The position numbers were made by a program, and so were the translations under genes. 64,000 nt of DNA, taken from Nitrospinaceae bacterium (GTDB lineage Bacteria > Nitrospinota > Nitrospinia > Nitrospinales > VA-1). The notes below the pieces were generated by a model. That model was not told the DNA's origin. It saw only the letters and a list, made by a program, of their open reading frames with translations, and did no database searches. Positions 1 through 64,000 of this stretch are shown one piece after another. Location: assembly GCA_029261595.1 (NCBI GenBank), contig JAJDAZ010000001.1, positions 23 through 64,022 on the forward strand, written 5' to 3'. The first letter of the stretch is position 1, and each line of letters starts with the position of its first letter.

Positions 1-79
1 GCAAACGGTAAACGCTGTGTGCTGATATCCGAACTTCCATGCATACAACAATACCGCCTACGGACTCATTCATCCACGG

Positions 80-616
80 CTAAAGCCGTGGTGTTCTGTC
101 TGCGACCGTATAAAATTTCATTCCATCACTATTAGGCTCCAAGAAATAATAGATACTTCCTTTCCTGTGAATCAAACTGGCCTTGGTGCGGATATTTTTG
201 GGATTCAAGGCCATCCCGGCAAACACATCAGCTAAAGCCGCATCATAGTCTTTAGCACGCCATTTCTCAGTAGCAAGAGCCAAATAATCTTCCGGAGAAC
301 GTTGTTCAGGAGTGCGTTCTTCTGCCTGCTCAATAAATCTTTCGCCTTCTTTCTCAATTTCAGGAGAGGGTTTGTCCTGGGCAAGGTTGAGGGCAAGTTC
401 CCGCTCCTGTTGGGTTGGCTGGTAGCGTGTTATTTTGACTCCTTCTTTTCCAACTTCAATATTTTTGACATTGTCTGGACCAAAAGCTCCAAACAAAATT
501 AACCCCGCTCCAGCGAAAATGGCGATACCACGTATTCCTGATTTTAATGTGCCAAAGAGTCCTCCAAGGATAAGGATGCCTCCAAATATTACTGCAATCC
601 AAACTCCTGGCTCCAT
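80..616 (-). CDS. Hypothetical membrane-anchored protein with a TPR-like C-terminal part
   Basis: 178-aa ORF. The N-terminus has two Gly-rich hydrophobic helices (WIAVIFGGILILGGLFG, IAIFAGAGLILFGAFG), followed by a charged linker and a helical repeat-like segment. No family was recognised. Confidence 0.5.
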   Translation of the reverse strand: MEPGVWIAVIFGGILILGGLFGTLKSGIRGIAIFAGAGLILFGAFGPDNVKNIEVGKEGVKITRYQPTQQERELALNLAQDKPSPEIEKEGERFIEQAEERTPEQRSPEDYLALATEKWRAKDYDAALADVFAGMALNPKNIRTKASLIHRKGSIYYFLEPNSDGMKFYTVADRTPRL

Positions 617-700
617 ATTGCTTCTATCCTTTATGTGTGATAAAGATTCTCAACTCTACTAATTTAGCAATTTTGGGCCAATAAGTTGGCTTTGCACTTG

Positions 701-1636
701 CTATTTCAATAGATGCTTTACATGCGTGAGCACGGAGTCGCTCAGGGCCTGATAATCATAGCCCCCTTCCAGCATGGAGATCAGCCGACCGCCGCAGATT
801 TCATCTGCGGCGCGTTTTATCTGCTCCGTCATGGCACCAAAACATTCCGTTGTTAATTCTATATTGGCCAGGGGGTCTCTTTGATGCGCGTCGAAGCCTG
901 CGGATATTATGATCAGATCCGGTTTGAAGCGAATCATTTCCGGGATGAGTTTGTTTTCAATCCGGTCCATGTAATCGGCGTCACCCGAATACGCCCGCAT
1001 GGGAAAATTGAGTGTGGTTCCCAAGCCGTCTCCCGTCCCGGTTTCGTCTTCATCGCCGGTGCCGGGATAAAACGGATACTGGTGGGAACTTGCGTAATAC
1101 ACCGAAGGATCGTTATAAAAGGAATGCTGGGTGCCGTTGCCGTGATGCACGTCCCAGTCAAAAATGAACACCCGGTTGAGATCTTTTTCCTCGATGGCGT
1201 AACGGGCGGCGACGGCGACGTTATTGAACAGGCAGAACCCCATCGCCCGGTCTTGTTCCGCATGATGCCCAGGCGGGCGCACCGCGCAAAATGCATTGTC
1301 GGCCTCTCCATCCACTACCAGGTCCACGGCAGTCAATCCCGCGCCTGCGGCCAGGACAGCAGCGCCGTAAGAGTCCTTGCTGATGACGGTGTCCGCGTCC
1401 AGATTGCGCATGCCTTCTTCCCAGGCGGTGCGCACCCGTTCGATATAGCCCGCATCATGATTGCGGGCAATTTGTTCTGCGGTCGCTTCCCGCGGTTCGG
1501 TGAAGGTCAGGTTTTGGTAGATGTCCGAATCCTTGATTTTTCCGTAAATCGCTTCCAACCTGCCGGGGTTTTCCGGATGCGGATTGGTGTCGTGTTTCAG
1601 GTAAAGCGGATTGTATAAAAAGCTGGTTTTTCGCAT
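701..1636 (-). CDS. Histone deacetylase / acetoin-utilisation (AcuC/APAH) family deacetylase
   Basis: Carries the HDAC-superfamily motifs RPPGHHAE, DWDVHHGNGTQ and a GGYD-type C-terminus (EGGYDY). I placed the start at MRKTSFLYNP; the upstream 35 codons of the ORF look like a non-native extension. Confidence 0.85.
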   Translation of the reverse strand: MRKTSFLYNPLYLKHDTNPHPENPGRLEAIYGKIKDSDIYQNLTFTEPREATAEQIARNHDAGYIERVRTAWEEGMRNLDADTVISKDSYGAAVLAAGAGLTAVDLVVDGEADNAFCAVRPPGHHAEQDRAMGFCLFNNVAVAARYAIEEKDLNRVFIFDWDVHHGNGTQHSFYNDPSVYYASSHQYPFYPGTGDEDETGTGDGLGTTLNFPMRAYSGDADYMDRIENKLIPEMIRFKPDLIIISAGFDAHQRDPLANIELTTECFGAMTEQIKRAADEICGGRLISMLEGGYDYQALSDSVLTHVKHLLK

Positions 1637-1841
1637 GGTGATGGGTTCCTGGATGAGAGAATTGACTGGGGGGTCAGGTTGTCCTTTGCTGGAATCTGTT
1701 TTGGTGAGAGAATAGCAGAAACCAAATATCAGAACAAGCAAGGCAGCTCTAACAATGGTACTGGACCAGGAGCGGCTCTTATGAAATAAGAGCCAGCGAG
1801 TTGCCTGAAAAAAATATCAAATTACTAGATATTTCTTTGAG

Positions 1842-3005
1842 ATGGATTCTACTATTACCGAGGAAAAGGTACGGGCGATCGAGCAGACAGCCACCGGTCT
1901 GGGCTTTGACGGGTTCGGCATCACAGGCCCCGATACGCCCAAAGCGGCAGAAAGATACAAACGCTGGCTGTCCCACGAATATGAAGGAACCATGGGATAC
2001 ATGAGCCGATGGGAAGAAAAGCGTTCGGATTTAAACAAAGTCCTCCCCGGCATCCAAAGCGTGATCTGCTTGCGCACCAATTATTTACCCGAAGATAAAG
2101 ACCTGCGCTTTCTGGACGAGTCCGACAACGGCGATATTTCCCTCTACGCGCATAACGAGGATTACCACGATGTCCTGCTCCCCCGGCTCAAACAACTGGA
2201 TGAAAAGATTCATCAGGAGTTTCCCGACTGCAAAACCAAAGTTTATGTGGACACGGGGCCGGTGCTGGAAAAACCCCTGGCGCAAAATGCCGGAATCGGC
2301 TGGGTGGGCAAACACACCAATCTGATCAGCGAAGGCATCGGGTCCTGGTATTTTTTATCGGAGATTTTGACGGACATCACCCTGCCTTTCAACAAACCGG
2401 CAGTGGACCGTTGCGGGACCTGCCGGGAATGCATCGACATCTGCCCGACCCGCGCCATCGTGGCCCCTTACGTTCTCGACTCAAGAAAATGCATTTCCTA
2501 TCTCAATATCGAGCTGAAGGGAGTGATCCCCTTGCAATTTAGAAAGGCCATGGGCAACCGGATTTATGGCTGTGACGATTGCCAGATCGTCTGCCCGTGG
2601 AATACCTACGCGGTCAAAACCGACGACCCCGCATTTCACGGGAAAGCAAGCGACCGCCTGCTCATCGAAATGATTCACCTGGATGACGAAGGGTTTCGCA
2701 AACGGTTTCGCAACAGCCCCATCAAGCGCATCAAGCGTCGGGGTTTCCTGCGCAACGTGGCCATCGCGCTGGGCAATTCGGGCAACCTCGACGCGGTCTT
2801 TCCTCTCATTGAGGTCCTGACCGACAAAGAACCGCTCATTCGCGCCCACGCCGTCTGGGCCCTGGGGGAATTGCTGCAGGAAAAAGCGCCGACGGTTTTG
2901 TGGGAGAACCTCGCGGAGGAATCCGATGAAATGGTGTTGACGGAAATTCGGAATGTTGATAAAACCTACCGCCGGACCTCCGGCTCCTATTTTTCTCTCG
3001 AATGA
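1842..3005 (+). CDS. queG: Epoxyqueuosine reductase (tRNA queuosine biosynthesis)
   Basis: Two 4Fe-4S ferredoxin motifs (CGTCRECIDICPT, CDDCQIVCPWN), the typical CISYLNIELKG segment and a HEAT-like C-terminus (PLIRAHAVWALGEL). Confidence 0.85.
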   Translation: MDSTITEEKVRAIEQTATGLGFDGFGITGPDTPKAAERYKRWLSHEYEGTMGYMSRWEEKRSDLNKVLPGIQSVICLRTNYLPEDKDLRFLDESDNGDISLYAHNEDYHDVLLPRLKQLDEKIHQEFPDCKTKVYVDTGPVLEKPLAQNAGIGWVGKHTNLISEGIGSWYFLSEILTDITLPFNKPAVDRCGTCRECIDICPTRAIVAPYVLDSRKCISYLNIELKGVIPLQFRKAMGNRIYGCDDCQIVCPWNTYAVKTDDPAFHGKASDRLLIEMIHLDDEGFRKRFRNSPIKRIKRRGFLRNVAIALGNSGNLDAVFPLIEVLTDKEPLIRAHAVWALGELLQEKAPTVLWENLAEESDEMVLTEIRNVDKTYRRTSGSYFSLE

Positions 3006-3077
3006 TAAACCCGTTGATAAAATCGGCATCTCAAGTCTATAATTAATCCCATTTATTCCCATATAACCAAGGAACTC

Positions 3078-4118
3078 ATGAGCGAAGAAAACAATTTCCG
3101 ATTTCTAAAAGCGTGCCGGGGCGAGCCGGTCGATAAAACTCCTGTCTGGTTCATGCGTCAGGCAGGCCGCTATATGAAGGCTTACCGGGACCTCAAGGAA
3201 AAACACACATTTTTGGAAATGTGTAAAACTCCGGAGCTGGCCACCAAAGTCACGATGCAACCGGTGAACGCTCTGGACATCGACGCCGCGATTATTTTTG
3301 CGGACATTCTGCTTCCCCTCGAACCGATGGGAACAGGGCTCGAATTTATAGTAGGCGACGGGCCGTCGATTCCCCGTCCCGTAAAAGACGCCAAGGCCGT
3401 CGAGAACCTGCGCCCGGTCAATGCCGAGGAACAATTAGGCTTCGTGGGTGATGCCATCCGCATGGTGCGAAAAGAAATCAACGGCAAAGTTCCGTTGATC
3501 GGTTTTGCCGGAGCTCCCTTCACGCTCTGCAGTTATATGGTGGAAGGCGGCAAGTCGCGGGAATTCAAAACCACCAAGTTGATGATGCTGGAAACGCCGG
3601 ACACCTGGGCACTGATGATGGATAAGGTCTGTACCATGCTGATCGATTATTTAAAAATGCAGGTGAACGCAGGCGCACAGGCGCTACAGTTATTCGACAG
3701 TTGGGTCGGGTGCCTTAGCCCCTACGACTATACGAAGTATGTCCTGCCCTACACCAAACGAGTGATCGATGGATTGAAAGACTGCGGCGTTCCGGTGATC
3801 AATTTCAGCACCGGCACTTCCACCATGTTGCCCGAGGTCGCAAAGGCCGGCGGCGACGTGATCAGTTTTGACTGGCGGATTTCTTTAGACGACGCCTGGA
3901 AACAAATCGGCCATGATCAGCCGATTCAGGGCAACCTCGATCCGGTGCTTTTGTTCGCACCGCTTCCAGTGCTCAAAGAACGGGTCCACGATATCATGCG
4001 TCAGGCGGCGGGTCGGCCGGGACATATCTTTAATCTCGGGCATGGTATTTTACAGCACACACCGGTCGATCATGTCAAAGCGGTCTGCGACATGGTTCAC
4101 GAATACCGCTATGAGTGA
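3078..4118 (+). CDS. hemE: Uroporphyrinogen decarboxylase
   Basis: URO-D signature PVWFMRQAGRYM near the N-terminus. The length of 346 aa and the C-terminal FNLGHGI motif fit the family. Confidence 0.93.
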   Translation: MSEENNFRFLKACRGEPVDKTPVWFMRQAGRYMKAYRDLKEKHTFLEMCKTPELATKVTMQPVNALDIDAAIIFADILLPLEPMGTGLEFIVGDGPSIPRPVKDAKAVENLRPVNAEEQLGFVGDAIRMVRKEINGKVPLIGFAGAPFTLCSYMVEGGKSREFKTTKLMMLETPDTWALMMDKVCTMLIDYLKMQVNAGAQALQLFDSWVGCLSPYDYTKYVLPYTKRVIDGLKDCGVPVINFSTGTSTMLPEVAKAGGDVISFDWRISLDDAWKQIGHDQPIQGNLDPVLLFAPLPVLKERVHDIMRQAAGRPGHIFNLGHGILQHTPVDHVKAVCDMVHEYRYE

Positions 4119-5043
4119 CAGCCCACCCACCCAGGCAATTTTCCTGATGGCCCACGGGGCGCCCACCCGCGTGGACGACATCCCGCTTTATCTTAAAAAT
4201 ATTCGTGGCGGCAAAGAGTCCACTCCCGAAGTGATTAAGATCATCCAGGAGCGCTACGAAGCCATCGGCGGCAGTTCTCCCCTGCTTGAAATCACACGGG
4301 GTCAGGCCGAAGCGCTGGAGAAATTCATCAACCAGGATGGGAAGAATACCTTCAAAGTTTATTTCGGCATGCGCAGTTGGAACCCCTATATCAAGGATGA
4401 GGTCCAACAGATGGTGGACGACGGCATCAAAAAAGTGGTTGCCCTCTGCCTTGCCCCGCAATACAGCAAATGGAGCACCGAGCGTTATTTCAAATCCTTC
4501 AACGACGCGCTCAAGGAATCCGACCCGGAGAACAATCTGGAGATACAATATATTGCCAGCTGGTGCGATCATCCTTGCCTCACCGATGCGTTCGTCGAAA
4601 AATACAATCAGGCGATTGAAAAATTATCAGAAAAAGATAAAGATCAGGTTCACACCGTGTTCACCGTGCACAGCATTCCCGCCGCCGCCGTGGATGAAGG
4701 CGACCCTTACGCCGAAGAATACGAAAAAACCGTGCGCCACATTGTCGAGCGGGTTCAACCCAGAAACTGGCACATGGCCTACCAGAGCCAGGGAATGATC
4801 CCCGTGCCCTGGCTCACACCCACGGTAGAATCGGTTCTCGACAAGATCGCCCGGATTGGCGCAAAACCGGTTCTTGTGGTTCCTGTGGGTTTCGTGTCCG
4901 ACCACATAGAAATTCTATACGACATCGACATCGAATTTAAAAACTACGCCAAAGAACGCAAGCTCGATCTTTATCGAACCGAATCGATGAATCTGTCTCC
5001 CACCTTCACCGAAGCCCTCGCCGCCCTGGTGTGGCCCGCGTAA
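4111..5043 (+). CDS. hemH: Ferrochelatase
   Basis: FLMAHGAP N-terminal motif, TVHSIP, and GFVSDHIEILYDID near the C-terminus. The start ATG at 4111 overlaps the hemE stop (ATGAGTGA). The longer ORF from 3913 runs inside hemE in another frame. Confidence 0.9.
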   Translation: MSDSPPTQAIFLMAHGAPTRVDDIPLYLKNIRGGKESTPEVIKIIQERYEAIGGSSPLLEITRGQAEALEKFINQDGKNTFKVYFGMRSWNPYIKDEVQQMVDDGIKKVVALCLAPQYSKWSTERYFKSFNDALKESDPENNLEIQYIASWCDHPCLTDAFVEKYNQAIEKLSEKDKDQVHTVFTVHSIPAAAVDEGDPYAEEYEKTVRHIVERVQPRNWHMAYQSQGMIPVPWLTPTVESVLDKIARIGAKPVLVVPVGFVSDHIEILYDIDIEFKNYAKERKLDLYRTESMNLSPTFTEALAALVWPA

Positions 5044-5200
5044 CGCTGTTCGATGGATTTATTGCTGGCCTAACCCTTGTATCTCAGCGTTTCCCTCCTT
5101 TTCGCATTAAGATTTTTTAATCCTGCATTAACCTACAATCAATATTGTTTTTTTTAGTCTGTAAAGGAACCAAACTCCAACTGAGGGAAGGAACCTGAAC

Positions 5201-6328
5201 ATGAGAAAAACAAAACTAATAAATCGCGTCGTGGCGACCGTTCTGGCGGGAGCCTTTCTATTTATTCTGGGGGCGAGTGTCGCCGCCTTCCAGCAATCCA
5301 CCGAAAAATTGTGGACACAGAAAACCGAGACGGATCAATCCGTAACTTCCGGCGGAAACCAATTCAGCAAGCTGGCGGAGTCGTTGAGCCCTACGGTGGT
5401 CAACATCCGCTCCCTGCAGACGATCAACCACAGTTATTACGGGAGCGCCCCCTGGCAGAGTCCAGGCCCTCGCAGTGGACACCCTTCGGAGCAGTACCGG
5501 CAACGGGGGGAAGGGTCCGGGTTCATCATCCATAAAGACGGTTATATATTGACCAACGCCCACGTGGTGAAGGGTTCCGATGCGGTGCAGGTGGCGTTGT
5601 CGGATGGAACGTTGTTTCGCGGCGTGCCGGTTGGCATCGACCTGGTGACCGATATTGCCCTCATCAAGATCGATTCACCCGCCGACCTGCCCGTTCTTCC
5701 GCTTGGAAACTCCGACAATCTAAAACCAGGGGAATGGGTGATGGCTATCGGAAGTCCCTTTGGACTGGATTTGACGGTGACTGCGGGAATCGTCAGCGGC
5801 AAAGGCCGGTCTTTGGGAACCAGCCCGTTTGACGATTTCATTCAGACCGACGCCCCGATCAATCCCGGCAACAGCGGAGGTCCGCTGATCAATATGCGGG
5901 GCGAGGTGATCGGCATCAACACCGCCATTCTTCCTCAGGGGCAGGGGCTGGGGTTTTCTTTGCCGATCGATCTGGTCAAGAAACTGCTCCCGCAACTGAA
6001 GGAAAAAGGCCGGGTGGTTCGCAGTTGGCTGGGCGTCACTGTCCAGGACATCACTCTGGACGTCAAGGAATCCATGAACCTGTCTGTGGACCGGGGTTCC
6101 CTGGTGCGGGAAGTGATGAAAGGAAGCCCTGCGTCGATTGCAGGAATTCAGTCGAATGACGTCATCACCCAATTTGACGGCCATGCGATCAAGAGCTCGC
6201 GCGAGCTTCCGAAGCGGGTCGCTCACGCACCGGCGGGAATCAAGATGCCTGTCATTCTCGTACGTGATGGCAAGCAAATTTCTATCGAGGTGGAACTGGA
6301 AAAAATTCCCGGCCGGGTTGAAAGCTAA
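5201..6328 (+). CDS. htrA: HtrA/DegP-family periplasmic serine endoprotease with one PDZ domain
   Basis: Signal-anchor N-terminus. Trypsin-fold triad context is present (TNAHVV, DIALIKI, GNSGGPLIN). The C-terminal PDZ-like region contains GSPASIAGIQSNDVI. Confidence 0.9.
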   Translation: MRKTKLINRVVATVLAGAFLFILGASVAAFQQSTEKLWTQKTETDQSVTSGGNQFSKLAESLSPTVVNIRSLQTINHSYYGSAPWQSPGPRSGHPSEQYRQRGEGSGFIIHKDGYILTNAHVVKGSDAVQVALSDGTLFRGVPVGIDLVTDIALIKIDSPADLPVLPLGNSDNLKPGEWVMAIGSPFGLDLTVTAGIVSGKGRSLGTSPFDDFIQTDAPINPGNSGGPLINMRGEVIGINTAILPQGQGLGFSLPIDLVKKLLPQLKEKGRVVRSWLGVTVQDITLDVKESMNLSVDRGSLVREVMKGSPASIAGIQSNDVITQFDGHAIKSSRELPKRVAHAPAGIKMPVILVRDGKQISIEVELEKIPGRVES

Positions 6329-6440
6329 AATCACGATGACTTGAAAATTATTAATATAATTTCATATTCTTCAGAAAAGAGTTTTGGGCCGAGGAATATA
6401 TTTTTAACCCCTATGAGTCTCTGTCAATTTTGAGATTCCG

Positions 6441-6463
6441 CCCCCTTCAGTCAATGAAGGGGG
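6441..6463 (+). terminator. GC-rich hairpin downstream of htrA (possible terminator)
   Basis: Perfect 9-bp inverted repeat CCCCCTTCA / TGAAGGGGG with a 5-nt loop. No clean T-tract follows directly, so function is uncertain. Confidence 0.3.
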
Positions 6464-6625
6464 CAAGGGATACCAGATTTATTTTCCCGGCATCATAATT
6501 ATGATCCGACCCAAAACCATCCCAGGAAAATCATCCGCTGATTAAAAAAACAACCGCCATTAAAAATGAATGGATGGAATTATTTTTTTTCTTCCATTTT
6601 TTTTTAAACGCCGTATTATCCTCCC

Positions 6626-8812
6626 ATGCTCACCGATTCACTGAACCCCCAGCAGTTACAATCTGTCCTTCATGCCGACGGCCCGCTCATTGTGGTGGCC
6701 GGCGCAGGCTCCGGCAAGACCCGGGTGATCACCACCCGCATCGCTCACCTGATCCAGGAAAAAGGCATTGCTCCGGAGCGGATACTGGCGATCACGTTCA
6801 CCAACAAGGCCGCCGGAGAAATGAAAGAACGGGTCCGAAAAATACTCGGTCACAGCTCGTCTTCCCCGTGGATCAGCACCTTTCATTCTTTTTGCCTGAG
6901 GATTTTAAGGCGGCATATTTCCGCTCTGGGTTACCCCGGTGATTTTGCCATCTACGACAGCCAGGACCAGTTGTCTCTCGTCAAACAATGCATGAAAAAA
7001 ATGTCGGTGAATGTCGAGGCTTTCCCGCCGAAATCCATTCTCAACGGCATCAGCGGATTCAAGAATGATTATCTTTTCCCCGGCGACATAGACCTCGACT
7101 CCCTGCCCTATGGCAACAAGCTGAAAGCCGCCCAGGTTTATCCGGTGTATCAGGAGCACTTGAAAAAAAACAGTGCGCTTGATTTCGACGACCTTTTGAT
7201 CTGGGCCGTCAAGCTGTTGAGTGAAGTCCAGGAAGTGTCGGAGATGTACAACGATCGCTTTCAATACGTCCTGGCCGATGAGTTTCAGGACACCAACAAG
7301 ACCCAGTATCAATTGCTCAAACTGCTCTCTATAAAACATCGCAATGTGTGTGTGGTGGGCGATGACGACCAGAGCATCTACCGCTGGCGCGGCGCGAACG
7401 TGGAAAACCTCATGCACTTCGAAAAAGATTTTCCGGGAACCACGGTGATCAAGCTGGAGGAAAATTATCGCTCGACGCAAAACATTCTGAAAGCCGCCGG
7501 GGAAGTGGTCAAGGAAAACAACAATCGAAAACCCAAAACCCTGTGGACGAAAAACGAAGACGGCGAACCCATCGTTTATTATCGCGCCGAAGACGAAGTT
7601 GATGAAGCCCGCAATGTCTGCGAACGGATTGTAAAGTTAAACCGGCAGGAAAACCTCTCGTTCAACGATATGGCGGTGTTGTACCGCACCAACGCGCAAT
7701 CCCGCGTGATGGAGGACGCGTTGCGCCGAAAAAATATCCAGTATCAGGTGTATGGCGGGTTGAAGTTTTATGCCAGAAAAGAGGTCAAGGATATTCTGTC
7801 CTATTTGCGGGTTGCCTTGAACCCTGAAGATTCCGTTTCTTTAAAACGCATCGTTAATTATCCCGCAAGGGGAATCGGCAAAACATCGCTGGATAAAGTT
7901 GAAACTTATTGCGACCAAGCGGACCTGCCCCTGATTCAAGGCTTGCGGCAGGCTGAAGAGAAGCGACTGCTCTCGACTGCGGCGGCAAAAAAAATCGCCG
8001 CGTTTATTGAAATGATGGAGGCGTTTGCAGAAAAGTGCAAAGCGGGTTCACCCGTAGACGCTCTTCGTGAAATCATCGAACGCTCTGGCTATAACGCCAT
8101 GTTGCAAAAAGAAAACACCATTGAAAGTCAGAGCCGACAGGAAAACCTACAGGAATTGATCTCCGCTTTGGAACAGTCGGTGGAACAGAGAAACACTTTG
8201 CAGGAGTTTCTAGACAGCACCGCGCTGGTGGCCGATATCGATTCGCTGGAAGAAGATTCAAGAGGCATTCTGCCTCTCATGACCCTTCATTCCTGCAAGG
8301 GGTTGGAGTTTGCCGCCGTGTTCATCATCGGCATGGAGGACGGGCTTTTGCCGCATGGCAGTTCGATGTCCGACCCCGCCCAATACGAAGAGGAGCGGCG
8401 GCTGTGTTATGTCGGGTTCACCCGTGCCCGGAAAATGTTGTTCGTCAGCAACGCCCGACGGCGCAAAATTTATGGCAGTGTCTTCAATTATTCTCCTTCG
8501 CAATTTTTACTTTCGATTCCCTCGGAGATCATGGTCAATGAAAGTGCGGTGGGCCAGGACCGGGGGTTCACCTCGCAATCGAGTCCTTCGAGTTCATCCT
8601 CCCCGTCCTACGCCATCCGGTCCCAGCCGGAAAAAGCATCCTCCAGTTCGCCCTATTCCATCGGCTCCAAACTTCTGCACCCGTCGTTTGGAACCGGCGT
8701 GGTGATGAACCGGGAGGGCAACGAGGACGACCTGAAGCTGGAAATATTTTTCAAACGGCCTCATGGCAAGAAAAAAATTGCCCTCAAGCATGTTAAACTG
8801 ATTCCTCTTTAA
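6626..8812 (+). CDS. pcrA: ATP-dependent DNA helicase, UvrD/PcrA (SF1) family
   Basis: Walker A GAGSGKT, motif II DEFQDTN, EENYRST and VLYRTNAQSR motifs. The Ser-rich linker and Tudor-like C-terminal tail are as in the UvrD/PcrA family. Confidence 0.92.
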   Translation: MLTDSLNPQQLQSVLHADGPLIVVAGAGSGKTRVITTRIAHLIQEKGIAPERILAITFTNKAAGEMKERVRKILGHSSSSPWISTFHSFCLRILRRHISALGYPGDFAIYDSQDQLSLVKQCMKKMSVNVEAFPPKSILNGISGFKNDYLFPGDIDLDSLPYGNKLKAAQVYPVYQEHLKKNSALDFDDLLIWAVKLLSEVQEVSEMYNDRFQYVLADEFQDTNKTQYQLLKLLSIKHRNVCVVGDDDQSIYRWRGANVENLMHFEKDFPGTTVIKLEENYRSTQNILKAAGEVVKENNNRKPKTLWTKNEDGEPIVYYRAEDEVDEARNVCERIVKLNRQENLSFNDMAVLYRTNAQSRVMEDALRRKNIQYQVYGGLKFYARKEVKDILSYLRVALNPEDSVSLKRIVNYPARGIGKTSLDKVETYCDQADLPLIQGLRQAEEKRLLSTAAAKKIAAFIEMMEAFAEKCKAGSPVDALREIIERSGYNAMLQKENTIESQSRQENLQELISALEQSVEQRNTLQEFLDSTALVADIDSLEEDSRGILPLMTLHSCKGLEFAAVFIIGMEDGLLPHGSSMSDPAQYEEERRLCYVGFTRARKMLFVSNARRRKIYGSVFNYSPSQFLLSIPSEIMVNESAVGQDRGFTSQSSPSSSSSPSYAIRSQPEKASSSSPYSIGSKLLHPSFGTGVVMNREGNEDDLKLEIFFKRPHGKKKIALKHVKLIPL

Positions 8813-8886
8813 TAAATTTTCGTTTACATGAAATAGTGATTGCCACTCGACCCACTGGGTTGAGCGGCTTTTATTCGGGAGGTATT

Positions 8887-9201
8887 ATGCTTTTAACAAC
8901 CAGTATGAAACGAATCATTTTCCTGGTAGCGTTTCTTTTTCTATTTTGTGGAGTGGCTCTTGCAGATGATCAAAACGCCGTTTCGTTTTCCGGAAAAGTA
9001 AAAAAGGTGATCTTAAAGAAAAACAAGGTGGCGATCATGGACCCTGCTACCAAAAAACGCTTCGCGCTGACCGTCAACGATCAGACAAAAATGACTGGCT
9101 GGAGCGGTCTCGCTGATATCAAAAAAGGTGACCTAATCAGCGGGAAATACATCGTGACGGACAAAGGCTTGTATGTCGCCACCGAGTTAAAAGGGAAGTA
9201 A
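8887..9201 (+). CDS. Small secreted hypothetical protein
   Basis: GGAGG sits 4 nt upstream of the ATG at 8887. The signal peptide is MKRIIFLVAFLFLFCGVALA. No family was recognised. Confidence 0.55.
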   Translation: MLLTTSMKRIIFLVAFLFLFCGVALADDQNAVSFSGKVKKVILKKNKVAIMDPATKKRFALTVNDQTKMTGWSGLADIKKGDLISGKYIVTDKGLYVATELKGK

Positions 9202-9204
9202 AAG

Positions 9205-10506
9205 CTAAAGCGCGGGACTGGACTTTTGGATCGGAAATAGTTTTTTCAACCGGGCCTTTCCCTCAGGAGGCAATCTCAGACTCAGAACAATGCGATCGTC
9301 CTGGTAATCTTCCTTGACGATGATCGCTTCTTTGCGGATGGCGGAAATCCGGTCGGCTTCTGAATAATCCAGTTCAAGGACATAAGGAGTCAACCGGTTT
9401 TCGTAACAGCGGATGATTTCTTTTTGCAACCGGTCGATGCCCTCGCCCGACTTGCAGGAGATGAACACCGCTTGCGGGTTCGATTGGTGCGCGTTGACTA
9501 AAATTTCGGGGTCGGCGATTCGATCCGTTTTATTAAACACCAGCAACGAATCGATTGCCTCGGCTCCCAGTTCGCTGAGCACCTCATCGACTGTCTCCAT
9601 TTGCCGTTTGTGATCTGGGTGACTGAAGTCCACCAGCTTGATGAGCAGGTCGGCTTCACGGACTTCATCGAGCGTGCTTTTAAAAGACGCCACCAGGTCG
9701 TGCGGTAATTTATCGATGAGACCCACCGTGTCCGCCAGCAGGACGGGGTAGGGAAAGTTCTTTTTGATTTTACGAATGGTCGCCTCCAAAGTTGCGAACA
9801 GTTTGTCTGCCACCAGAGTGTCGGACCCGGTCAACTGGTTCATCAATGTGGATTTCCCGACATTGGTGTAACCGACCAGGGCCACCCGGTAGATCCCGCT
9901 CCGGCTTTTCCGTTGCGTCTTTTTTTCCTTATCGATCCCCTTGAGTTTTCTTTCCAGCTTGGTGATCTCGTTTCGAATGAGTCGGCGGTCCAACTGGATC
10001 TGGGTTTCCCCCACATCGCGTAACCCAATACCGCCGCGCTGACGGGACAGATGCCCCCACATGCGGGTCAACCGGGGAAGCGCGTATTTCAGCCGGGCCA
10101 GTTCGACCTGAGTCTTGGCCTCGCGCGAATTCGCGTGATCATTGAATATTTCCAGAATGAGCCAGGACCGGTCGATCACCCGGCACCCGAAGATTTTCTC
10201 CAGATTGCGATTTTGCCCCGGTGATAGTTCGGCGTCGAAAATGACCGCTTCCGGCTGATGCTGTTCGACCGCCTGCTTGAGTTCTTCCACCTTACCGCTT
10301 CCCAAAAAGGTCTTGGGGTTGACGGTGGAAAGTTTCTGCGAAAGTTCGGCCACCGGATGGTAATTCGCGGTGGTAGCAAGACCTTCAAGTTCACCCAAAG
10401 AAATCGGCTGAGCCGTCCCTTTGCCTTGCGGCAATTGAACACCAACGAGGATCGCTTTCCTTTTTTCGGGAGTCTTGGGTTGAATTTGGTGAAAGAGTGC
10501 TTTCAT
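9205..10506 (-). CDS. hflX: GTPase HflX
   Basis: HflX N-terminal domain plus G-domain motifs GYTNVGKST (G1), DTVGLI (G3) and NKTD (G4). I placed the start at MKALFHQ rather than at the longer ORF start. Confidence 0.9.
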   Translation of the reverse strand: MKALFHQIQPKTPEKRKAILVGVQLPQGKGTAQPISLGELEGLATTANYHPVAELSQKLSTVNPKTFLGSGKVEELKQAVEQHQPEAVIFDAELSPGQNRNLEKIFGCRVIDRSWLILEIFNDHANSREAKTQVELARLKYALPRLTRMWGHLSRQRGGIGLRDVGETQIQLDRRLIRNEITKLERKLKGIDKEKKTQRKSRSGIYRVALVGYTNVGKSTLMNQLTGSDTLVADKLFATLEATIRKIKKNFPYPVLLADTVGLIDKLPHDLVASFKSTLDEVREADLLIKLVDFSHPDHKRQMETVDEVLSELGAEAIDSLLVFNKTDRIADPEILVNAHQSNPQAVFISCKSGEGIDRLQKEIIRCYENRLTPYVLELDYSEADRISAIRKEAIIVKEDYQDDRIVLSLRLPPEGKARLKKLFPIQKSSPAL

Positions 10507-10904
10507 AGGATGGGAGCTATTATAGCAGATTCCTCCGATCAATCGGTGAATAGCTGGCAGGGAAAGCCTGGTGGGTGGCGGCATGAATATTCACGGGCGG
10601 CCTTTAATGATGAGATGAGGCGGGTCGAGGATGAGTTTTCCGAAAGGCATCAAGAAAAAAGTTGACAAAACAAATTCTACTGGATACCCTGTTGGGAGAT
10701 CTCCACAGCTCCCATTAAAAATACTCCGAACTCCAATCAAGCAATCCGGTTTATTTTCTATCCTTCATAGATAAACATCTATTTGTAATATACCTAATAC
10801 CAAAAAAATCGAGAATTTTAGATTTATCCGCAACCCCAAACCAAATCCCAAACAACCATTCGTTAATCAACCTACAAATCTCTACCTCAAAGAGACCCTG
10901 ACCT

Positions 10905-12164
10905 ATGAGCCAAATGAATATTGAAGAACTAAAGGCAAAAACCATCTCCGAACTCACCAATATTGCCAAGGACCTGAAAATCCAGGGCCACAGCGGCTTG
11001 CGCAAGCAGGACCTGATTTTCAAAATCCTGGAGGCCAAGACGGAAAAGGACGGTTTGATGTTTGGCCAGGGGGTCCTCGAGATTCTCCCGGACGGATTTG
11101 GGTTTCTCAGGGCGCCGACCTACAACTATCTCCCAGGCCCGGATGACATATATGTTTCTCCCTCGCAAATTCGCAAATTCGACATGCGCACCGGGGACAC
11201 CATTTCCGGGCAGATTCGACCTCCCAAGGACAGCGAGCGGTATTTCGCCCTGTTGAAGGTCGAAGCCATCAATTTTGAAAATCCTGAAAAAACCAAAGAC
11301 AAAATTCTATTCGACAACCTGACGCCGCTTTACCCGGAAGAAAGGCTGCGTCTGGAAACGCCGAACTGCAAAGATTACAGCGCCCGTGTCATGGACCTCA
11401 TGACTCCGATCGGCAAAGGCCAGCGTGGATTGATCGTGGCCCCGCCCCGTACCGGTAAGACGATGCTTCTGCAATCGGTCGCTAACAGTATCAGCACCAA
11501 TTTCCCCGAAGTTGTCCTGATGGTTTTGCTGATCGACGAGCGCCCGGAGGAAGTGACCGATATGGAACGGTCCGTTAAAGGGGAAGTCATCAGTTCCACT
11601 TTCGACGAACCGGCCCAGCGCCATGTTCAGGTGGCCGAAATGGTGATCGAAAAAGCCAAACGGCTGGTCGAACATAAAAAAGACGTAGTGATTCTACTCG
11701 ACAGTATCACGCGCCTGGCCCGCGCTTATAACGCCATTGTGCCGCCCAGCGGCAAAGTTCTTTCCGGTGGTGTGGATTCCAACGCTCTGCAAAGGCCCAA
11801 ACGATTTTTCGGTGCGGCGCGGAATCTGGAAGAAGGCGGAAGTTTGACCATTATCGCCACAGCGTTGATCGATACCGGAAGCCGGATGGACGACGTGATC
11901 TTCGAGGAATTCAAGGGAACCGGTAACATGGAAATCGTTCTGGATCGTAAATTGGCCGATAAGAGGACATTTCCTTCCATCGATATCAACCGCTCCGGGA
12001 CCCGCAAAGAGGAGTTGCTCCTGCCGGAAGAGGATCTCCAGCGCGTCTGGTTGCTGAGAAAAGTTTTACTGCCGATGGGAATTCATGATAGTATGGACCT
12101 CCTCTTGCAAAAGATTAAAGAAAATAAAACAAACGCCGAATTTTTGGCCGCCATGAACACTTGA
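10905..12164 (+). CDS. rho: Transcription termination factor Rho
   Basis: Rho N-terminal domain ([16 protein letters not shown]), a CSD-like RNA-binding domain (GFGFLR), Walker A PPRTGKT and the RecA-type ATPase core. It is preceded by about 320 nt of leader. Confidence 0.95.
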
Positions 12165-12184
12165 TGATTGAGGACTGACGCATT

Positions 12185-12421
12185 ATGAAACAGGGAATCC
12201 ATCCTGAATACCATGAAACCATGATCCGTTGCGCCTGTGGGCACGAAGTCAATATAGGCTCCACGGTGAAGGATTTGCATCTTGAAATATGCTCGAATTG
12301 CCACCCGTTTTATACCGGCAAACAAAAACTGCTGGACACGGCAGGACGCATTGAGAAGTTCAACCGGAAATACGGCAAGAAAAAATCCGAAAGCGATCCC
12401 GAACCCGCAACTCCCAATTAG
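12185..12421 (+). CDS. rpmE: 50S ribosomal protein L31
   Basis: MKQGIHPEY start and the CxCG...[10 protein letters not shown] zinc motif. Confidence 0.93.
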
Positions 12422-12441
12422 CTTCATTCCCCACCCATCAC

Positions 12442-12472
12442 GCTTTATGCCCTTATGATTGAGGCATAAAGC
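12442..12472 (+). terminator. Perfect 10-bp stem hairpin between rpmE and prfA
   Basis: GCTTTATGCC (12442-12451) pairs with GGCATAAAGC (12463-12472) around an 11-nt loop. The trailing T-tract is weak, so this could be a terminator, an attenuator or an RNA processing site. Confidence 0.35.
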
Positions 12473-12531
12473 TTCCTGGAAAATATCAGTCAAACCAGCA
12501 TCCGCCGAGCCTCCTTCTGTGAGGCAGACCC

Positions 12532-13638
12532 ATGATCGAAAAACTAGACTCCATTGAACAACGTTACGATAAACTCAACGGACTGCTGAGCGATCCCGGA
12601 ATCATCGCCCAACAATCGGAATACCAGAGGTATGCCCGCGAGCAATCCGAGCTTGCCCCGATCGTGGCCAGTATCAAGGAATTGAAAACGATTGTCCGGC
12701 ACACAGAAGAAAATAAAACCATTCTGGCGGAAGAATCCGATGCCGAACTTTTGGCGATGGCCAAAGAGGAGCTGGAAGCGTTGGCAGCAAACCGCGAAAC
12801 GGTTGAGGATCAATTAAAAAAGCTGTTGCTGCCCAAGGACCCACGCGACGAAAAAAGCGTCATCATGGAAATTCGCGCCGGCACCGGAGGGGAAGAAGCC
12901 GCCCTGTTTGCCGCGAATCTGTTTCGCATGTATTCCAGGCACGCGGAAGCGCATAAGTGGAAAACGGAAATTCTCAGCACCAATGTCACCGGCAAAGGCG
13001 GATTCAAGGAAATCATCCTCAACATCAGCGGCAAAGGCGTGTTCAGCCGGTTGAAGTTTGAAAGCGGAACGCATCGCGTGCAGAGAGTCCCCGAAACCGA
13101 AACTCAGGGGCGGGTTCACACATCGGCTGTGACGGTGGCCATCATGCCGGAAGCGGAAGATGTGGATATCAACATCAATACGGCGGATTTAAAATTCGAT
13201 GTGTTCAGGGCTTCCGGGCCCGGCGGTCAGAGCGTCAACACCACCGACTCTGCGGTGCGCATCACGTACGTTCCGACCGGGCTCGTGGTGACTTGCCAAG
13301 ACGAAAAATCGCAACACAAAAACAAAGAAAAGGCGATGAAAGTTCTGCGCGCCCGCCTGTACGATGAAATTCAGCAAAAGCAACACGATGAAATGGCTAA
13401 AGAGCGGAAACAGCAGGTGGGGTCCGGCGACCGCAGTGGACGCATCCGCACCTACAATTTTTCCCAGGAGCGGGTGACCGACCATCGCATCGGATTGACC
13501 CTGCACAAGCTCACCCAGATCCTTGAGGGGGACCTCGACCACATCATCGACGAGCTCACTCTCCATTATCAGGCCGAAGCTCTCAAGAACAATATCGACG
13601 ATATGGAGAAAGAAAAGCAGGCAAAAACCATCGCCTGA
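12532..13638 (+). CDS. prfA: Peptide chain release factor 1
   Basis: GGQ motif (SGPGGQSVN) and an RF1-type codon-recognition loop ([13 protein letters not shown]). Confidence 0.95.
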
Positions 13639-13693
13639 CTGTAAATAAACGAAGCGTAAAGCAACTTTCCTCAGTCCCAAGGTATTTTGAAGA

Positions 13694-14572
13694 ATGACCT
13701 GGACATCCACATCATCGTTTTTAACATGGTCCGCCAAACGCCTCACCCAGGCCGGCATCGAATCCCCGCGTCTTGAATCGGAAGTTCTTCTCGCACGGGG
13801 GTTGCACCTGAGCCGAGAAGACCTGTACCGGAACCCGGACCGTAAACTGGACGAAGAAGAGATTGCCGTTTCAAAAGGTTTTGTGGAGCGGCGTTTTCTT
13901 CGGGAACCTGTGGCCTATATTCTGGGTCGCCGCGAATTCTGGGGGCTGGATTTTCAGGTCACCCCCGATGTTCTGGTGCCCCGATGGGAAACCGAAATCC
14001 TGATCGAACAGTTTTTGAAATGGGCGCGATCCGAATCATTTTCTCTGCCGATGGAAATTCTGGATATGGGAACGGGTTCCGGCAATATAGCCATCGTGGC
14101 GGCCAGGGAACTGCCTAAAAGCCGGTTGACCGCGGTTGATATTTCACCCGACGCTCTGGCCATCGCCGAGACCAATGCCTGGGTGCATGGAGTGGCCGAT
14201 CGGGTCCGCTTTGTTGAAGGCGATTTGTTTGATTGCCATTTAGATGGTTCGTTTCACGCGATCCTGTCCAACCCCCCTTACCTGGAAGAAGAAGGGAAGG
14301 ATTCCCTGATGCCGGACGTGAAAAACTACGAGCCGGGGCAGGCATTGTTCTCAGGCCCGGACGGGCTATCCCATTACAAGCGGATCATTCCCGACGCCTG
14401 GCGACATCTCAAAGAAAACGGTGCTTTATTTCTGGAAATCGGCAACGGCCAGGCCAGGGATGTGTTGTCTCTTCTTGAAAGCCACGGCGGCTATCGCACA
14501 GCGGAGGTGACTATGGATTATATGGGAATGGAGCGGGTGGTTTCAGCGCAAAAGAAAAATACCCATGGATAA
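13694..14572 (+). CDS. prmC: Release factor glutamine-N5 methyltransferase (HemK/PrmC)
   Basis: SAM motif [10 protein letters not shown] and catalytic NPPY. Synteny with prfA supports the call. Confidence 0.9.
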
Positions 14573-15821
14573 ACTAATCATCGAAGGCGGGCAACCACTC
14601 AAGGGAACGGTGGGCATCAGCGGGGCGAAAAACGCGGTCCTGCCCATTCTGGCGGCTACCCTGTTGACCTCGGGCAAAAATATAATCAGCGGCGTACCCA
14701 GGGTGCGCGATGTGTTCACCATGATCCGCCTCTTGAGCGAGCTTGGCGCAAAGCTTGAGAGCTTTGAAGGCGACACCATCGTCATCGACACCTCGAAAGT
14801 GAACCATTCGGAAGCGCCTTATGACCTGGTCTCGACCATGCGGGCCTCCTGTCTGGTCCTCGGCCCGCTATTGGCTCGTCTGGGCCAGGCCAAAGTTTCT
14901 CTGCCCGGCGGTTGCGCCATCGGAGCCCGTCCCATGGACCTGCACATAAAAGGTCTGGAAGCGATGGGGGCCAGGATCGAACTCGTCCAGGGTTATATTC
15001 AGGGAGCGGCTGAAAAAGGACTTAATGGAAATCGTATTTATTTCGATACAGTAACAGTTACGGGAACCGCTAACCTGATGATGGCCGCGGCGCTTGCTGA
15101 CGGGGAAACGATTTTGGAAAATGCCGCCCGGGAGCCGGAAATCATTTTTCTGGCGGATGTCCTGGGCCAGGCCGGTGCAAAAATCGCAGGCCAGGGATCG
15201 GACGTCATCATCATTCAAGGGGCCGCCGCGTTGAAGCCCATTGAATGCCGGATTTTTCCCGACCGGATCGAAGCCGGAACTTTTTTGATAGCCGCCGCCA
15301 TCACAGGAGGGGATGTGGAGATCACCCATTGCGTCCCCCAGCATCTGGAGGCTCTCATTCACAAACTTCAGGAAGCGGGCATTCATGTGGAAGCCGGAGA
15401 CGGCACCCTCAGGGTCAAAGGCGGAAATGGTTTTAAATCGGTCAACGTCAAAACCCAGCCTCACCCAGGATTCCCGACCGACCTTCAGGCGCAGACCATG
15501 GCGCTGATGACAGTGGCCGAGGGGCAGAGTATCATTGTGGAAAATGTGTTTGAAAACCGGTTCATGCACGCGGCGGAACTTTCGCGCATGGGAGCCGATA
15601 TTGTCCTGGATGGACACACCGCCATTGTCAAAGGCGTCGCCGAGTTGTCGGGAGCCCCCTTGATGGCGACCGACCTGCGCGCCAGCGCCTCTCTGGTATT
15701 GGCGGCTTTAGCCGCAAAAGGGGAGTCGGTGATATCCCGCGTGTATCATATCGATCGAGGATACGAAGGAATTGAAAAAAAACTGGTCAAACTGGGAGCA
15801 AAGATTCGCCGCATCAAATGA
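14565..15821 (+). CDS. murA: UDP-N-acetylglucosamine 1-carboxyvinyltransferase
   Basis: An N-terminus typical of MurA ([24 protein letters not shown]) and an active-site Cys loop ([11 protein letters not shown]). It overlaps the prmC stop by 8 nt. Confidence 0.95.
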
Positions 15822-15870
15822 TTCTATCGCCGGAAATTCATGATTAATCCTTAAAAAGGTCAATGACCCG

Positions 15871-16980
15871 ATGGATGAGTCAGAGGAAACGCCACTACAC
15901 GATAAAGATTTCCATAACATCCTGCTTTGGATGCCGAATTGGATCGGCGATGTGATCCTGGCCATGCCGGCTTTATCGGCCTTGCGCGAAAAATTTCCAC
16001 ATTCCCGAATAACCGCCCTGGCAAAGTTTCCAGCGGACCAACTGCTTTTGGCTCACCCCGCAGTGGACACGGTGATGCAGGTTCCGTCCGGTCCGGAGAA
16101 AGGTTTTCTGGCCGAATGGCGGTTGGCGCGAAAACTCAGAAAATATCAATTCGACCTGGGAATCGTTTTTCCCAATTCGATTCACAGCGCCCTGTTGTTG
16201 TCCTTGTCCGGCGCTAAAATCAGGTTGGGGTACAACACCGAAGGCCGGGAATTATTTCTGACCCATCCGAGGAAGGTCACCGCGCTTGCCAAGCGGACCG
16301 AATATCGAGTCGATTATTTTTTCAACCTTCTTTCCCCTCTCCAGCTGGACCCGGACGACCGAAAATTCAGGCCCTTGAAAAAAAATCACGAAGACCAGAA
16401 AGTCGAAGAATTCCTGGATAAAATCGACTGGCGGGAAAATCAGTTCTTGATCGCCCTGCACCCCGGAACCTCCAAACCACAAAGGGGCTGGCATGTGGAG
16501 CGGTTCGGTATTTTATGCCAGAAACTGGCCAAGGAATACCCGGTCAAAATCGTGGTCCTCGGACAGGAAAAGGAGGCGGACCTACTGGCGCAGATACGCC
16601 GGTTTGCCCCCGACCATGTGGTTTCTCTACCGCCGAATATGGATCTTAGGGAAGTTGCGGTTCTCCTCCAAAAGAGTCATTTGTTCATCGGCAACGACAG
16701 CGGCATGATGCATCTCGCCAGCATGGTCAACACGCCGGTGGTGGCCATATTCGGCCCTGGAAGCCCGCTCACCAGCGGACCTTTCATGGATGCCGGGAAA
16801 GTCGAAATCGTGAGCAAAAACTTCGACTGCTCCCCCTGTCGGCAGAAGTTTTTTAAAGAGTGCAAACCCTCCCCGCACAACAAACCCTACTGTCTGGAAG
16901 ATATCAGCGTCAAGGACGTGGCCGAAGCGGTGGCCCGGATGCTAAAGAAAATAGAAGGTAAAAAAGCGGCCGGAGTCTGA
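15871..16980 (+). CDS. Glycosyltransferase family 9 (LPS heptosyltransferase-like)
   Basis: GT9 hallmarks are present: NWIGDVILAMPAL at the N-terminus and the GNDSGMMHLA nucleotide-sugar binding loop. Confidence 0.8.
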   Translation: MDESEETPLHDKDFHNILLWMPNWIGDVILAMPALSALREKFPHSRITALAKFPADQLLLAHPAVDTVMQVPSGPEKGFLAEWRLARKLRKYQFDLGIVFPNSIHSALLLSLSGAKIRLGYNTEGRELFLTHPRKVTALAKRTEYRVDYFFNLLSPLQLDPDDRKFRPLKKNHEDQKVEEFLDKIDWRENQFLIALHPGTSKPQRGWHVERFGILCQKLAKEYPVKIVVLGQEKEADLLAQIRRFAPDHVVSLPPNMDLREVAVLLQKSHLFIGNDSGMMHLASMVNTPVVAIFGPGSPLTSGPFMDAGKVEIVSKNFDCSPCRQKFFKECKPSPHNKPYCLEDISVKDVAEAVARMLKKIEGKKAAGV

Positions 16981-16994
16981 CCGGATAGCCCCTT

Positions 16995-18227
16995 TTAAAA
17001 AACCGGATCTTTCTCGTCTTTCACCTTCCGGCCCGCCGAATAAGTCGATTCGACGAAATTCTCGCCAAAGCAATAAAACAGATCACGGTGATCGTCGGTT
17101 TTGAGCACCATGAAATCCGCCCGTTGACCGGGCAGGAGCCCGCCAAAATCCTTGTGACTGTCCAGCGCGCGGGCCGACCCATAGGTTGCGGCAATGAGCG
17201 CCTGGGCGGGGGTGATGCGGTACATGGACTGGGCCAGACCCAGGACCGTCTGCATATTGCAGGACGGACTGCTTCCCGGATTGCAACCCGTCGCCAGGGC
17301 AATCGTCACCCCGGCTTCTATCAGGGCATGCACGGGCGGAATTTTTTTTCCTCCCAGAAAAAAGGTCGCCCCCGGCATGAGCACCGCCGTGGTCCCGGAT
17401 AGATACAGGGCCCGGATATCGTGCGGTGTGATGTGCTCCAGATGGTCGCAGGAAATAGCGCCCATGCGGGCGGCGTTGTAACATCCCCCCTGATGAGACA
17501 ATTGATCCACATGTGCCCGCAGTTGATGAAACCCCACCAGTTTGGCGTGCAGGAACAACCGGCGAAGATGGGCGGCGGTGAACACGCCCTTTTCGCAGAA
17601 AATGTCCACCCCATCCGCCAGGTTGCGAAATTCCGGCAGATGCTCCATCACAAATTCGAAATATTGATCGATTGTTTTTCCCTTGGGCGCCGCGTGAGCC
17701 CCCAGATAAGTGAGGGTGATGGGGACCCGCAGGTTTTTTCTGAGACGCTGGCCGACCCGCAGCATTTTTTTTTCGGTGTCCAGGTCGAGACCGTATCCGG
17801 ATTTGATTTCAAAGGCAGTGGTCCCAAGCGCCATCATGCGGCGCACCCGAAGACGCGCCCTGTCATATAATTCCTCCTCCGTGGCCTGCCGCGTGGCTTT
17901 GACCGTATTCAAAATGCCGCCGCCATTCTGGTGGATTTCCATGTAGGAAGCCCCCGCCATTCTAAGGTCCATTTCGTCCTTGCGGTCACCTGCGTGAATG
18001 AGGTGGGTGTGGCAATCCACCAATCCGGGGAGGACCGACCTGCCCTGTAAATCAATCACTTTGAAAAAATCCTGGCGGTGGACCTCGGATTCCCGGATCA
18101 CCCGGGTCACCCGTCCCTGGCTCACCAGCAAGGCGCACCGGGTTTTCCGGGCCAGTCTGGGAACGTCTCCACTCGATTGCATCTGGATCAATTCGCCAAT
18201 ATTTCTAAAACAGGTGACCTTCTCCAT
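16995..18227 (-). CDS. hutI: Imidazolonepropionase-like amidohydrolase
   Basis: Metal-dependent amidohydrolase motifs (GLVDCHTHL, HVDQL, ATGCNPGS). The overall HutI-like layout is 410 aa. No hutH or hutU lies nearby. Confidence 0.75.
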   Translation of the reverse strand: MEKVTCFRNIGELIQMQSSGDVPRLARKTRCALLVSQGRVTRVIRESEVHRQDFFKVIDLQGRSVLPGLVDCHTHLIHAGDRKDEMDLRMAGASYMEIHQNGGGILNTVKATRQATEEELYDRARLRVRRMMALGTTAFEIKSGYGLDLDTEKKMLRVGQRLRKNLRVPITLTYLGAHAAPKGKTIDQYFEFVMEHLPEFRNLADGVDIFCEKGVFTAAHLRRLFLHAKLVGFHQLRAHVDQLSHQGGCYNAARMGAISCDHLEHITPHDIRALYLSGTTAVLMPGATFFLGGKKIPPVHALIEAGVTIALATGCNPGSSPSCNMQTVLGLAQSMYRITPAQALIAATYGSARALDSHKDFGGLLPGQRADFMVLKTDDHRDLFYCFGENFVESTYSAGRKVKDEKDPVF

Positions 18228-18522
18228 TCAGACTCCTATCCTAAGGCATCTCTAAAAATGATTCCGGGCCATGAGCGGACCTTATGAAATAAGGTTCCGC
18301 GAGTTGCCTGACACAAAAATATTGAACTATTAGAGATACCCATAAAGTATCCAGCAACCTAATATCGCCCATGCTATGTTTATAAGTCCTGCCGGACCAT
18401 TTGTAAACAGTCGGCTTGACGATCCGGGCCCGTTCGTCGAAAGTCTTGTATGCCAACTCCTTATTTGGTATATTCTAGGATCGCCGAATTTGAAAAATTA
18501 TTCATTTTAAGGAGAATGCCCA

Positions 18523-18942
18523 ATGTCCGCTGCCGCCGAAGCTTTGAAAAAGGCTATGGAGCATGAGAAATTAGCTCTCGAAAGATACAAAGAGGCCATC
18601 AACTGTTCCACACACGACGAAACCAGGGAAACCCTGAAAAAGTATACGACCGAGAAAAATCAACAAATCGATGCTCTCCACTGGATGGTTCTCGCTGAAG
18701 CGGGACAATTGGAAACCGGTGAAGCCGGAGCCGAAACGCAGGAAACCGAAGCTCCAAAAGGCAACGCCAGTAAGTGTCCATTTTCCGGGGCCCTCAAGGA
18801 AGCCGGAATCGATATCACCAAAATGGGAGAAATGTCCCCCGATATGATGGAAAAGATGATGGGCGGCATGTCAAAGGAGGAAATGGCCAAATCAATGGGG
18901 CTCACTCCTGATACAAATAATGAGGAAAAAGCGGAGTCCTGA
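18523..18942 (+). CDS. Hypothetical protein with a helical N-terminus and a Met-rich C-terminal tail
   Basis: 139-aa ORF with an AGGAGA RBS upstream. The C-terminus reads MGEMSPDMMEKMMGGMSKEEMAKSMG. No family was recognised. Confidence 0.5.
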   Translation: MSAAAEALKKAMEHEKLALERYKEAINCSTHDETRETLKKYTTEKNQQIDALHWMVLAEAGQLETGEAGAETQETEAPKGNASKCPFSGALKEAGIDITKMGEMSPDMMEKMMGGMSKEEMAKSMGLTPDTNNEEKAES

Positions 18943-18975
18943 TACGACTCCGCCTGCCCTCCCAGGCCACATTCC

Positions 18976-19395
18976 ATGTCATCTCATAAAGCCATAGAAC
19001 TTCTCGTTACCTGTAGAAGTTGCTCCATTGAAAATTTGGTGGTTGATTATACGCCCGGCCTGTCGGCAGTGTGTAGTCAGTGTCGGGAAAAGTTGATCGA
19101 TATGGAGCTCATGGACTCCCACAAGGAAGTCGTCTGCGAGGATTGCGGGATGACCCTGCTCTTGCCCAGGGACACTGAAGTCACGAAGGGGGAATCGACC
19201 TGCCGGTGCGGAAGCTCAAACCTCGCCCTGAAGGATTCCCCATCCATCCCACTTCTCGCCGAAGAAGCGAAAGCCTCCAAAGGGCAAGAGGATGACGACC
19301 CGGTTGATGACGATTTCGACTGGTGTCGCCCGGCCTCCACGGATGGCATGTCGGAAGATTACAACGATGTATTTGATGATGACCCTGGATATTGA
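18976..19395 (+). CDS. Hypothetical Cys-rich (zinc-ribbon-like) protein with an acidic tail
   Basis: CxxC-type pairs (CRSC, CSQC, CEDC, CRC) followed by a D/E-rich C-terminus. Confidence 0.45.
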   Translation: MSSHKAIELLVTCRSCSIENLVVDYTPGLSAVCSQCREKLIDMELMDSHKEVVCEDCGMTLLLPRDTEVTKGESTCRCGSSNLALKDSPSIPLLAEEAKASKGQEDDDPVDDDFDWCRPASTDGMSEDYNDVFDDDPGY

Positions 19396-19829
19396 CTCTG
19401 TTTTCCTTCCCCCTCGTACCCTTTATAGACTCTTCAAGGTTTTCCCTATCAAGCATTCAATCGGATGGTAATTCTTTACCACAATCCGAAGTCCTCCAAA
19501 TGTACAGGAAAGAGCGCCTAAAGAGGCGTCTATTGGGTTGATTTCTAATTAAAACATAAAACTAGGTGTTTCCCGATATTCATGCTACTATAAGTATTCA
19601 TAATAAGGGTTGCTGATTCGCAGTGTACATAGATTCCTTCTAGTTTCTCGCCTAGGTAAGTTTACAAAAGCAATTTGGTCTACTGGACCAAAGGAAGTTT
19701 GGTTTTCTCTCCAAGTGGTTCTCTAAGAGTTCTTGCATCAATCCAATCCAATCCAATTTAAAAACTGGGAAGACATTATTCAGGTTTTCTGGAAGTGGGT
19801 TCCCGCACAATTGCAGGAGAATATTTATC

Positions 19830-20030
19830 ATGGCAGTAGGAACAGTAAAATGGTTTAACGAAGGCAAGGGTTTTGGGTTCATTGAATCCGAAAGTGGCAA
19901 AGATCTCTTTGTTCATTTCTCGGAAATTCAAGGGGACGGTTTTAAGACCCTTGCAGAGGGCCAGTCGGTCGAGTTTGAGGAAGGTATGGGCCAGAAAGGT
20001 CCTTGCGCCACCAAGGTGGTACCCAAATAA
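19830..20030 (+). CDS. Cold-shock protein (CspA family)
   Basis: [15 protein letters not shown] (RNP-1) and LFVHFSEI (RNP-2) in a 66-aa protein. The upstream non-coding leader of about 430 nt is typical for csp genes. Confidence 0.95.
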
Positions 20031-20100
20031 AAACCTCCGGACACCATCCGGCAGAAGGTTGACTCCGCCGGAGTCCACGAAGTTCCATATTTATTTTAAA

Positions 20101-20141
20101 GGGCTTGGCCATTTGGCTGAGCCCTTTTCCTTTCTTTTTTT
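20101..20141 (+). terminator. Rho-independent terminator of the csp gene
   Basis: GGGCTTGGCC-ATTT-GGCTGAGCCC forms a 10-bp stem including two G-U pairs. A T-rich tract (TTTTCCTTTCTTTTTTT) follows immediately. Confidence 0.75.
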
Positions 20142-20182
20142 GAATAAATCCCCTTACGCGTTAAAAAATTAAAAATCACTTT

Positions 20183-21673
20183 ATGCTTTCTCATTCGCTT
20201 TCATATATAAAACACAACTGGCTTGGCAATATACGAAATGATGTGCTTGCGGGCATCGTTGTCGCGCTGGCTCTTATTCCTGAAGCCATTGCTTTCTCTA
20301 TCATTGCCGGTGTTGACCCTAAGGTTGGATTGTATGCTTCATTTTGTATTGCGGTGGTCATTGCTTTTATTGGGGGTCGTTCCGGCATGATTTCCGCAGC
20401 CACCGGCGCCATGGCTCTTGTCATGGTCTTACTTGTGAAAGAGCATGGCCTTGAATATCTTCTTGCGGCAACCATCCTGACAGGCATTTTGCAAATTTTC
20501 GCGGGGTTTTTCAAGTTAGGCTCCCTGATGCGGTTTGTATCGCGTTCCGTGGTGACGGGATTTGTAAATGCACTGGCCATTCTCATTTTTATGGCGCAAC
20601 TGCCAGAATTCAAAGGTGCGGGCCTCCAAATGTACGGCATGGTGGCTCTGGGGCTGGCCATAATTTATATCTTTCCGCGCTTCACTAAAGCGGTGCCGTC
20701 CCCGCTGATCAGCATTGTGACACTCACCGCCATCAGTATGTATTTCGGCATGGATTTGCGCACCGTGGGTGATATGGGCGAACTTCCATCTACATTTCCG
20801 ATTTTCCTGCTACCCGATATTCCGCTCAATCTGGATACATTGCGGATTATTTTTCCCTACTCACTGACGTTGATGGCGGTCGGCTTGCTGGAGTCGCTCA
20901 TGACGGCAACTATTGTCGATGAGCTAACAGATACTGCCAGCAATAAAAATCGTGAATGTGCGGGACAAGGCATTGCCAATATTGTGGCCGGATTTTTCGG
21001 AGGCATGGCGGGCTGTGCCATGATCGGACAATCGGTTATCAATATTAAATCCGGGGGTCGTGGTCGCCTGTCGACACTTTCCGCCGGGCTATTTCTTTTG
21101 TTCCTGCTATTGGTTGTCGGGGATTGGGTCAGCCAGATCCCTATGGCCGCTCTCGTTGCCGTCATGATCATGGTATCGATTGGGACATTCAGTTGGTCGT
21201 CTTTTAAAAATCTGAAAACACATCCCAAAAGCTCCAGCCTTGTCATGATAACCACAGTCGTGGTCGTCGTGCTCACACATGATTTGGCCATTGGAGTATT
21301 TGTTGGCGTCTTGACGAGTGCGCTTTTTTTCGCCCGTAAAGTATCGCAATTCCTGAAAATTGAATCTCATTTATCTGAGGATAAAGAGAACCGCACCTAT
21401 AAGGTTTATGGACAGGTCTTTTTCGCGTCCGCTGAAATGTTTTTAAAGTCCTTCGATTTCAAGGAAGTCGTTCGACATGTCACGATTGATGTCAGCGCCG
21501 CTCATTTCTGGGACTTGTCCGCAGTCAGTGCGTTGGATAAAGTGGTCATGAAAATCCGTCGTGAAGGAACCGCAGTTGATCTGATTGGATTGAATGAAGC
21601 CAGTGCTACGCTTGTGGATCGTTTGGCGGTGTACGACAAGCCAAATGCGCTTGAACTCATGTTTAAACATTAG
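20183..21673 (+). CDS. SulP-family anion (sulfate/bicarbonate) permease with a C-terminal STAS domain
   Basis: 496-aa polytopic membrane protein with a SulP-like N-terminus ([31 protein letters not shown]) and a STAS-like C-terminus ([13 protein letters not shown]). Confidence 0.85.
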
Positions 21674-21684
21674 GGGCGGGAAGA

Positions 21685-22539
21685 ATGGCCAAATTATTAG
21701 TATGCATCGATGGATCGGTTTATGCAGATAACCTCTGTACCATAGCCGCCTGGTTTGCCAAACAAATGAATGCCGAAATTGATCTTCTTCATGTTTTGCG
21801 CCGCCCCTCAGACTATCAGGCGCCGACAGATCATACCGGCTTGATTGGTCTTGATGCGCGCAGTGACCTTCTGGAAGAATTAACCAGAGTGGATGAAGAG
21901 CGTGGCCGTTTGGATCAGGAAAAAGGAAAAATCATTCTAGAGCATGGCGCCAAAATTCTGAAAGAAGCAGGCGTCGAAACAATAGATCTTATCCATCGGC
22001 GCGGCAGTCTGGTTGAAACCATTCAAGAATTTGAAGACTCCGTTGAGATGATTTTCCTGGGCAAGCGGGGCGAACATGCGGACATGGGTTCTGTTTTTCT
22101 AGGCGCCAACTTGGAAAAGGTGGCCCGTGCGATCCACAAACCCCTCTTTATCGTGGCTTCCGTGGTACGCCCAATCAAACGTTTTCTGATTGCTTATGAT
22201 GGTAAAGACAGTGTACATAAAGCGATCGACTACATTTGCGACCGACCCTTGCTAACAAAAGAAGGGGAGTGTCACTTGCTGGTGGTTGAGCGTTCCAAAG
22301 GCGATATCAAAACGTCAGAAGCCGAGCAAAAATTACGCAAAGCCGGATTTACAGTCATACTCAAGGCGGAACAAAGCCATCATCCCGATGAGGTGATATC
22401 TTCTTACGTGATGCAAAATGAAATTGACCTCCTGATCACCGGTGCATACAGCCATTCCCGCATACACAGCCTGCTACTAGGGAGCACTACCGCGTCATTG
22501 ATCAAAGCCTGCAAGGTGCCGTTGTTATTATTCAGGTAA
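21685..22539 (+). CDS. Tandem universal stress protein (UspA) domain protein
   Basis: Two Usp-like halves (KLLVCIDGS..., RFLIAYDGKDS...). The C-terminus ends with the typical GSTTASLIKACKVPLLLF. Confidence 0.8.
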   Translation: MAKLLVCIDGSVYADNLCTIAAWFAKQMNAEIDLLHVLRRPSDYQAPTDHTGLIGLDARSDLLEELTRVDEERGRLDQEKGKIILEHGAKILKEAGVETIDLIHRRGSLVETIQEFEDSVEMIFLGKRGEHADMGSVFLGANLEKVARAIHKPLFIVASVVRPIKRFLIAYDGKDSVHKAIDYICDRPLLTKEGECHLLVVERSKGDIKTSEAEQKLRKAGFTVILKAEQSHHPDEVISSYVMQNEIDLLITGAYSHSRIHSLLLGSTTASLIKACKVPLLLFR

Positions 22540-22830
22540 CGTGTGGACGAAAGTCTCCGCCGGCAGGAAACTCCTCTCCTCTTAATAAGCAAAGGTAGAA
22601 CCCTCACCCCTGATTTTTCCCCTAAAACTCGATAAAATCCAATTTTTCAATGGTATTTCCTTGTAATTTACAAAGAATACCACTTATAATTATTGGTGCA
22701 GTTCGCGGCAAAACTTATTATTCGTGGCTGTCTCTTTCGTATTGTTACCAATCAGTTACTAAACCGTAATGGCAAGCGTCCGGTAAATACTTTATATTAT
22801 TAAGTAACTCAAATCCGTACGATCAATTTT

Positions 22831-24045
22831 ATGAGACAAAAGGCTCCAACCTCAAAAGAGTTGTGGGAAGATAATCTGGAGCAGGCCGCGTGCCTGGTGC
22901 AATCCAGCCAGACCTTTCTGTTCAGCGCAGATATCGATCCGGACTCGGTTGGCGCCATGTTGTCCCTCGCGTTGTATCTCAGGATCATGCAGAAGGAAGT
23001 TTATATCGTCATTTCCGGTGAGCTGGGTGACAACCTGGATCACCTGAAGAAAATGATCGAATACAACAAGATCCACATTCTCCGTAATGCCGATGAAATC
23101 GCCGGCGTCAAGGATGCGATCGATGCGGTCATTTTTTGTGATACGGCAAATACCAAACTGGTGCCGTTTTTTCCTTTTATCAAGGAACATCTGCTGTCGC
23201 GGGACATCCCCGTCATCGAAATCGACCACCACTTTGGTGCGGACAGTGAAAAACTGGCGGACCAGGCCTTGACGCTTTACCAAAAAACCAATGCCACAAC
23301 GGAGATCACCGGAGAACTGCTGAAAAAAATCCACCAGAAAAACCCCGACCTGCCCCATCCCTTCAATCAGAGGAATATCGTCATCAGTATTCTGACGGGT
23401 ATCCTGGGGGACACCATGGGTGGAAGGATGGTTCCTCACAAGCAAAACTACGTGCAATGGGTGGGAACCCTGGGCAATAAACTCAAAAGAAATACCCGGT
23501 GGCGAAAACCCAATGGAGTCCGCCCTGGAGATGACAGAAAAACCAAGTTCGGGAATCCCCAGCAGATCCAGGAATACCTGACCCGCCTTTCGGAGGAACA
23601 GGAGCTTTGCGTCAATACCCTGAAGAAACGAATGGTGGACGATGGCGATGTAGGATCGTTGAATCTGCTGAACTCCACTTATCCTGAAGTCCAGGATTAT
23701 TGCCGGCCTTACAATTCGCCCTGGTTCACCTATATTCTTGGTTTTCTGCTAAGTCAAATTTTCGATGCATCGACCACATCCACCAAAGTGGGTTTCCTGT
23801 ACTTTCATGGGAAAAATGCGGAAGACAAAGACTGCATTTATATTAAAATACGCCGGTCCGCCCATTATTCAGGAGTGGACCTTAGAACCACCGAGTGCCA
23901 CTTAAGAACCGTCTTCCAGGAAAAATACATGGGCGGAGGCGGACATCCCGACGCGGTCTCTTTTCGCGTTCACCCCCATGATGAAAACGAATTTCTCGCC
24001 AATTTCGATCAGGTGGTTTACGCCATCAAAAAAACCCTCGCTTAA
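22831..24045 (+). CDS. DHH/DHHA1-family phosphoesterase (NrnA-like)
   Basis: DPDSVGA motif, the IEIDHH motif and a C-terminal GGGHP (DHHA1) motif. Confidence 0.7.
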   Translation: MRQKAPTSKELWEDNLEQAACLVQSSQTFLFSADIDPDSVGAMLSLALYLRIMQKEVYIVISGELGDNLDHLKKMIEYNKIHILRNADEIAGVKDAIDAVIFCDTANTKLVPFFPFIKEHLLSRDIPVIEIDHHFGADSEKLADQALTLYQKTNATTEITGELLKKIHQKNPDLPHPFNQRNIVISILTGILGDTMGGRMVPHKQNYVQWVGTLGNKLKRNTRWRKPNGVRPGDDRKTKFGNPQQIQEYLTRLSEEQELCVNTLKKRMVDDGDVGSLNLLNSTYPEVQDYCRPYNSPWFTYILGFLLSQIFDASTTSTKVGFLYFHGKNAEDKDCIYIKIRRSAHYSGVDLRTTECHLRTVFQEKYMGGGGHPDAVSFRVHPHDENEFLANFDQVVYAIKKTLA

Positions 24046-24134
24046 CCCACCTGAGGCTGGACCCAGCGTAAACGTGCGATGGATTTATAAGCTGAAAAAT
24101 CCTGCTTCGTGCCGAATACTTTACCCTCCCCCTG

Positions 24135-25583
24135 CTAGCGATTTAAAATACGGCTGAAAACCAGGCGGTCAAATTCATTAAAAGTCCCAAGGGTCATGAG
24201 TCCGGCAAAATAAATCCCGACGCTCAAAAGAACGGCTGGAACCAAGGGCAGAGAATCCCATCCCACCAACAACAGAGCCATTGCCCCGGAGGCCAGTAAA
24301 GGCCGCCAGAGCAATGCAAACATTCCGGTTTTCCCGCAAATTTCCCGGACCTTTAAATAATAAGCCGAAAACACCAGCCCTTGAGTTAAAGTGGCGGCCC
24401 AGGCCGCGCCGGTCATGCCCCATTTCGGGATCAGAAAGAGGTTGAGCAGAACATTGATCACAGCCGCACCGCCTGCGATCCGCAACACGCTTTGTGTCTT
24501 GTTTTGCGACAACAAAAGGTAGGAAGCCAGGTCGTTCATACACAACAAAGGAAATCCCAGAGCCATGATCTTCAGCACCGGCCCCGCAATTTCAAAAGAA
24601 GCTCCGTAAAGCAGGCCGAGAATCCGTGGAGCCAGGAGGATCATGCCGATTGAAACAGGGATAGAGACCAGAAACATATAGCGGACGGTTTCTTTCCATA
24701 TTTTTTGATAATGATCGTTCCCCTCCTTGAAGGTTTTCGACAAAACGGGGAACACCCCGAAACGGATGCTGGCAATCAACCAGCCAAGCGTTTCAATCAA
24801 TTTAAACGCGGAAGAGTACCAGCCTGTCTCCAGTTTTCCGCGCAAGAAAAAAATCAGCACTGCATCGATGCGAAAATATATATAAGTGAACAGGATCAAA
24901 CCGCAGATGGGCAACGATCCCCTAAAAATCTCGCGCGCCAATTTGCGATCACGAACTTTTTTGCTCGGATCCTGACCGACGGTCATCTGTCGCTGTGTGA
25001 TGACGAAAATAATGAGCGCAACGAAAAGGAAGGCGCATGAGAAAAGGACCACATCCCCTCCCCAGAGCAACACCGCCAGTCCCAGAACAAAAAATAAAAT
25101 CCTTTGCGCTACCAGCAAAATGGACACGATTTTCATGCGCTCATAGGCGCGGAACACCGCCAGGTACATTTCGGTATATCCATTAGCCATCAGCGCCAAC
25201 CCGATAGCTGCTGCGGAGAAAGAACTTTCGTGTTCCATAGAAGCCGTCGACAATGCCATCGCCAACACCAGGACGATTATCAGGGACAGCTTCCATTTCA
25301 GGGAAAACACATTATGCAGATAGACGGCGGCCTTTTCCGGATGGCGGCTGACTTCCCGGGTCAAGTAGGTGCCAAGACCCGTATCGATGAACACGATAAA
25401 CGCACCGGTGGCGGCGAAGGCAAAACTGAAAATGCCGTACCCCTCTCCTCCCAGAAACCGCGCGGCAAAAACCTGGGTGATAAGAGCAACGACTTTGGAA
25501 AAGCCTTCGGCGGTAAACATCCAGATGGAATTTTTTACCAGTTTTTCCGCTTTATCGACTTTTTCTTTTATGGGTCCGTCCAT
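24135..25583 (-). CDS. Polysaccharide/oligosaccharide flippase (MOP/Wzx family)
   Basis: 482-aa protein with about 12-14 hydrophobic helices. The N-terminus (NSIWMFTAEGFSKVVALITQVFAARFLG) is typical of polysaccharide biosynthesis (Wzx-like) proteins. Confidence 0.7.
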   Translation of the reverse strand: MDGPIKEKVDKAEKLVKNSIWMFTAEGFSKVVALITQVFAARFLGGEGYGIFSFAFAATGAFIVFIDTGLGTYLTREVSRHPEKAAVYLHNVFSLKWKLSLIIVLVLAMALSTASMEHESSFSAAAIGLALMANGYTEMYLAVFRAYERMKIVSILLVAQRILFFVLGLAVLLWGGDVVLFSCAFLFVALIIFVITQRQMTVGQDPSKKVRDRKLAREIFRGSLPICGLILFTYIYFRIDAVLIFFLRGKLETGWYSSAFKLIETLGWLIASIRFGVFPVLSKTFKEGNDHYQKIWKETVRYMFLVSIPVSIGMILLAPRILGLLYGASFEIAGPVLKIMALGFPLLCMNDLASYLLLSQNKTQSVLRIAGGAAVINVLLNLFLIPKWGMTGAAWAATLTQGLVFSAYYLKVREICGKTGMFALLWRPLLASGAMALLLVGWDSLPLVPAVLLSVGIYFAGLMTLGTFNEFDRLVFSRILNR

Positions 25584-25635
25584 GGTTGCAAGGGTTGCCG
25601 TTTAAAGTGTCCCTGAAAAAATATTTTTTACACCA

Positions 25636-27246
25636 TCAGGGTTTTGACGGTTCAAGATAAATTCTCTTGATGTAAAGCAGTTCCATCGAGTTCATTTCGA
25701 ACCCTTTGACATGGGGTTTGACGAGCATGTTCTGTACCTGAATGAAAAGCGGAATCATCGCCGCATCGGTTGCGGTTAAAATCGTCTGCGCCTCGTCATA
25801 CAAGGCTTGTCTTTTTCCAGGATCGCGGATGACCGGGCCTTCGGCTACCAATCGGTCATAATGGGCATTGGCCCAATTGAGCCGATTGTTGCCGCTGGTG
25901 GAAATGAAAAGATTCATGAAATTATCCGGATCGGGGAAGTCCGCCCCCCAGCCCAACCGGAAAAGGGCGGGTGCGTCCATCTGCAACCGGCTGAGGAACA
26001 CTTTCCATTCCTGGCTTTCAAACTGGATGTCCACCTTGAGATGCTCCTTCCACTGGGCCTGCAAAAACTCGGCGATCAGCTGGTTGCGGCTTTCAGTGTT
26101 GAACATGGCCTGGGTTGCGGGAAACCCTTTTCCATCCGGGTACCCGGCTTCGGCCAGAAGTTTCAGCGCTTTTTCGGGATCGAACTTGAGCCCGATGTCC
26201 GCGTTGTACCCGAACATGCCTTTGGGAATCCATGAGGACGTCGGGATCTCGCCGCCTTTGAGGATGACCGGAATCCTGGAGCGGTCGATGGCATGGGAAA
26301 ACGCTTGACGGACCCGGACATCGTCGAAGGGAGGTTTTTGGACATTGAATCCGTAATAATAACCTCGAAGTTGCGGCCTGCTTTTATATTGCGGATCATT
26401 CTTGTAATGCGGAATGGCGACAGGAGGCAGTTCCAGAATATCCAACTCTCCGGTTTCAAACAGCGTCAAGGCGGTGGTCGGCTCTTCCACCACATACACC
26501 AGAACCCGGTCGATCGCCGGACGGCCTTCGTAATGCCGCTCATTGGCTTTTAAAACCAGTTTGTACTCGTGTTTCCATTCGGAAAGGATGAAAGGGCCGT
26601 TGGTCACGATGTGTTCCGGTTCGGTCCATCGTTCGCCGTGTTTTTTGATGACGTCCTCGCGCTGGGGAAACGTCACCATGAAGGTGGTGATGCTGGGAAA
26701 ATACACCACCGGTTTTTTCAGGTGGACTTTTAGCACCTGGGGTGAAACCGCCTCAACCCCCACTTTGGAAGGGTCGGTGATTTTGCCAGCGTTGAATTCG
26801 GCGGCGTTTTCCACATCAAAAAGAAAATAAGCGTACTGTGCGGCGGTCGCGGGGTCGAGCAGGCGTTTCCAGGAATACTCGAAATCATATGCAGTGACTT
26901 GTTTGCCGTCGCTCCAGAACACATCGTCGCGCAGATAAAAAGTGATGACCCGGCCTTCTTCGGAGAATTCCCAGCGTTTGGCCACTGCGGGGATGGGTTC
27001 CAGGTCGGCATTGTATTGGGTGAGCCCCTCCATGAGATTGGTGAGCAGGTTGAAGGAAATGCTGTCGGTGGCCAGCGACCAGTCCAGAGTGGGCGGCTCG
27101 GCTCTAACGGACATGCTGAAAGATCGGCCATTGTCGACACCGGCATCGGAGCATCCAGAAAGGAGCCCTGCAAGGAAAAATGAAGCAAATAAAAAAAAGT
27201 CGGAAACTATGCTTCGTTTTTTATAGAGGAGAAAGGGCGGCTTCAC
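25636..27246 (-). CDS. ABC transporter substrate-binding lipoprotein, family 5 (peptide/nickel, OppA/DppA-like)
   Basis: Lipobox (LLSGCS), SBP_bac_5-type length and motifs (ATDSISFNLLTNLMEGL, WSDGKQVTAYDF). No permease or ATPase genes are adjacent. Confidence 0.8.
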   Translation of the reverse strand: MKPPFLLYKKRSIVSDFFLFASFFLAGLLSGCSDAGVDNGRSFSMSVRAEPPTLDWSLATDSISFNLLTNLMEGLTQYNADLEPIPAVAKRWEFSEEGRVITFYLRDDVFWSDGKQVTAYDFEYSWKRLLDPATAAQYAYFLFDVENAAEFNAGKITDPSKVGVEAVSPQVLKVHLKKPVVYFPSITTFMVTFPQREDVIKKHGERWTEPEHIVTNGPFILSEWKHEYKLVLKANERHYEGRPAIDRVLVYVVEEPTTALTLFETGELDILELPPVAIPHYKNDPQYKSRPQLRGYYYGFNVQKPPFDDVRVRQAFSHAIDRSRIPVILKGGEIPTSSWIPKGMFGYNADIGLKFDPEKALKLLAEAGYPDGKGFPATQAMFNTESRNQLIAEFLQAQWKEHLKVDIQFESQEWKVFLSRLQMDAPALFRLGWGADFPDPDNFMNLFISTSGNNRLNWANAHYDRLVAEGPVIRDPGKRQALYDEAQTILTATDAAMIPLFIQVQNMLVKPHVKGFEMNSMELLYIKRIYLEPSKP

Positions 27247-27303
27247 GGGATTGGTTCGATCGATTCGGAAGAGAAGATGGGGTCCAGAGTCCGAATAAAA
27301 GGT

Positions 27304-28068
27304 TCACTTGAAAAATTGCGCTATGGCGCCATATTGTTCTTTTTTAAAACCTGGCAAATCACCTTCAAATTCCGTTTCGGTTTCGGCATATATTCGATCG
27401 ATTTTTTTTAATAGATGGGGTTCCAGGTTATTTATTATGTCCTCCTCCAAACCTTCGACATCAATTTTCAATATATCGATGGTTGCGTTTTTGCTCAGAA
27501 TATCCTGCACAACTTCATTGGCGTTTTTAACCTGAACTTCCACCTGGTTTTCAAATTCATTTTTATTCAATCCCCCATAACGCCCGGTGGATTCACATCC
27601 AAATGCGCCGGTTCCATTTTCAAGACCCACAGCCACCCCATCCAACTCATATCGATTTTCAAAACCGAGCAAATTACCCTTGAGCCTTTCAATATTTTTT
27701 GGAAGGGGTTCATACAAATAAACTTTTGCCTGGGTGTTCCGCGTTAAAAAATAAAGGGCGCTGATTCCAATGTTGGACCCAAAATCGACCACACAGGAGA
27801 TATCCTTGCCTGCGCGATAATCCAGTTTGCCAAAACATTCAACAGCTGTGATCATGTCGTCAGAACAAAACAGGGTCACCTTTTGATTTCCTATCGGGGT
27901 TCTAACAAGAATTGTTTTAGGGTAAGAGCCGGACCGAAAAAGGTATTCCAGAAAAACTCCCAGAGGACCATGAAAATTTCGAAAAATGTTTAAAAAGGCA
28001 ATGTAAAATTGCTTCTTGAAAAATGCGGTGAATATTCCTTTTTTTGTGCGGTGGTACATAGAATCCAA
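27304..28068 (-). CDS. FkbM-family SAM-dependent methyltransferase
   Basis: Motif I-like VVDFGSNIGISALYF, and a layout typical of FkbM-type methyltransferases found in glycan loci. Confidence 0.65.
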   Translation of the reverse strand: MDSMYHRTKKGIFTAFFKKQFYIAFLNIFRNFHGPLGVFLEYLFRSGSYPKTILVRTPIGNQKVTLFCSDDMITAVECFGKLDYRAGKDISCVVDFGSNIGISALYFLTRNTQAKVYLYEPLPKNIERLKGNLLGFENRYELDGVAVGLENGTGAFGCESTGRYGGLNKNEFENQVEVQVKNANEVVQDILSKNATIDILKIDVEGLEEDIINNLEPHLLKKIDRIYAETETEFEGDLPGFKKEQYGAIAQFFK

Positions 28069-28520
28069 TTTATATGTTTCGCAATTAATTTATCGACTGC
28101 CCAGAGATCGAGGGCAAAATGTTTTTCAGAATACCCATCGGCACCGGCTACTTACGGTGACTTTACCGCACTCTGTGCCTTCTTAAGTTTTTTATCCTTC
28201 AAGGGAACAGGAATACGGCATATGGAACATCAAAATGCGACCGGATAGTTTGGCAGATTTGTTCCCAGGCCTGATTAAACAGCCGTTTGACAATGAAAGA
28301 GAAATAGTAAATTATTGTTAATTATCGGCTTTAAGGTCCTAACTCAGAAAAGGTCGAAGCCTGTTTAATAGGTTTCTCGCTGAAACTCCAGGCGCCTGTT
28401 CTGCCATTTTCTCAGGGTTCTTGGAAAGGAATTAAGCTCTCCACCCTTCTAACATATTAATTCTTTACTTTTCAAGGGACATCGATAGAATAAAAACCTT
28501 TAACCCAATCTAGAAAATTC

Positions 28521-29186
28521 ATGGCAGACGATATCTCCTACATTCGTAAATGGTTGCGCAAGGGCATCAGCAAAGACGGGCTGACCCTCGATCTTTCTGG
28601 AAAAGGCATCCGCAATCCCGAGGCGTTGGAAATTGCCGAAAATATGGCGGTCCCCGATCTCGAAATTTTATATCTGCACACCAACAAAATTAAGGACATC
28701 GGGCTGGAGGAACTGGCCGGATCGGAACTATTTGAAACCCTTAAGGAATTGTGGTTGTACGAAAATCTGATCGGCAATGACGGGGCCCGGGCTTTGGCTG
28801 AATCCCCACAACTGACCGGATTAAAATACCTGAGTTTATACACCAATCGTATTGGTGACGAAGGCGCCGTGGCGCTGGCTCAATCCTCGGCGCTGGGCAA
28901 TCTGGAAACTCTGGATCTTTCGTTCAACCGGATTGGCGACAAGGGCGCGATCGCTTTTGCCAATTCCACCCATTTAAAAAGTTTAAAGGTTCTGCACCTG
29001 GACGCCAACCGCATTGGTTATGACGGCATGGTGGCATTTGCTCAGTCCACAGGACTTCCAAGTTTAACGACTCTCAACTTGACGTACAACAAAATCGAAC
29101 CTCAGGGCTTACAGCTCATGCAAGACTCGAAACGCTTGCAGGCCATGAACACTGTGAAGACGGATTTGCTTGTCGCTGATGACTGA
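28521..29186 (+). CDS. Leucine-rich repeat protein, ribonuclease-inhibitor (RI/RNI) subtype
   Basis: About 6 consecutive 28-aa repeats of the form LxxLxLxxNxIGDxGAxALAxS. No signal peptide is present. Confidence 0.8.
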   Translation: MADDISYIRKWLRKGISKDGLTLDLSGKGIRNPEALEIAENMAVPDLEILYLHTNKIKDIGLEELAGSELFETLKELWLYENLIGNDGARALAESPQLTGLKYLSLYTNRIGDEGAVALAQSSALGNLETLDLSFNRIGDKGAIAFANSTHLKSLKVLHLDANRIGYDGMVAFAQSTGLPSLTTLNLTYNKIEPQGLQLMQDSKRLQAMNTVKTDLLVADD

Positions 29187-29189
29187 TAC

Positions 29190-30668
29190 ATGAATTCAAA
29201 AAAACGAGATTTACACCTGGTTCGCCTCCTCAGGGGGAAAGTCGAACGCAGGGACCCTGTTCTCGACCTGAGGTATGAGCGCATCGGAGATGCCGGTGCC
29301 ATTTTGCTGGCGCGAAGTTTCGATCTTTCTGCGGTCACCCGGCTGGACTTGAGTTGGAATGAGCTGACTAGCCAGGGCCTCAAAGCTTTGGCGCAATGTT
29401 CCTCCCTGTCCAACCTGACTGCGCTGATTCTGGACGCCAATAAAATCGGCAACAGGGGAGCCAACGCTCTGGCCGAGTCTCCCAATTTAGCAAAACTGCA
29501 ATCCATCAGCTTGGTCAACAATCGAGTGAGCGATGAGGGAGCCCTCAATCTGATAAAATCGTCCTCCCTGGAAAACCTGCAAACGCTGGCTCTGGAGATG
29601 AATCACGTGGGCCGTTCCCGGCTGACAACATTTCCCGATGGCCCGGCCAACCCCGCGCTCAAACTACTGAACCTGAGACGCAATCAAATCGGCCCCATCA
29701 CCCTGACCGACTGGGTACAGACGGGAGCGTTCAGCCATTTGCGCCATTTGAACCTGGGATGGAACGGCATCCACGACCACGGAGCAAAAACCCTGGCCCA
29801 GGCCCCGACCCTAAATCGGGTTAAGGAGCTGATTCTTGATTCCAATTCTATTGGAAATGGGGGGGCACTGGCGTTAGCGGATTCTAAGCATCTGTCGAAT
29901 CTGACCGCCCTGTATATGCACGATAATGAATATACGGTTAAGGCGGAAACTGCGTTACAGGACATGCAGATCCGGCTTCTGGTGAAAAAAACCCTGTCAG
30001 GATCAGTTTTGAATCTCAACGAAAGCCGTCTCAACAATAAGGACCTGGAAGCTTTAGCCCGTTCGGAACAGCTAAAGGATGTGGAAACACTATCTCTTCG
30101 CGCCAACGATTTTGATCACCGGGGCCTTCGGGCGCTGACCGAATCCGGGGCGATGAAAAAGTTGAAATCCCTGAACCTGATGGACAACAAAATCGGCAAC
30201 AAAGGCGCGGTTCTTTTAGCGGAATCCCCAATATTGTCCCAATTGCAGCACCTCAATTTGGAAAAAGCGCGAATCACTTTTCCGGGATTCCTCGCGTTAG
30301 CCCGATCGAGCCAATTTGGGAAATTGGAAGAATTCATCATCAGCCTCAACGACATCACCGAAAAAGGCATTCATGTCCTGTCCACCTCCAAAAACTTTCA
30401 GCACCTCAAGAAATTGCGGGCGCTGGATATTTTTATGGGAGATCCGGGGGTTCAGTCCCTCGCACTTTCGGACCAACTCGGCAAACTGGAAGAACTGCAA
30501 GTGAATGGCAATGCAATTACCCGGACGGGCATTGAATCCTTAGCGTCTTCGCCAAACTTGTCATCGCTTAAGAAACTCGACCTGCGCCGAAACCCATTTA
30601 AAATGGAAGACATGCTTTTTCTGCAGGAGTCTTCCCATTTTAAAAAAATCCAAACGCTACGGTTTTAA
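29190..30668 (+). CDS. Leucine-rich repeat protein, ribonuclease-inhibitor (RI/RNI) subtype, about 15 repeats
   Basis: The same 28-aa repeat unit (NKIGNRGANALAESPNL..., NRVSDEGALNLIKSS...) runs through nearly the whole 492-aa protein. It starts 4 nt after the previous LRR gene. Confidence 0.8.
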   Translation: MNSKKRDLHLVRLLRGKVERRDPVLDLRYERIGDAGAILLARSFDLSAVTRLDLSWNELTSQGLKALAQCSSLSNLTALILDANKIGNRGANALAESPNLAKLQSISLVNNRVSDEGALNLIKSSSLENLQTLALEMNHVGRSRLTTFPDGPANPALKLLNLRRNQIGPITLTDWVQTGAFSHLRHLNLGWNGIHDHGAKTLAQAPTLNRVKELILDSNSIGNGGALALADSKHLSNLTALYMHDNEYTVKAETALQDMQIRLLVKKTLSGSVLNLNESRLNNKDLEALARSEQLKDVETLSLRANDFDHRGLRALTESGAMKKLKSLNLMDNKIGNKGAVLLAESPILSQLQHLNLEKARITFPGFLALARSSQFGKLEEFIISLNDITEKGIHVLSTSKNFQHLKKLRALDIFMGDPGVQSLALSDQLGKLEELQVNGNAITRTGIESLASSPNLSSLKKLDLRRNPFKMEDMLFLQESSHFKKIQTLRF

Positions 30669-30708
30669 TCTTTTGCGCCGTCCTTAGAAATGCCCATTTG
30701 GACTAATT

Positions 30709-30945
30709 TTAATCCCACCCCTTGGTTTTCATGCAGTACTCATAGATCTCCTGACGCTTGCGTTCCCAGGTGATGCTTGCCTTCCCAAAACCCCTGGCAG
30801 ACTGGTCCGCTTTTTTATCGCAGGCGACCCCGTCTAAAGCAAACTGTTTTTCTTCTTCAGCGGTTAATGTAGCCCTCTGAGGTGTGGATGAACAATTTGT
30901 CAGTAAAACTATAATGCCCGCAAATAGAATCCATTGACGAATCAT
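30709..30945 (-). CDS. Small lipoprotein, hypothetical
   Basis: Signal peptide plus lipobox (IIVLLTNCSS) in a 78-aa protein. Confidence 0.5.
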   Translation of the reverse strand: MIRQWILFAGIIVLLTNCSSTPQRATLTAEEEKQFALDGVACDKKADQSARGFGKASITWERKRQEIYEYCMKTKGWD

Positions 30946-31182
30946 TGTTCCCTCGAATTGGTTGAACGACGAATTAAAAAGCCCTTGCTCACTGGGTAAA
31001 TTAACACATTTGTGACTTGAGCATGATGGTCATGCGACTAAAGTTCGGTATGCTGAACTCAATGAGATTGAAAAAGTTCTTGACGTTTGTTTTATTAGCA
31101 GTTAAAAGTATGCATCCCTAAATACATTGAAAAACCAAGTGTTCGCATTCATGAACCAAGGTTGAAGAGAGGGGAATTTACC

Positions 31183-31560
31183 ATGACCAAACAATCAGTG
31201 GCTAAAACATTTTCTTTTGAGATCGTCATCACCCTGTTGATCACGGTGATCATCACCTTTTATTTTGCCTTCCCGCGCGCCGGCCAGGCAGAGGTTGAAA
31301 CAGCCGATTCACTGAGCCAAAAAGTGTTGACCCTTTACCATGCCGGAAACTATGAAGCCGCCTTCCCCATCGCCCGGAAAGTTTTACGGATTCGGGAAAA
31401 AACTCAGGGGCCGGAGCATTACGATGTGGCGGTGGCTCTGCAAACCCTTGCCGGACTTTATGAGGCGATGGGAGACACCACCCGGGCCGCGACTTTCGAC
31501 AAGCGAGCTCTGAAAATATTGGATAAAGATTTGGAACTCGAAACCCTGCCCGCGACCTGA
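31183..31560 (+). CDS. TPR-repeat protein (membrane anchored)
   Basis: N-terminal hydrophobic helix followed by TPR_10/12-like repeats (YHAGNYEAAFPIARKVLRIREKTQGPEHYDVAVALQTLAGLYEAMGD). I placed the start at the ATG (MTKQSV). Confidence 0.6.
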   Translation: MTKQSVAKTFSFEIVITLLITVIITFYFAFPRAGQAEVETADSLSQKVLTLYHAGNYEAAFPIARKVLRIREKTQGPEHYDVAVALQTLAGLYEAMGDTTRAATFDKRALKILDKDLELETLPAT

Positions 31561-31594
31561 AAATTTCATCAGGTTTGCCTTGTCGGCTGGAATA

Positions 31595-32227
31595 TTAGAG
31601 AACCCTGAAATATTTCTGTTGGAGGGAAGTTTCCAGCGGTTGAAACTTTTCCGGACAAATAAATAAAAAAATTTTGACGATGGATCGAGCGGACTCCATG
31701 ACATCCTCGATATGCAAATTCATTTTAGCGATCCGCTGATCAAAAACGGTTTTAAAATAAGACGCCACCGCCTGCTTTTGTTTTTCCTCTGATTCATACC
31801 TTAAATTAACCAGGCTCGCCAGTTCCCCTGAATCAACCCAGAACCCACCGCATTTCGCACATTGATACACTTCCACATCCCGTTCCCGGCTGAAAAAATG
31901 GCGCAACAAAAGCGAGGTTTTGCAGTGCGGACAAATGGCCTCGACATCGCGGAAAAACCGGACGCCCTCCGCCCTCGGGCCGTGCAATAGTCGTTCACCC
32001 GTGCCATGACTGTTTTCATCCAATTTTAATAACTCCAATCGATCGAACCACAATCCGCCGCACCCCTCCTGGCAGACCAGGACCCTGAGGCCTCCAGCCG
32101 AAATTTCACAAAGTTTTAAATCGCAGGACGGGCAGTTCATTTTTTGCTCTTTGAAACCAGGCGGCCGGGTTGATAAAACGGATTCTATGGCCCAGGTTGT
32201 TTTTTCATCATAAACAGGTATCATCAA
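31595..32227 (-). CDS. Zinc-ribbon (zf-TFIIB-like, two copies) domain protein
   Basis: Two CPxC...C..CgG.WfD units (CPSCDLKL...CQEGCGGLWFDRLEL and CPHCKTSL...CAKCGGFWVDSGEL). Confidence 0.6.
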   Translation of the reverse strand: MMIPVYDEKTTWAIESVLSTRPPGFKEQKMNCPSCDLKLCEISAGGLRVLVCQEGCGGLWFDRLELLKLDENSHGTGERLLHGPRAEGVRFFRDVEAICPHCKTSLLLRHFFSRERDVEVYQCAKCGGFWVDSGELASLVNLRYESEEKQKQAVASYFKTVFDQRIAKMNLHIEDVMESARSIVKIFLFICPEKFQPLETSLQQKYFRVL

Positions 32228-32277
32228 TTAAAGAATACTTATAAATCATTGAATGATTTTATCAGCGAGGCGAAGCA

Positions 32278-32709
32278 ATGAAAAAATCTTTTTACAATAT
32301 GCTCCTGTTAATTGTCACCGCAATAATATTGGCAACAGGTTGTGATAAGGGAACCACGACATCCGAAGGTGAAAAATCAGGGGAAAACGAGAAATCCATA
32401 GCGGCGGTCGGGAGTCTGGTGAACACAGGCGCTCTCACGGCTCCAGATACGGAACCGGGGGCGGCGGAAAATAATGAAGGCGTGGGCCACTTTAAAGAGG
32501 GTCATTGGAAGACATCCGTAAAACATTTCCAGGAAGCCATTGCGGCCGGCCCTAAACTGGCCGAGGCGCATTATAATTTAGCGCTGACACTCGACAAACT
32601 GGGCGACCATGGCGGAGCGACCCAGCATTTCAAAGAAGCACTGGACCTGGCGCCTGAGAACCCAAAAATCAAAGATTCCAAAATTCTGAAGGATCATCTA
32701 GGGATGTGA
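32278..32709 (+). CDS. TPR-repeat lipoprotein
   Basis: Lipobox (ILATGCDK). One or two TPR units (HWKTSVKHFQEAIAAGPKLAEAHYNLALTLDKLGDHGGATQHFKEALDLAP). Confidence 0.6.
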   Translation: MKKSFYNMLLLIVTAIILATGCDKGTTTSEGEKSGENEKSIAAVGSLVNTGALTAPDTEPGAAENNEGVGHFKEGHWKTSVKHFQEAIAAGPKLAEAHYNLALTLDKLGDHGGATQHFKEALDLAPENPKIKDSKILKDHLGM

Positions 32710-32747
32710 TCCGGTTTCTGTTTTTGGGCGCATTAAATTTGAAAATG

Positions 32748-34733
32748 TCAGCGGGTTCCAAGAGAACGCAATGAGTCAATCTCTGTGGATGTTCCCTTAA
32801 AATCTCGAAAAACCCAAAAGTCTCCTGGTGTTTTTTCCCGCAAGTATTCAATGCCGGGCTTTTTAAGAAATTCGCTGTAGGTGGATAATTCTTTTTGTTG
32901 TGAAGGGGGAATGATTATTGCGAAATCATTTTCCTGGGCCAGCACTCGGCCCATTTTCCCTGTTGTGCCATGGTTTGTGTATTCACCAACGATGACTTTA
33001 CGTTGTGTCAAAAACGAAATCATACCAGCCGTTTCGTAATCAGAATAGGCATGGGAAATTCCATTTTCCTGGCAATATTTTATAATATCGGCATAAGGGG
33101 AAGTCATTCTAGTAATGGACAAATCATGGACAAGCCCTTTTTCTTGTGCCCGATAAGTGTCAGCAGTAGAATGGTATAAAGAGTAAGTGTTTGAAGTGTG
33201 TGTATAAAAATAACAGGTGTTTACAATGCCAAACCCAAGCCAAAGGGCCAGCAAAAAAGCGAATTTCTTATGTTGGCTCTGGCGCAAATGGTCCAGATAA
33301 AGAGCCCCAAAAACTGCGACCACTCCATGCAAAGGGAGTAAATATCTTACATCAGGACCATTTTTTGAAATGAGGACAGCGACACAAATTAAAATCGGGA
33401 AAACAACAAAAACCAATGCTGGTTCAAACGTCTGCCTTCTTAATCGAATTATATTTCCAAGCTCTTTTCTTCTGGACCTAAAAAAGAATAAAACCGATTT
33501 CATCACTAACAAAACCACCCCCGCGGCTAAAACGCCATTGAACAAATTCCAAAGGGTCAAATCAGAACGGAACAAGGAAATCAGAGGGGCTTTCACCCCA
33601 AGAAGTTCAGGAAGGTCATAAAATACCAATTTCCATAGATAGGCGAATATATTAGTAGGAATCAGGTCTACATCAAAACCCTGCCCCCCTTTTTTAGTTT
33701 CGCTGGTTAAGATACTTGCGATTCTAGGTGAAATTCCGATAAGAAACCCCAAGAGACCTATTGCTGTTAAACGTCTAAAGTAAGAGTTGCCTGTCACAAG
33801 TAGATTCTTGAACCCCTTGATTTTAGTTTTAATATCTTTATTAGAAATTAAAATCCTGAGAATAACAATGACCAGCAACTGGCCCACCGGTTTATGAAGT
33901 TTATTGATTTGCAAAATGGATTGGCCACCTATATCGATTCCAAAACCCCCGAACACATAAGAAAATAAAATTGCCGCCATAAAAAAAATAATGACTCCGT
34001 CCAATATCAAAACCAGCTTGAGCTTGTTGGACGGTGAAGCTTGAAACCGCGCAATAATATTGCTCGGGGAGAAGGTATTTCGGGTAACCTCCCAGTGCTT
34101 CGAACTCAGTACATATAAAATGGTAATAGTTGCAATATACAGAATTGAATAGGTGTAACTGTATATTGAAAATCCCATGATAAAACCGAGCAAAAAAACA
34201 GATCCTGCCCTGGGAACCTCAGACTCGCTTATTTTAAAAAAGCACAAAAAAATAATATTGCCGAGGAAAAATATTAAATTGTGTTGCCAATTGTTGGAAC
34301 TTATAAATAAAATGGCGGGAGAAGAAAAAATGACCAGAAAAACCGCTATCAAAGCCGCTGAAGGCCGGAATTTTTTTACAATCCAGTAAACCGATAATAC
34401 ATATAGAGCATAGGCAAGAGTACCTGGCAATTTATAGGCCAAAGCTCCAACCCCAAGAAGCCAGTAAAATGGAATAGCGGCAATCCCCAGAAAAATCCCA
34501 GCGTATCGTTCTCCTTCGTAATAAAAAGAAATTGGGCCGCCTTCCTGTAAACTTAGTATTTGAAGAGCCTGATGAGCTTCATCGTAAGTTAAAAAATAGT
34601 CAGCATTTACAAGGATAGGGAGTCGGAATATTACCAGAATCAGGAAAATAAGTAGCGCGGCAATAACATTGAAGACCAATAGCCGCCACCGGAACCTGGG
34701 AGTCACTTTTTCTGCAGGTTGAAATTTATCCAT
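32748..34733 (-). CDS. GT-C fold membrane glycosyltransferase (ArnT/PMT, GT39/GT83-like) with a C-terminal soluble domain
   Basis: 661 aa with more than 10 TM helices. A DE motif sits in the first extracytoplasmic loop (YFLTYDEAHQAL), as in the ArnT/PMT families. The C-terminal soluble domain is about 170 aa. Confidence 0.6.
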   Translation of the reverse strand: MDKFQPAEKVTPRFRWRLLVFNVIAALLIFLILVIFRLPILVNADYFLTYDEAHQALQILSLQEGGPISFYYEGERYAGIFLGIAAIPFYWLLGVGALAYKLPGTLAYALYVLSVYWIVKKFRPSAALIAVFLVIFSSPAILFISSNNWQHNLIFFLGNIIFLCFFKISESEVPRAGSVFLLGFIMGFSIYSYTYSILYIATITILYVLSSKHWEVTRNTFSPSNIIARFQASPSNKLKLVLILDGVIIFFMAAILFSYVFGGFGIDIGGQSILQINKLHKPVGQLLVIVILRILISNKDIKTKIKGFKNLLVTGNSYFRRLTAIGLLGFLIGISPRIASILTSETKKGGQGFDVDLIPTNIFAYLWKLVFYDLPELLGVKAPLISLFRSDLTLWNLFNGVLAAGVVLLVMKSVLFFFRSRRKELGNIIRLRRQTFEPALVFVVFPILICVAVLISKNGPDVRYLLPLHGVVAVFGALYLDHLRQSQHKKFAFLLALWLGFGIVNTCYFYTHTSNTYSLYHSTADTYRAQEKGLVHDLSITRMTSPYADIIKYCQENGISHAYSDYETAGMISFLTQRKVIVGEYTNHGTTGKMGRVLAQENDFAIIIPPSQQKELSTYSEFLKKPGIEYLREKTPGDFWVFRDFKGTSTEIDSLRSLGTR

Positions 34734-34982
34734 ATTACTTTTCTTTTGAACTTAGAAGAACCGGACTAAATACATTTGTATATTACGCCCATTTTTGCAT
34801 ATAGGAGGAAAAAGTTTATTTGCTTTCAAGTTTCAGGGGAGTCACTTCGTAGTGGTCGATGTAAGACAGACAGAAACTCATGGTTCGGGAAAAGAGGACT
34901 CATGTTTGGAAAGAGAGGGAATAATGAAACCTTGGTCATCCAAATTACTGCCTATCCAATGGATAAATTATGCTTATCCTAT

Positions 34983-36518
34983 TTAAAAATTGGCTGCTAC
35001 TTTAGAAGCTGTCTGGTATGTTGACCTTTGGGGAGAATTTTTCGAAAAGTCATACTGAGGCCATTGATCCTGGGCCGCGTAGATAGACGTATTTTTTGTC
35101 GATACCGACGGCATCACAACAAAAAGAAAGCCATGATATAAATCCGACAAAAAATGTCCATTCTTAAATGCGTTTAAAAACCTCCGGATTGTAAACCTGG
35201 GATTCAGGGTGACGGCTCGTTTATACGCATATTTCATAAAACCTTGCAGGGTGTCATAAGAGAGATTTTCATGAGCAAACAATTGTTCATCGGAATAGAC
35301 AACATACTTATCCCAGTCAAAAGATTTCACGAGACCTTTTTCCACGTAATTATCAAACATTTCCGTTCCGGGAAAGGCGATCGCCAAGCCAAATTTGAGT
35401 AAATCTACTGGCAGGGTGCGTCCATACTCTATCGTGTCCAGCATGGTATTTTCATCATCACATGAAAGACCGAGCATTAAATATGCGTTTGTTTGCAAGC
35501 CGGCGGCGCTGGCCTTTTTAACAGCGGTTCTTCCCTGCTCAATGGTAGCTTTTCCCCCTTTGCCAAAGCCCTTCAACACCTCATCGTTGCCGCTTTCGAA
35601 ACCAAAAGAAACCCGGTAACAGCCTGCTTTACTCATTTTTTTGAATAAATCATCATCAGCGCTTTCAACACGGATTCCATTATTGCAGGTCCAGTGCATA
35701 TTAACCTTGGCCCGGCTTATCGCGTCACTGACTTCTCCTGCCCATTTTTGATCGGAGGTGAAAATATCATCCGCCAACCAAAACTCACGGAAACCCAGGG
35801 AGCTTAAGTATTTGACTTCTTCAGCGCAACGCTCGGGGGATTTTTTCCGGTACCCTAAAGACATGGTAACTTTGCTGGCACAGAAATCACACGTGAACAC
35901 GCACCCTCTAGAAAATTCAACGGTAGCGACCGGTGGGTAGGAGGCAATCAGCTTGGAAATTTTTTTGTAATCGGAAGGATCATAAAGATCCCAGGCAGGC
36001 ATTGGCAGGTTGTCGAGATTTTCCACAGGGGGCCTTTGCTCGGTACTTATGATTTCGTCCCCGGATCGATAATATAATCCTTTTATTTCAGCAAAAGAAT
36101 TTCCGCTACAAACTTCCGCAAAAGAGTAATCAGCTTCACCGGCACAAATTACATCCAGTCGGGATTCGTGCAGACTTTCTACTGGCAATGCGGATGGGTG
36201 AGGCCCTCCGCCTACAACTATAATTTCTTCCGAGATATTTTTTACAATGCAACTGATATCCCGCAGTTGGTTCATTCCCGGGGTGGTCGCGGTAACCCCA
36301 ACGATATCCGGTTGGACTTGTAATATTCTAGATTGTATTAACTTGTAATCATAGGGACGCCAGCAAAGGTCCAGGATTTCCACTTCGTGTCCTTCTTGTC
36401 TGGCCACAGCGGCGATGGTTGCCAAGCCCAGGGTGGGGAAAAAAGGATTGACGATCGACGCTTTTGAATTTCCGTAAGCCGCCTGGTAGGAAGGATTTAT
36501 TAGAAGAACTTTTGCCAT
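34983..36518 (-). CDS. B12-binding-domain radical SAM enzyme (class B)
   Basis: N-terminal Rossmann-like B12-binding domain (KVLLINPS...GLATIAAVARQEGHEVEILD) and the radical SAM CxxxCxxC motif (SRGCVFTCDFCAS). Confidence 0.85.
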   Translation of the reverse strand: MAKVLLINPSYQAAYGNSKASIVNPFFPTLGLATIAAVARQEGHEVEILDLCWRPYDYKLIQSRILQVQPDIVGVTATTPGMNQLRDISCIVKNISEEIIVVGGGPHPSALPVESLHESRLDVICAGEADYSFAEVCSGNSFAEIKGLYYRSGDEIISTEQRPPVENLDNLPMPAWDLYDPSDYKKISKLIASYPPVATVEFSRGCVFTCDFCASKVTMSLGYRKKSPERCAEEVKYLSSLGFREFWLADDIFTSDQKWAGEVSDAISRAKVNMHWTCNNGIRVESADDDLFKKMSKAGCYRVSFGFESGNDEVLKGFGKGGKATIEQGRTAVKKASAAGLQTNAYLMLGLSCDDENTMLDTIEYGRTLPVDLLKFGLAIAFPGTEMFDNYVEKGLVKSFDWDKYVVYSDEQLFAHENLSYDTLQGFMKYAYKRAVTLNPRFTIRRFLNAFKNGHFLSDLYHGFLFVVMPSVSTKNTSIYAAQDQWPQYDFSKNSPQRSTYQTASKVAANF

Positions 36519-36599
36519 TATCTCATTCCCTTACTAAAGCAGCAGGGTTTCTCTTTCAAGGTTTTGTATATTATTCTGAAGAAACTACCAATTAAATTC

Positions 36600-37589
36600 T
36601 CACACGGGTTCCTTCTTTATTGAATATACTTCGATGGTGCCGCCCTTTTTTATTATAGCCTCGATTATAGATAACATTAATGAAAGTGGCAAATACAAAG
36701 GAATAAGGGCAATAGTTTTCAGGTAATCCATGGTTGGAGATGTATCATGGTCTTTCTTTCTTAGATCAGCACTCTTTAAAAGATTATACAAAAGGTTTTC
36801 CGGGATTCCGCTAGCATTGTACAGGGTCTGCAACCAGCCAAACGGGTTGTATTCAAACTTAAAATGCCTTGTCAATTCAACTTTGAACGAGTTTTTTTGA
36901 AGCAAGTCAAATAAGCTTTTTGAAGAAAAATGATAAAGATGGCAGGGGAGATCCAGTTGAAACCAATGTTTTTGTCCAAAGAGACCTTGTAAACTGTCTA
37001 TATTTGGTACTGCCGTTACAAGAAGACCGCCTTTTTTCAAAATTCGATAACACTCAGCGATGACTTCGTCCGGGTTTTCCAAATGCTCCAGGACATGGTT
37101 GATGTTTACCACATCAAAACTTTCACTTTCATATTCGCAGTCTTTTAACTCCCCGGTTCGAACATCAATCCCATAAATATCGGACGCGTATGAAGCGGAA
37201 ATTTCACTGAACTCCTGCCCGGCCACATCCCAACCATCTTCCTGCATGATATGAAGAAAAAGTCCGCGTCCACAGCCAATATCAAGAATCCGTCCATGAT
37301 CTCTAAAGCGCTCGATTCTTTTCCGCTTCCTGACGGTTAGTAGGTAAATGATATATTCCAGGGCAGGATTAAATCTCTTTCCCGTTTTTGTCCGATAATT
37401 TCCTGTCGAGTACAGCTTGGTTAATTCTTCGTGGGAAGGGAAAGGGTGGGTCACCCAAACCTGGCAGGAATCACACTTATATACACTATATGTATTATTA
37501 TTTTTTACCACACCGTTAATGATCGAGTTCTCAATTTGTTCTTTGCAAATTGGGCAGACCGGCGACGTGGTGCAGTTTATTTTTGTCAT
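36600..37589 (-). CDS. Class I SAM-dependent methyltransferase with an N-terminal zinc ribbon
   Basis: CPICKEQ...CDSCQVW zinc ribbon, SAM motif ILDIGCGRGLF, and DVVNINHVLEHL (Methyltransf_11/23-like). Confidence 0.8.
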   Translation of the reverse strand: MTKINCTTSPVCPICKEQIENSIINGVVKNNNTYSVYKCDSCQVWVTHPFPSHEELTKLYSTGNYRTKTGKRFNPALEYIIYLLTVRKRKRIERFRDHGRILDIGCGRGLFLHIMQEDGWDVAGQEFSEISASYASDIYGIDVRTGELKDCEYESESFDVVNINHVLEHLENPDEVIAECYRILKKGGLLVTAVPNIDSLQGLFGQKHWFQLDLPCHLYHFSSKSLFDLLQKNSFKVELTRHFKFEYNPFGWLQTLYNASGIPENLLYNLLKSADLRKKDHDTSPTMDYLKTIALIPLYLPLSLMLSIIEAIIKKGGTIEVYSIKKEPV

Positions 37590-37723
37590 TTCATACGTAT
37601 TCGGGATAAATTTTATGCAGGTCCTGATTTTCTACTTTGACAAGGCGAGAGCGGATTCAGGTTAAGGCATGAAAAAAAGGCCCATGCGAATTTATCGTCA
37701 TGGGCTATTTGAATGACTGGAGG

Positions 37724-39550
37724 CTATAAAATTGCCAGGAACCCGCAGGCTTCGTAGCAGGCGTTGCAATTGATGCACAAATCCATGTCGATGTGCGCCG
37801 CTACCTTTCGGGTTCCCCCGGTAATGGCGCCTGTGGGGCAGGGCTTGATGCACGCGCCGCAGGCCACGCATTCCTCTTCCTTGACGTAATAACGGTACAA
37901 TCCGGTACATTTCGCCGCGTCGCAAATCTGGTCGACGATGTGACGTTCAAACTCCTTGCGGAAATATTTTATCCCGGTCAACACGCATTTGACCGCAGTT
38001 TCCCCGAGGCCGCACAACGAGGTCATGTTGATTTCTTCGCACAAGGCTTGCAACTTGTCCAGATCTTCCATCTTGCCCCGGCCTTCGGAGATATCGTCCA
38101 GCTTATTTTTGATGAGGGTCAAACCGATCCGGCAGGGTGTGCATTTACCGCAGGTTTCGCCTTCGTTGAATCCGATGGAAAATTTTGCCAGATCGATCAC
38201 GCAGGCCGACTCATCGTAAGCCGAGAAACTTGCCTGGCCCATGAGCACTCCGGCGTCCAGCATGCTTTCGTAGTCCATGGTGATACCGGCTTTATCCGGA
38301 GGCAGGAACCCGCCGGTGACCCCGCCGATGTGGACGAGTTTGAGTTCTTTCTTTTTGACGATGCCGCCGCAGATATCATCGATGACTTCACGGAAGGTCA
38401 GCCCCATGTCCAGTTCCATGAGGCCGTTGTATTTTAGGTTGCCCGCGATCGCCCAGGTTTTGCAGCCCTTGGCATTTGGGGTTCCCATTTTGGCGTACCA
38501 GTCGGCACCCTTTTTGATGATGGAGGGAACTGTGGCCCAGGTTTCGGCGTTGTTCAACAAAGTAGGCCGTCCCCACAATCCCTTTTCGGTGGAATGTGGT
38601 GGTTGCGCCTTGGGGAAGGGACGTTTGCCTTCGATGGAAGCCATCAGTGCGGTGGACTCGCCGCCGATAAACGCTTCGGCCCCTTCATGCACGGTAATAT
38701 CAATGCTGAAATCCGTCCCCAGAATGTTCTTGCCAAGAAACCCGCGCTCTCGGGCCTGTTTAAGCGCCATATTCAGTCGCTTAACGGCAATCGTGTAATC
38801 GGATCGGGTGTAAATGATTCCTTCGGTGGCTCCAATGGCGAAAGCGCCAATGATCAACCCTTCCAGCATCTGATGCGGGTTCCCCTCCATGACACTGCGG
38901 TCCATATAGGAGGCCGGGTTGCCTTCGTCGCCGTTGACCAGAATATAGCGTGACCCATCATGAGAGGGAGCGGTTGCCGCTTTTTCCCATTTGTGACCGG
39001 TGACGAACCCGCCACCGCCTTTGCCGCGCAGGCCGGATTTTAGGACCTCGTCCCGGATGGCTTTGGGTTGCATGCCTGTGAGGGCTTTCTTCAAGGATTC
39101 GTAGCCGCCAACCGCAAGGTATTCGTCGATATTTTCAGGATCAATCGCGCCGCCAAACTCCATCGCCACGCGCGTCTGTTTCTTCAACTGCTCGTAATAG
39201 TCTTCCTTGGCCGCGGCTTTTTTGAATACTTTGCCGCCCACGACATGTTCCTTTAAAATTTTGGAAACCATTGCGGGTTTGACTTTTTCGTACGTCACCC
39301 GGTCTTGCCCCGGTATGTAAACATCGACCAAAACATCACGACTGCAATAACCGCGACAGCCCACCTGACCCATATTGCATTGCTTGTCGCCAAGCTCGGC
39401 GTTGGCGCTCATGGCCGCGATTTGTTTCTCGAATTCTTTATAGACTTCCTCTGCCCCCTCGGCCACGCCGCTCAGGCTGAGACACACTGTAATTTTTACG
39501 GTCCCCTGATTTTCTTCAGTCGCCTGGGCTTGTTCTTCAACAGCTTCCAT
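37724..39550 (-). CDS. NuoF/HydB/HndC-like NAD(P)H-oxidising flavoprotein with a Trx-like N-domain and 2x[4Fe-4S] C-domain
   Basis: FMN/NADH site GLRGKGGGGF, the N3 cluster motif SLCGLGETA, and C-terminal ferredoxin motifs CVACGACIKPCP and CINCNACYEACG. The N-terminal domain is thioredoxin-like and carries Cys residues. Confidence 0.85.
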   Translation of the reverse strand: MEAVEEQAQATEENQGTVKITVCLSLSGVAEGAEEVYKEFEKQIAAMSANAELGDKQCNMGQVGCRGYCSRDVLVDVYIPGQDRVTYEKVKPAMVSKILKEHVVGGKVFKKAAAKEDYYEQLKKQTRVAMEFGGAIDPENIDEYLAVGGYESLKKALTGMQPKAIRDEVLKSGLRGKGGGGFVTGHKWEKAATAPSHDGSRYILVNGDEGNPASYMDRSVMEGNPHQMLEGLIIGAFAIGATEGIIYTRSDYTIAVKRLNMALKQARERGFLGKNILGTDFSIDITVHEGAEAFIGGESTALMASIEGKRPFPKAQPPHSTEKGLWGRPTLLNNAETWATVPSIIKKGADWYAKMGTPNAKGCKTWAIAGNLKYNGLMELDMGLTFREVIDDICGGIVKKKELKLVHIGGVTGGFLPPDKAGITMDYESMLDAGVLMGQASFSAYDESACVIDLAKFSIGFNEGETCGKCTPCRIGLTLIKNKLDDISEGRGKMEDLDKLQALCEEINMTSLCGLGETAVKCVLTGIKYFRKEFERHIVDQICDAAKCTGLYRYYVKEEECVACGACIKPCPTGAITGGTRKVAAHIDMDLCINCNACYEACGFLAIL

Positions 39551-40036
39551 GAAACTATCTCCCTTTTCCTGGATATTTATCTAAAAAACTTGGAAAGCTT
39601 TGCTTATATTCGATAAAAAGGAGGACCCAACAGGGAGCCCCTTTGAAAACCCTTTAATTGAACGCACAAGAATGGCATAAAAATGCGGAAATTTCCAGCA
39701 TTTCCGATCAAAGAAAAGGCTATTTTTTCCGATCCTGGAAACCTTTATGGTGGTTGATTGATGGGTATTCACAATAAATTCGGGATTTTCACCTTAATCT
39801 TCAATGAGACGGGAAAATGGAGGGAATTGGTTGTTGAAAATAGGCCGAAACCGCCTAGAGGCTGATGATTTTTCCAGAGGCGGGCATGGCCAGTAAAGAC
39901 AAATGAATTCAGTCTGCCAGGAAAAGTTTATGGTTGATAGATAGGCCGCTTGAATATAAACTCGTAATCTCAAAAAAATCCATAAACTCTGGATCATATC
40001 TTCTGGAACATCAAATAACCTCCAAAAATCAACCTA

Positions 40037-41602
40037 ATGATAAAAACAACCCAAAAATCCGAGAAACTATTTCAACATAAAACCCCTTGCCTGGTGCTGT
40101 TTTGTCCCGAAGACAAAAAACCGGCAGGTGACTTGAAAAAAATCGACCAGGCCTTAAACGGCCCGGTTGCTTCCGCTTTCAAGGAAAAACGTTTTGAGGG
40201 CAAGCCCAATCAGACTCTCTTACTGAATGCCCGTGGCGCCATGAAGGCAGATAATGTTCTCATCGTGGGAATCGGCAAGCCTAAGGAAGTGACGGAAGAA
40301 AATTTGCGTCAGGCCGCGGGAACCGCTGCCAGTCTGGCGGAAGCCTCCCAGTTTAAAAGGGTAACTTTTTATATCCCAGAGGGTGACCTCGAAAAGGCCC
40401 TGACTAAAGATAAAAAGCAATCGTCCGGTGAGACCGCTCGGGCGGTGGCTGAAGGAAGTTATCTGGCCCTGTACCACTTCGACCAATATAAAAGTGTTGC
40501 CAAAGGTGAAGAACCCAACCGCATTGAAGAGATCATCCTGCTGTCAAACTCCAAGGCAGCGCTTTCTAACCTCAAACAAGCCAGTGCACGTGCTTCTATA
40601 GTGGCCGAAGGGGTTTATCGGGCGCGTGACTTGCAATCGCAACCGAGTAATACAGCGACACCTACTTTCCTGGCGAATACCGCTAAAAAAATCGCCGCCA
40701 AACATAAAATCACCTGCAAAATATTGGGTGAAAAAGAAATGCAGAAACTGGGTATGGGTTCTTTGCTCGGTGTGGCCAAGGGCAGTCATCAGCCGCCCGC
40801 GTTCATCATCCTGGAATACAAGGGTGGAAAAAAGAACGACGCGCCCATCGCCATTGTGGGCAAAGCGGTCACCTTCGACACCGGTGGCATCTCGCTCAAA
40901 CCCCCCGCCAATATGGACGAAATGAAAATGGACATGTCGGGTGGGGCGGTGACGATAGGAACCCTGCAAGCGGTCGCGAGCCTGAAATTGCCGATCAATG
41001 TGGTCGGGTTGATTCCCGCCACGGAAAACATGCCGGGAGGCTCGGCTATCAAGCCGGGAGATATTTTAACCAGCATGTCGGGAAAAACCATTGAAGTGCT
41101 GAACACCGATGCGGAAGGGCGTTTGATTCTGGCGGACGCCTTGAGTTATGCGGCCCGTTTCAAACCGCGTGCGGTTATCGACCTTGCGACCTTGACGGGG
41201 GCCGTTATCATGGCGCTCGGCCATTTTGCCGCAGGTGTCCTGGGCACTGATGATAACCTGATCGAAAAACTGCAGGCCAGCGGAACCCTCGCGGGAGAAA
41301 GGTTGTGGCACCTGCCGCTTTGGGACGAGCATGACAAGGCTACCCAAAGCGACATCGCCGACCTTAAAAACATTGCCTCGCCGGGAGTGGGAGCTGGAAC
41401 CACCATGGGCGCGGCCTTTTTAAAAGCGTTCGCGGGCGACCAGCCCTGGGCGCACCTGGACATCGCGGGCACTTCCTGGGGTGCGAAAAAACCTTACACC
41501 CCTAAAGGCGCATCCGGGTTCGGCGTACGGCTTCTGGTCAATTTCCTGGAACAGGAGGCCAATAGCGGGAAAGCAAAATCCGCCAAGAAACATGGAAAAT
41601 AA
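40037..41602 (+). CDS. pepA: Leucyl aminopeptidase (M17)
   Basis: M17 signature NTDAEGRL and the metal-site context VGKAVTFDTGGISLKP and DMSGGA. Confidence 0.92.
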   Translation: MIKTTQKSEKLFQHKTPCLVLFCPEDKKPAGDLKKIDQALNGPVASAFKEKRFEGKPNQTLLLNARGAMKADNVLIVGIGKPKEVTEENLRQAAGTAASLAEASQFKRVTFYIPEGDLEKALTKDKKQSSGETARAVAEGSYLALYHFDQYKSVAKGEEPNRIEEIILLSNSKAALSNLKQASARASIVAEGVYRARDLQSQPSNTATPTFLANTAKKIAAKHKITCKILGEKEMQKLGMGSLLGVAKGSHQPPAFIILEYKGGKKNDAPIAIVGKAVTFDTGGISLKPPANMDEMKMDMSGGAVTIGTLQAVASLKLPINVVGLIPATENMPGGSAIKPGDILTSMSGKTIEVLNTDAEGRLILADALSYAARFKPRAVIDLATLTGAVIMALGHFAAGVLGTDDNLIEKLQASGTLAGERLWHLPLWDEHDKATQSDIADLKNIASPGVGAGTTMGAAFLKAFAGDQPWAHLDIAGTSWGAKKPYTPKGASGFGVRLLVNFLEQEANSGKAKSAKKHGK

Positions 41603-42074
41603 TGTTCTCATTTTCATTCATCTGATGGCGGCGGCGATCGCTGTGGGGAGTCTGGCCTATTGCCTGCTGTTCTATCTGCCCGTCCTGGAAAAACTGCCGG
41701 AGCAAAAAATACCGGAGGAGCATTCGGCGACCTACAAGGCTCTGGAGGTGCTTGCTCCGTCGGTCCTGGCCGCTGTTTTGGTGCTCATTGGCACAGGCAT
41801 CTATTATCTGCTGACCAACTACACCCGGCAGGTGGATCTGGCTCCCGGATATTATAATCTGTTCGGAGTCAAGATGGTGTTTGTGATCATCACCCTGTTT
41901 CTCAGTGTGTACCACACCTTCACCCTGCGCGCGCGCATCGCCAACCTGGACTTGAGCCCTGAGAACCGGAAACTGGTTCCCGCTACCGTGCAAAAAATGA
42001 AATCCCTGGGTCAAATGATTCTGGCCACCCTCACAGTAGCCGTCTTTCTTGGTATCTGGCTGGCGAGATTTTAA
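41592..42074 (+). CDS. Hypothetical four-helix membrane protein
   Basis: ATG at 41592 (MENNVLIFIHLMAAAIAVG) overlaps the pepA stop. There are four hydrophobic helices. The longer ORF from 41481 lies inside pepA. Confidence 0.55.
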   Translation: MENNVLIFIHLMAAAIAVGSLAYCLLFYLPVLEKLPEQKIPEEHSATYKALEVLAPSVLAAVLVLIGTGIYYLLTNYTRQVDLAPGYYNLFGVKMVFVIITLFLSVYHTFTLRARIANLDLSPENRKLVPATVQKMKSLGQMILATLTVAVFLGIWLARF

Positions 42075-42129
42075 ACGAAAAAATTATTCTCTTTTTTGGC
42101 AAGCAAGGGAATTGAGAGGGAGGTGAAAA

Positions 42130-42414
42130 ATGAGCGAAGAAATACAACCTGTTTCCGAAGTATCTCCATCTGCCCCGGAAGAAATGGGCGAAGCGTCTTC
42201 AAGCCCGTTGGTACCGGTCGAAAAGGAGATTGATCTGAACCTGCTATTCCCCGATTCCGAAGCCGACCTTAATGCGTTGTTTCCGGATGCGGACATCAAG
42301 CATCTCTTAAAAAGCGTGACCAAAAATAAAAAAGACCTGCACTCCTTGAAAGAGCGTTTTCTTCAGGAAAACGAAACGGATGAGGATTCCGAAGAATCTA
42401 AACCGAGTGATTGA
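42130..42414 (+). CDS. Small acidic hypothetical protein
   Basis: 94-aa ORF preceded by GAGGGAGG. It is D/E-rich and no family was recognised. Confidence 0.4.
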   Translation: MSEEIQPVSEVSPSAPEEMGEASSSPLVPVEKEIDLNLLFPDSEADLNALFPDADIKHLLKSVTKNKKDLHSLKERFLQENETDEDSEESKPSD

Positions 42415-42440
42415 CCCGCCAACCATCCTGAGGAACCTCC

Positions 42441-42752
42441 ATGCTGGACTTAAAGAATAAGCATCTCGGGCCTGGAACCATTTGGGTTATTTTAATTACG
42501 TTGGGTTTATTCGTCTCCGCGCTTTTCGTGAAGGGGTTCACTCATGACCTGCTATTGGAGGCGGCGGTGTTCCTGGTTTCGGTCAAGCTGATCATCCTGA
42601 CTTATAGAAACAGCCAGGGGGTCGAGGCCATTCAGTATAAGCTGGACAAAATCCTTAGCGAAGAAAAGCATCTGGAAAAGGTGCTGAACTCTATTAGGAA
42701 AAATCAGGTGGCCGAACCGGGTTCTCAGCAAACAAAAGAACCCCTCGATTGA
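42441..42752 (+). CDS. Small membrane hypothetical protein
   Basis: 103 aa with two predicted TM helices and a charged C-terminus. GAGGAA precedes the ATG. Confidence 0.45.
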   Translation: MLDLKNKHLGPGTIWVILITLGLFVSALFVKGFTHDLLLEAAVFLVSVKLIILTYRNSQGVEAIQYKLDKILSEEKHLEKVLNSIRKNQVAEPGSQQTKEPLD

Positions 42753-42893
42753 TTGAGTTCGTATAAGCCATGATGAGTTTCTTGAAGCGGAAAGGTATTT
42801 TGATCGGGATCAAAGAGAAGAAGGGGTAAATTTGAGGGGGGGAGAATTTTTTTGGCTCCCTGATGGGATTTCCTTAAAGTAGAGAGGGTCAAT

Positions 42894-43241
42894 ATGGATA
42901 AAATAATTTTTATCTTTCTCATTATTATTGCTTGTTTTATTTTCACGGGTTGCACTCAGGAAGCGCAAAACAAAATAGGCCGGGCGGTCCAAAACTATAC
43001 CGGGACGGATGGCGTTCTGGACATCTATGCGGGGGGCGAGCTTGTCAAACGCTTTATCAAGATTGACAAGATTTCCACGGCTACCAGCACCAGTGGCAGT
43101 AGCGCCAGGCCGTATCGCTACGGTTACGGCATCCTGGATGAGAATAAAAATCTCGAAAAAGACCCGGGAGAGAAAAAAGTTTATTTTGAATTCAGCGATT
43201 ATTCCACCAGCTATATATTTTATGAAAATCCTCGCGGCTGA
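42894..43241 (+). CDS. Small lipoprotein, hypothetical
   Basis: Clear lipoprotein signal (IIFIFLIIIACFIFTGC). I prefer it over the overlapping antisense 181-aa ORF. Confidence 0.6.
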   Translation: MDKIIFIFLIIIACFIFTGCTQEAQNKIGRAVQNYTGTDGVLDIYAGGELVKRFIKIDKISTATSTSGSSARPYRYGYGILDENKNLEKDPGEKKVYFEFSDYSTSYIFYENPRG

Positions 43242-43549
43242 GGTTTCGCCGGATTGCCCTGAGGGGAGTGCCATTTTGGGCTTGTTTTTGTTTATTGGTT
43301 TGGGTGTTGATTTCAGATGAAATGGATGATTGTCTTTCGGCAGGTTGAAGCTCACTGGGAGTCTTGCCGACTAAGAGATTCTTTTCGAAATCGTGGTCTT
43401 TTTTTTCTCATTGCCTGTACTCGTTCCTTTTCTTTGACCGAACGGACGTAAATAAGAAACACTGATATTTCGCTAATTAGGGCATTAAATTAGCGGCCCC
43501 TCTCATCCGGCTTTATACTTAAAGATAAGATAAAAAAATTACGGAGGGT

Positions 43550-44101
43550 GTGGTGGTGCGAATATTTTCAGTGTGGACGGCAGTTCTTATATGGTCCTGC
43601 GTTTTTTTACCTTCATTGGAAGCCGATGTTTTGAAGTGGGTCGATGACGATGGAACGACCTATTATTCGGACCTTCCGTTAAAAGGCATTGAGTTTGAAT
43701 GGGTCGAGGACGGTGAGAAGAGTTACTTCTCCTACGAGCCGACAAACGAAAAAAAGAATAAAAAACCCCAGGTTTTGCCTTCCCGTAGTATCTTGCCCAA
43801 ATCGATCCAGAAACCGAAAAAAGTTCACAAAGATTATGGCCAAGCAATCCTGGAGAGGCCCCCTGCAAGGCAGTATCCATCAGGGCGAGCCTCAACAGAG
43901 AGAATCTCCACGGAACGGACTTCAGCGCGAGGGGGTTCATCGGGACGAACCTCAACAGAGAGAATCTCCACGGAACGGACTTCAGCGCGAGGGGGCTCAT
44001 CGGGACGGACCTCAACAGAGAGAATCTTCACGGAACGGACTTCAGCGCGGGGAGGCTCATCGGGACGGACCTCAACAGAGAGGTACTCATCGGGGCGATG
44101 A
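43550..44101 (+). CDS. DUF4124-like secreted protein with a C-terminal 20-aa tandem-repeat region
   Basis: Signal peptide, then VLKWVDDDGTTYYSDLP (DUF4124-like), then about 3.4 copies of SGRTSTERISTERTSARGGS. Confidence 0.6.
   Translation: MVVRIFSVWTAVLIWSCVFLPSLEADVLKWVDDDGTTYYSDLPLKGIEFEWVEDGEKSYFSYEPTNEKKNKKPQVLPSRSILPKSIQKPKKVHKDYGQAILERPPARQYPSGRASTERISTERTSARGGSSGRTSTERISTERTSARGGSSGRTSTERIFTERTSARGGSSGRTSTERYSSGR
43890..44095 (+). repeat. 60-bp tandem repeat, about 3.4 copies, in-frame within the CDS
   Basis: The units 43890-43949, 43950-44009 and 44010-44069 are nearly identical, with a few substitutions (for example GGGGGTTCATCGGGACGAAC versus GGGGGCTCATCGGGACGGAC). A partial fourth copy follows. 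Confidence 0.9.
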
Positions 44102-44122
44102 TGAACGGAAAAACTAAACCTC

Positions 44123-44950
44123 TTAATTTTTTTGTTTTCCTACAAAAGCAACGTATAGAGTTGTTTCATCGATTCCATCGATTCGAAGTAATTTGTTGGC
44201 CTCGTCATCAAAAAAACCACATGTTGTCATCACGGCCAGGTTAAGTGCTGTACAAGAAAGATAGATATTTTGCCCGAGATGCCCCACATCCAGAAAAACA
44301 TACCGATAACCCCGCTCTCCATATTTTCGTTTTGTACGTTGTAAAACACCTGAAATCAGAAATACGACTGATGCTTCTTTGGTATATTCCTGCTGACAAC
44401 AAACGTTATATAATTTTTCTGTCGGGTCTCCTGGGAATAATAATTCGAGAGCGTGATCAGGGACATTGTAGTGATAAATTCCTGGCTCCACTCCTGAAAC
44501 ATGCCTGATCCCCAGATAAATCTCCGCGGGATAGAGAGCGCCTCCTGAAGGTGCCGCTCGTAGAGGTATTGATCCTTCGTCCGGGCGTTTCATTTCTCCC
44601 GTAATCCCATAACTTTGATAGAGGAGTTTGGATAATTCATTCAGGCTCAATTCTTCGTCGTTATTGAAACTTCGAACTGATCTTCTGGAATCAACCACCT
44701 CATCAAATTTTCTGTCACTGGGCAATAAACTTTCCTTTTCAGTAAGTTTGATTTGAGGCGCCAGCCGGTAGCGTTTGTACCCTCTGGCCATTGCAAGAAT
44801 TTCTGTTTGGGTGTAGTTGCCGGCAGCAATCATTTCAGTTGGGATTGAAGGGTGCAACTTGCTATTCTCGTGATACAACTCGGATATAGAGGTTTTTGGA
44901 TTTTCTTTCTTCGGCCCCAACACAGCAGATTGAACAATAATTCCTGGCAT
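44123..44950 (-). CDS. SagB-type (McbC-like) FMN-dependent dehydrogenase of a TOMM cluster
   Basis: Nitroreductase-fold SagB-type motifs are present: SRRSVRSF, LSKLLYQSYGITG and RAAPSGGALYPAEIYL. It lies directly downstream of the YcaO gene. Confidence 0.85.
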   Translation of the reverse strand: MPGIIVQSAVLGPKKENPKTSISELYHENSKLHPSIPTEMIAAGNYTQTEILAMARGYKRYRLAPQIKLTEKESLLPSDRKFDEVVDSRRSVRSFNNDEELSLNELSKLLYQSYGITGEMKRPDEGSIPLRAAPSGGALYPAEIYLGIRHVSGVEPGIYHYNVPDHALELLFPGDPTEKLYNVCCQQEYTKEASVVFLISGVLQRTKRKYGERGYRYVFLDVGHLGQNIYLSCTALNLAVMTTCGFFDDEANKLLRIDGIDETTLYVAFVGKQKN

Positions 44951-44970
44951 CTTAATTGGTCCTCGTCTTA

Positions 44971-46338
44971 TCAGGGAAATGGGTGAGGATAGGGATTTAA
45001 ACCCTCCTCACTAAGTGGTTTTTCTAGAAGACCCATTTGAACTGGCACTTCATACAATCTTTTGCCTCCTTCATATCTTCTGGAATGATTTATATCCAAA
45101 GGTTGCATTCCAGGAATAACGGAGCGAACTACTTTGAAACCGACTTCATCTATATCCAGCGTAGTCAGGTCGTAGCTGATCACATCGAAATCTTTATCAG
45201 CGAGCATTTCCACCAATGTTTGGACATTATCCACTTTACTGTTAGTGGATAAGCTGGGAAGAGCATCGAATGAAAGTTGTGATTCAGAGGATTTTAGAAA
45301 ATTTAATGATGAACGAAGCTCTGGGCAGACGGCGTGAGCAAGGGCGTGTAAGGTGGGAGTTTTAATATCCTCGAAATTCGGTTCAGGTTTGTAATTCTTC
45401 CTTAACTTTGCGTAGCGACTCATTCCCAGGAATGTTAAATACGCCTCCTCCAAGGCTTGAGCAAGTGCTCGGTTGGGATCGAGGTCGGCTCCTATCCCCA
45501 TGGTGGTATAAGGCACCCCACTGGAATTTTTCAGAATAACAATAAGAACGGGGACATTAATGTTTGAAGTTAAATAGAAAACTTCGCAATCCAAAGGAAC
45601 ATATTCCAATACTCTCAACAATTGATGAACGAAGGGATCATTTGAACTCCAGGGATTGAGGCGCGGTTGGCTCAGTCGATTTTTCCATACCAGCATGAAT
45701 GTGTCCCGTTCAATGACCTCCAGGATACTCTTGTACAGAGCCCAGGAAATATCCGGTCCACAAGCCAGGCCCGTTGAGATGGGATTAAAATATGGAGTTT
45801 CCTTAGGGGCATCAAACAAGTAGGGAACGTAAACAAATCCAGCTGGAATCCACCGTGGAACATCATCTCGCAGGGAATGCCCTTGTGCCCAACGGAGAGG
45901 TTTTCGGTGAGTCAAAGGAGAGAAAGGAAATTTTTCTTGTGAATACTGTTTATCACTATAAAGAGAAAAGGTTTGGGGATCTACGGCATCAACTTTCAGT
46001 TCTTTATAGGTGGATAATACTAAGCCTTTTTCATCGTATTGCCCGGAGCAATACCGCTCAACACATTCTCCCACCGATTTGATCATGGCGCGTTCTGGGC
46101 TTATTGAAGCTGCATCTCCGTGATTCAAGGCTTCTTGCCCACATAGTACCGAAACATTGGCGGGTTCACTGTGGGCTGAATACACATCAGGTTCGCCGGG
46201 AAAAAGTTCTTCAAAATCAATCTTTGAAATAATTCCGGTCCGGTCGCTAACGAGTCTTTCGGCGCGTTCGATGCTCTCGTGGAGATCAATTTCAGGTCCG
46301 TCTTTGAGAGTCGACAAGGAAATTGCTGAATTTTTCAA
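44971..46338 (-). CDS. YcaO-family cyclodehydratase (TOMM D protein)
   Basis: YcaO-type motifs (SVGECVERY, STGLACGP, ILEVIERD) in 455 aa. Its start overlaps the stop of the upstream C-protein gene by 4 nt. Confidence 0.88.
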   Translation of the reverse strand: MKNSAISLSTLKDGPEIDLHESIERAERLVSDRTGIISKIDFEELFPGEPDVYSAHSEPANVSVLCGQEALNHGDAASISPERAMIKSVGECVERYCSGQYDEKGLVLSTYKELKVDAVDPQTFSLYSDKQYSQEKFPFSPLTHRKPLRWAQGHSLRDDVPRWIPAGFVYVPYLFDAPKETPYFNPISTGLACGPDISWALYKSILEVIERDTFMLVWKNRLSQPRLNPWSSNDPFVHQLLRVLEYVPLDCEVFYLTSNINVPVLIVILKNSSGVPYTTMGIGADLDPNRALAQALEEAYLTFLGMSRYAKLRKNYKPEPNFEDIKTPTLHALAHAVCPELRSSLNFLKSSESQLSFDALPSLSTNSKVDNVQTLVEMLADKDFDVISYDLTTLDIDEVGFKVVRSVIPGMQPLDINHSRRYEGGKRLYEVPVQMGLLEKPLSEEGLNPYPHPFP

Positions 46339-47399
46339 GATACTTTTTTGGAAAGAAAGATGGTGTCATCCCAGGCTTCCATTTTTGCATTTTGTGGAAT
46401 GCATGCTGGGCAACGGGGAAGTCGAAGGACCTCGTGTCCAAGGATGGTTGGTGATGTGGCATCAAATTCATAAAAGCGACCGATGGTCTTTGGCGGAGCA
46501 AACCCCGTGATCGAACGCACCACTTCAAGCGCGACCTGACCCGCAATAACTGAGGTCAAGGCCGGGAACAGCCCCTCACTATTAGGACAAGTGTCAGTGG
46601 ACGCCAGTTGCTTCCTATAGGCCAAGTGCGTTTCCAGATCAGCCATATTGGAATCGATTCGTCTTTGATAGCAAACATAACATGCGGACTGGTGAGGAAT
46701 CACCGTGGGCCCTAAATAGGCTTTGGTCCCTTCAACGGACACTCGAATCCAACGAACGCCATTCTCAAGGCAGATAGAATTTATTGTTTCAAAATTTCTT
46801 GGATCTGGCGTTTCCTGGCAGACGATCAGATAATCTAAATTTTTAATAGAATCTGCTAAGTTCGAACCATTGTTTTTTGATGTTTTGTCTAAAGCGGTCT
46901 GAATATCAGGAGAAAGGTCAATGCCGTTGTCATACAAAGAGTTTTCAATGCTGATTCTTAATGAGGGAGAACCCAGTACGGCAACTTTTGCCTCCTTCAG
47001 TAAAGCCAATGCGCCAATAGGGTTTGACACATAATGAGACAAAAACTGAATGAGATTGTCATGTTTTTTCAGGTCCTCTGATTTAAGAGGAGCGGGAGGA
47101 GCAACATTTCCTTCCTGCAAAAGACCGTTGGCGCGCAACATCTTTAGCAGGAAAGTAATGGTCGTTGGCAGATAAGTCTGGCCACCGGATGAAGCGATTT
47201 CTTCTACATCATGTTCACCGTTCAACAGGGGACGTATCACTTCTAATGCAGCGATAAATAACTCATGATTGAGCGTGTAAGTAAATTCGGCCCCCCGCAA
47301 CTGCAGGCGGTTATCGCCAAGGGCCACAAAAGTGACCCAAGGCGCTAACCGAGGTTTCTGGGGTAAGGATATAGTTGCATACTTTACCGCCGCTACCAT
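46335..47399 (-). CDS. TOMM cyclodehydratase C protein (E1/ThiF-like, with an N-terminal RRE-like leader-binding domain)
   Basis: The N-terminal roughly 90 aa resemble a PqqD-like RRE (LQLRGAEFTYTLNHELFIAALEVIRPLLNGEHDVEEI). The C-terminal E1-like fold has a CxxC pair (ACYVCYQRR and LPRCPACI) but no obvious ATP P-loop. Confidence 0.75.
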   Translation of the reverse strand: MVAAVKYATISLPQKPRLAPWVTFVALGDNRLQLRGAEFTYTLNHELFIAALEVIRPLLNGEHDVEEIASSGGQTYLPTTITFLLKMLRANGLLQEGNVAPPAPLKSEDLKKHDNLIQFLSHYVSNPIGALALLKEAKVAVLGSPSLRISIENSLYDNGIDLSPDIQTALDKTSKNNGSNLADSIKNLDYLIVCQETPDPRNFETINSICLENGVRWIRVSVEGTKAYLGPTVIPHQSACYVCYQRRIDSNMADLETHLAYRKQLASTDTCPNSEGLFPALTSVIAGQVALEVVRSITGFAPPKTIGRFYEFDATSPTILGHEVLRLPRCPACIPQNAKMEAWDDTIFLSKKVS

Positions 47400-47488
47400 C
47401 GTTCACTCCTCATCCCGTATTCAACCCGAAAGTTAAAGTTTATAAAATAGGAAAAAGTCTTTACCAAAAACATCATACCGAATGCTAA

Positions 47489-47701
47489 TTATTCAGCCGC
47501 ATAGCATGTGCAACACCATGCGACGGGCCGAAATTCTTCCTTTTGAATCCCAATGGGGTCAATGGATTTTACCGCCAGCATTCCCTTTTCATTCATTCCG
47601 TACTCCACCTTGATTTCTCCAGAGTCAGAAACCAATGCTTTTCTGTACTCTTCATCTGTGGACAACTGCTTGAGCGCTTCTTGAAAATCTGCGTGTACCA
47701 T
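47489..47701 (-). CDS. TOMM/LAP precursor peptide (70 aa) with C-terminal core WCCTCYAAE
   Basis: GGAGA lies 6 nt upstream of the ATG. The gene is 90 nt upstream of the C-protein gene on the same strand. The leader is long and helical (FQEALKQLSTDEEYRKALVSD...), and all Cys residues are confined to the last 9 residues. Confidence 0.75.
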   Translation of the reverse strand: MVHADFQEALKQLSTDEEYRKALVSDSGEIKVEYGMNEKGMLAVKSIDPIGIQKEEFRPVAWCCTCYAAE

Positions 47702-48060
47702 AGTGAGTCTCCTTTTTTTCGAAATTTTAATCCCAAATGGAGTTAGTCCTGCCCTCCCTATAGCACATAGAAATAAAGCCTGTCCAGGCTATATTGAGTT
47801 CGGGAGAGGGATACAAAACCTTATTATACAATTAGTTCGAGATGCTGAAATTAAACGGAAAACTATTGCGCTAGGGATAATAACGAGCACTCCGAATATT
47901 ATTTTGTTCACCTTAAAAAATATTCTGAATTATCAAAAGTCCGATTTTTTTTTAACAGACACGAAATAAATTAATCTGGCATACCCAAAATCCGGTATGA
48001 TGCGGGGTCAATCAGTTGGACTTATATTGGCTCACCTATATAGTAAGATTTTTTTTATTC

Positions 48061-50151
48061 ATGGCTTTTCCAAGGGATAAAATCCAAAAAACTTTTAATA
48101 ACTTCTCTAAAAAGTTTTTTTCAATTTTTATTTTTTTCTCCGTATTTTTCTCCATTCCTGCCTCAAAAGTTTATTCAGACGATACCAAGGGCTTGTCTCA
48201 AGAGCAGCTTGAGATTCTTAGAATGGATATTAAGGACTTGATGCAAACCGACGTCATCGTTACCTCTGTCAGTAAAAGGCCTCAATCCCTTCACCAGACG
48301 GCTTCTGCGGTTTATGTTGTCACGCAAGAGGATATTCGCCGGACAGGCGCCGTCAATATAATGGAGGCTTTGCGGATTGTTCCAGGCGTTCAGGTATCCA
48401 AAATTAATCAGAACCGTTACGCGATTTCCATACGGGGATTCAACCGGAGATTGGGATCAGACAAACTGCTTGTACTGATGGATGGAAGAACCGTGTACAG
48501 CCCCTCCGCTTCGGGGGTTTTTTGGATTGGCCAGGACACGGTATTGGAAGACATTGATCGAATCGAAGTGATCCGGGGGCCTGGGGCTTCCCTCTGGGGT
48601 TCCAATGCGGTGGCGGGAGTGATCAATATTATCACTAAGAAGTCTCCTGAAACTCAGGGTATTCTGCTTTCCGGAGGCACTGGTACCGAGGAAAGCGGGT
48701 TTGGGACCCTTCGATACGGAGGAAAAATTGGCAAAGACTTTTCTTACAGGGTCTATGGGAAATACCGGGATCGAGATGAGGGTAAGAAACTTGATGGAAC
48801 GAAGCCCATCGACGATAAACAAATAAGCCAGACGGGGTTCAGGTCAGATTGGCAGATAAATTCAAAAGACAATCTCACGATGCAGGGGGATTATTATCAT
48901 CTGGACGCGGGGCTGGATTTTTCCAGCAGGTTTGTTTCCTTAACCGCCGGGTCGAGCCCTTTTAAGGGGGACAATACTCAAACAGGCGCTAATTTTCTCT
49001 CACGCTGGACTCGGAAGTTAGACGATTCATCTTCCTTCCAATTCCAGGCTTATTATGATCGTTTAGAGAGAAAATCGGCGTTGCCCTTTAAAAATATTGT
49101 TGATCAAGTCGATTTGGATTTTCAGCACAATTTTTTGATCGGGGAAAAGCACAATTTCCTATGGGGATTGAATTACCGATTTTCCTTTTTCGATTTTGAG
49201 CAAACTAATATTCTTACTTTTTCGAATCAAAGAACCAACCTTTTTGGCGGTTTTTTTCATGATGAAATTACGATTATTCCAAATCGTTGGAATTTAATTC
49301 TCGGTGCCAAATTAGAACATAATGAGTTCACTGGTATCGAAATCCAGCCAAACATACGTACTGTCTGGACACCTGATTCTAAAAACACATTTTGGGCTTC
49401 GGTTTCCCGCGCTGTAAGAACCCCTAGCATTACCGAAGACCGCGCGCTTGCCAACCGATCTCTGGTTCCGGGAGCCCCCCCTCTTTTAATTCGGGAAAGC
49501 AATGATGGAAGAACAGATTCGGAAGAATTGATCGCTTATGAAATGGGATACCGGGTAAAGCCAAATCCTGACCTGAGTTTTGATTTGGCCGGGTTTTTAT
49601 TTGATTACAATCGATTGATTGAAAGTGTCAGCACAGGCGCCATATTGTTTGAGGCGACTCCCACCCCTGCGCACCTGGTATTTGAAACCTTCAATGACAA
49701 TGTCCTGGAAGGAGAAGTTTTTGGAGTGGAATTAAGTGCTCAGTGGCAACCCATAGAAAACTGGCGTCTTTCGGGAAGCTATACCTTCACAAAAATTGAC
49801 CTGCGTCCAACAGAGAGTGGCATTGTCTTTCCTCAAAGCAGTGGTGGAGAAGGCGATCTCGACGCAGAAGGAGAACCAAATCATCTAATTCACTTACGTT
49901 CCTATCTGAATTTGCCTCATAATCTTGAATTTGATACCTCATTTTATTATGTGAGTAGCAACTCGGCCCGAAGCATACCCGGTTACAGCCGGGTTGACCT
50001 TCGTTTGGGATGGAAGCCTATAAAAAAACTGGAACTATCCCTGGTCGGTCAAAATATATTCGATGAAAGTCATCAAGAACTCACGGAACTTTTAGAAGTC
50101 GGAACTGAAACTGAAAGAAGTTTTTATTTCAAAGCGACGTTTAATTTTTGA
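48061..50151 (+). CDS. TonB-dependent outer-membrane receptor
   Basis: Plug motifs (VIVTSVSKRPQ, IEVIRGPGASLWGSNAVAGVINIITK), a long beta-barrel and a terminal aromatic residue (ATFNF). A TTG at 48016 is an alternative start. Confidence 0.9.
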   Translation: MAFPRDKIQKTFNNFSKKFFSIFIFFSVFFSIPASKVYSDDTKGLSQEQLEILRMDIKDLMQTDVIVTSVSKRPQSLHQTASAVYVVTQEDIRRTGAVNIMEALRIVPGVQVSKINQNRYAISIRGFNRRLGSDKLLVLMDGRTVYSPSASGVFWIGQDTVLEDIDRIEVIRGPGASLWGSNAVAGVINIITKKSPETQGILLSGGTGTEESGFGTLRYGGKIGKDFSYRVYGKYRDRDEGKKLDGTKPIDDKQISQTGFRSDWQINSKDNLTMQGDYYHLDAGLDFSSRFVSLTAGSSPFKGDNTQTGANFLSRWTRKLDDSSSFQFQAYYDRLERKSALPFKNIVDQVDLDFQHNFLIGEKHNFLWGLNYRFSFFDFEQTNILTFSNQRTNLFGGFFHDEITIIPNRWNLILGAKLEHNEFTGIEIQPNIRTVWTPDSKNTFWASVSRAVRTPSITEDRALANRSLVPGAPPLLIRESNDGRTDSEELIAYEMGYRVKPNPDLSFDLAGFLFDYNRLIESVSTGAILFEATPTPAHLVFETFNDNVLEGEVFGVELSAQWQPIENWRLSGSYTFTKIDLRPTESGIVFPQSSGGEGDLDAEGEPNHLIHLRSYLNLPHNLEFDTSFYYVSSNSARSIPGYSRVDLRLGWKPIKKLELSLVGQNIFDESHQELTELLEVGTETERSFYFKATFNF

Positions 50152-50180
50152 TTGATCGACAAAATTCTTAAATAATAAAT

Positions 50181-51047
50181 ATGAAAATTAATATTAGACC
50201 CGCTATTTCTACTGATGCAGAAACATGCGGTCGAATTATTTTTGAAAGTTTCAAAAACCTTTCCAATCAGCATGGATTCCCGTGTGATTTTCCAACAATG
50301 GAGGTCGCTGCCGGGCTTGCAGATATATTAATTAGGAAAAGTACGGTATTCAGCATCGTTGCTGAAATTAATGGATCAATAGTCGGATGTAATTTTTTAA
50401 ATGAAATAAATCCTATCCGTAGTGTCGGCCCATTGTGTGTTAGCCCTGATTTTCAGGGCCATGGGGTTGGGCGCAGGCTCATGGAAGAAGTGTTGCGTAG
50501 GGCCAAAGACTCTCTTGGGATTCGCTTGATTCAGGAAACCCTAAATATTGTTTCAAGTTCTCTTTATATCTCGCTAGGTTTTGAAGTAAAGGAATCCCTG
50601 TTTTTGTTAACGGGGAGACCGAAAACCAATGTTTCCAAGCAAGGAATTGTTGTTCGCCCTTTTACTTTGGAAGAAAAAAATCTGTGCGCAGAGTTATGTG
50701 CAGATATTTATGGTTTTGAGCGCACTCAAGAGGTTTTAGATGCATTGAATTTTTCCATCCCATTTATTGCTCTGCGTGGAAACCGATTAATCGCATATTC
50801 CTCTTCAATGACCATGTCAATGACGAACCACTGTGTGGCCAAGACAGAAGAAGATATGAAAGCGCTTTTTCTGGGTATTGCAAAATTAACTTCTGAGCCA
50901 CTTGTTTTCCTTTTGCCAGTCCGTCGAATAGAACTTTTTCGATGGTGTTTGGAAGAAGGGTTTCGGATTGTGAAACCTTTCACTTTAATGTCAAAAGGAG
51001 AATATTTTGAACCTAACGGAATCTATTGTCCTTCCGCTAGTTATTAA
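50181..51047 (+). CDS. GNAT-family N-acetyltransferase with an extra C-terminal domain
   Basis: Acetyl-CoA motif A FQGHGVGRRLMEEVLRRA. About 130 further residues of unknown function follow. Confidence 0.75.
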   Translation: MKINIRPAISTDAETCGRIIFESFKNLSNQHGFPCDFPTMEVAAGLADILIRKSTVFSIVAEINGSIVGCNFLNEINPIRSVGPLCVSPDFQGHGVGRRLMEEVLRRAKDSLGIRLIQETLNIVSSSLYISLGFEVKESLFLLTGRPKTNVSKQGIVVRPFTLEEKNLCAELCADIYGFERTQEVLDALNFSIPFIALRGNRLIAYSSSMTMSMTNHCVAKTEEDMKALFLGIAKLTSEPLVFLLPVRRIELFRWCLEEGFRIVKPFTLMSKGEYFEPNGIYCPSASY

Positions 51048-51205
51048 ATGGTTGCTCGAAAGATATCAGCAATTGTGTTAAACTTGCCAGCGAAATTTTA
51101 CTACTAATAGCTTATTTGAAGGATAATTTTTATGTGATTGTAGAAATATTTCAAGCATTTATTTTTACTCCAATTAATTCTAAACTCTTCCGATTTTAAC
51201 TTCTC

Positions 51206-51778
51206 ATGCTAAATAACTCTCTCAAAAAAATCGTTTTCCTTCTTATCCTATCTAGCCTAGCGGGTCGAATTTTTGGCATTTCTAATTATGCGTTTGCCGG
51301 GGATTTCGTAGCTCGCGAGGCCACTATAAAAGCGGGTTTTCTATTAAAATTTTCCGAATTTATCCAATGGCCAGAATATTACAGTTCTCTTCATTCCGAA
51401 GAACCTCTTAATATATGCCTCCATGGAGAGGATAAGTTTGGAAATATCTTCGATTATGTAAATGATCACGACATATTGAGAAGAAAAATAGAAATTACTC
51501 GTTCTGTCCCAATTAATGAGTTAAAAAGTTGTCATCTAGTATTTATCAGCACTCATAAAATCGAAGATATTGACAAATTAGCTAGGGAAATTAGAAAATC
51601 TCCCGTTCTCGTGGTTACAACAAGCAAAGCAATATCCCACCCCTTGGTCGCGATTAATTTTCGTAAAATCAATAACCGAATCCGTTTTGAGATAAATTTA
51701 TCTGCTTTTGAACGATCTGGGATAAAAATTAGTTCAGAGCTTCTAAAATTAGCAATAAATATAGTCAGAATTGATTAA
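51206..51778 (+). CDS. YfiR-family (DUF4154) periplasmic protein
   Basis: Signal peptide. The conserved start of DUF4154 (IKAGFLLKFSEFIQWP) and a C-terminal RFEINLSAFERSGIKISSELLKLA are present. Confidence 0.7.
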   Translation: MLNNSLKKIVFLLILSSLAGRIFGISNYAFAGDFVAREATIKAGFLLKFSEFIQWPEYYSSLHSEEPLNICLHGEDKFGNIFDYVNDHDILRRKIEITRSVPINELKSCHLVFISTHKIEDIDKLAREIRKSPVLVVTTSKAISHPLVAINFRKINNRIRFEINLSAFERSGIKISSELLKLAINIVRID

Positions 51779-51779
51779 T

Positions 51780-53282
51780 ATGAAGTTTTTCAAAAAATTT
51801 CCTATCAAAATAAAAGTACTCGTCCTACTTTTGCTCGTATCATTCGTCACATTGATCGTTTCTTCCACTTTTTTTGTTTATAACGATCTCAAGATTTTTA
51901 AGAAAAATTTACTTGTAAACCTGACTGCTTTGGCAGGAACCGTTGGGGCAAACAGTAGATCCGCTGTTTATTTCGAGGACAAGGAAACTGCCGCCGAAAT
52001 ATTATCTTCTCTAAAAGAAGACCCTCAAATTCAATATGCCATTATTTATGATTCCGATGGAAATATTTTTGTAACGTACGATGGGAAGAATTCAAGTAAT
52101 CAATTGTCCCAACGAAAGGATGATATCTTTCATTTTTTTAAGGAAGGTGCGCTTGAGCTAAAACGGCCAATAATTCTAAAAGGGAATAAGATAGGGGACA
52201 TACATATTTCTGCAGATCTAAATCAATATAATGCAATCATTGAAAAGTATTTTCTTATTGTAGGGTTAGTCCTATTATCCACCTTTGGAATAGCTATAGT
52301 ATTATCATTTGGACTACAAAAATTCCTCTCAAAACCCATCCAAACTCTTGCCAAAGCGATCAATGAAATTTCAAATAAGAATGACTACTCAATAAGAGTG
52401 AACCATCAATATCAGGATGAGATTGGTGAATTATATTTTGGTTTTAACCAGATGATTTCTCAAATCGAAAAAAGAGACATTGAACTAACTTTAACTAACA
52501 GTGCTTTAAAAAAGGAGGTAGAGGAACGAGGGCGTGCTGAAAATAACTTAAAAGTTTACTCGGAGAAATTAAAACGAAGTAATCAGGAGCTACAGGACTT
52601 TGCAACAATTGCCTCGCATGACCTTCAAGAACCTTTACGAAAAATCATTACCTTTGGAGATCGGATTACTACTGAAATCACTGAAGTAGATGAAAAGGGG
52701 AAACATTATATAGCTCGAATGCAAAATGCCTCCGATAGGATGAAAAAATTTATCAATGATTTATTAGAGTATTCAAAAATAGAATCAAAAGCCAGGCCTT
52801 TTAAAAGAGAAGATCTCAATAAAATTTTTTCTACTGCAATGGAAAATTTGGAAATCCAAATATCAAAATCTCAAGCTCAAGTCATTTGTGAAAACTTACC
52901 TACTCTTGAAGTCGATTCCTTTCAAATCCTCCAGTTATTTCAAAATTTAATCTCCAATGCTCTTAAATATAAAAAGACGAATGATCATCCAGTCATAAAG
53001 ATTTATGCCCGTTTAATTGAACCGGATCTTTGGGAAATCATTGTCGAGGATAATGGGATTGGTTTCGACATTAAATATCTTGATCGCGTATTTAAACCTT
53101 TTGAGCGGTTACATGGGAAAAGTGACTACGAGGGAAGCGGAATGGGTTTAACTATTTGCAAAAAAATAATTATTCGTCACGGAGGAAGTATTACCGCATC
53201 CAGTATTCTTGGAGAAGGGGCTACTTTTAAATTCACCTTACCCGAAACTCAAAAACAGCAATATAAACTTCAGAATGTTTAG
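51780..53282 (+). CDS. Sensor histidine kinase: CHASE8-like periplasmic domain, HAMP, HisKA, HATPase_c
   Basis: TM1 plus an extracytoplasmic domain ([45 protein letters not shown]) and TM2 plus HAMP. H-box [10 protein letters not shown] and ATPase boxes DNGIGF and GSGMGL are present. Confidence 0.85.
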
Positions 53283-53314
53283 ATGGAAAGGGTTTTAACG
53301 GGCTGTTGGATAAT

Positions 53315-54766
53315 ATGAAGGATTTGAATTTTTTTTCAATTAAAAAAAAATTAACCTACCTGTTCATGCTTGTTTCAGGAACTACACTCATAATATTAAC
53401 CACGTTTTTCATATATAACGATATAAAAATTTTCAAAAAAAGCTTACTAGATAAACTTTCTATATTAGCCAGCGTAGTTGGTTCAAATGTAAGAGTAGCT
53501 CTATATTTTGAAGATAATGAAGCCGCCACGAAAGTGCTATCATTGTTAATGGAAGATTCGCAAATTGAATTTACTGGCTTATATGATTCAAAAGGAAAAA
53601 TTTTCGCTAAATATCAATCTGCTGGATTTTCTAGAGATAAATATAGATCCAGTGGTAATAAAAAGAATTATATCGAACTAAAAAAACAGATCTTATTGAA
53701 AGGTGCTTTTATTGGGAGCATCTTAATAATTGCAAACTTAAATGAATTCAGAGAAAAGCAAAGAAAGTACTTTCAACTAGTGGGAATTATTCTGCTTGCA
53801 ACTATAGGATTGGTTATTTGGCTATCAATCAAACTACAAAGAATCATTTCCAAACCAATATTAAATTTAGCCAATACCGCTAATAAAATTTCGAATACTA
53901 ATAACTACTCTTTACGGGTCAATTATCCACATGTGGATGAATTGGGGCAACTATACAATTGTTTCAATGAGATGATTGCCCAAATTGATAAAAGAGAAAT
54001 ACAATTAAATGACTATAGGAAACATTTAGAACACAAGGTTCAAAAACGAACTAAAGAATTATCGCTTATCAACTCTCAACTTAGCATTGAAGTAGAAAGG
54101 CGAAAAAATTTTGAAGATCACCTTAAAAATTCTCTTGATGAGAAAGAAATTCTGCTCAAAGAAATTCACCATCGTGTAAAAAATAATCTTCAAATCATTT
54201 CCAGCCTTCTAAATATTCAGGCCCAATATAAAGGGCCGGAGTACTCTCACATCTTTTCTGATTGTAGTAACCGGATCCAATCTATTGCCCTTCTCCATGA
54301 AAATATTTATAAAACCTCTAAATATATGCAAATTAATTTTGATCAATATATTGAAAATTTGGTTAAATATTTATTTCAAACATTTGGAATATCCTCCGAG
54401 GCAGTTAAGGTAAACATTCAGGTTTCTAATATACCTTTGGACCTTGACGCGGTATTGCCGTGTGGTTTGATAGTCCAGGAACTTATTTCCAATTCATTGA
54501 AGCATGCTTTTCCTGATGGGAAAGGTGAAATTGATATTTGTATGCAATATATTATTGAGGGTGAAAATAATATAGAGCTTAACGTAAGCGATAACGGAGT
54601 TGGGTTGCCCGAAAAGTTTGACCTTGAAGAGGTTGATACATTGGGTTTAAAACTTGTTTCTAGATTGGTTGAAAATCAATTAAAAGGAACAATTTTTATC
54701 AATCTGGAGGAAAAAACCGAATTTAAAATAAAATTTATGAGTAGGAAAGAAAACAATGTCTTCTGA
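53315..54766 (+). CDS. Sensor histidine kinase: paralogous CHASE8-like sensor, HAMP, HisKA_2-type (HWE-like) kinase core
   Basis: The N-terminal sensor is clearly paralogous to the preceding kinase ([38 protein letters not shown]). The H-box [17 protein letters not shown] is of the HisKA_2 type. The ATPase box is SDNGVGLP. Confidence 0.85.
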
Positions 54767-55151
54767 TAAGGCCAGAATTTTAATTGTGGAGGATGAGGAT
54801 ATTGTCGTGTTTGATATTGAATTGATCTTAGAGGCTGCCGGTTTTGATGTAGTAGGGTCCGCTTCTTCCGCTGTAAAGGCAATTCAAAAATTGAATGAAG
54901 AACAAATAGATTTGGCAATTTTGGACATTAGACTTGAGGGTAAGATCGATGGTATTACCCTTGCGGATACAATAAGTAAAATTTATAAGATCCCTGTAAT
55001 TTTTCTTACGGCATTTTCATGTAAGAAGATTTTGGATAGAGCTAAAATTTCTACACATTATGGATTCCTTGTTAAACCATTTAACCCGGAAACTTTAGTG
55101 TCAAATATCGAAATTGCTCTTTATAAACACAAAAGTGCTGAAGAGAAATAA
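54756..55151 (+). CDS. Single-domain (CheY-like) response regulator
   Basis: Receiver motifs are present: [10 protein letters not shown], the phospho-acceptor context DLAILDIRL, and FLTAFS...VKPF. It overlaps the kinase stop by 11 nt. Confidence 0.9.
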
Positions 55152-55240
55152 GCCTACAATGGACAAAGTGAAATTTGATTTATGAAACTTTAAAAATCAC
55201 GACTTCGGTTGACAAGTTTTATTAAATTAGAACTGTTTGA

Positions 55241-55462
55241 CGTCAGCCAAAAGCGGACGTAGATATCGATAAATTTCCTTACAACGCCTACCAGTTGGAA
55301 GCCATGATTAACGTCCTGGAACAGAAAGGTATTTTGACCGGGAAAGAAGTTCTGGACGAAATGGAAGTGGTTGTGGCGGCCAAGAGGAAGAAAGAGGCTA
55401 ATTGTAGGGTGCAGGGGCTTTGGTCCCTGGGGGGCTGGGGCATCGATCAAGTGTGGTTCTAG
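55241..55462 (+). pseudogene. Possible gene remnant or very small ORF (..DKFPYNAYQLEAMINVLEQKGILTGKEVLDEMEVVVAAKRKKE..)
   Basis: This frame is open from a TGA at 55238-55240 to a TAG at 55460-55462. The protein-like helical segment has no ATG or GTG before it; only an internal TTG and ATG would give about 52-55 aa. G+C looks higher than in its AT-rich surroundings. Confidence 0.25.
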
Positions 55463-55497
55463 TAATACCGCACTTTAGTGCCAATATGGAACTATTA

Positions 55498-56736
55498 TTA
55501 ATAGATGATAGGTTCCTTTTTGCTGTCGTTTAATAAATGAACCCCTAAAAAACGTCTTTGCGAAATAATGTCATTTTTTGTATTACCAATGGTTTTAAAA
55601 TAAATTCTTAACAATGGGCTAATTCGTCGACTAATTCTATTATCAATTTCTTCAAACAAATTTCTTGCATTGCAAAACTTATAATGATTTCCCCATCCCA
55701 TTAATTTGAAATTAATTTGAGAGAGTGTAGAAACCAATGAATTGTCTCTAACATTTTTCTTTTTAAAATTTTTTAATTGCTCAATCCCTGCATTTACAAT
55801 TATGTCAATATTTTGATATAGATTGTCGATTGTCTTTTGGTTTGGCAAGATGGAGTCTTCCGAAAGAATACAACCTAAAAAATTGATCCCGTCCTTTGAT
55901 TTCCCTTTTTGTGCTTTTGAGTTATTTTCAGAAGGATCATAAATTTCCATACCAAATTTCTCTAAGTGTCTTTTAGCAAGCTTGACAGCCCTTTGTAGCT
56001 TCGATTCTGTTTTGCATAAAATTAAAAAATCATCGATGAAACGAATGCAATTTATTTTGTTCGAATTCATTTCCTCATCAAATTTTTTTAACAAAACATT
56101 ACCAAAAAAGGGTGACAAAGATGAGCCTTGCGGTGCACCAATTTCTTGATCAGGAAATAAATGCCTATTTTTTAATCTGTTAATATTTTCTAATTCAACC
56201 TTAGTTGCGTTTTTTAGCAATATATTTATTGATTGGTCGGGATCTATTAAATCAAAAATTTTATCGAGCACAATTTGCTTTGGAATTTTTGTGAAAAACC
56301 CTTTTATGTCTGCCCTGCAATAATGGCGGCATCCAGATTTAATGATCTCGTGGGCTTCTTTTAAGGCCATGCTCACACTTCTTTTTGGAAGGCCTCCGAA
56401 GCTTCTAGGGCTAGATAAGAAGGATTTTACTTGCGGATTTTGCCACAAACAATCCAATAAGGCTCGATGAACAATCCGATCGTGAAGGTGCGGTACAACT
56501 AAAGGCCTTAATTGCCCATTTTCCTTTTCAATTTCCACGCCTCTGGCTAATTTAAAAGAGTACCTCTCTCCTCTAAGTTGATCTTTTATTGTTTTGAGGT
56601 AGGTATTTTCTTTTTCTTTGAATTTAATAACTTCGGATTGGGTTATTTGCGACTGAGATTGCAAACCATTTTCGTATACTTTTTTCCAAGCATTGGATAG
56701 GCAGTCATTTGTACGTAGCTTTTGATCGAGGGACAT
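55498..56736 (-). CDS. Stand-alone reverse transcriptase, group-II-intron-like (candidate defence-associated/unknown-group RT)
   Basis: RT motifs RPLVVPHLHDRIVHRALL (1-2), ADIKGFFTKIP (3), GAPQGSSLSPFFGNVLL (4) and CIRFIDDFLILC (5, FIDD in place of YADD). INFLGC (7) and a maturase/thumb-like LMGWGNHYKFCN are also present. There is no endonuclease domain. Confidence 0.88.
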   Translation of the reverse strand: MSLDQKLRTNDCLSNAWKKVYENGLQSQSQITQSEVIKFKEKENTYLKTIKDQLRGERYSFKLARGVEIEKENGQLRPLVVPHLHDRIVHRALLDCLWQNPQVKSFLSSPRSFGGLPKRSVSMALKEAHEIIKSGCRHYCRADIKGFFTKIPKQIVLDKIFDLIDPDQSINILLKNATKVELENINRLKNRHLFPDQEIGAPQGSSLSPFFGNVLLKKFDEEMNSNKINCIRFIDDFLILCKTESKLQRAVKLAKRHLEKFGMEIYDPSENNSKAQKGKSKDGINFLGCILSEDSILPNQKTIDNLYQNIDIIVNAGIEQLKNFKKKNVRDNSLVSTLSQINFKLMGWGNHYKFCNARNLFEEIDNRISRRISPLLRIYFKTIGNTKNDIISQRRFLGVHLLNDSKKEPIIY

Positions 56737-57012
56737 TTATATTGGATTCTCTGCTCTGGGGAACCTCCGATTAACGCCTACCCCGGTTGCAGAAAGAGAC
56801 TACTGTGAGTGATTGGATGGAAAGTTCCACCCTCAATTCAAATGACGAGGATAAGGTCATTCCCAAATCCACTCCGCCATCATGGCAATTATGCGGCCTT
56901 GATGACTCCCTGAAAGACGCAACCGGAATCTGAATTCCGATCGCTAACAGGAACAGAAACCCTATTTATAATATCACACAACCGAAGAAATAAATATTTT
57001 GATGGCTTGGTA
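56737..57012 (-). other. Long non-coding leader upstream of the RT (candidate structured or template ncRNA)
   Basis: There is no credible ORF here. On the RT strand a TATAAT-like element (GATATTATAAAT) lies near 56975. Hairpins include CGGAAT-TCAG-ATTCCG (56924-56939) and GGATGGAA-AG-TTCCACC (56815-56831). GGGG, CCCC, AACC and GGTT segments offer competing pairings next to the start codon. Confidence 0.3.
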
Positions 57013-57016
57013 TGTA

Positions 57017-57129
57017 TTGGATTATGGAATGAGGTTTCAGGGAGGTTATTAAGTGTCAGTTAATATGGGATTTATGAAAAGGCGGGAAATACCGGGAAAA
57101 AGTGGTGGAAAGTGGGATATTTAAAGGGG
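57017..57129 (+). repeat. Three spaced direct repeats (candidate transposase L1-L3 end-binding sites)
   Basis: TTGGATTATGGAATGAGG (57017-57034), ATGGGATTTATGAAAAGG (57065-57082) and GTGGGATATTTAAAGGGG (57112-57129). The consensus is about TGGGATtTATGAAaAGG and the spacing is 47-48 bp. Confidence 0.45.
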
Positions 57130-57315
57130 TTTGTGGTCCAGGCGAAATTTTTTTATCCCAAAGTAACTGCAACTCGGAATCGGACAAAACAGGGGTGTTT
57201 GTTGCACTTAGTTTGGGAAATTAGGAAGATTAATTTGTATTCATCGGCATCCGAGCTGATAGACAGTGTCCAATGTTTCAACCGCTATCGACCAGAAGCG
57301 GATATCTCCACCGCC

Positions 57316-58200
57316 TTACACTTGATCGAAAACGAGCCTTCCACCACCGTTACGTTTTGCTCGATAGATTGCGATGTCAAGATTAACGTCGCGAGCCTTA
57401 CCAACGATGTCCTCAATGTCGGACTTCTCCATCTCGAGTCCGAGATACAACTCCGTGATCTCTTCAGGATGGTATGGGACAGTGTTCCAGGGCCGTTCGT
57501 CTTTCCTGATCGGAATAGCTAGGCGATATTCCCCTTCGTGTTGCCAATCCAACGTTTTGGTGTAAATGATCCGTTCGACGATCTCTCTGACTTGGGATTC
57601 ATGGTTGCCAAATAAAGCGCCAGCACTAAATTTAAGCGTATCTTCGTAGAGCGGAGGGCGTTTCTCTCGGTATATGACGGGACGAAAGAGTTGGAATTTA
57701 GAGTCATTGGAAAAATTTGGTTGGATTCGCAGGGAAACGCCCTTGTGCTTTTCAGCATACTCAGTCCACATGCGCTCCGAGTCTTTGTGGGTAGAGACGC
57801 AAAGAACGCGATAATCCTGCATGAACTCGTTGATCTCTGCGATATGCGCCTGTGCCTTGTCACGGTAGTACTCAACGTTATCGGGCAGGTTCATCAGTTC
57901 GGCCCTAACCAAGTCAGCGGCACCTGGATTCGCTCGGTAACCCTGCTGAATGGCCCTGATTTTTTCCTTCATCGGCGAACTGCATGTGGGCTCCTCGTCA
58001 AGGTGACGTAGGATCATGTCAGTGAAGCCACCAGCGATCTTCTTCAGCGCTTCCTCGGTGTCCTCTGAGAAGATACTTTGGATCGTCAGATCCTCTACAT
58101 CGTTAAAATCCGACGGTTTTGCGTGTTTGAATGTCCTGTTTGCGAACGTCAGCTTCGCACCTGTAACGTCAAGGTACTTGTAAAGTGGAGGCAAAGTCAT
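57316..58200 (-). CDS. DUF2971-like protein (unknown function), leftmost gene of the putative prophage
   Basis: The N-terminus (PPLYKYLDVTGAKLTFANRTFKHAKPSDFNDVED) matches my recollection of the DUF2971 pattern (LYKY...l.F..p..FNDp.E). It is co-oriented with the repressor gene immediately upstream of it. Confidence 0.5.
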   Translation of the reverse strand: MTLPPLYKYLDVTGAKLTFANRTFKHAKPSDFNDVEDLTIQSIFSEDTEEALKKIAGGFTDMILRHLDEEPTCSSPMKEKIRAIQQGYRANPGAADLVRAELMNLPDNVEYYRDKAQAHIAEINEFMQDYRVLCVSTHKDSERMWTEYAEKHKGVSLRIQPNFSNDSKFQLFRPVIYREKRPPLYEDTLKFSAGALFGNHESQVREIVERIIYTKTLDWQHEGEYRLAIPIRKDERPWNTVPYHPEEITELYLGLEMEKSDIEDIVGKARDVNLDIAIYRAKRNGGGRLVFDQV

Positions 58201-58303
58201 CTATGAAGACACCATCTCGTTTGGTTGCATCGCGAACGGCTGCAAGGGGTCGAATCCGGTCATTTGAGATCTGACACTGTCTATAAAGTAGAAATAAACA
58301 AAA

Positions 58304-58990
58304 TTAAATCTGCCTCCCGTACCAGACCACACGCCCCACCACCTGCAATAAATCCAGTTGGCCCTCGCCGACTGTGAACTCTTTGTATGCCGGGTTGTCG
58401 CTTTTAACGACCAGTTCCTTCCCCATCATCCGCTGGATGCGCTTAACCTGAAGCGTGGAATCATTCTTAATACAGTAGATCCCATCATCCTGGACCTCAT
58501 TGACCGCCGTATTTATTAACAACAGATCATCTTCCTCGATGGTAGGTTCCATCGAATCCCCTTTGGCGGTTATCAGCGCAAGGGCTTTGGGATCCGCTCC
58601 CAGCTTGGTTTTGACCCAGTCTTGCTTAAAGGCCAGGTGGTCGACGACAGCCTCATTTTCGTTGATGGCCCCATGCCCGGCGCTTGCCTGCACATCGTAT
58701 CTCGGAACATAAATATAGTCATCCCGACTTTTCATGCCGTTATTGACCGATCCCCTCTCAGAAACCCCGGAATCCCGCGTCATTGAACCTTCACCGGTCA
58801 TGAGCCAGTCCGTGCTCACATTATAGGTTGAAGCTATTTTTAAAGCCCATTCAGCCGGAAAAATCCCTCTTTTTTTAGCGTCTGATATAGGTGGCTGGGT
58901 TATCGACAACGCATCCGCGACATCCTTTTGCGTGGAAAGGCCAGTTCCTATCTTTATTCTTTCCCATACCTGTTCAAATTGAGTCAACAT
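58304..58990 (-). CDS. Phage cI-type repressor: HTH domain plus S24 (LexA-like) autopeptidase domain
   Basis: The HTH segment is QKDVADALSITQPPISDAKKRG...WLMTGEG. The S24 catalytic Ser context is KGDSMEPTI and the Lys context is LQVKRIQ. ATG at 58990; the ORF-track start is a TTG at 58996. Confidence 0.85.
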   Translation of the reverse strand: MLTQFEQVWERIKIGTGLSTQKDVADALSITQPPISDAKKRGIFPAEWALKIASTYNVSTDWLMTGEGSMTRDSGVSERGSVNNGMKSRDDYIYVPRYDVQASAGHGAINENEAVVDHLAFKQDWVKTKLGADPKALALITAKGDSMEPTIEEDDLLLINTAVNEVQDDGIYCIKNDSTLQVKRIQRMMGKELVVKSDNPAYKEFTVGEGQLDLLQVVGRVVWYGRQI

Positions 58991-59021
58991 TTTCAATTGA
59001 TTTCGGACTTTTCAGATAAAA

Positions 59022-59152
59022 GCGCGAAAAAAAGTGCGAAAAATTTTATAGCCATAGGTTGTTATTTTTAAAGGATTGTATAGCTTTAGAATATAAAGTA
59101 AGTGCGAAAAGCTATTTTTATATTGACAGACTATATAGTCTTAAAATATATT
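59022..59152. promoter_or_regulatory. Divergent repressor/early-operon control region: repeated GYGCGAAAA boxes, palindromes and a sigma70-like early promoter
   Basis: GCGCGAAAA (59022-59030) and GTGCGAAAA (59034-59042 and 59102-59110). Inverted repeat ATAGCTTT/AAAGCTAT (59090-59097/59108-59115). TTGACA (59123-59128), an 18-nt spacer, then TATATT (59147-59152). The 12-bp palindrome GACTATATAGTC (59129-59140) lies within that spacer. Confidence 0.45.
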
Positions 59153-59262
59153 CATTGTCCGTTAGCAAGTAATTGTTATCGCAGATTATAGGAAAACCAG
59201 AAGTCGTTCAATATCTATTTTTTCGGTTTTCCTGAATTAGAAACCTTCAAATCCGCATTTAG

Positions 59263-59682
59263 ATGTCCGAGCAACTCACCCTTTTCAATGGCAAATCCTT
59301 CAACCCCATCGCGCGGGTGAAAGAGGCCATGCGCCAGTCCATAAAGGGAAGCGGATTTTCACGCGAACAGGTCGTCGATCAAATGAACGAACTGGCGCGG
59401 ATCGAAGGCATCACCACGGGAGGAAGGGCTAAGGAAATTTCCATCGACCTCCTGGAAAAATGGTTATCGCAAAGTGCCGATCACCTGATCCCCTGGAAGT
59501 TGCTCCCCATTTTTTGTTTCGTCGTGAAATCCATCGATTCCATGAAACCTCTATTGGCTCCCTTAGACGCGCACATCATCAATAACGAGGAGTGGGCGAT
59601 GTTTGAATGGTCAAAAGCGGAAAAAGAGAGAAGACAAATTCTGAAAAGGCAAAAACTTCTCGAAGGAAAAATGAATTTATGA
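59263..59682 (+). CDS. Hypothetical early phage protein
   Basis: First ORF of the rightward early operon, 139 aa. Its stop overlaps the next start (ATGA). No family was recognised. Confidence 0.5.
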   Translation: MSEQLTLFNGKSFNPIARVKEAMRQSIKGSGFSREQVVDQMNELARIEGITTGGRAKEISIDLLEKWLSQSADHLIPWKLLPIFCFVVKSIDSMKPLLAPLDAHIINNEEWAMFEWSKAEKERRQILKRQKLLEGKMNL

Positions 59683-59903
59683 AAGGGAAAAATAAAAGCC
59701 GGTCCAGGGCAGAAAGAAAATCGCTGGAGATCCAGTTCTGGCTGAGAAAACGCAGGATATTACAGAAGGATCTCGCCAAGGAAATCGGCGTTCATGAGGG
59801 CATTGTATCGCGTGCCATCACCGGCAATGGAAACAACCGGCGGGTGCTGGAACACCTTAAGCAAATCGGCGTTCCACAGAATTATTTGGGTGGTAAGAAA
59901 TGA
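59679..59903 (+). CDS. Ner-like small HTH DNA-binding protein
   Basis: 74 aa counted from the ATG at 59679. The HTH segment is ILQKDLAKEIGVHEGIVSRAITG. Its position immediately before the transposase gene matches Mu ner. Confidence 0.55.
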   Translation: MKGKNKSRSRAERKSLEIQFWLRKRRILQKDLAKEIGVHEGIVSRAITGNGNNRRVLEHLKQIGVPQNYLGGKK

Positions 59904-62062
59904 CCACAATCCCTGAAAAGCTAACTGCCGGACAAATTTCCGATGCCACGGGAAAGACGTTAAGGTCGGTTCAGATATTCGCAAAAAAACAAAATTGGTC
60001 GTTTTCAGAGGTTAAGGGTTTAGGCGGCAAGAAACGCCTTTACCCCTTCTCCTCCCTGCCCGCGACAATACAAATAGTCATTCAAAAACATTACGCACCT
60101 GCTCCGGTACCGCCAGTGACCGGGCATTTGTCGTCCCTCCCCGCTGAAACGTCCCACACTCAAACCTTACGGACCCACTCAGCGGCGGTGGGACGCCTCC
60201 CTCATCAGGCGGATAAAGTCGCCCGCGCCCGCGCCGACCTGGTCGCCGCCTATTTAACAGCGAAGGAAAACGGAAAATCCAAAAAACAAAAAAACGCGGA
60301 CATCATAAATCAATTCCTGCAAGCCTACGGTTCCGGGCTTTCCTTCCCCCAGCTTTATCAGACATTGGGAGCGGTATCCCGATCAACGCTGGAACGCTGG
60401 CGCAAGGATCTGGAAGAAGCCAACTACGATTATCACGTCCTCGCACCCAAATGGGGCAGGCATCGAAGCGGAACCACAAAGCTGACCGAGCGGGAATCGC
60501 AAGTCCTGATGACCCAGGTCTTTCACCAGAACCGCGTTAAAACCGGAACCGCAATCACCGTCACAAAATATATTCTGGAATTGGAAGGGTCGCCATCACC
60601 CTCCAGCCCAGCCACCATGCGTCGCGCCGTCGACCAATTTAAAAATCGCCACTTTGACCTATGGACCTTTTATCGCGAAGGTGAAAAAGCCCTTGTCGAT
60701 AAAGTCCTTCCCTTCATAGAGCGCGATGATTCACTGATTGACGTGGGCGACGTATTGGTGGCGGACGGGCACCGCTGTAATTTCCGCGTGAAAAATCCGT
60801 GGACCGGTAAGCCTTGCCGACCCATGCTAGTCGGCTTTTACGATTGGAAATCCCGGATCCTCTGCGGTTGGTCCATTTCCCTGGAAGAAAATACCCAACT
60901 CATCACCGCTGCCTTGAGAAACGGCATCATTCGCCTGGGCAAAACGCCAAAGATCGTCCTGCTCGACAACGGAGCCGCGTTCAAGTCAAAAGTATTTACA
61001 GGGGATATGGACCTGGAACAAAGCGGCATTCGCGGCATGTTCGCCCGTCTGGACATCAAGACCGTTTTCGCCTGGCCCTACAACGCGAGATCCAAGCCTA
61101 TAGAGAGGTTCTTCGGCGATTTTAGCAATCAGTTCGAACGCTTCATGCCGTCCTTTTCAGGCGCTTCCATCACCGACAAACCCGCTTCATTAATGCGCAA
61201 CGAAAAACTGATGCAGGCGTTCTACAAAGAAAACGTCATGGAAATCCCGCAGGTCATGGCCGCTTTGGAAAAATGGTGGGATTTTCACGCCTGGACCCAG
61301 CACCCGACGTTGAAAGGTAAACAAAAAGGCCAGGTGTTTGAATCCGGTCGTGGACCCGGCATCGACCAGGGAAAACTAAACGACCTCATGCTCGATTCAG
61401 AAATCAAACGCATCGGGCGAAACGGTATCAGTTTCCTGGGTGCGGATTACTTTCACGAATCCCTTTACGGCCTGCGCGAACAGGTGGTCATCCGCTACGA
61501 CTTTTGCGACATCGCCCACGTTCACGTCTATGCAAAAAACGGCGATTATATTTGCCGCGCGGATCGCAAAGACAAGGTGCATCCGATGGCGGCCTTACTG
61601 GGTAAAGCCAAAGACGTGGAAGACCTGAAATTCCATATCGGTCAGCAACGCTCCCTGAAAAAACAAACCACAAAAATCGCGCGTCAGGCGCTGGATATGA
61701 CAGGCGACATGGAAATCGTCAAAGCCCTGCCCTGGGACAAGATAGTGGAAGCCGCGCCCGATCTTCCCGAAAAAGTTGAGCGGATAGAAGCCGAGTACAC
61801 CGGACTCAAAGCTCTGGAGGCCGTCCCGGTCATCGACGCTGAAAGCCTTCCAGAGTTACCGGAACCAGATACGGAGAAAAGCCAGGCGGAAGTGATCCCA
61901 TTCTTTGCGACCGACGCCGATTATTACAACCACCTGGCAGGGCTTGTCCGTCCACTCAGTGAATCAGAAATCCTTTTTTTGGAAGAATTTTACAGGACCG
62001 AATCAGGGAAGGCTTTTTTGCAAATGGACGGTCGTTTGAAAACCGCAACTGCGGAGCAATAA
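59900..62062 (+). CDS. Mu-type DDE transposase (MuA-like)
   Basis: 720 aa. N-terminal HTH/winged-helix DNA-binding modules, and an rve-type DDE core (VLVADGHRCNF, VLLDNGAAFKS, then a downstream E). A long C-terminal Mu-transposase-like domain follows. Confidence 0.8.
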   Translation: MTTIPEKLTAGQISDATGKTLRSVQIFAKKQNWSFSEVKGLGGKKRLYPFSSLPATIQIVIQKHYAPAPVPPVTGHLSSLPAETSHTQTLRTHSAAVGRLPHQADKVARARADLVAAYLTAKENGKSKKQKNADIINQFLQAYGSGLSFPQLYQTLGAVSRSTLERWRKDLEEANYDYHVLAPKWGRHRSGTTKLTERESQVLMTQVFHQNRVKTGTAITVTKYILELEGSPSPSSPATMRRAVDQFKNRHFDLWTFYREGEKALVDKVLPFIERDDSLIDVGDVLVADGHRCNFRVKNPWTGKPCRPMLVGFYDWKSRILCGWSISLEENTQLITAALRNGIIRLGKTPKIVLLDNGAAFKSKVFTGDMDLEQSGIRGMFARLDIKTVFAWPYNARSKPIERFFGDFSNQFERFMPSFSGASITDKPASLMRNEKLMQAFYKENVMEIPQVMAALEKWWDFHAWTQHPTLKGKQKGQVFESGRGPGIDQGKLNDLMLDSEIKRIGRNGISFLGADYFHESLYGLREQVVIRYDFCDIAHVHVYAKNGDYICRADRKDKVHPMAALLGKAKDVEDLKFHIGQQRSLKKQTTKIARQALDMTGDMEIVKALPWDKIVEAAPDLPEKVERIEAEYTGLKALEAVPVIDAESLPELPEPDTEKSQAEVIPFFATDADYYNHLAGLVRPLSESEILFLEEFYRTESGKAFLQMDGRLKTATAEQ

Positions 62063-62129
62063 AAAAGGACCGGTGTCGCGGGAACGACGACCGGCCCCAA
62101 TACCTAAAAATTCAGAAGGAGATTACTAC

Positions 62130-62843
62130 ATGAATCACCAGGTTGTCAAAACCAAGAACGTCCAGGCGTTTTTTTCCGGGCTGGAAGTCCTGAAAAATGG
62201 CGTCAAGGGCCGAATGGGAATGATGTTGATCTTCGGTCCGCCCGGCACAGGTAAAACCTTCATCACCCAGAAGCAGGCGATGGAAGACGACACCGTCTAC
62301 GTCCGCTGCAAATACATCGACAAACCCAAAAGCCTGTTACATGCCATCGTCGCAGAGCTGGGCGAAGAACCGCGTGGATTCACATCCCACCTTTTCAACC
62401 AGGCCCTTGAGCAATTATTGATGCGCCCGCGCACGTTGATTCTCGATGAAGCCGACTACATGGTGCATGCGGGAATCATCGAAATCATCCGCGACCTCAA
62501 CGACATGGCCAACACCCCCATCATCATTTCAGGCATGGGCAATATTGATAAAAAGCTTCAGCGGTTTCCTCATTTAGTCGACCGCATCCGCGCCATCGTT
62601 CAATTCAAACTGTTCGACCTGGGAGAAATCAAGATGTTGGGCAAACAAGTCTGCGAGGCGGAGATCGACGACAGCGCTTACGAATACATCGCCAAGACAG
62701 GCCAGGGCAAGTTCCGTGTCACCAACGATCTTTTTGATCTGGCTGAGCGCCTGCAAAAGCGGACTCCACAAATCAAGGCCGTCACCGTCGATCACCTGGC
62801 TCCCGCCTGGGAAAAAGAAAAACAACGGGAGCGCCGCGCATGA
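62130..62843 (+). CDS. MuB-like AAA+ ATPase (transposition target-DNA activator)
   Basis: AGGAG lies 8 nt before the ATG at 62130. Walker A is GPPGTGKT and Walker B is LILDEAD. It sits immediately downstream of the transposase. Confidence 0.7.
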   Translation: MNHQVVKTKNVQAFFSGLEVLKNGVKGRMGMMLIFGPPGTGKTFITQKQAMEDDTVYVRCKYIDKPKSLLHAIVAELGEEPRGFTSHLFNQALEQLLMRPRTLILDEADYMVHAGIIEIIRDLNDMANTPIIISGMGNIDKKLQRFPHLVDRIRAIVQFKLFDLGEIKMLGKQVCEAEIDDSAYEYIAKTGQGKFRVTNDLFDLAERLQKRTPQIKAVTVDHLAPAWEKEKQRERRA

Positions 62844-63406
62844 GCAAACCGTTAAACAAATTAAAACTTGTTATCGACTGCCTTTGCAAAACTCGCAGAA
62901 AAAAAATAGCTTCTGATTTTGTCGTCGCTGAAACGGGGCTGGAGCATAAGGCAGTTCTCCGGGTCATGCGTAGGCTAACGAAACAAGGGCATCTTGAATT
63001 GATTGATAAAGGAAAAATTTCTAACAGCAATACGGGCCGAGCCTACAGCAAAAACCCGACCTGGAAGATCGTAAACCGAAAATCCTTACCCAATCGTTTG
63101 AAGCGAAAGAAAAAGTCAGGAAATATTCGCGACCGAATTTGGAAAGCCATGCGCATCAAGCGAATTTTTCTCTTAAAAGACATCATGAAGCTGGCCGAGG
63201 TAAAAGAAGCAACTGCGATGAACTATATCCATATTCTCGAACGCAACAAATATGCGCGCAAAGTGGGCCTCCGCGCCCCGCGCGAAGGATGCCACTGGCA
63301 ACTCATCCGCGATGATGGGCCAGACCGTCCAGCCCTCAAAGAATATCCTGAACATGATGTCACCCTGAGCCTGTCGAAGGGCGTCAGCAAGGAAGGTGCC
63401 GCATGA
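62840..63406 (+). CDS. Hypothetical phage early protein (two winged-helix-like segments)
   Basis: 188-aa ORF that overlaps both neighbouring genes by 4 nt. It is basic (KRKKKSG). No family was recognised. Confidence 0.45.
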   Translation: MSKPLNKLKLVIDCLCKTRRKKIASDFVVAETGLEHKAVLRVMRRLTKQGHLELIDKGKISNSNTGRAYSKNPTWKIVNRKSLPNRLKRKKKSGNIRDRIWKAMRIKRIFLLKDIMKLAEVKEATAMNYIHILERNKYARKVGLRAPREGCHWQLIRDDGPDRPALKEYPEHDVTLSLSKGVSKEGAA

Positions 63407-63726
63407 CCGACACCTGGTTAAAACTTCTCAAGCAGAACCTCAAGCAAAAAGGCCCGAAAAAAGTCAGCGCGGAATTGGGTTACTCAACGGCAACCTTGAA
63501 CCTTTGCAAAAACGGAAAATACGAAAAGACCGAAAAAGTCAAAGCGCGCGTCATGGCGATTTACGGCAACAACGGCAAGGTCGAGTGCCCGGTGCTCGGC
63601 GGTATCACGCCGCAAAGATGCGCCGACCATCACGGCCGCGCCAGGAAAGTGGGCATCCGCGTCGGCAACCCGGACACCATGCGGCTTCATAAAACCTGCC
63701 TTAAATGCCCCGTCAGAGGAGGATAA
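63403..63726 (+). CDS. Hypothetical phage early protein (HTH plus Cys cluster)
   Basis: 107 aa, with KVSAELGYSTATLNLCKNG (HTH-like) and Cys residues C..C....C..C. Confidence 0.4.
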   Translation: MTDTWLKLLKQNLKQKGPKKVSAELGYSTATLNLCKNGKYEKTEKVKARVMAIYGNNGKVECPVLGGITPQRCADHHGRARKVGIRVGNPDTMRLHKTCLKCPVRGG

Positions 63727-63729
63727 CCC

Positions 63730-63894
63730 ATGATGATAGATGACGATCTTCTGGAACTCTATGCTTCCGAATACACGCAAAAAAGCACCAGGGAATGGGG
63801 AATGACCTTCAGGGAATTTCTGGAATTCAAAATCGAATGTAACCGTGAAGTGAACCAAACTTTATTAGAGGCAAACAATGGCGAAGAAAATTAA
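63730..63894 (+). CDS. Small hypothetical phage protein (54 aa)
   Basis: Manual translation gives MMIDDDLLELYASEYTQKSTREWGMTFREFLEFKIECNREVNQTLLEANNGEEN. It is below the ORF-track length cutoff and is tightly packed in the operon. Confidence 0.35.
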   Translation: MMIDDDLLELYASEYTQKSTREWGMTFREFLEFKIECNREVNQTLLEANNGEEN

Positions 63895-64000
63895 AGAAGA
63901 AATCATCACCGAGGAACAGGCAAAAAAAGCAATGCAACAGCTCAATAAATACAATGCGGCCCTTGCCCAGCTCTACCGCGACGAGGCATCGGACATTGAA
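63878..64000 (+). CDS. Gam-like (host-nuclease inhibitor) protein, N-terminal fragment cut by the window end
   Basis: MAKKIKEEIITEEQAKKAMQQLNKYNAALAQLYRDEASDIE is coiled-coil-like. Its position after the A/B genes is as in Mu. Only 41 codons are visible. Confidence 0.3.
   Translation, partial: MAKKIKEEIITEEQAKKAMQQLNKYNAALAQLYRDEASDIE

Follow-up and report, generated by a model that had tools for sequence, protein, structure and literature searches.

Most characterized linear azole peptides are antibiotics or toxins. Methanobactin, by comparison, is a RiPP chalkophore with its own TonB-dependent importer, MbnT, which is encoded within the methanobactin operon, and no leader protease is known to be linked to it. 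Parallels for the predicted conversion of Cys, Ser and Thr residues into linked azoles by C, D and B proteins, as described below, are found in plantazolicin, azolemycin, telomestatin and the bis-heterocycles of microcin B17, a linear azole peptide antibiotic or toxin (reviewed in PMC6722960). The NHLP/Nif11-leader TOMM clusters (PMC2887384, PMC4603692) combine a long helical leader related to nitrile hydratase alpha with a short C-terminal core and a cyanobactin-like YcaO protein. Two further systems share individual components with the locus reported here: the LigA-type precursors such as SonA of the split borosins (PDB 7ltc, 8t1s, 9chi), and YfiBNR (TpbB), in which a DUF4154/YfiR-like protein stands beside a CHASE8 inner-membrane sensor.

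The DNA analyzed here is a stretch of 64,000 nucleotides (referred to as the window) from a Nitrospinaceae bacterium (assembly GCA_029261595.1, contig JAJDAZ010000001.1). An original prediction, made from the letters of this stretch, had proposed that a 70-aa ORF at 47489-47701, on a strand left unstated, encodes the precursor of an azole peptide. The translation proved exact: MVHADFQEALKQLSTDEEYRKALVSDSGEIKVEYGMNEKGMLAVKSIDPIGIQKEEFRPVAWCCTCYAAE followed by a stop codon is read from the reverse complement of window positions 47489-47701, and the plus strand of this interval gives an unrelated reading, so that the precursor gene lies on the minus strand. It is followed directly downstream, on the same strand, by genes for C, D and B proteins:

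47709-47713, minus strand: Shine-Dalgarno site AGGAG, 7 nt upstream of the precursor ATG

47489-47701, minus strand: precursor peptide gene (A), 70 aa, assigned from its translation, homologues, dN/dS and weak NHLP-clan/LigA matches

46335-47399, minus strand: C protein, 354 aa, E1/ThiF-like cyclodehydratase partner with a predicted N-terminal winged-helix (RRE) region, assigned from TIGR03882 and the ThiF Pfam model

44971-46338, minus strand: D protein, 455 aa, SagD-type YcaO ATP-dependent cyclodehydratase, assigned from TIGR03604 and PF02624

44123-44950, minus strand: B protein, 275 aa, SagB-type FMN dehydrogenase (azoline to azole), assigned from TIGR03605 and the Nitroreductase Pfam model

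The C protein matched TIGR03882, the model for a "TOMM precursor leader peptide-binding protein", at 55.1 bits (cut-off 36.9) and the ThiF Pfam model at 51.7 bits; its match to the SagC model TIGR03603, at 73 bits, lay under the cut-off of 188. It carries a predicted leader-binding (RRE) domain, and over residues 33-335 it can be aligned with the N-terminal half of LynD and of TruD. The D protein reached 303.3 bits against TIGR03604 (cut-off 219.25) and 220 bits against PF02624, and ends in ...PYPHPFP, a C-terminus conserved across loci as ...PYPH(P/M/A)FP. Among solved structures, both C and D come closest to TruD, LynD and MusD, fused heterocyclases of the cyanobactins, which agrees with published work that places NHLP/Nif11-type enzymes together with the cyanobactin ones (PMC4603692). 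The B protein matched TIGR03605 at 149.9 bits (cut-off 78.4) and contains the motif RKYGERGYRY. The C and D genes overlap by 4 nt, an arrangement that is kept in most loci and suggests translational coupling. C orthologues (36-76% identical) are present in all loci, B orthologues are 54-87% identical, and C, D and B are complete and intact in the related loci. The locus contains all of the genetic components by which a linear azole-containing peptide/TOMM cluster is recognized, namely a YcaO protein, an E1-like/RRE partner, a SagB dehydrogenase and an adjacent precursor with a C/S/T core, and as judged from these matches it is a canonical A-C-D-B azole-forming operon.

The close homologues of the precursor, the size of its family and its dN/dS values indicate that the ORF is real. 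A search of 5.8 billion protein clusters returned one protein with the same sequence plus four others that are 74-81% identical, and across these five close homologues (74-100% identical) R58-P-V-A-W-C-C-T-C66 is invariant while position 67 varies (Y/A/T/S/W). Pairwise comparison with two orthologues gave a dN/dS of 0.13-0.23 at a dS of 0.75-1.0. The precursor gene is under purifying selection and is not a chance ORF. Its Shine-Dalgarno sequence, (A)GGAG, is kept in L002, L004, L006, L010, L012 and L013 (numbers prefixed with L denote individual loci). The family grew to 43 distinct sequences through two profile searches, the first of 1.84 billion representatives, and a scan of metagenomes, and the available source names of the homologues all belong to Nitrospinota (Nitrospinaceae, Nitrospinales and Nitrospinota MAGs). 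Wherever the flank of a related locus extends that far, a small ORF occupies the precursor position beside the azole genes and the Cys run is kept; the precursor lies upstream of the C gene in all loci except L024, where the flank stops short. The original prediction had named the absence of a conserved small ORF from homologous loci, loss of its Cys/Thr positions, or a different small ORF as substrate as grounds for abandoning it, and the related loci gave no such indication. The one locus returned by a genome-collection scan with the precursor profile, in an uncultured Nitrospira MAG (L001), was discarded as a 15-residue chance match accompanied by no small ORF or azole genes.

The precursor is laid out as a helical NHLP/LigA-like leader (residues ~1-57), an R58-P-V-A-W62 junction, the core C63-C64-T65-C66 and the tail YAAE. 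AlphaFold2, run with a 22-sequence alignment, placed four helices over residues 2-44 and left the last ~20 residues as coil, at a modest pLDDT of 61.6. The leader consensus reads M-x-H-x-x-(F/L)-Q-E-A-(I/L)-x-x-L-S-x-D-E-x-Y...D-P-x-x-(I/L)-x-x-(D/K)-(F/Y)-x-L. The loose resemblance to NHLP or LigA-type leaders that had been proposed was borne out by weak profile matches: at E <= 0.01, NF038399 ("Os1348 family NHLP clan protein") was matched by 25 of 42 members (best E 2.5e-7), TIGR03793 (NHLP) by four, TIGR04509 by three and nitrile hydratase alpha by two, and in the PDB the family profile matched nitrile hydratase alpha best (E 0.001), followed by SonA, a RiPP precursor of the LigA type (E 0.011). 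No member reached a curated family cut-off, as expected from the proposal that the peptide belongs to no described TOMM precursor family. The window peptide itself scored 17.3 bits against NF038399 (cut-off 40) and 13.4 bits against TIGR04509 (cut-off 34), and gave no match to TIGR03793. These results suggest that the leader is a distant, clan-level relative of the nitrile-hydratase/NHLP/LigA-type helical leaders rather than a member of any of these families. The likeness to SonA is marginal (E 0.011-0.05) and confined to the leader, and, in contrast with the borosin systems, no alpha-N-methyltransferase partner is encoded here.

The locus departs from the NHLP/Nif11 clusters in several other respects. 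The window peptide lacks a Gly-Gly motif, as had been noted, and GG occurs in 6 of the 43 relatives. The feature pair by which NHLP systems are recognized, a Gly-Gly leader cleavage site and a linked peptidase-domain ABC exporter, was not found, and the cluster genes of the loci examined include neither an ABC transporter nor a C39 peptidase. Moreover, a fixed C/S/T run takes the place of the hypervariable core of NHLP/Nif11 precursors, and the locus is linked to a TonB receptor and a sensor.

All 43 precursors as tallied share a contiguous run of 4-7 residues consisting solely of C, S and T; an interrupted core, SSCVCICCT, was noted in the distant member L030. The most frequent cores are CCTC (16), CCCC (10), CCCTC (5) and CCCCC (4), and CCTCS, CCTCT, CSCCTC, CCCCTC, CCCCTCT, CSCST, SCCC and SCCCCC were each seen once. 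In most members, R-P-x-x plus a single hydrophobic or aromatic residue comes before the run; the tail after it is 0-16 residues long, and two members stop at the last Cys. The original prediction had defined the core as W-C-C-T-C-Y, and of this motif the C/S/T run held up while its flanks did not: Trp62 is kept only in the nearest clade (F/L/I/Y/V/A/G elsewhere), and Tyr67 varies even among close relatives (Y/A/T/S/W/F/L). As judged from the alignment, the conserved feature of the core is a C/S/T run of variable length after R-P-x-x-hydrophobic rather than W-CCTC-Y. Likewise, the statement that all heterocyclizable residues are contiguous applies to Cys but not to Ser and Thr, which also occur in the leader (Ser14, Thr15, Ser25, Ser27 and Ser46).

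Within the run, C, T and S interchange, and the leader has almost no Cys, a pattern to be expected of azole formation but not of disulfides, a thiol role or a folded domain. It is conceivable that the Cys run is left un- or partly heterocyclized and has a free-thiol function of a metallothionein-like or redox kind, given that poly-Cys stretches bind soft metals well and that the core of L030 is interrupted, or that some other peptide is the real substrate. However, the replacement of Cys by Ser or Thr (CCTC, CSCST, SCCC) preserves heterocyclizability and not thiol chemistry, the C, D and B genes are always present and intact, and no other conserved small ORF was found between the receptor and C genes in the window or the related loci; we regard both of these possibilities as very improbable. 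Gene A very probably encodes a genuine azole-RiPP precursor, from a family of linear azole-containing (TOMM/LAP type) peptides in Nitrospinota. By homology to characterized enzymes, the C protein would bind the helical NHLP/LigA-like leader, the YcaO protein would cyclodehydrate every residue of the run, here Cys63-Cys64-Thr65-Cys66, and the SagB dehydrogenase would oxidize the resulting azolines. Four azoles linked directly to one another, Thz-Thz-MeOxz-Thz, are predicted to form a rigid block between Trp62 and Tyr67, and relatives would carry 4-7 azoles.

Divergent from the precursor gene, the opposite strand carries a receptor gene and a predicted sensor module:

48016-50151, plus strand: TonB-dependent receptor of the outer membrane, transcribed divergently from the precursor gene (Pfam Plug and barrel domains)

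50181-51047, plus strand: GNAT acetyltransferase, 288 aa (Pfam GNAT families)

51206-51778, plus strand: periplasmic YfiR/HmsC-like protein (DUF4154) with an N-terminal signal-peptide-like segment (PF13689, 114.8 bits)

51771-53282, plus strand: membrane histidine kinase with CHASE8 periplasmic sensor, HAMP, HisKA and HATPase domains (domain matches)

53306-54766, plus strand: second CHASE8-HAMP histidine kinase, HisKA_2/HWE type (domain matches)

54756-55151, plus strand: stand-alone response-regulator receiver protein (domain match)

The receptor ORF opens at a TTG at 48016, and the public annotation, with a 696-aa product (P0045), implies a start at 48061. Against the equivalog NF053590 ("TOL_0244 family") the receptor scored 588.7 bits and its relatives 537-591, relative to a cut-off of 645, which would make it the sister group of that family and not a member. 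An orthologous receptor (57-77% identity) adjoins the precursor or the operon in all 17 precursor-bearing loci (those listed are the window, L002, L004, L006, L008, L010, L012-L015, L017, L020, L022, L024-L026, L030 and L032). At equal divergence, the receptor is 57-60% identical, D 43-51%, C 36-46% and the precursor 27-40%. When the sample was anchored on the receptor instead of the peptide, peptide genes were found in 11 of the 14 receptor loci with usable flanks. L032, from a Nitrospinaceae genome, carries A-C-D-B-receptor-DUF4154-kinase-regulator in a single direction. In 13 loci DUF4154 comes after the receptor, in most cases accompanied by a CHASE8 kinase, and a CHASE8 kinase follows DUF4154 in L002, L012, L013, L015-L017, L019, L030 and L032. 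CHASE8 (PF17152) matched the two kinases of the window at 66 and 47 bits. The arrangement differs from YfiBNR in that the output is a histidine kinase rather than a diguanylate cyclase (GGDEF), and the outer-membrane partner a TonB-dependent receptor rather than the OmpA-like lipoprotein YfiB.

The coupling is not universal. Receptor relatives in L023, L031 (49% identity) and L033 occur without the azole cluster, and L033 holds the receptor/DUF4154/CHASE8 triad without azole genes, which implies that the receptor/sensor module is more widespread than the peptide and that one clade of it has become coupled to the peptide. The existence of such relatives also means that the peptide could be a regulated output of the module and not its ligand. 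In addition, the ligand class cannot be read from sequence, since the likeness to solved receptors (Cir, PfeA, BtuB, FecA) is restricted to the plug domain and proved uninformative. We place the chance that the product is the ligand of the receptor at about even.

One explanation of this gene order is that the secreted polyazole is a metal-free peptide signal, an autoinducer-like molecule too large or hydrophobic for porins, which the receptor admits to the periplasm, where it binds the YfiR-like protein or the CHASE8 domain and switches the kinases on. YfiR/CHASE8 pairs are established as periplasmic signaling devices from YfiBNR, and the recurrence of the receptor-DUF4154-CHASE8 triad in 13 loci, together with the one co-directional string of genes, is in keeping with such a role. 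Against this, L006, L008 and L010 keep the receptor while the DUF4154 and kinase genes are missing beside it, the output regulators differ from locus to locus (bare receiver, receiver-PAS or receiver-GerE), and no precedent is known to us for a TonB-dependent peptide pheromone.

The region between the precursor and receptor genes bears on the same question through a stretch of conserved non-coding sequence some 75-90 nt ahead of the precursor start:

47777-47790, minus strand: perfect palindrome AGCCTG-GA-CAGGCT

The palindrome and its flanks are invariant in the window, L002, L004 and L013 even though the synonymous sites of the gene are near saturation, which points to an operator-like site in the divergent A/receptor control region. 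Feedback control by a peptide signal would fit an operator of this kind. No conserved Fur/Zur box was detected in seven divergent control regions, where matches were poor and not conserved, the consensus being proteobacterial and possibly unsuited to Nitrospinota; this too would agree with a metal-free signal. The divergent control region yielded no further metal-regulatory signature, and the window as a whole no known RNA element (Rfam). The sequence evidence fits a metal-free signal as well as the metallophore proposed below; on balance, we consider a metal-free signal unlikely.

Given what is known of linear azole peptides in general, an antibiotic or toxin similar to microcin B17 or plantazolicin must also be weighed, in which case the receptor/sensor module would just regulate production or merely be a neighbor. 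Contiguous azoles are DNA-, gyrase- or membrane-active pharmacophores, and the presence of receptor/DUF4154/kinase modules without peptide genes (L033) would be consistent with an incidental association. However, no leader peptidase, no ABC/MATE/RND exporter and no immunity gene is conserved in any locus examined, in contrast with the McbEFG-type functions of known systems. Furthermore, the operon has retained the receptor across a range of ~27-40% precursor identity, even where the sensor genes have been lost, the receptor is more conserved than the enzymes, and producers normally encode no uptake receptor for their own toxin. Because the receptor is retained and genes for immunity and export are missing, a classical antibiotic role appears less likely than either a metallophore or a metal-free signal, and we would call it quite unlikely. 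The locus also differs from the plantazolicin-type polyazole RiPPs in its leader family, its taxon (Nitrospinota) and its accessory genes, with no methyltransferase, CaaX-type protease, immunity gene or exporter, and in a core that is mostly all-Cys, with up to 5 consecutive Cys.

The planar polyazole had been likened in the original prediction to both gyrase- or DNA-binding and metal-binding natural products, and it is the metal-binding half of this proposal that the context supports, since a TonB receptor and a periplasmic sensor favor metal binding and uptake, or signaling, over action on gyrase or DNA. Consecutive 2,4'-linked azoles form bipyridine-like diimine (N,N) sites, and methanobactin, the only other RiPP class known to us to carry a TonB receptor of its own, is a metallophore; these two considerations lead us to favor a metal chelate as the species that is recaptured. 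We propose that the ribosomally made polyazole is released, that the receptor recaptures it, most likely as a metal chelate, and that it thereby acts as a metallophore with receptor-coupled signaling, a scheme to which, taken as a whole, we assign a probability of roughly 0.5. The steps beyond biosynthesis are suggested by conserved synteny only: the product would leave the cell through unlinked export and leader-removal functions, the dedicated, divergently encoded TonB-dependent receptor would bind it at the outer membrane, and the YfiR-like protein and CHASE8 kinases would report its arrival in the periplasm. As there is no linked exporter or leader peptidase, secretion is an assumption, and the missing exporter and protease, along with the lack of a metal signature, are the main weaknesses of the metallophore interpretation. 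Fully oxidized polythiazoles moreover have no free thiols and, to our knowledge, are not established as natural metallophores. That the ligand of the receptor is a metal complex is accordingly a tentative suggestion on our part, and one we hold with some doubt. A formulation that leaves the metal aside, in which the polythiazole is an oligo-diimine chelator or a signal, recaptured through a co-evolving receptor whose occupancy is relayed by the YfiR-like/CHASE8 circuit, is a reasonable possibility, if one that falls a little short of even odds.

The resemblance to methanobactin is one of architecture only. MbnB/MbnC (MNIO/DUF692) enzymes are absent from the window cluster and the related loci, the oxazolone-thioamide chemistry is lacking, and YfiR-like/CHASE8 kinases stand in place of the sigma/anti-sigma pair of methanobactin operons. 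The predicted enzymology (TOMM/LAP) and the leader clan are already known, while the precursor family, its fixed poly-Cys/Ser/Thr core and its coupling to a receptor and YfiR-like/CHASE8 module appear to be undescribed: searches of full-text literature, in a collection that largely leaves out subscription journals, found neither the precursor family nor an azole RiPP linked to a TonB receptor described, and nothing on the receptor/DUF4154/CHASE8 triad. If the proposal is correct, the family would be the first among azole RiPPs to carry a dedicated uptake receptor and, if a metal is involved, a second class of ribosomal metallophore after methanobactin and chemically unrelated to it. An azole RiPP family tied to an importer and a sensor would extend the class to nutrient acquisition or self-signaling, and the peptide could be the first ligand for the receptor/YfiR-like/CHASE8 module. 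Nitrospinota include key marine nitrite oxidizers, whose acquisition of trace metals is poorly understood. In the marine nitrite oxidizer Nitrospira marina, no siderophore biosynthesis genes were recognized despite the presence of several TonB receptors (bioRxiv 10.1101/2020.07.02.185504). A ribosomal chelator would escape standard siderophore searches. With four biosynthetic genes and a 4-residue core, the system is small enough to be tested directly by heterologous expression.

Several neighboring genes were also considered and set aside. In L006 and L008, cob genes and another receptor, unrelated to the family one (26% identity), lie directly beside the family receptor; the cob units are delimited by four cobalamin riboswitches of their own, with no such riboswitch ahead of the family receptor or the precursor, so that a cobalamin or cobalt link was rejected and the cob genes were treated as separate units. 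An M17 leucyl aminopeptidase (40037-41602), a CopD-like membrane protein and a DUF4124 repeat protein were examined as candidate protease or exporter and are not conserved in the related loci. The GNAT acetyltransferase was rejected as a core tailoring enzyme because it is limited to the window, L013 and L017, the GNAT protein of L010 being unrelated (E 4.6); the orthologues in L013 (63%) and L017 (48%) occupy the same position as in the window.

A perfect palindrome lies inside a non-coding block in the control region between the divergently oriented precursor and TonB-dependent receptor genes:

Window 47777-47790: perfect palindrome, AGCCTG-GA-CAGGCT

The non-coding block around this palindrome is invariant across four loci, even though the synonymous divergence of the adjacent gene is near-saturated. 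Judged from sequence, the palindrome is likely to be an operator within this divergent control region.

The precursors themselves vary among the related loci, and the following genes were found in two of these, L032 (Nitrospinaceae GCA_021604505.1) and L024:

L032 2167-2964, minus strand: 265-aa protein adjoining a cluster of this family
L032 3628-4191, plus strand: family precursor ending ...RMPGMCCCTCS, called as a 187-aa product
L024 78-272, plus strand, and 347-544, minus strand: two differing family precursors, convergent and upstream of the receptor

The 265-aa protein consists, in order, of an NHLP-like leader (FQEVLYKLCTDSAFRARVEANHEIL), an FCCCCG run and a THAP4/nitrobindin-type haem-binding domain, and by its sequence could represent a precursor-like module joined to a folded domain. 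The 187-aa call from the same locus is extended at its N-terminus by a long segment that is rich in Lys and Ala and resembles histone H1, and a start at an internal Met would give a precursor of normal size. Both precursors of L024 carry CCCC-WQSDN, and the presence of two in this locus indicates that some loci encode more than one. The gap between the precursor and the C gene is 563 nt in the related locus L010 (6897-7459), compared to 63-99 nt in other loci, and no second precursor-like ORF was found within it.

The neighborhood of the receptor also differs among loci, including L006, L008 and L033, the last from a 5.1-Mb genome:

L006 5496-5656 and 7296-7488: two cobalamin riboswitches
L008 2894-3071 and 7304-7493: two cobalamin riboswitches
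L033 8001-16881: tandem relatives of the family receptor, then DUF4154 and CHASE8 hybrid kinase genes

In both L006 and L008, the genes under riboswitch control are CobS/CobU, a BtuB-like receptor and cob genes, and these cob units immediately adjoin the family receptor, in the position held elsewhere by the DUF4154/kinase genes. One receptor relative in L033 was called as a 1036-aa product with a double Plug/barrel. Azole genes are absent from this stretch of L033, and the receptor/YfiR-like/CHASE8 triad therefore exists independently of them; no description of this triad was found in the literature searched.

Several other genes of the window were also annotated:

Window 34983-37589, minus strand: adjacent B12-binding radical SAM protein (511 aa) and class I methyltransferase (329 aa)
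Window 43550-44101, plus strand: DUF4124 protein, convergent with the SagB gene
Window 55498-56736, minus strand: group II intron-type reverse transcriptase/maturase (RVT_1 and GIIM)
Window 57316-58200, minus strand: DUF2971 protein

The methyltransferase has a Cys-rich N-terminal segment, and it and the radical SAM protein may constitute a separate modification locus. The DUF4124 protein, which is not conserved among the related loci, contains a tandem repeat of ~20 residues (TSTERISTERTSARGGSSGR...) in its C-terminal half. The G+C content of the GNAT/YfiR-like/kinase/receiver block (window 50000-56000) is 0.33-0.36, far lower than that of the azole operon and receptor (0.44) or the flanks (0.43-0.53). 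The reverse transcriptase/maturase and DUF2971 genes are located immediately past the sensor genes, and no Rfam match to an intron RNA was obtained at the gathering threshold.

Follow-up and report, generated by a model that had tools for sequence, protein, structure and literature searches.

A stand-alone reverse transcriptase (RT) gene in a Nitrospinota MAG very probably belongs, as a divergent member, to the G2L4 family, as judged from its sequence and modelled fold, and we regard a G2L4-family DNA-repair RT as the best explanation for the locus, with a probability of roughly 75%. G2L4 RTs are group II intron descendants that have been shown to repair broken DNA, a role that rests on one studied enzyme; their function and features are described here after 10.1101/2022.03.14.484287 and PMC11761039. 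By analogy, DNA repair may well be the main role of the RT in this host. The first-pass annotation of this DNA had leaned towards a defence RT or a retron (DRT2, DRT9, UG) and had not considered G2L4 as the identity of the gene, whereas sequence, structure, and family membership place the RT in G2L4.

All coordinates refer to the window, i.e., the whole stretch of 64,000 nucleotides that was analysed. The family reference named PaG2L4 is the G2L4 RT of Pseudomonas aeruginosa AZPAE12409 (WP_034031052; PDB 9d5x, 9d4s). The relevant features are:

55498 to 56736, minus strand: intact stand-alone RT of 412 aa, assigned to the G2L4 family (ORF list, Pfam, PDB phmmer, AF2, Foldseek)
55531 to 55557, minus strand: C-terminal thumb extension RRFLGVHLL, residues 394-402, equivalent to the PaG2L4 alpha4 dimer-interface segment R397-R404
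56029 to 56040, minus strand: catalytic box F-I-D-D, residues 233-236 (coordinates and family alignment)
56125 to 56133, minus strand: RT4 motif P-Q-G, residues 202-204, which is A-Q-G in most G2L4 RTs (family alignment)
56152 to 56193, minus strand: distal RT3a segment LENINRLKNRHLFP, residues 182-195, homologous to the G2L4 'RT3a knot' (alignments)
56647 to 56658, minus strand: RT0-loop S-Q-S-Q, residues 27-30, in which S27 and S29 correspond to the G2L4 serines S28 and S30
56737 to 57012, minus strand: 276-nt non-coding leader with several hairpins (fold statistics, covariance models, nhmmer)
56758 to 56784, minus strand: GGGG...CCCC hairpin, 22-48 nt before the start codon, with AACC/GGTT alternative pairings beside it, seen in this sequence only
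57013 to 64000, plus strand: left arm of a Mu-like transposable prophage, which starts with TGTATTGG at 57013 and runs off the window (Pfam, PHROG)

The RT gene starts with ATG and contains neither a frameshift nor a stop. [quoted passage not shown] Pfam recognizes two domains only: RVT_1 (88 bits), which spans residues 69-290, and the GIIM maturase/thumb domain (32 bits), which spans residues 319-377. The initial description of the gene as an orphan group-II-intron-like RT of 412 aa with an FIDD active site, a maturase-like thumb (GWGNHYKF), and no endonuclease or effector domain was correct, the two motifs occupying residues 233-236 and 347-354. The AF2 model is confident throughout (pLDDT 94.6, pTM 0.89) and shows fingers, palm, and a three-helix thumb, a helix at residues 390-397, and no D/En domain. 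All 21 family-invariant positions are present in the protein and the near-invariant ones are mostly intact; D143, D235, and D236 are among the residues retained.

In a phmmer search of the PDB, the best match to the window's RT (the query) was the G2L4 RT 9d5x/9d4s (E = 2e-62, 214 bits), aligned end to end from query residues 13-404 to residues 14-408 of 411. The next match, the group II intron RT 7uim, scored 93 bits. Structure comparison gave the same order: the top Foldseek match of the AF2 model was G2L4 9d4s (TM 0.88/0.89, rmsd 2.8 Å over 410 columns), with lower TM values for the GsI-IIC RT (0.69), DRT9 (0.66/0.56), DRT2 (0.58), and retron RTs (at most 0.5). An exhaustive HMMER search with a cut-off of E <= 1e-30 collected 364 family clusters; of the 150 best, nearly all are about 400-450 aa long and align across almost the full query. 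Identity to the query is about 34% for PaG2L4 and at most 42% for anything in public data, which we count against the best explanation. PaG2L4 itself shows 69% identity to one family member (P0011) and 36-44% to the others, which is the query's own range. In an NJ tree that was built quickly, carries no support values, and leaves out G2L3, G2L5, and UG reference sequences, the query and PaG2L4 both fall inside a 164-member ingroup, with RT-Cas1 and group II intron RTs outside.

The catalytic box of the 165 family members reads YIDD in 105, YVDD in 24, YLDD in 13, FIDD in 11, and YADD in 2, with I, V, or L at position 2 in about 98%. YIDD, as opposed to YADD, has been treated as a distinctive G2L4 trait (Toro & Nisa-Martinez 2014, PMC4244168; Park et al. 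2022, 10.1101/2022.03.14.484287). The query has the G2L4 hallmark I at position 2, like PaG2L4, and a minority variant, F, at position 1. RT4 is AQG in 129 of the 165 sequences and PQG in 25, the latter including the outgroup members P0019 and P0021. Within the ingroup, 23 of 163 sequences have PQG; the query is one of them and so departs from the A-Q-G expected of G2L4. [quoted passage not shown] Among the 165, FIDD and PQG occur together in the query alone.

Outside these two motifs, the query likewise shares part of its specific features with PaG2L4. The proteins are almost equal in length (412 vs 411 aa) and have the same layout of NTE/RT0, RT1-7 with RT2a/RT3a, three-helix thumb, and C-terminal extension, free-standing and without DNA-binding or endonuclease domains, as is characteristic of G2L4. 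From the NTE/RT0 serine set S24 and S28-S30, the query, with N23, S27, Q28, and S29, keeps two of four; the family alignment A1 shows conservation of at least 90% at S27 and S29, and S24 and S29 of PaG2L4 are replaced by N and Q. These conserved RT0-loop serines have a role in template binding (PMC11761039). The RT3a knot is an insertion before RT4 that plugs the G2L4 active site, has conserved R190/R191 and D182, and is not predicted by AlphaFold (PMC11761039). In the query, this insertion falls 3 aa short of its PaG2L4 counterpart and 1 aa short of the length usual in the family; most family members are likewise shorter than PaG2L4 at this site. E183 keeps the acidic residue equivalent to D182, whereas the R190/R191 pair aligns with K-N. 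The C-terminal segment that forms the dimer interface in PaG2L4 (PMC11761039) has the family consensus RRxLGVHLL, which the query follows, and R397 and R404 of PaG2L4 are Q and H in the query. The alteration of three G2L4-specific traits (PQG for AQG, a shorter RT3a without the arginine pair, and two of four serines) counts against the best explanation.

G2L4 RTs are free-standing, 'domesticated' descendants of group II intron RTs in which the intron RNA as well as the DNA-binding and endonuclease domains are no longer present. By homology with the P. aeruginosa enzyme, the window's RT most likely acts as a homodimeric DNA-repair polymerase; its dimerization, RT3a plug, and repair function are predicted from this homology. 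In such a mechanism, the N-terminal extension and the RT0 loop would help to anneal short microhomologies at the 3' ends of broken DNA, after which the (Y/F)-I-DD site would fill in across the junction, allowing microhomology-mediated end joining, snap-back synthesis, and lesion bypass. The bulky I that replaces A at the active site would favour end joining over processive primer extension, and the active site is probably kept blocked by the distal RT3a segment as long as no substrate is bound. An effect of I/A at this position on the balance between the two reactions was shown by Park et al.

Another reading is that the gene belongs to a mobile group II intron, degenerate or unusual in form, with a ribozyme that escaped detection. 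The best NCBIfam match is indeed the group II intron RT/maturase model TIGR04416, and the GIIM domain is present; compared with mobile group II intron RTs, namely the GsI-IIC RT (6ar1) and the E. rectale and R. intestinalis maturases (5hhl and 5hhj), the query shares ancestry, fold (TM ~0.7), RT0 loop, RT2a/RT3a, and the maturase-type thumb. However, the TIGR04416 score of 183 bits lies below the 300-bit cut-off, and in PDB phmmer group II intron RTs score 71-93 bits vs 214 for G2L4. Unlike the intron enzymes, the query has I instead of A in the catalytic box and lacks the D/En domain and an intron RNA. An Rfam 15 scan of positions 53000-60000 at E <= 1 found no group II intron model on either side of the gene and no retron or other family, its sole match being VqmR at E = 0.53, which we judged to be chance. 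The flanks of 276 nt (5') and 346 nt (3') are too short for recognizable domains I-IV and IV-VI, and the family consists entirely of free-standing RTs (Simon & Zimmerly 2008). The mobile intron reading is thus close to refuted.

The locus lies in a low-GC islet at 50.2-57.0 kb, where the RT gene and its neighbours have 31-40% GC vs about 52% in the rest of the window, which confirms the AT-rich setting noted at first. The RT gene sits alone in it and is convergent with a response-regulator gene, 346 nt separating the RT stop codon from that gene. PaG2L4 likewise occupies a low-GC, horizontally acquired location (Park et al.). The adjacency to a prophage end was also borne out. The prophage arm encodes a DUF2971 protein, a CI/S24 repressor, regulators, a MuA-like transposase, and a MuB-like ATPase, with Pfam matches to Mu-transpos_C, rve, Peptidase_S24, and Phage_CI_repr and PHROG matches to a transposase (phrog_310, 350 bits) and a DNA transposition protein. 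Since blastn of the arm against GenBank phages matched nothing, its Mu-like identity rests on these protein profiles. The leader and the left end of the prophage meet exactly at 57012/57013, and the same junction is present in an independent Logan contig (L007). The prophage is context outside the RT system; it inserted later, 276 nt upstream of an RT gene already in place. A gene broken by this insertion was considered as well, but the open stretch of merely 40 codons running from the junction was unconvincing.

The setting of a stand-alone RT in accessory DNA is shared by UG/DRT RTs (UG17, UG4, DRT9/UG28, DRT2/UG2) and retrons. Defence UG/DRT and retron RTs often have an upstream ncRNA. On the defence reading, the gene would encode the central component of a DRT/UG- or retron-type anti-phage system that reverse-transcribes a structured ncRNA from its leader, and the prophage may have severed a partner or the RNA. 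In favour of such a system are the stand-alone RT with 276 nt of non-coding leader, the sense strand of which folds somewhat better than chance, and the AT-rich accessory islet adjoining a prophage; PADLOC returned matches to RT_UG17 (125 bits), UG4 (104 bits), and Drt9 (86 bits). These matches proved generic: the repair enzyme PaG2L4 gives the same cross-matches, with 109 bits for UG17 and 84 bits for UG4, and for the query and PaG2L4 alike the PADLOC class models are outscored by a generic RT model. The NCBIfam models for Drt2, Drt3a, Drt4, Drt5, and retrons reached 14-53 bits vs cut-offs of 200-550; the retron St85 model, for example, scored 46 bits at a cut-off of 235. Overall, the query resembles UG/DRT and retron RTs only in the generic RT core (PADLOC 47-125 bits, TM 0.45-0.66), and its structure is far closer to G2L4 than to DRT9, DRT2, or retron RTs. 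Unlike those systems, the locus carries neither an effector (gene or domain) nor a conserved ncRNA, and no flanking a1/a2-type repeats and no VTG motif in the protein were found. No TR/VR-type repeat of at least 30 nt exists within 54900-57400, and the DGR RT structure matches the AF2 model at a TM of only 0.66. The initial judgement that the gene belongs to no intron, retron, or DGR therefore stands. The adjoining prophage is Mu-like, and elements of this kind are known to insert at many sites, which counts against the defence reading. We consider the defence reading quite unlikely, even though the upstream element of the wider family is a conserved, covarying RNA that is transcribed abundantly in Pseudomonas and modulates phenotype; the RT locus is probably not a new anti-phage system.

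The 276 nt upstream of the RT gene (56737-57012) contain no ORF of note in any frame, in line with their original description as non-coding. Hairpins were found at 56919-56944, 56876-56906, and 56807-56874, in addition to the annotated GGGG...CCCC hairpin by the start codon. The RT-sense fold is modestly better than that of shuffled sequences (z = -2.04; 7 of 200 shuffles as good), and the antisense fold is not (z = -0.57). A promoter-like AT box reported for this region was not distinctive: a sigma-70 scan found no site on the RT strand of the leader, and the region as a whole has 6 sites vs a shuffle expectation of 6.2. The start codon, described at first as poorly served in this respect, lacks a Shine-Dalgarno motif, but this is the norm in this host rather than a special feature, because only 9 of 37 genes in the window carry one. 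The flanks of the gene have no long direct or inverted repeats, none of at least 30 nt within 54900-57400; a 10-nt repeat, AACGCCTACC, on either side of the gene (55283 and 56773) is at chance level for a 2.5-kb region.

Most homologous loci carry a conserved, covarying element upstream of the RT gene. A scan of genome contigs with the single protein found no relative, and an alignment-based scan was needed. In the family leader, a three-hairpin RNA element (the 'LDR') occurs twice in nearly identical form, and the spacer between the copies is conserved and holds an invariant 17-mer; the leader is conserved across phyla and shows covariation. It is kept at least in part by about 88% of relatives, and about 8 of the 71 other loci lack LDRs, which are thus an accessory trait of G2L4. 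MAFFT and RNAalifold on all 43 LDR copies yielded a poor alignment and almost no structure, and the three-hairpin consensus was obtained from a 10-sequence subgroup and then extended by covariance-model iteration. The motif CATGCAAAAACGTGCCA, like the LDR, would mark such a leader. Four canonical leaders matched no family in Rfam. A DGR-like relation between the two LDR copies was rejected, their differences being few and not adenine-specific. In Pseudomonas, about 70% of loci have two LDRs flanking a spacer of ~240 bp (Park 2022), and the upstream element is abundantly transcribed and modulates phenotype.

The window departs from this pattern and, unlike PaG2L4, has neither the upstream long direct repeats nor the conserved spacer. 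Covariance models R1 and R2, run with filters off, scored at best 1 bit in the leader, nhmmer found no LDR, the spacer 17-mer was absent even when 3 mismatches were allowed, and the leader matched none of the homologous loci. By eye, the GGGG...CCCC-AGAG hairpin could be taken for LDR hairpin 3, but covariance models and nhmmer did not support this and the fold architecture differs. A stand-alone RT accompanied by a structured RNA upstream, as first proposed, is a valid picture of the family; the window's own leader does not contain the family element. Prophage insertion alone, the explanation first offered for a truncated upstream RNA, cannot account for the lack, because the proximal LDR copy would be expected within the remaining 276 nt and is absent. 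We count the missing canonical leader against the best explanation.

Together with the unusual FIDD and PQG combination, the lack of close relatives, and the leader without a promoter-like site on the RT strand, the absence of an element that most relatives retain raises the question of whether the gene is a functionless passenger, i.e., a G2L4-type gene on a low-GC islet that was stripped of its leader and is drifting to decay. This is very unlikely in view of the full-length ORF, the intact invariant positions including D143, D235, and D236, and the confident AF2 model. Moreover, leaderless and PQG-type loci recur in unrelated genomes (L013, L019, L021, L026, L032, L043, L049, L078, and L088), and the absence of the leader is therefore a recurrent state and not a sign of decay.

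In a further alternative, the RT would represent a leaderless branch of G2L4-like RTs, the 'PQG type', with a function of its own. The LDR leader is missing from each of the four PQG loci inspected (the window, L032, L043, and L088), L032 and L043 being closely related Byssovorax loci; it is present in most AQG loci and also in FQG and IQG ones. The query is alone in combining FIDD with PQG and a shortened RT3a plug. No alternative leader common to the PQG-type loci was found. Should the AQG/RT3a plug and the LDR RNA act jointly as a regulatory module that holds G2L4 inactive until it is required, a PQG-type branch would have escaped that control and might be a constitutively active polymerase or use a different nucleic-acid partner, possibly in an RNA-templated or defence-related role. 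We regard such a branch as unlikely.

With a G2L4-family DNA-repair RT as the preferred reading, an apparent orphan defence-RT candidate is corrected, and the gene should be annotated as G2L4 rather than as retron-type or DRT. G2L4 is the only family of free-standing group II intron-like RTs to which a cellular function has been assigned and for which structures have been solved. The natural active-site variants recorded in our survey (FIDD, PQG, and Y[VL]DD) bear on the balance of end joining and primer extension, which, as Park et al. demonstrated, depends on whether I or A occupies this position. As a by-product, the conserved and covarying G2L4 leader without an Rfam family may be of greater value than the locus itself, since its conservation and covariation make the role of the LDRs directly testable. 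G2L4 had earlier been reported as restricted to Proteobacteria, from which the Nitrospinota host of the window differs. Our survey widens the known host range, with G2L4 RTs in genomes or MAGs of Nitrospinota (the window), Nitrospirota, Acidobacteriota, Myxococcota, Zixibacteria, Saccharibacteria, and Dehalococcoidia.

The reverse transcriptase (RT) gene of the window is an intact, ATG-initiated reading frame, and its locus proved to be as the first-pass annotation had described it: a 412-aa protein with an FIDD catalytic box and a GWGNHYKF thumb motif, a non-coding leader, an AT-rich setting, and a prophage junction.

55498-56736, minus strand: RT gene, ATG start, 412 aa
RT residues 69-290: RVT_1 (RT domain, Pfam)
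RT residues 233-236: catalytic box F-I-D-D
RT residues 319-377: GIIM (group II intron maturase/thumb domain, Pfam)
RT residues 347-354: GWGNHYKF
56737-57012: RT leader, 276 nt, upstream of the RT gene
From 57013: left arm of a Mu-like transposable prophage, beginning TGTATTGG
57316-58200, minus strand: DUF2971 protein, 294 aa, between the prophage left end and the repressor gene

A Pfam scan of the RT returned no domain beyond RVT_1 and GIIM, in agreement with the earlier statement that it carries neither an endonuclease nor a fused effector domain. Downstream lies a convergent response-regulator gene ending at 55151, and the RT gene therefore has no co-oriented downstream neighbor. The convergent intergenic region contains a GC-rich stretch with a 55-codon TTG-initiated ORF (55290-55462, plus strand; MEAMINVLEQKGILTGKEVLDEMEVV...), which is without a Pfam match and could be a small gene, the remains of a gene, or nothing of note. 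The 10-mer AACGCCTACC flanks the RT gene in direct orientation (55283-55292 and 56773-56782) and is probably meaningless because chance alone would yield about three matches of this kind in 2.5 kb.

[quoted passage not shown] An AlphaFold2 model, calculated from an input alignment of 54 sequences, is confident (pLDDT 94.6, pTM 0.89) and aligns to G2L4 structure 9d4s with TM-scores of 0.88/0.89 (rmsd 2.8 Å, 410 columns), compared with ~0.7 for the GsI-IIC group II intron RT, 0.66/0.56 for DRT9, 0.58 for DRT2, and at most 0.5 for retron RTs. In an exhaustive HMMER search covering 1.84 billion representative proteins, 364 clusters passed E ≤ 1e-30; among the best 150, nearly all are ~400-450 aa long and match over near-full length, with 31-42% identity to the query. 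PaG2L4 is 69% identical to the family protein P0011 and 36-44% identical to other members, the query shows the same range, and judged by sequence the two belong to one family. Both also fall inside the 164-member ingroup of a rough neighbor-joining tree without support values, which leaves an RT-Cas1 fusion and two group II intron-type RTs outside. Family membership and fold are observed directly in these comparisons, as is the residue conservation described below, and we regard assignment of the query to the G2L4 family as very likely. The query is a new and divergent addition to a family already known and characterized, rather than a system of a new kind. Its host is a Nitrospinota MAG (UvrD 80% identical to Nitrospinaceae proteins), and the RT extends the range of G2L4 to Nitrospinota.

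YIDD instead of YADD is the distinctive G2L4 feature (Toro & Nisa-Martinez PMC4244168; Park et al. 10.1101/2022.03.14.484287), and the isoleucine favors microhomology-mediated end joining over primer extension (Park et al. 10.1101/2022.03.14.484287). Among 165 aligned sequences, the second box position is I, V, or L in ~98% (YIDD 105, YVDD 24, YLDD 13, FIDD 11, YADD 2, the last both outgroup proteins), so that the FIDD of the query amounts to the G2L4 signature carrying a Y-to-F change seen in a minority of members. Also retained in the query are RT0-loop residues S27 and S29 (S28 and S30 in PaG2L4; at least 90% conserved across the family), the acidic RT3a residue equivalent to D182, and the C-terminal RRxLGVHLL motif, part of the dimer interface in the G2L4 crystal structure. 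It differs from PaG2L4 at RT4, where AQG is replaced by PQG as in group II intron RTs and in 23 of 163 ingroup members, and in an RT3a insertion that is 3 aa shorter and lacks the R190/R191 pair. With these residues retained and the reading frame intact, it seems quite improbable that the gene is a functionless passenger. In some family RTs, an RNase H domain is present at the C-terminus (Pfam PF00075, 80-89 bits; P0012, P0013, P0014, P0141; L090:904-2589), and all of these combine FIDD with AQG.

The best-supported account of the query, argued from PaG2L4, is a homodimeric DNA-repair polymerase. Its N-terminal extension and RT0 loop would anneal microhomologies at broken 3′ ends, the isoleucine-containing active site would then fill in, and access to the active site would probably be controlled by the distal RT3a segment. 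Activity, dimerization, and the RT3a plug are thus predicted by homology. We give G2L4 membership combined with a putative DNA-repair role a probability of roughly 0.75; taken separately, a repair role in the Nitrospinota host appears somewhat favored by the same homology.

The first-pass annotation had leaned towards a DRT/UG-type defence RT. With PADLOC, the best class-specific matches of the query were UG17 (125 bits), UG4 (104 bits), and Drt9 (86 bits), with the generic RT model higher at 178 bits, and PaG2L4 gave the same pattern (RT 149, UG17 109, UG4 84 bits). The NCBIfam Drt2-5 and retron models reached 14-53 bits against cut-offs of 200-550. We therefore set this assignment aside and consider a defence RT using a leader-encoded template unlikely. 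No effector gene or domain was found at the locus, the VTG motif is absent from the protein, no a1/a2-type or TR/VR-type repeats were detected around the gene, and an Rfam scan of this region gave no match, all of which speaks against a retron or DGR. A group II intron is contradicted by a TIGR04416 score of 183 bits (cut-off 300) and by flanks of 276 and 346 nt in which Rfam found no intron domain; that the gene is part of a cryptic intron is exceedingly improbable. The sequence-only reading had likewise seen no obvious intron, retron, or DGR features.

That reading had also recognized a stand-alone RT with an upstream structured RNA, a layout that we found in homologs as a covarying three-hairpin element. 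Using the family alignment, we retrieved 80 loci from species-representative genomes of Alpha-, Beta-, Gamma-, and ‘Delta’-proteobacteria, Nitrospira, Acidobacteriota, Myxococcota, Zixibacteria, Saccharibacteria, and Dehalococcoidia. In 47 loci, two direct repeats of ~110-195 nt (mostly 115-145) lie 5′ of the RT start, with copies 95-100% identical in 44 of the 47 pairs. The proximal copy is located at about -185 to -55 and the distal copy ~350 nt further upstream, separated by a spacer of ~215-245 nt that is longer in Pseudomonas. These are the long direct repeats (LDRs) that Park et al. (10.1101/2022.03.14.484287) reported for Pseudomonas only, where they occur in ~70% of loci, are abundantly transcribed, and modulate the repair phenotype. 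LDR pairs were seen over at least eight phyla (L008-L087, outside the window; for example L015:4464-4582 and 4807-4926, L008:264-398 and 634-768).

A covariance model built from 10 LDR copies and iterated once matched the RT-sense strand only and recovered single-copy loci as well. In the three-hairpin structure, 85.8% of cells are paired (42-48% when partners are slid), compensatory changes occur in 30 of 33 pairs, and the observed values were reached by 0 of 500 shuffles; covariation support is strong, with the caveat that the alignment had been fitted to the model. Of the 71 loci for which 600 nt or more is available upstream, ~46 have two copies, ~17 one copy, always the proximal one, and ~8 none. 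Conservation extends to the spacer: 17 loci from widely separated taxa, with RT proteins only ~35-45% identical, contain the 17-mer CATGCAAAAACGTGCCA without mismatch. It invariably lies on the RT strand, usually ~45-65 nt 5′ of the proximal LDR (for example L015:4744-4760, L008:562-578, L030:4705-4721, L066:4756-4772). Copies are near-identical within a locus and divergent between loci, which points to concerted evolution; a DGR-like relation was rejected since the differences are few and not adenine-specific. Rfam contains no family matching the LDR leader. This conserved, covarying leader, seen only outside the window, is a more interesting lead than the window's RT.

The RNase H-fused FIDD/AQG locus L090 has an LDR pair (272-416 and 663-807; 145-nt repeats, 99% identical). 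A single LDR occurs in L003 (GCA_036779715.1; P0005/P0024), a MAG labelled Nitrososphaera sp. (archaeon) at NCBI, whose binning may be faulty. For several RTs, gene callers prolong the ORF 5′ through the LDR (e.g., 472 and 497 aa; L005, P0016), and they call spurious ORFs of 90-230 aa within LDR leaders.

The window's own leader (at least 276 nt of non-coding sequence with several hairpins, as noted earlier) contains a credible ORF in none of the frames, and its hairpins include a GGGG/CCCC stem 22-48 nt before the ATG. Relative to dinucleotide shuffles, the RT-sense strand folds slightly better (z = -2.04), whereas the antisense strand does not (z = -0.57). Promoter prediction did not call the proposed promoter-like AT box on the RT strand, and across the region it gave no more promoter-like sites than in shuffles. 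The Shine-Dalgarno context is indeed weak but not special, the motif being found in only 9 of 37 window genes; both features carry little weight. Both LDR covariance models, with filters off, gave at most 1 bit in the window, nhmmer found nothing, the 17-mer is absent even with 3 mismatches, and the leader's fold has an architecture unlike that of the LDR leader. The first-pass annotation suggested that an upstream partner or RNA may have been cut by the phage. However, Mu insertion alone cannot explain the absence of the proximal copy and the 17-mer, both of which would fall within the 276 nt remaining up to the junction.

The LDR leader is absent from all four PQG-type loci examined (the window, L032, L043, and the Logan contig L088), corresponding to ~3 independent cases because L032 and L043 are closely related Byssovorax MAG loci. 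It is present in most AQG loci, in the FQG locus L008, and in the IQG locus L071. Few loci underlie this link, and in the neighbor-joining tree the PQG members lie scattered; no alternative leader common to PQG loci was found. A functionally separate branch of leaderless PQG-type enzymes that has escaped LDR/RT3a control is conceivable but improbable. FIDD and PQG occur together in the query alone among the 165 sequences, and this leaderless variant could inform I/A and AQG/PQG structure-function questions.

The AT-rich accessory DNA noted earlier corresponds to a low-GC islet from ~50180 to 57012 (50.2-57.0 kb; 31-40% GC versus about 52% for the rest of the window). It encodes a GNAT acetyltransferase, a YfiR/HmsC-like protein, two CHASE8-HAMP histidine kinases, the response regulator, and the RT, and was probably acquired horizontally as one block. 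The prophage end abutting it at 57012/57013, correctly placed at first reading, is Mu-like: the left arm carries the DUF2971 gene, a CI/S24 repressor, regulators, a MuA-like transposase (350 bits to phrog_310; Pfam Mu-transpos_C and rve), and a MuB-like ATPase. The DUF2971 protein has hits to PDC-S31 (101 bits), a candidate defence family in PADLOC, and to phrog_1762; its gene is part of the prophage, not of the RT locus, and looks like a phage-borne accessory (‘moron’) gene, possibly with a defence role. The RT-leader/phage junction was seen independently in the Logan assembly contig L007. Comparison of L007:1-60 with window positions 57013-57072 shows that both contain the RT leader followed by the initial 36 nt of the phage end and diverge from there; this would be a de Bruijn assembly effect if the phage, whose right end lies outside the window, has ~36-bp terminal inverted repeats.
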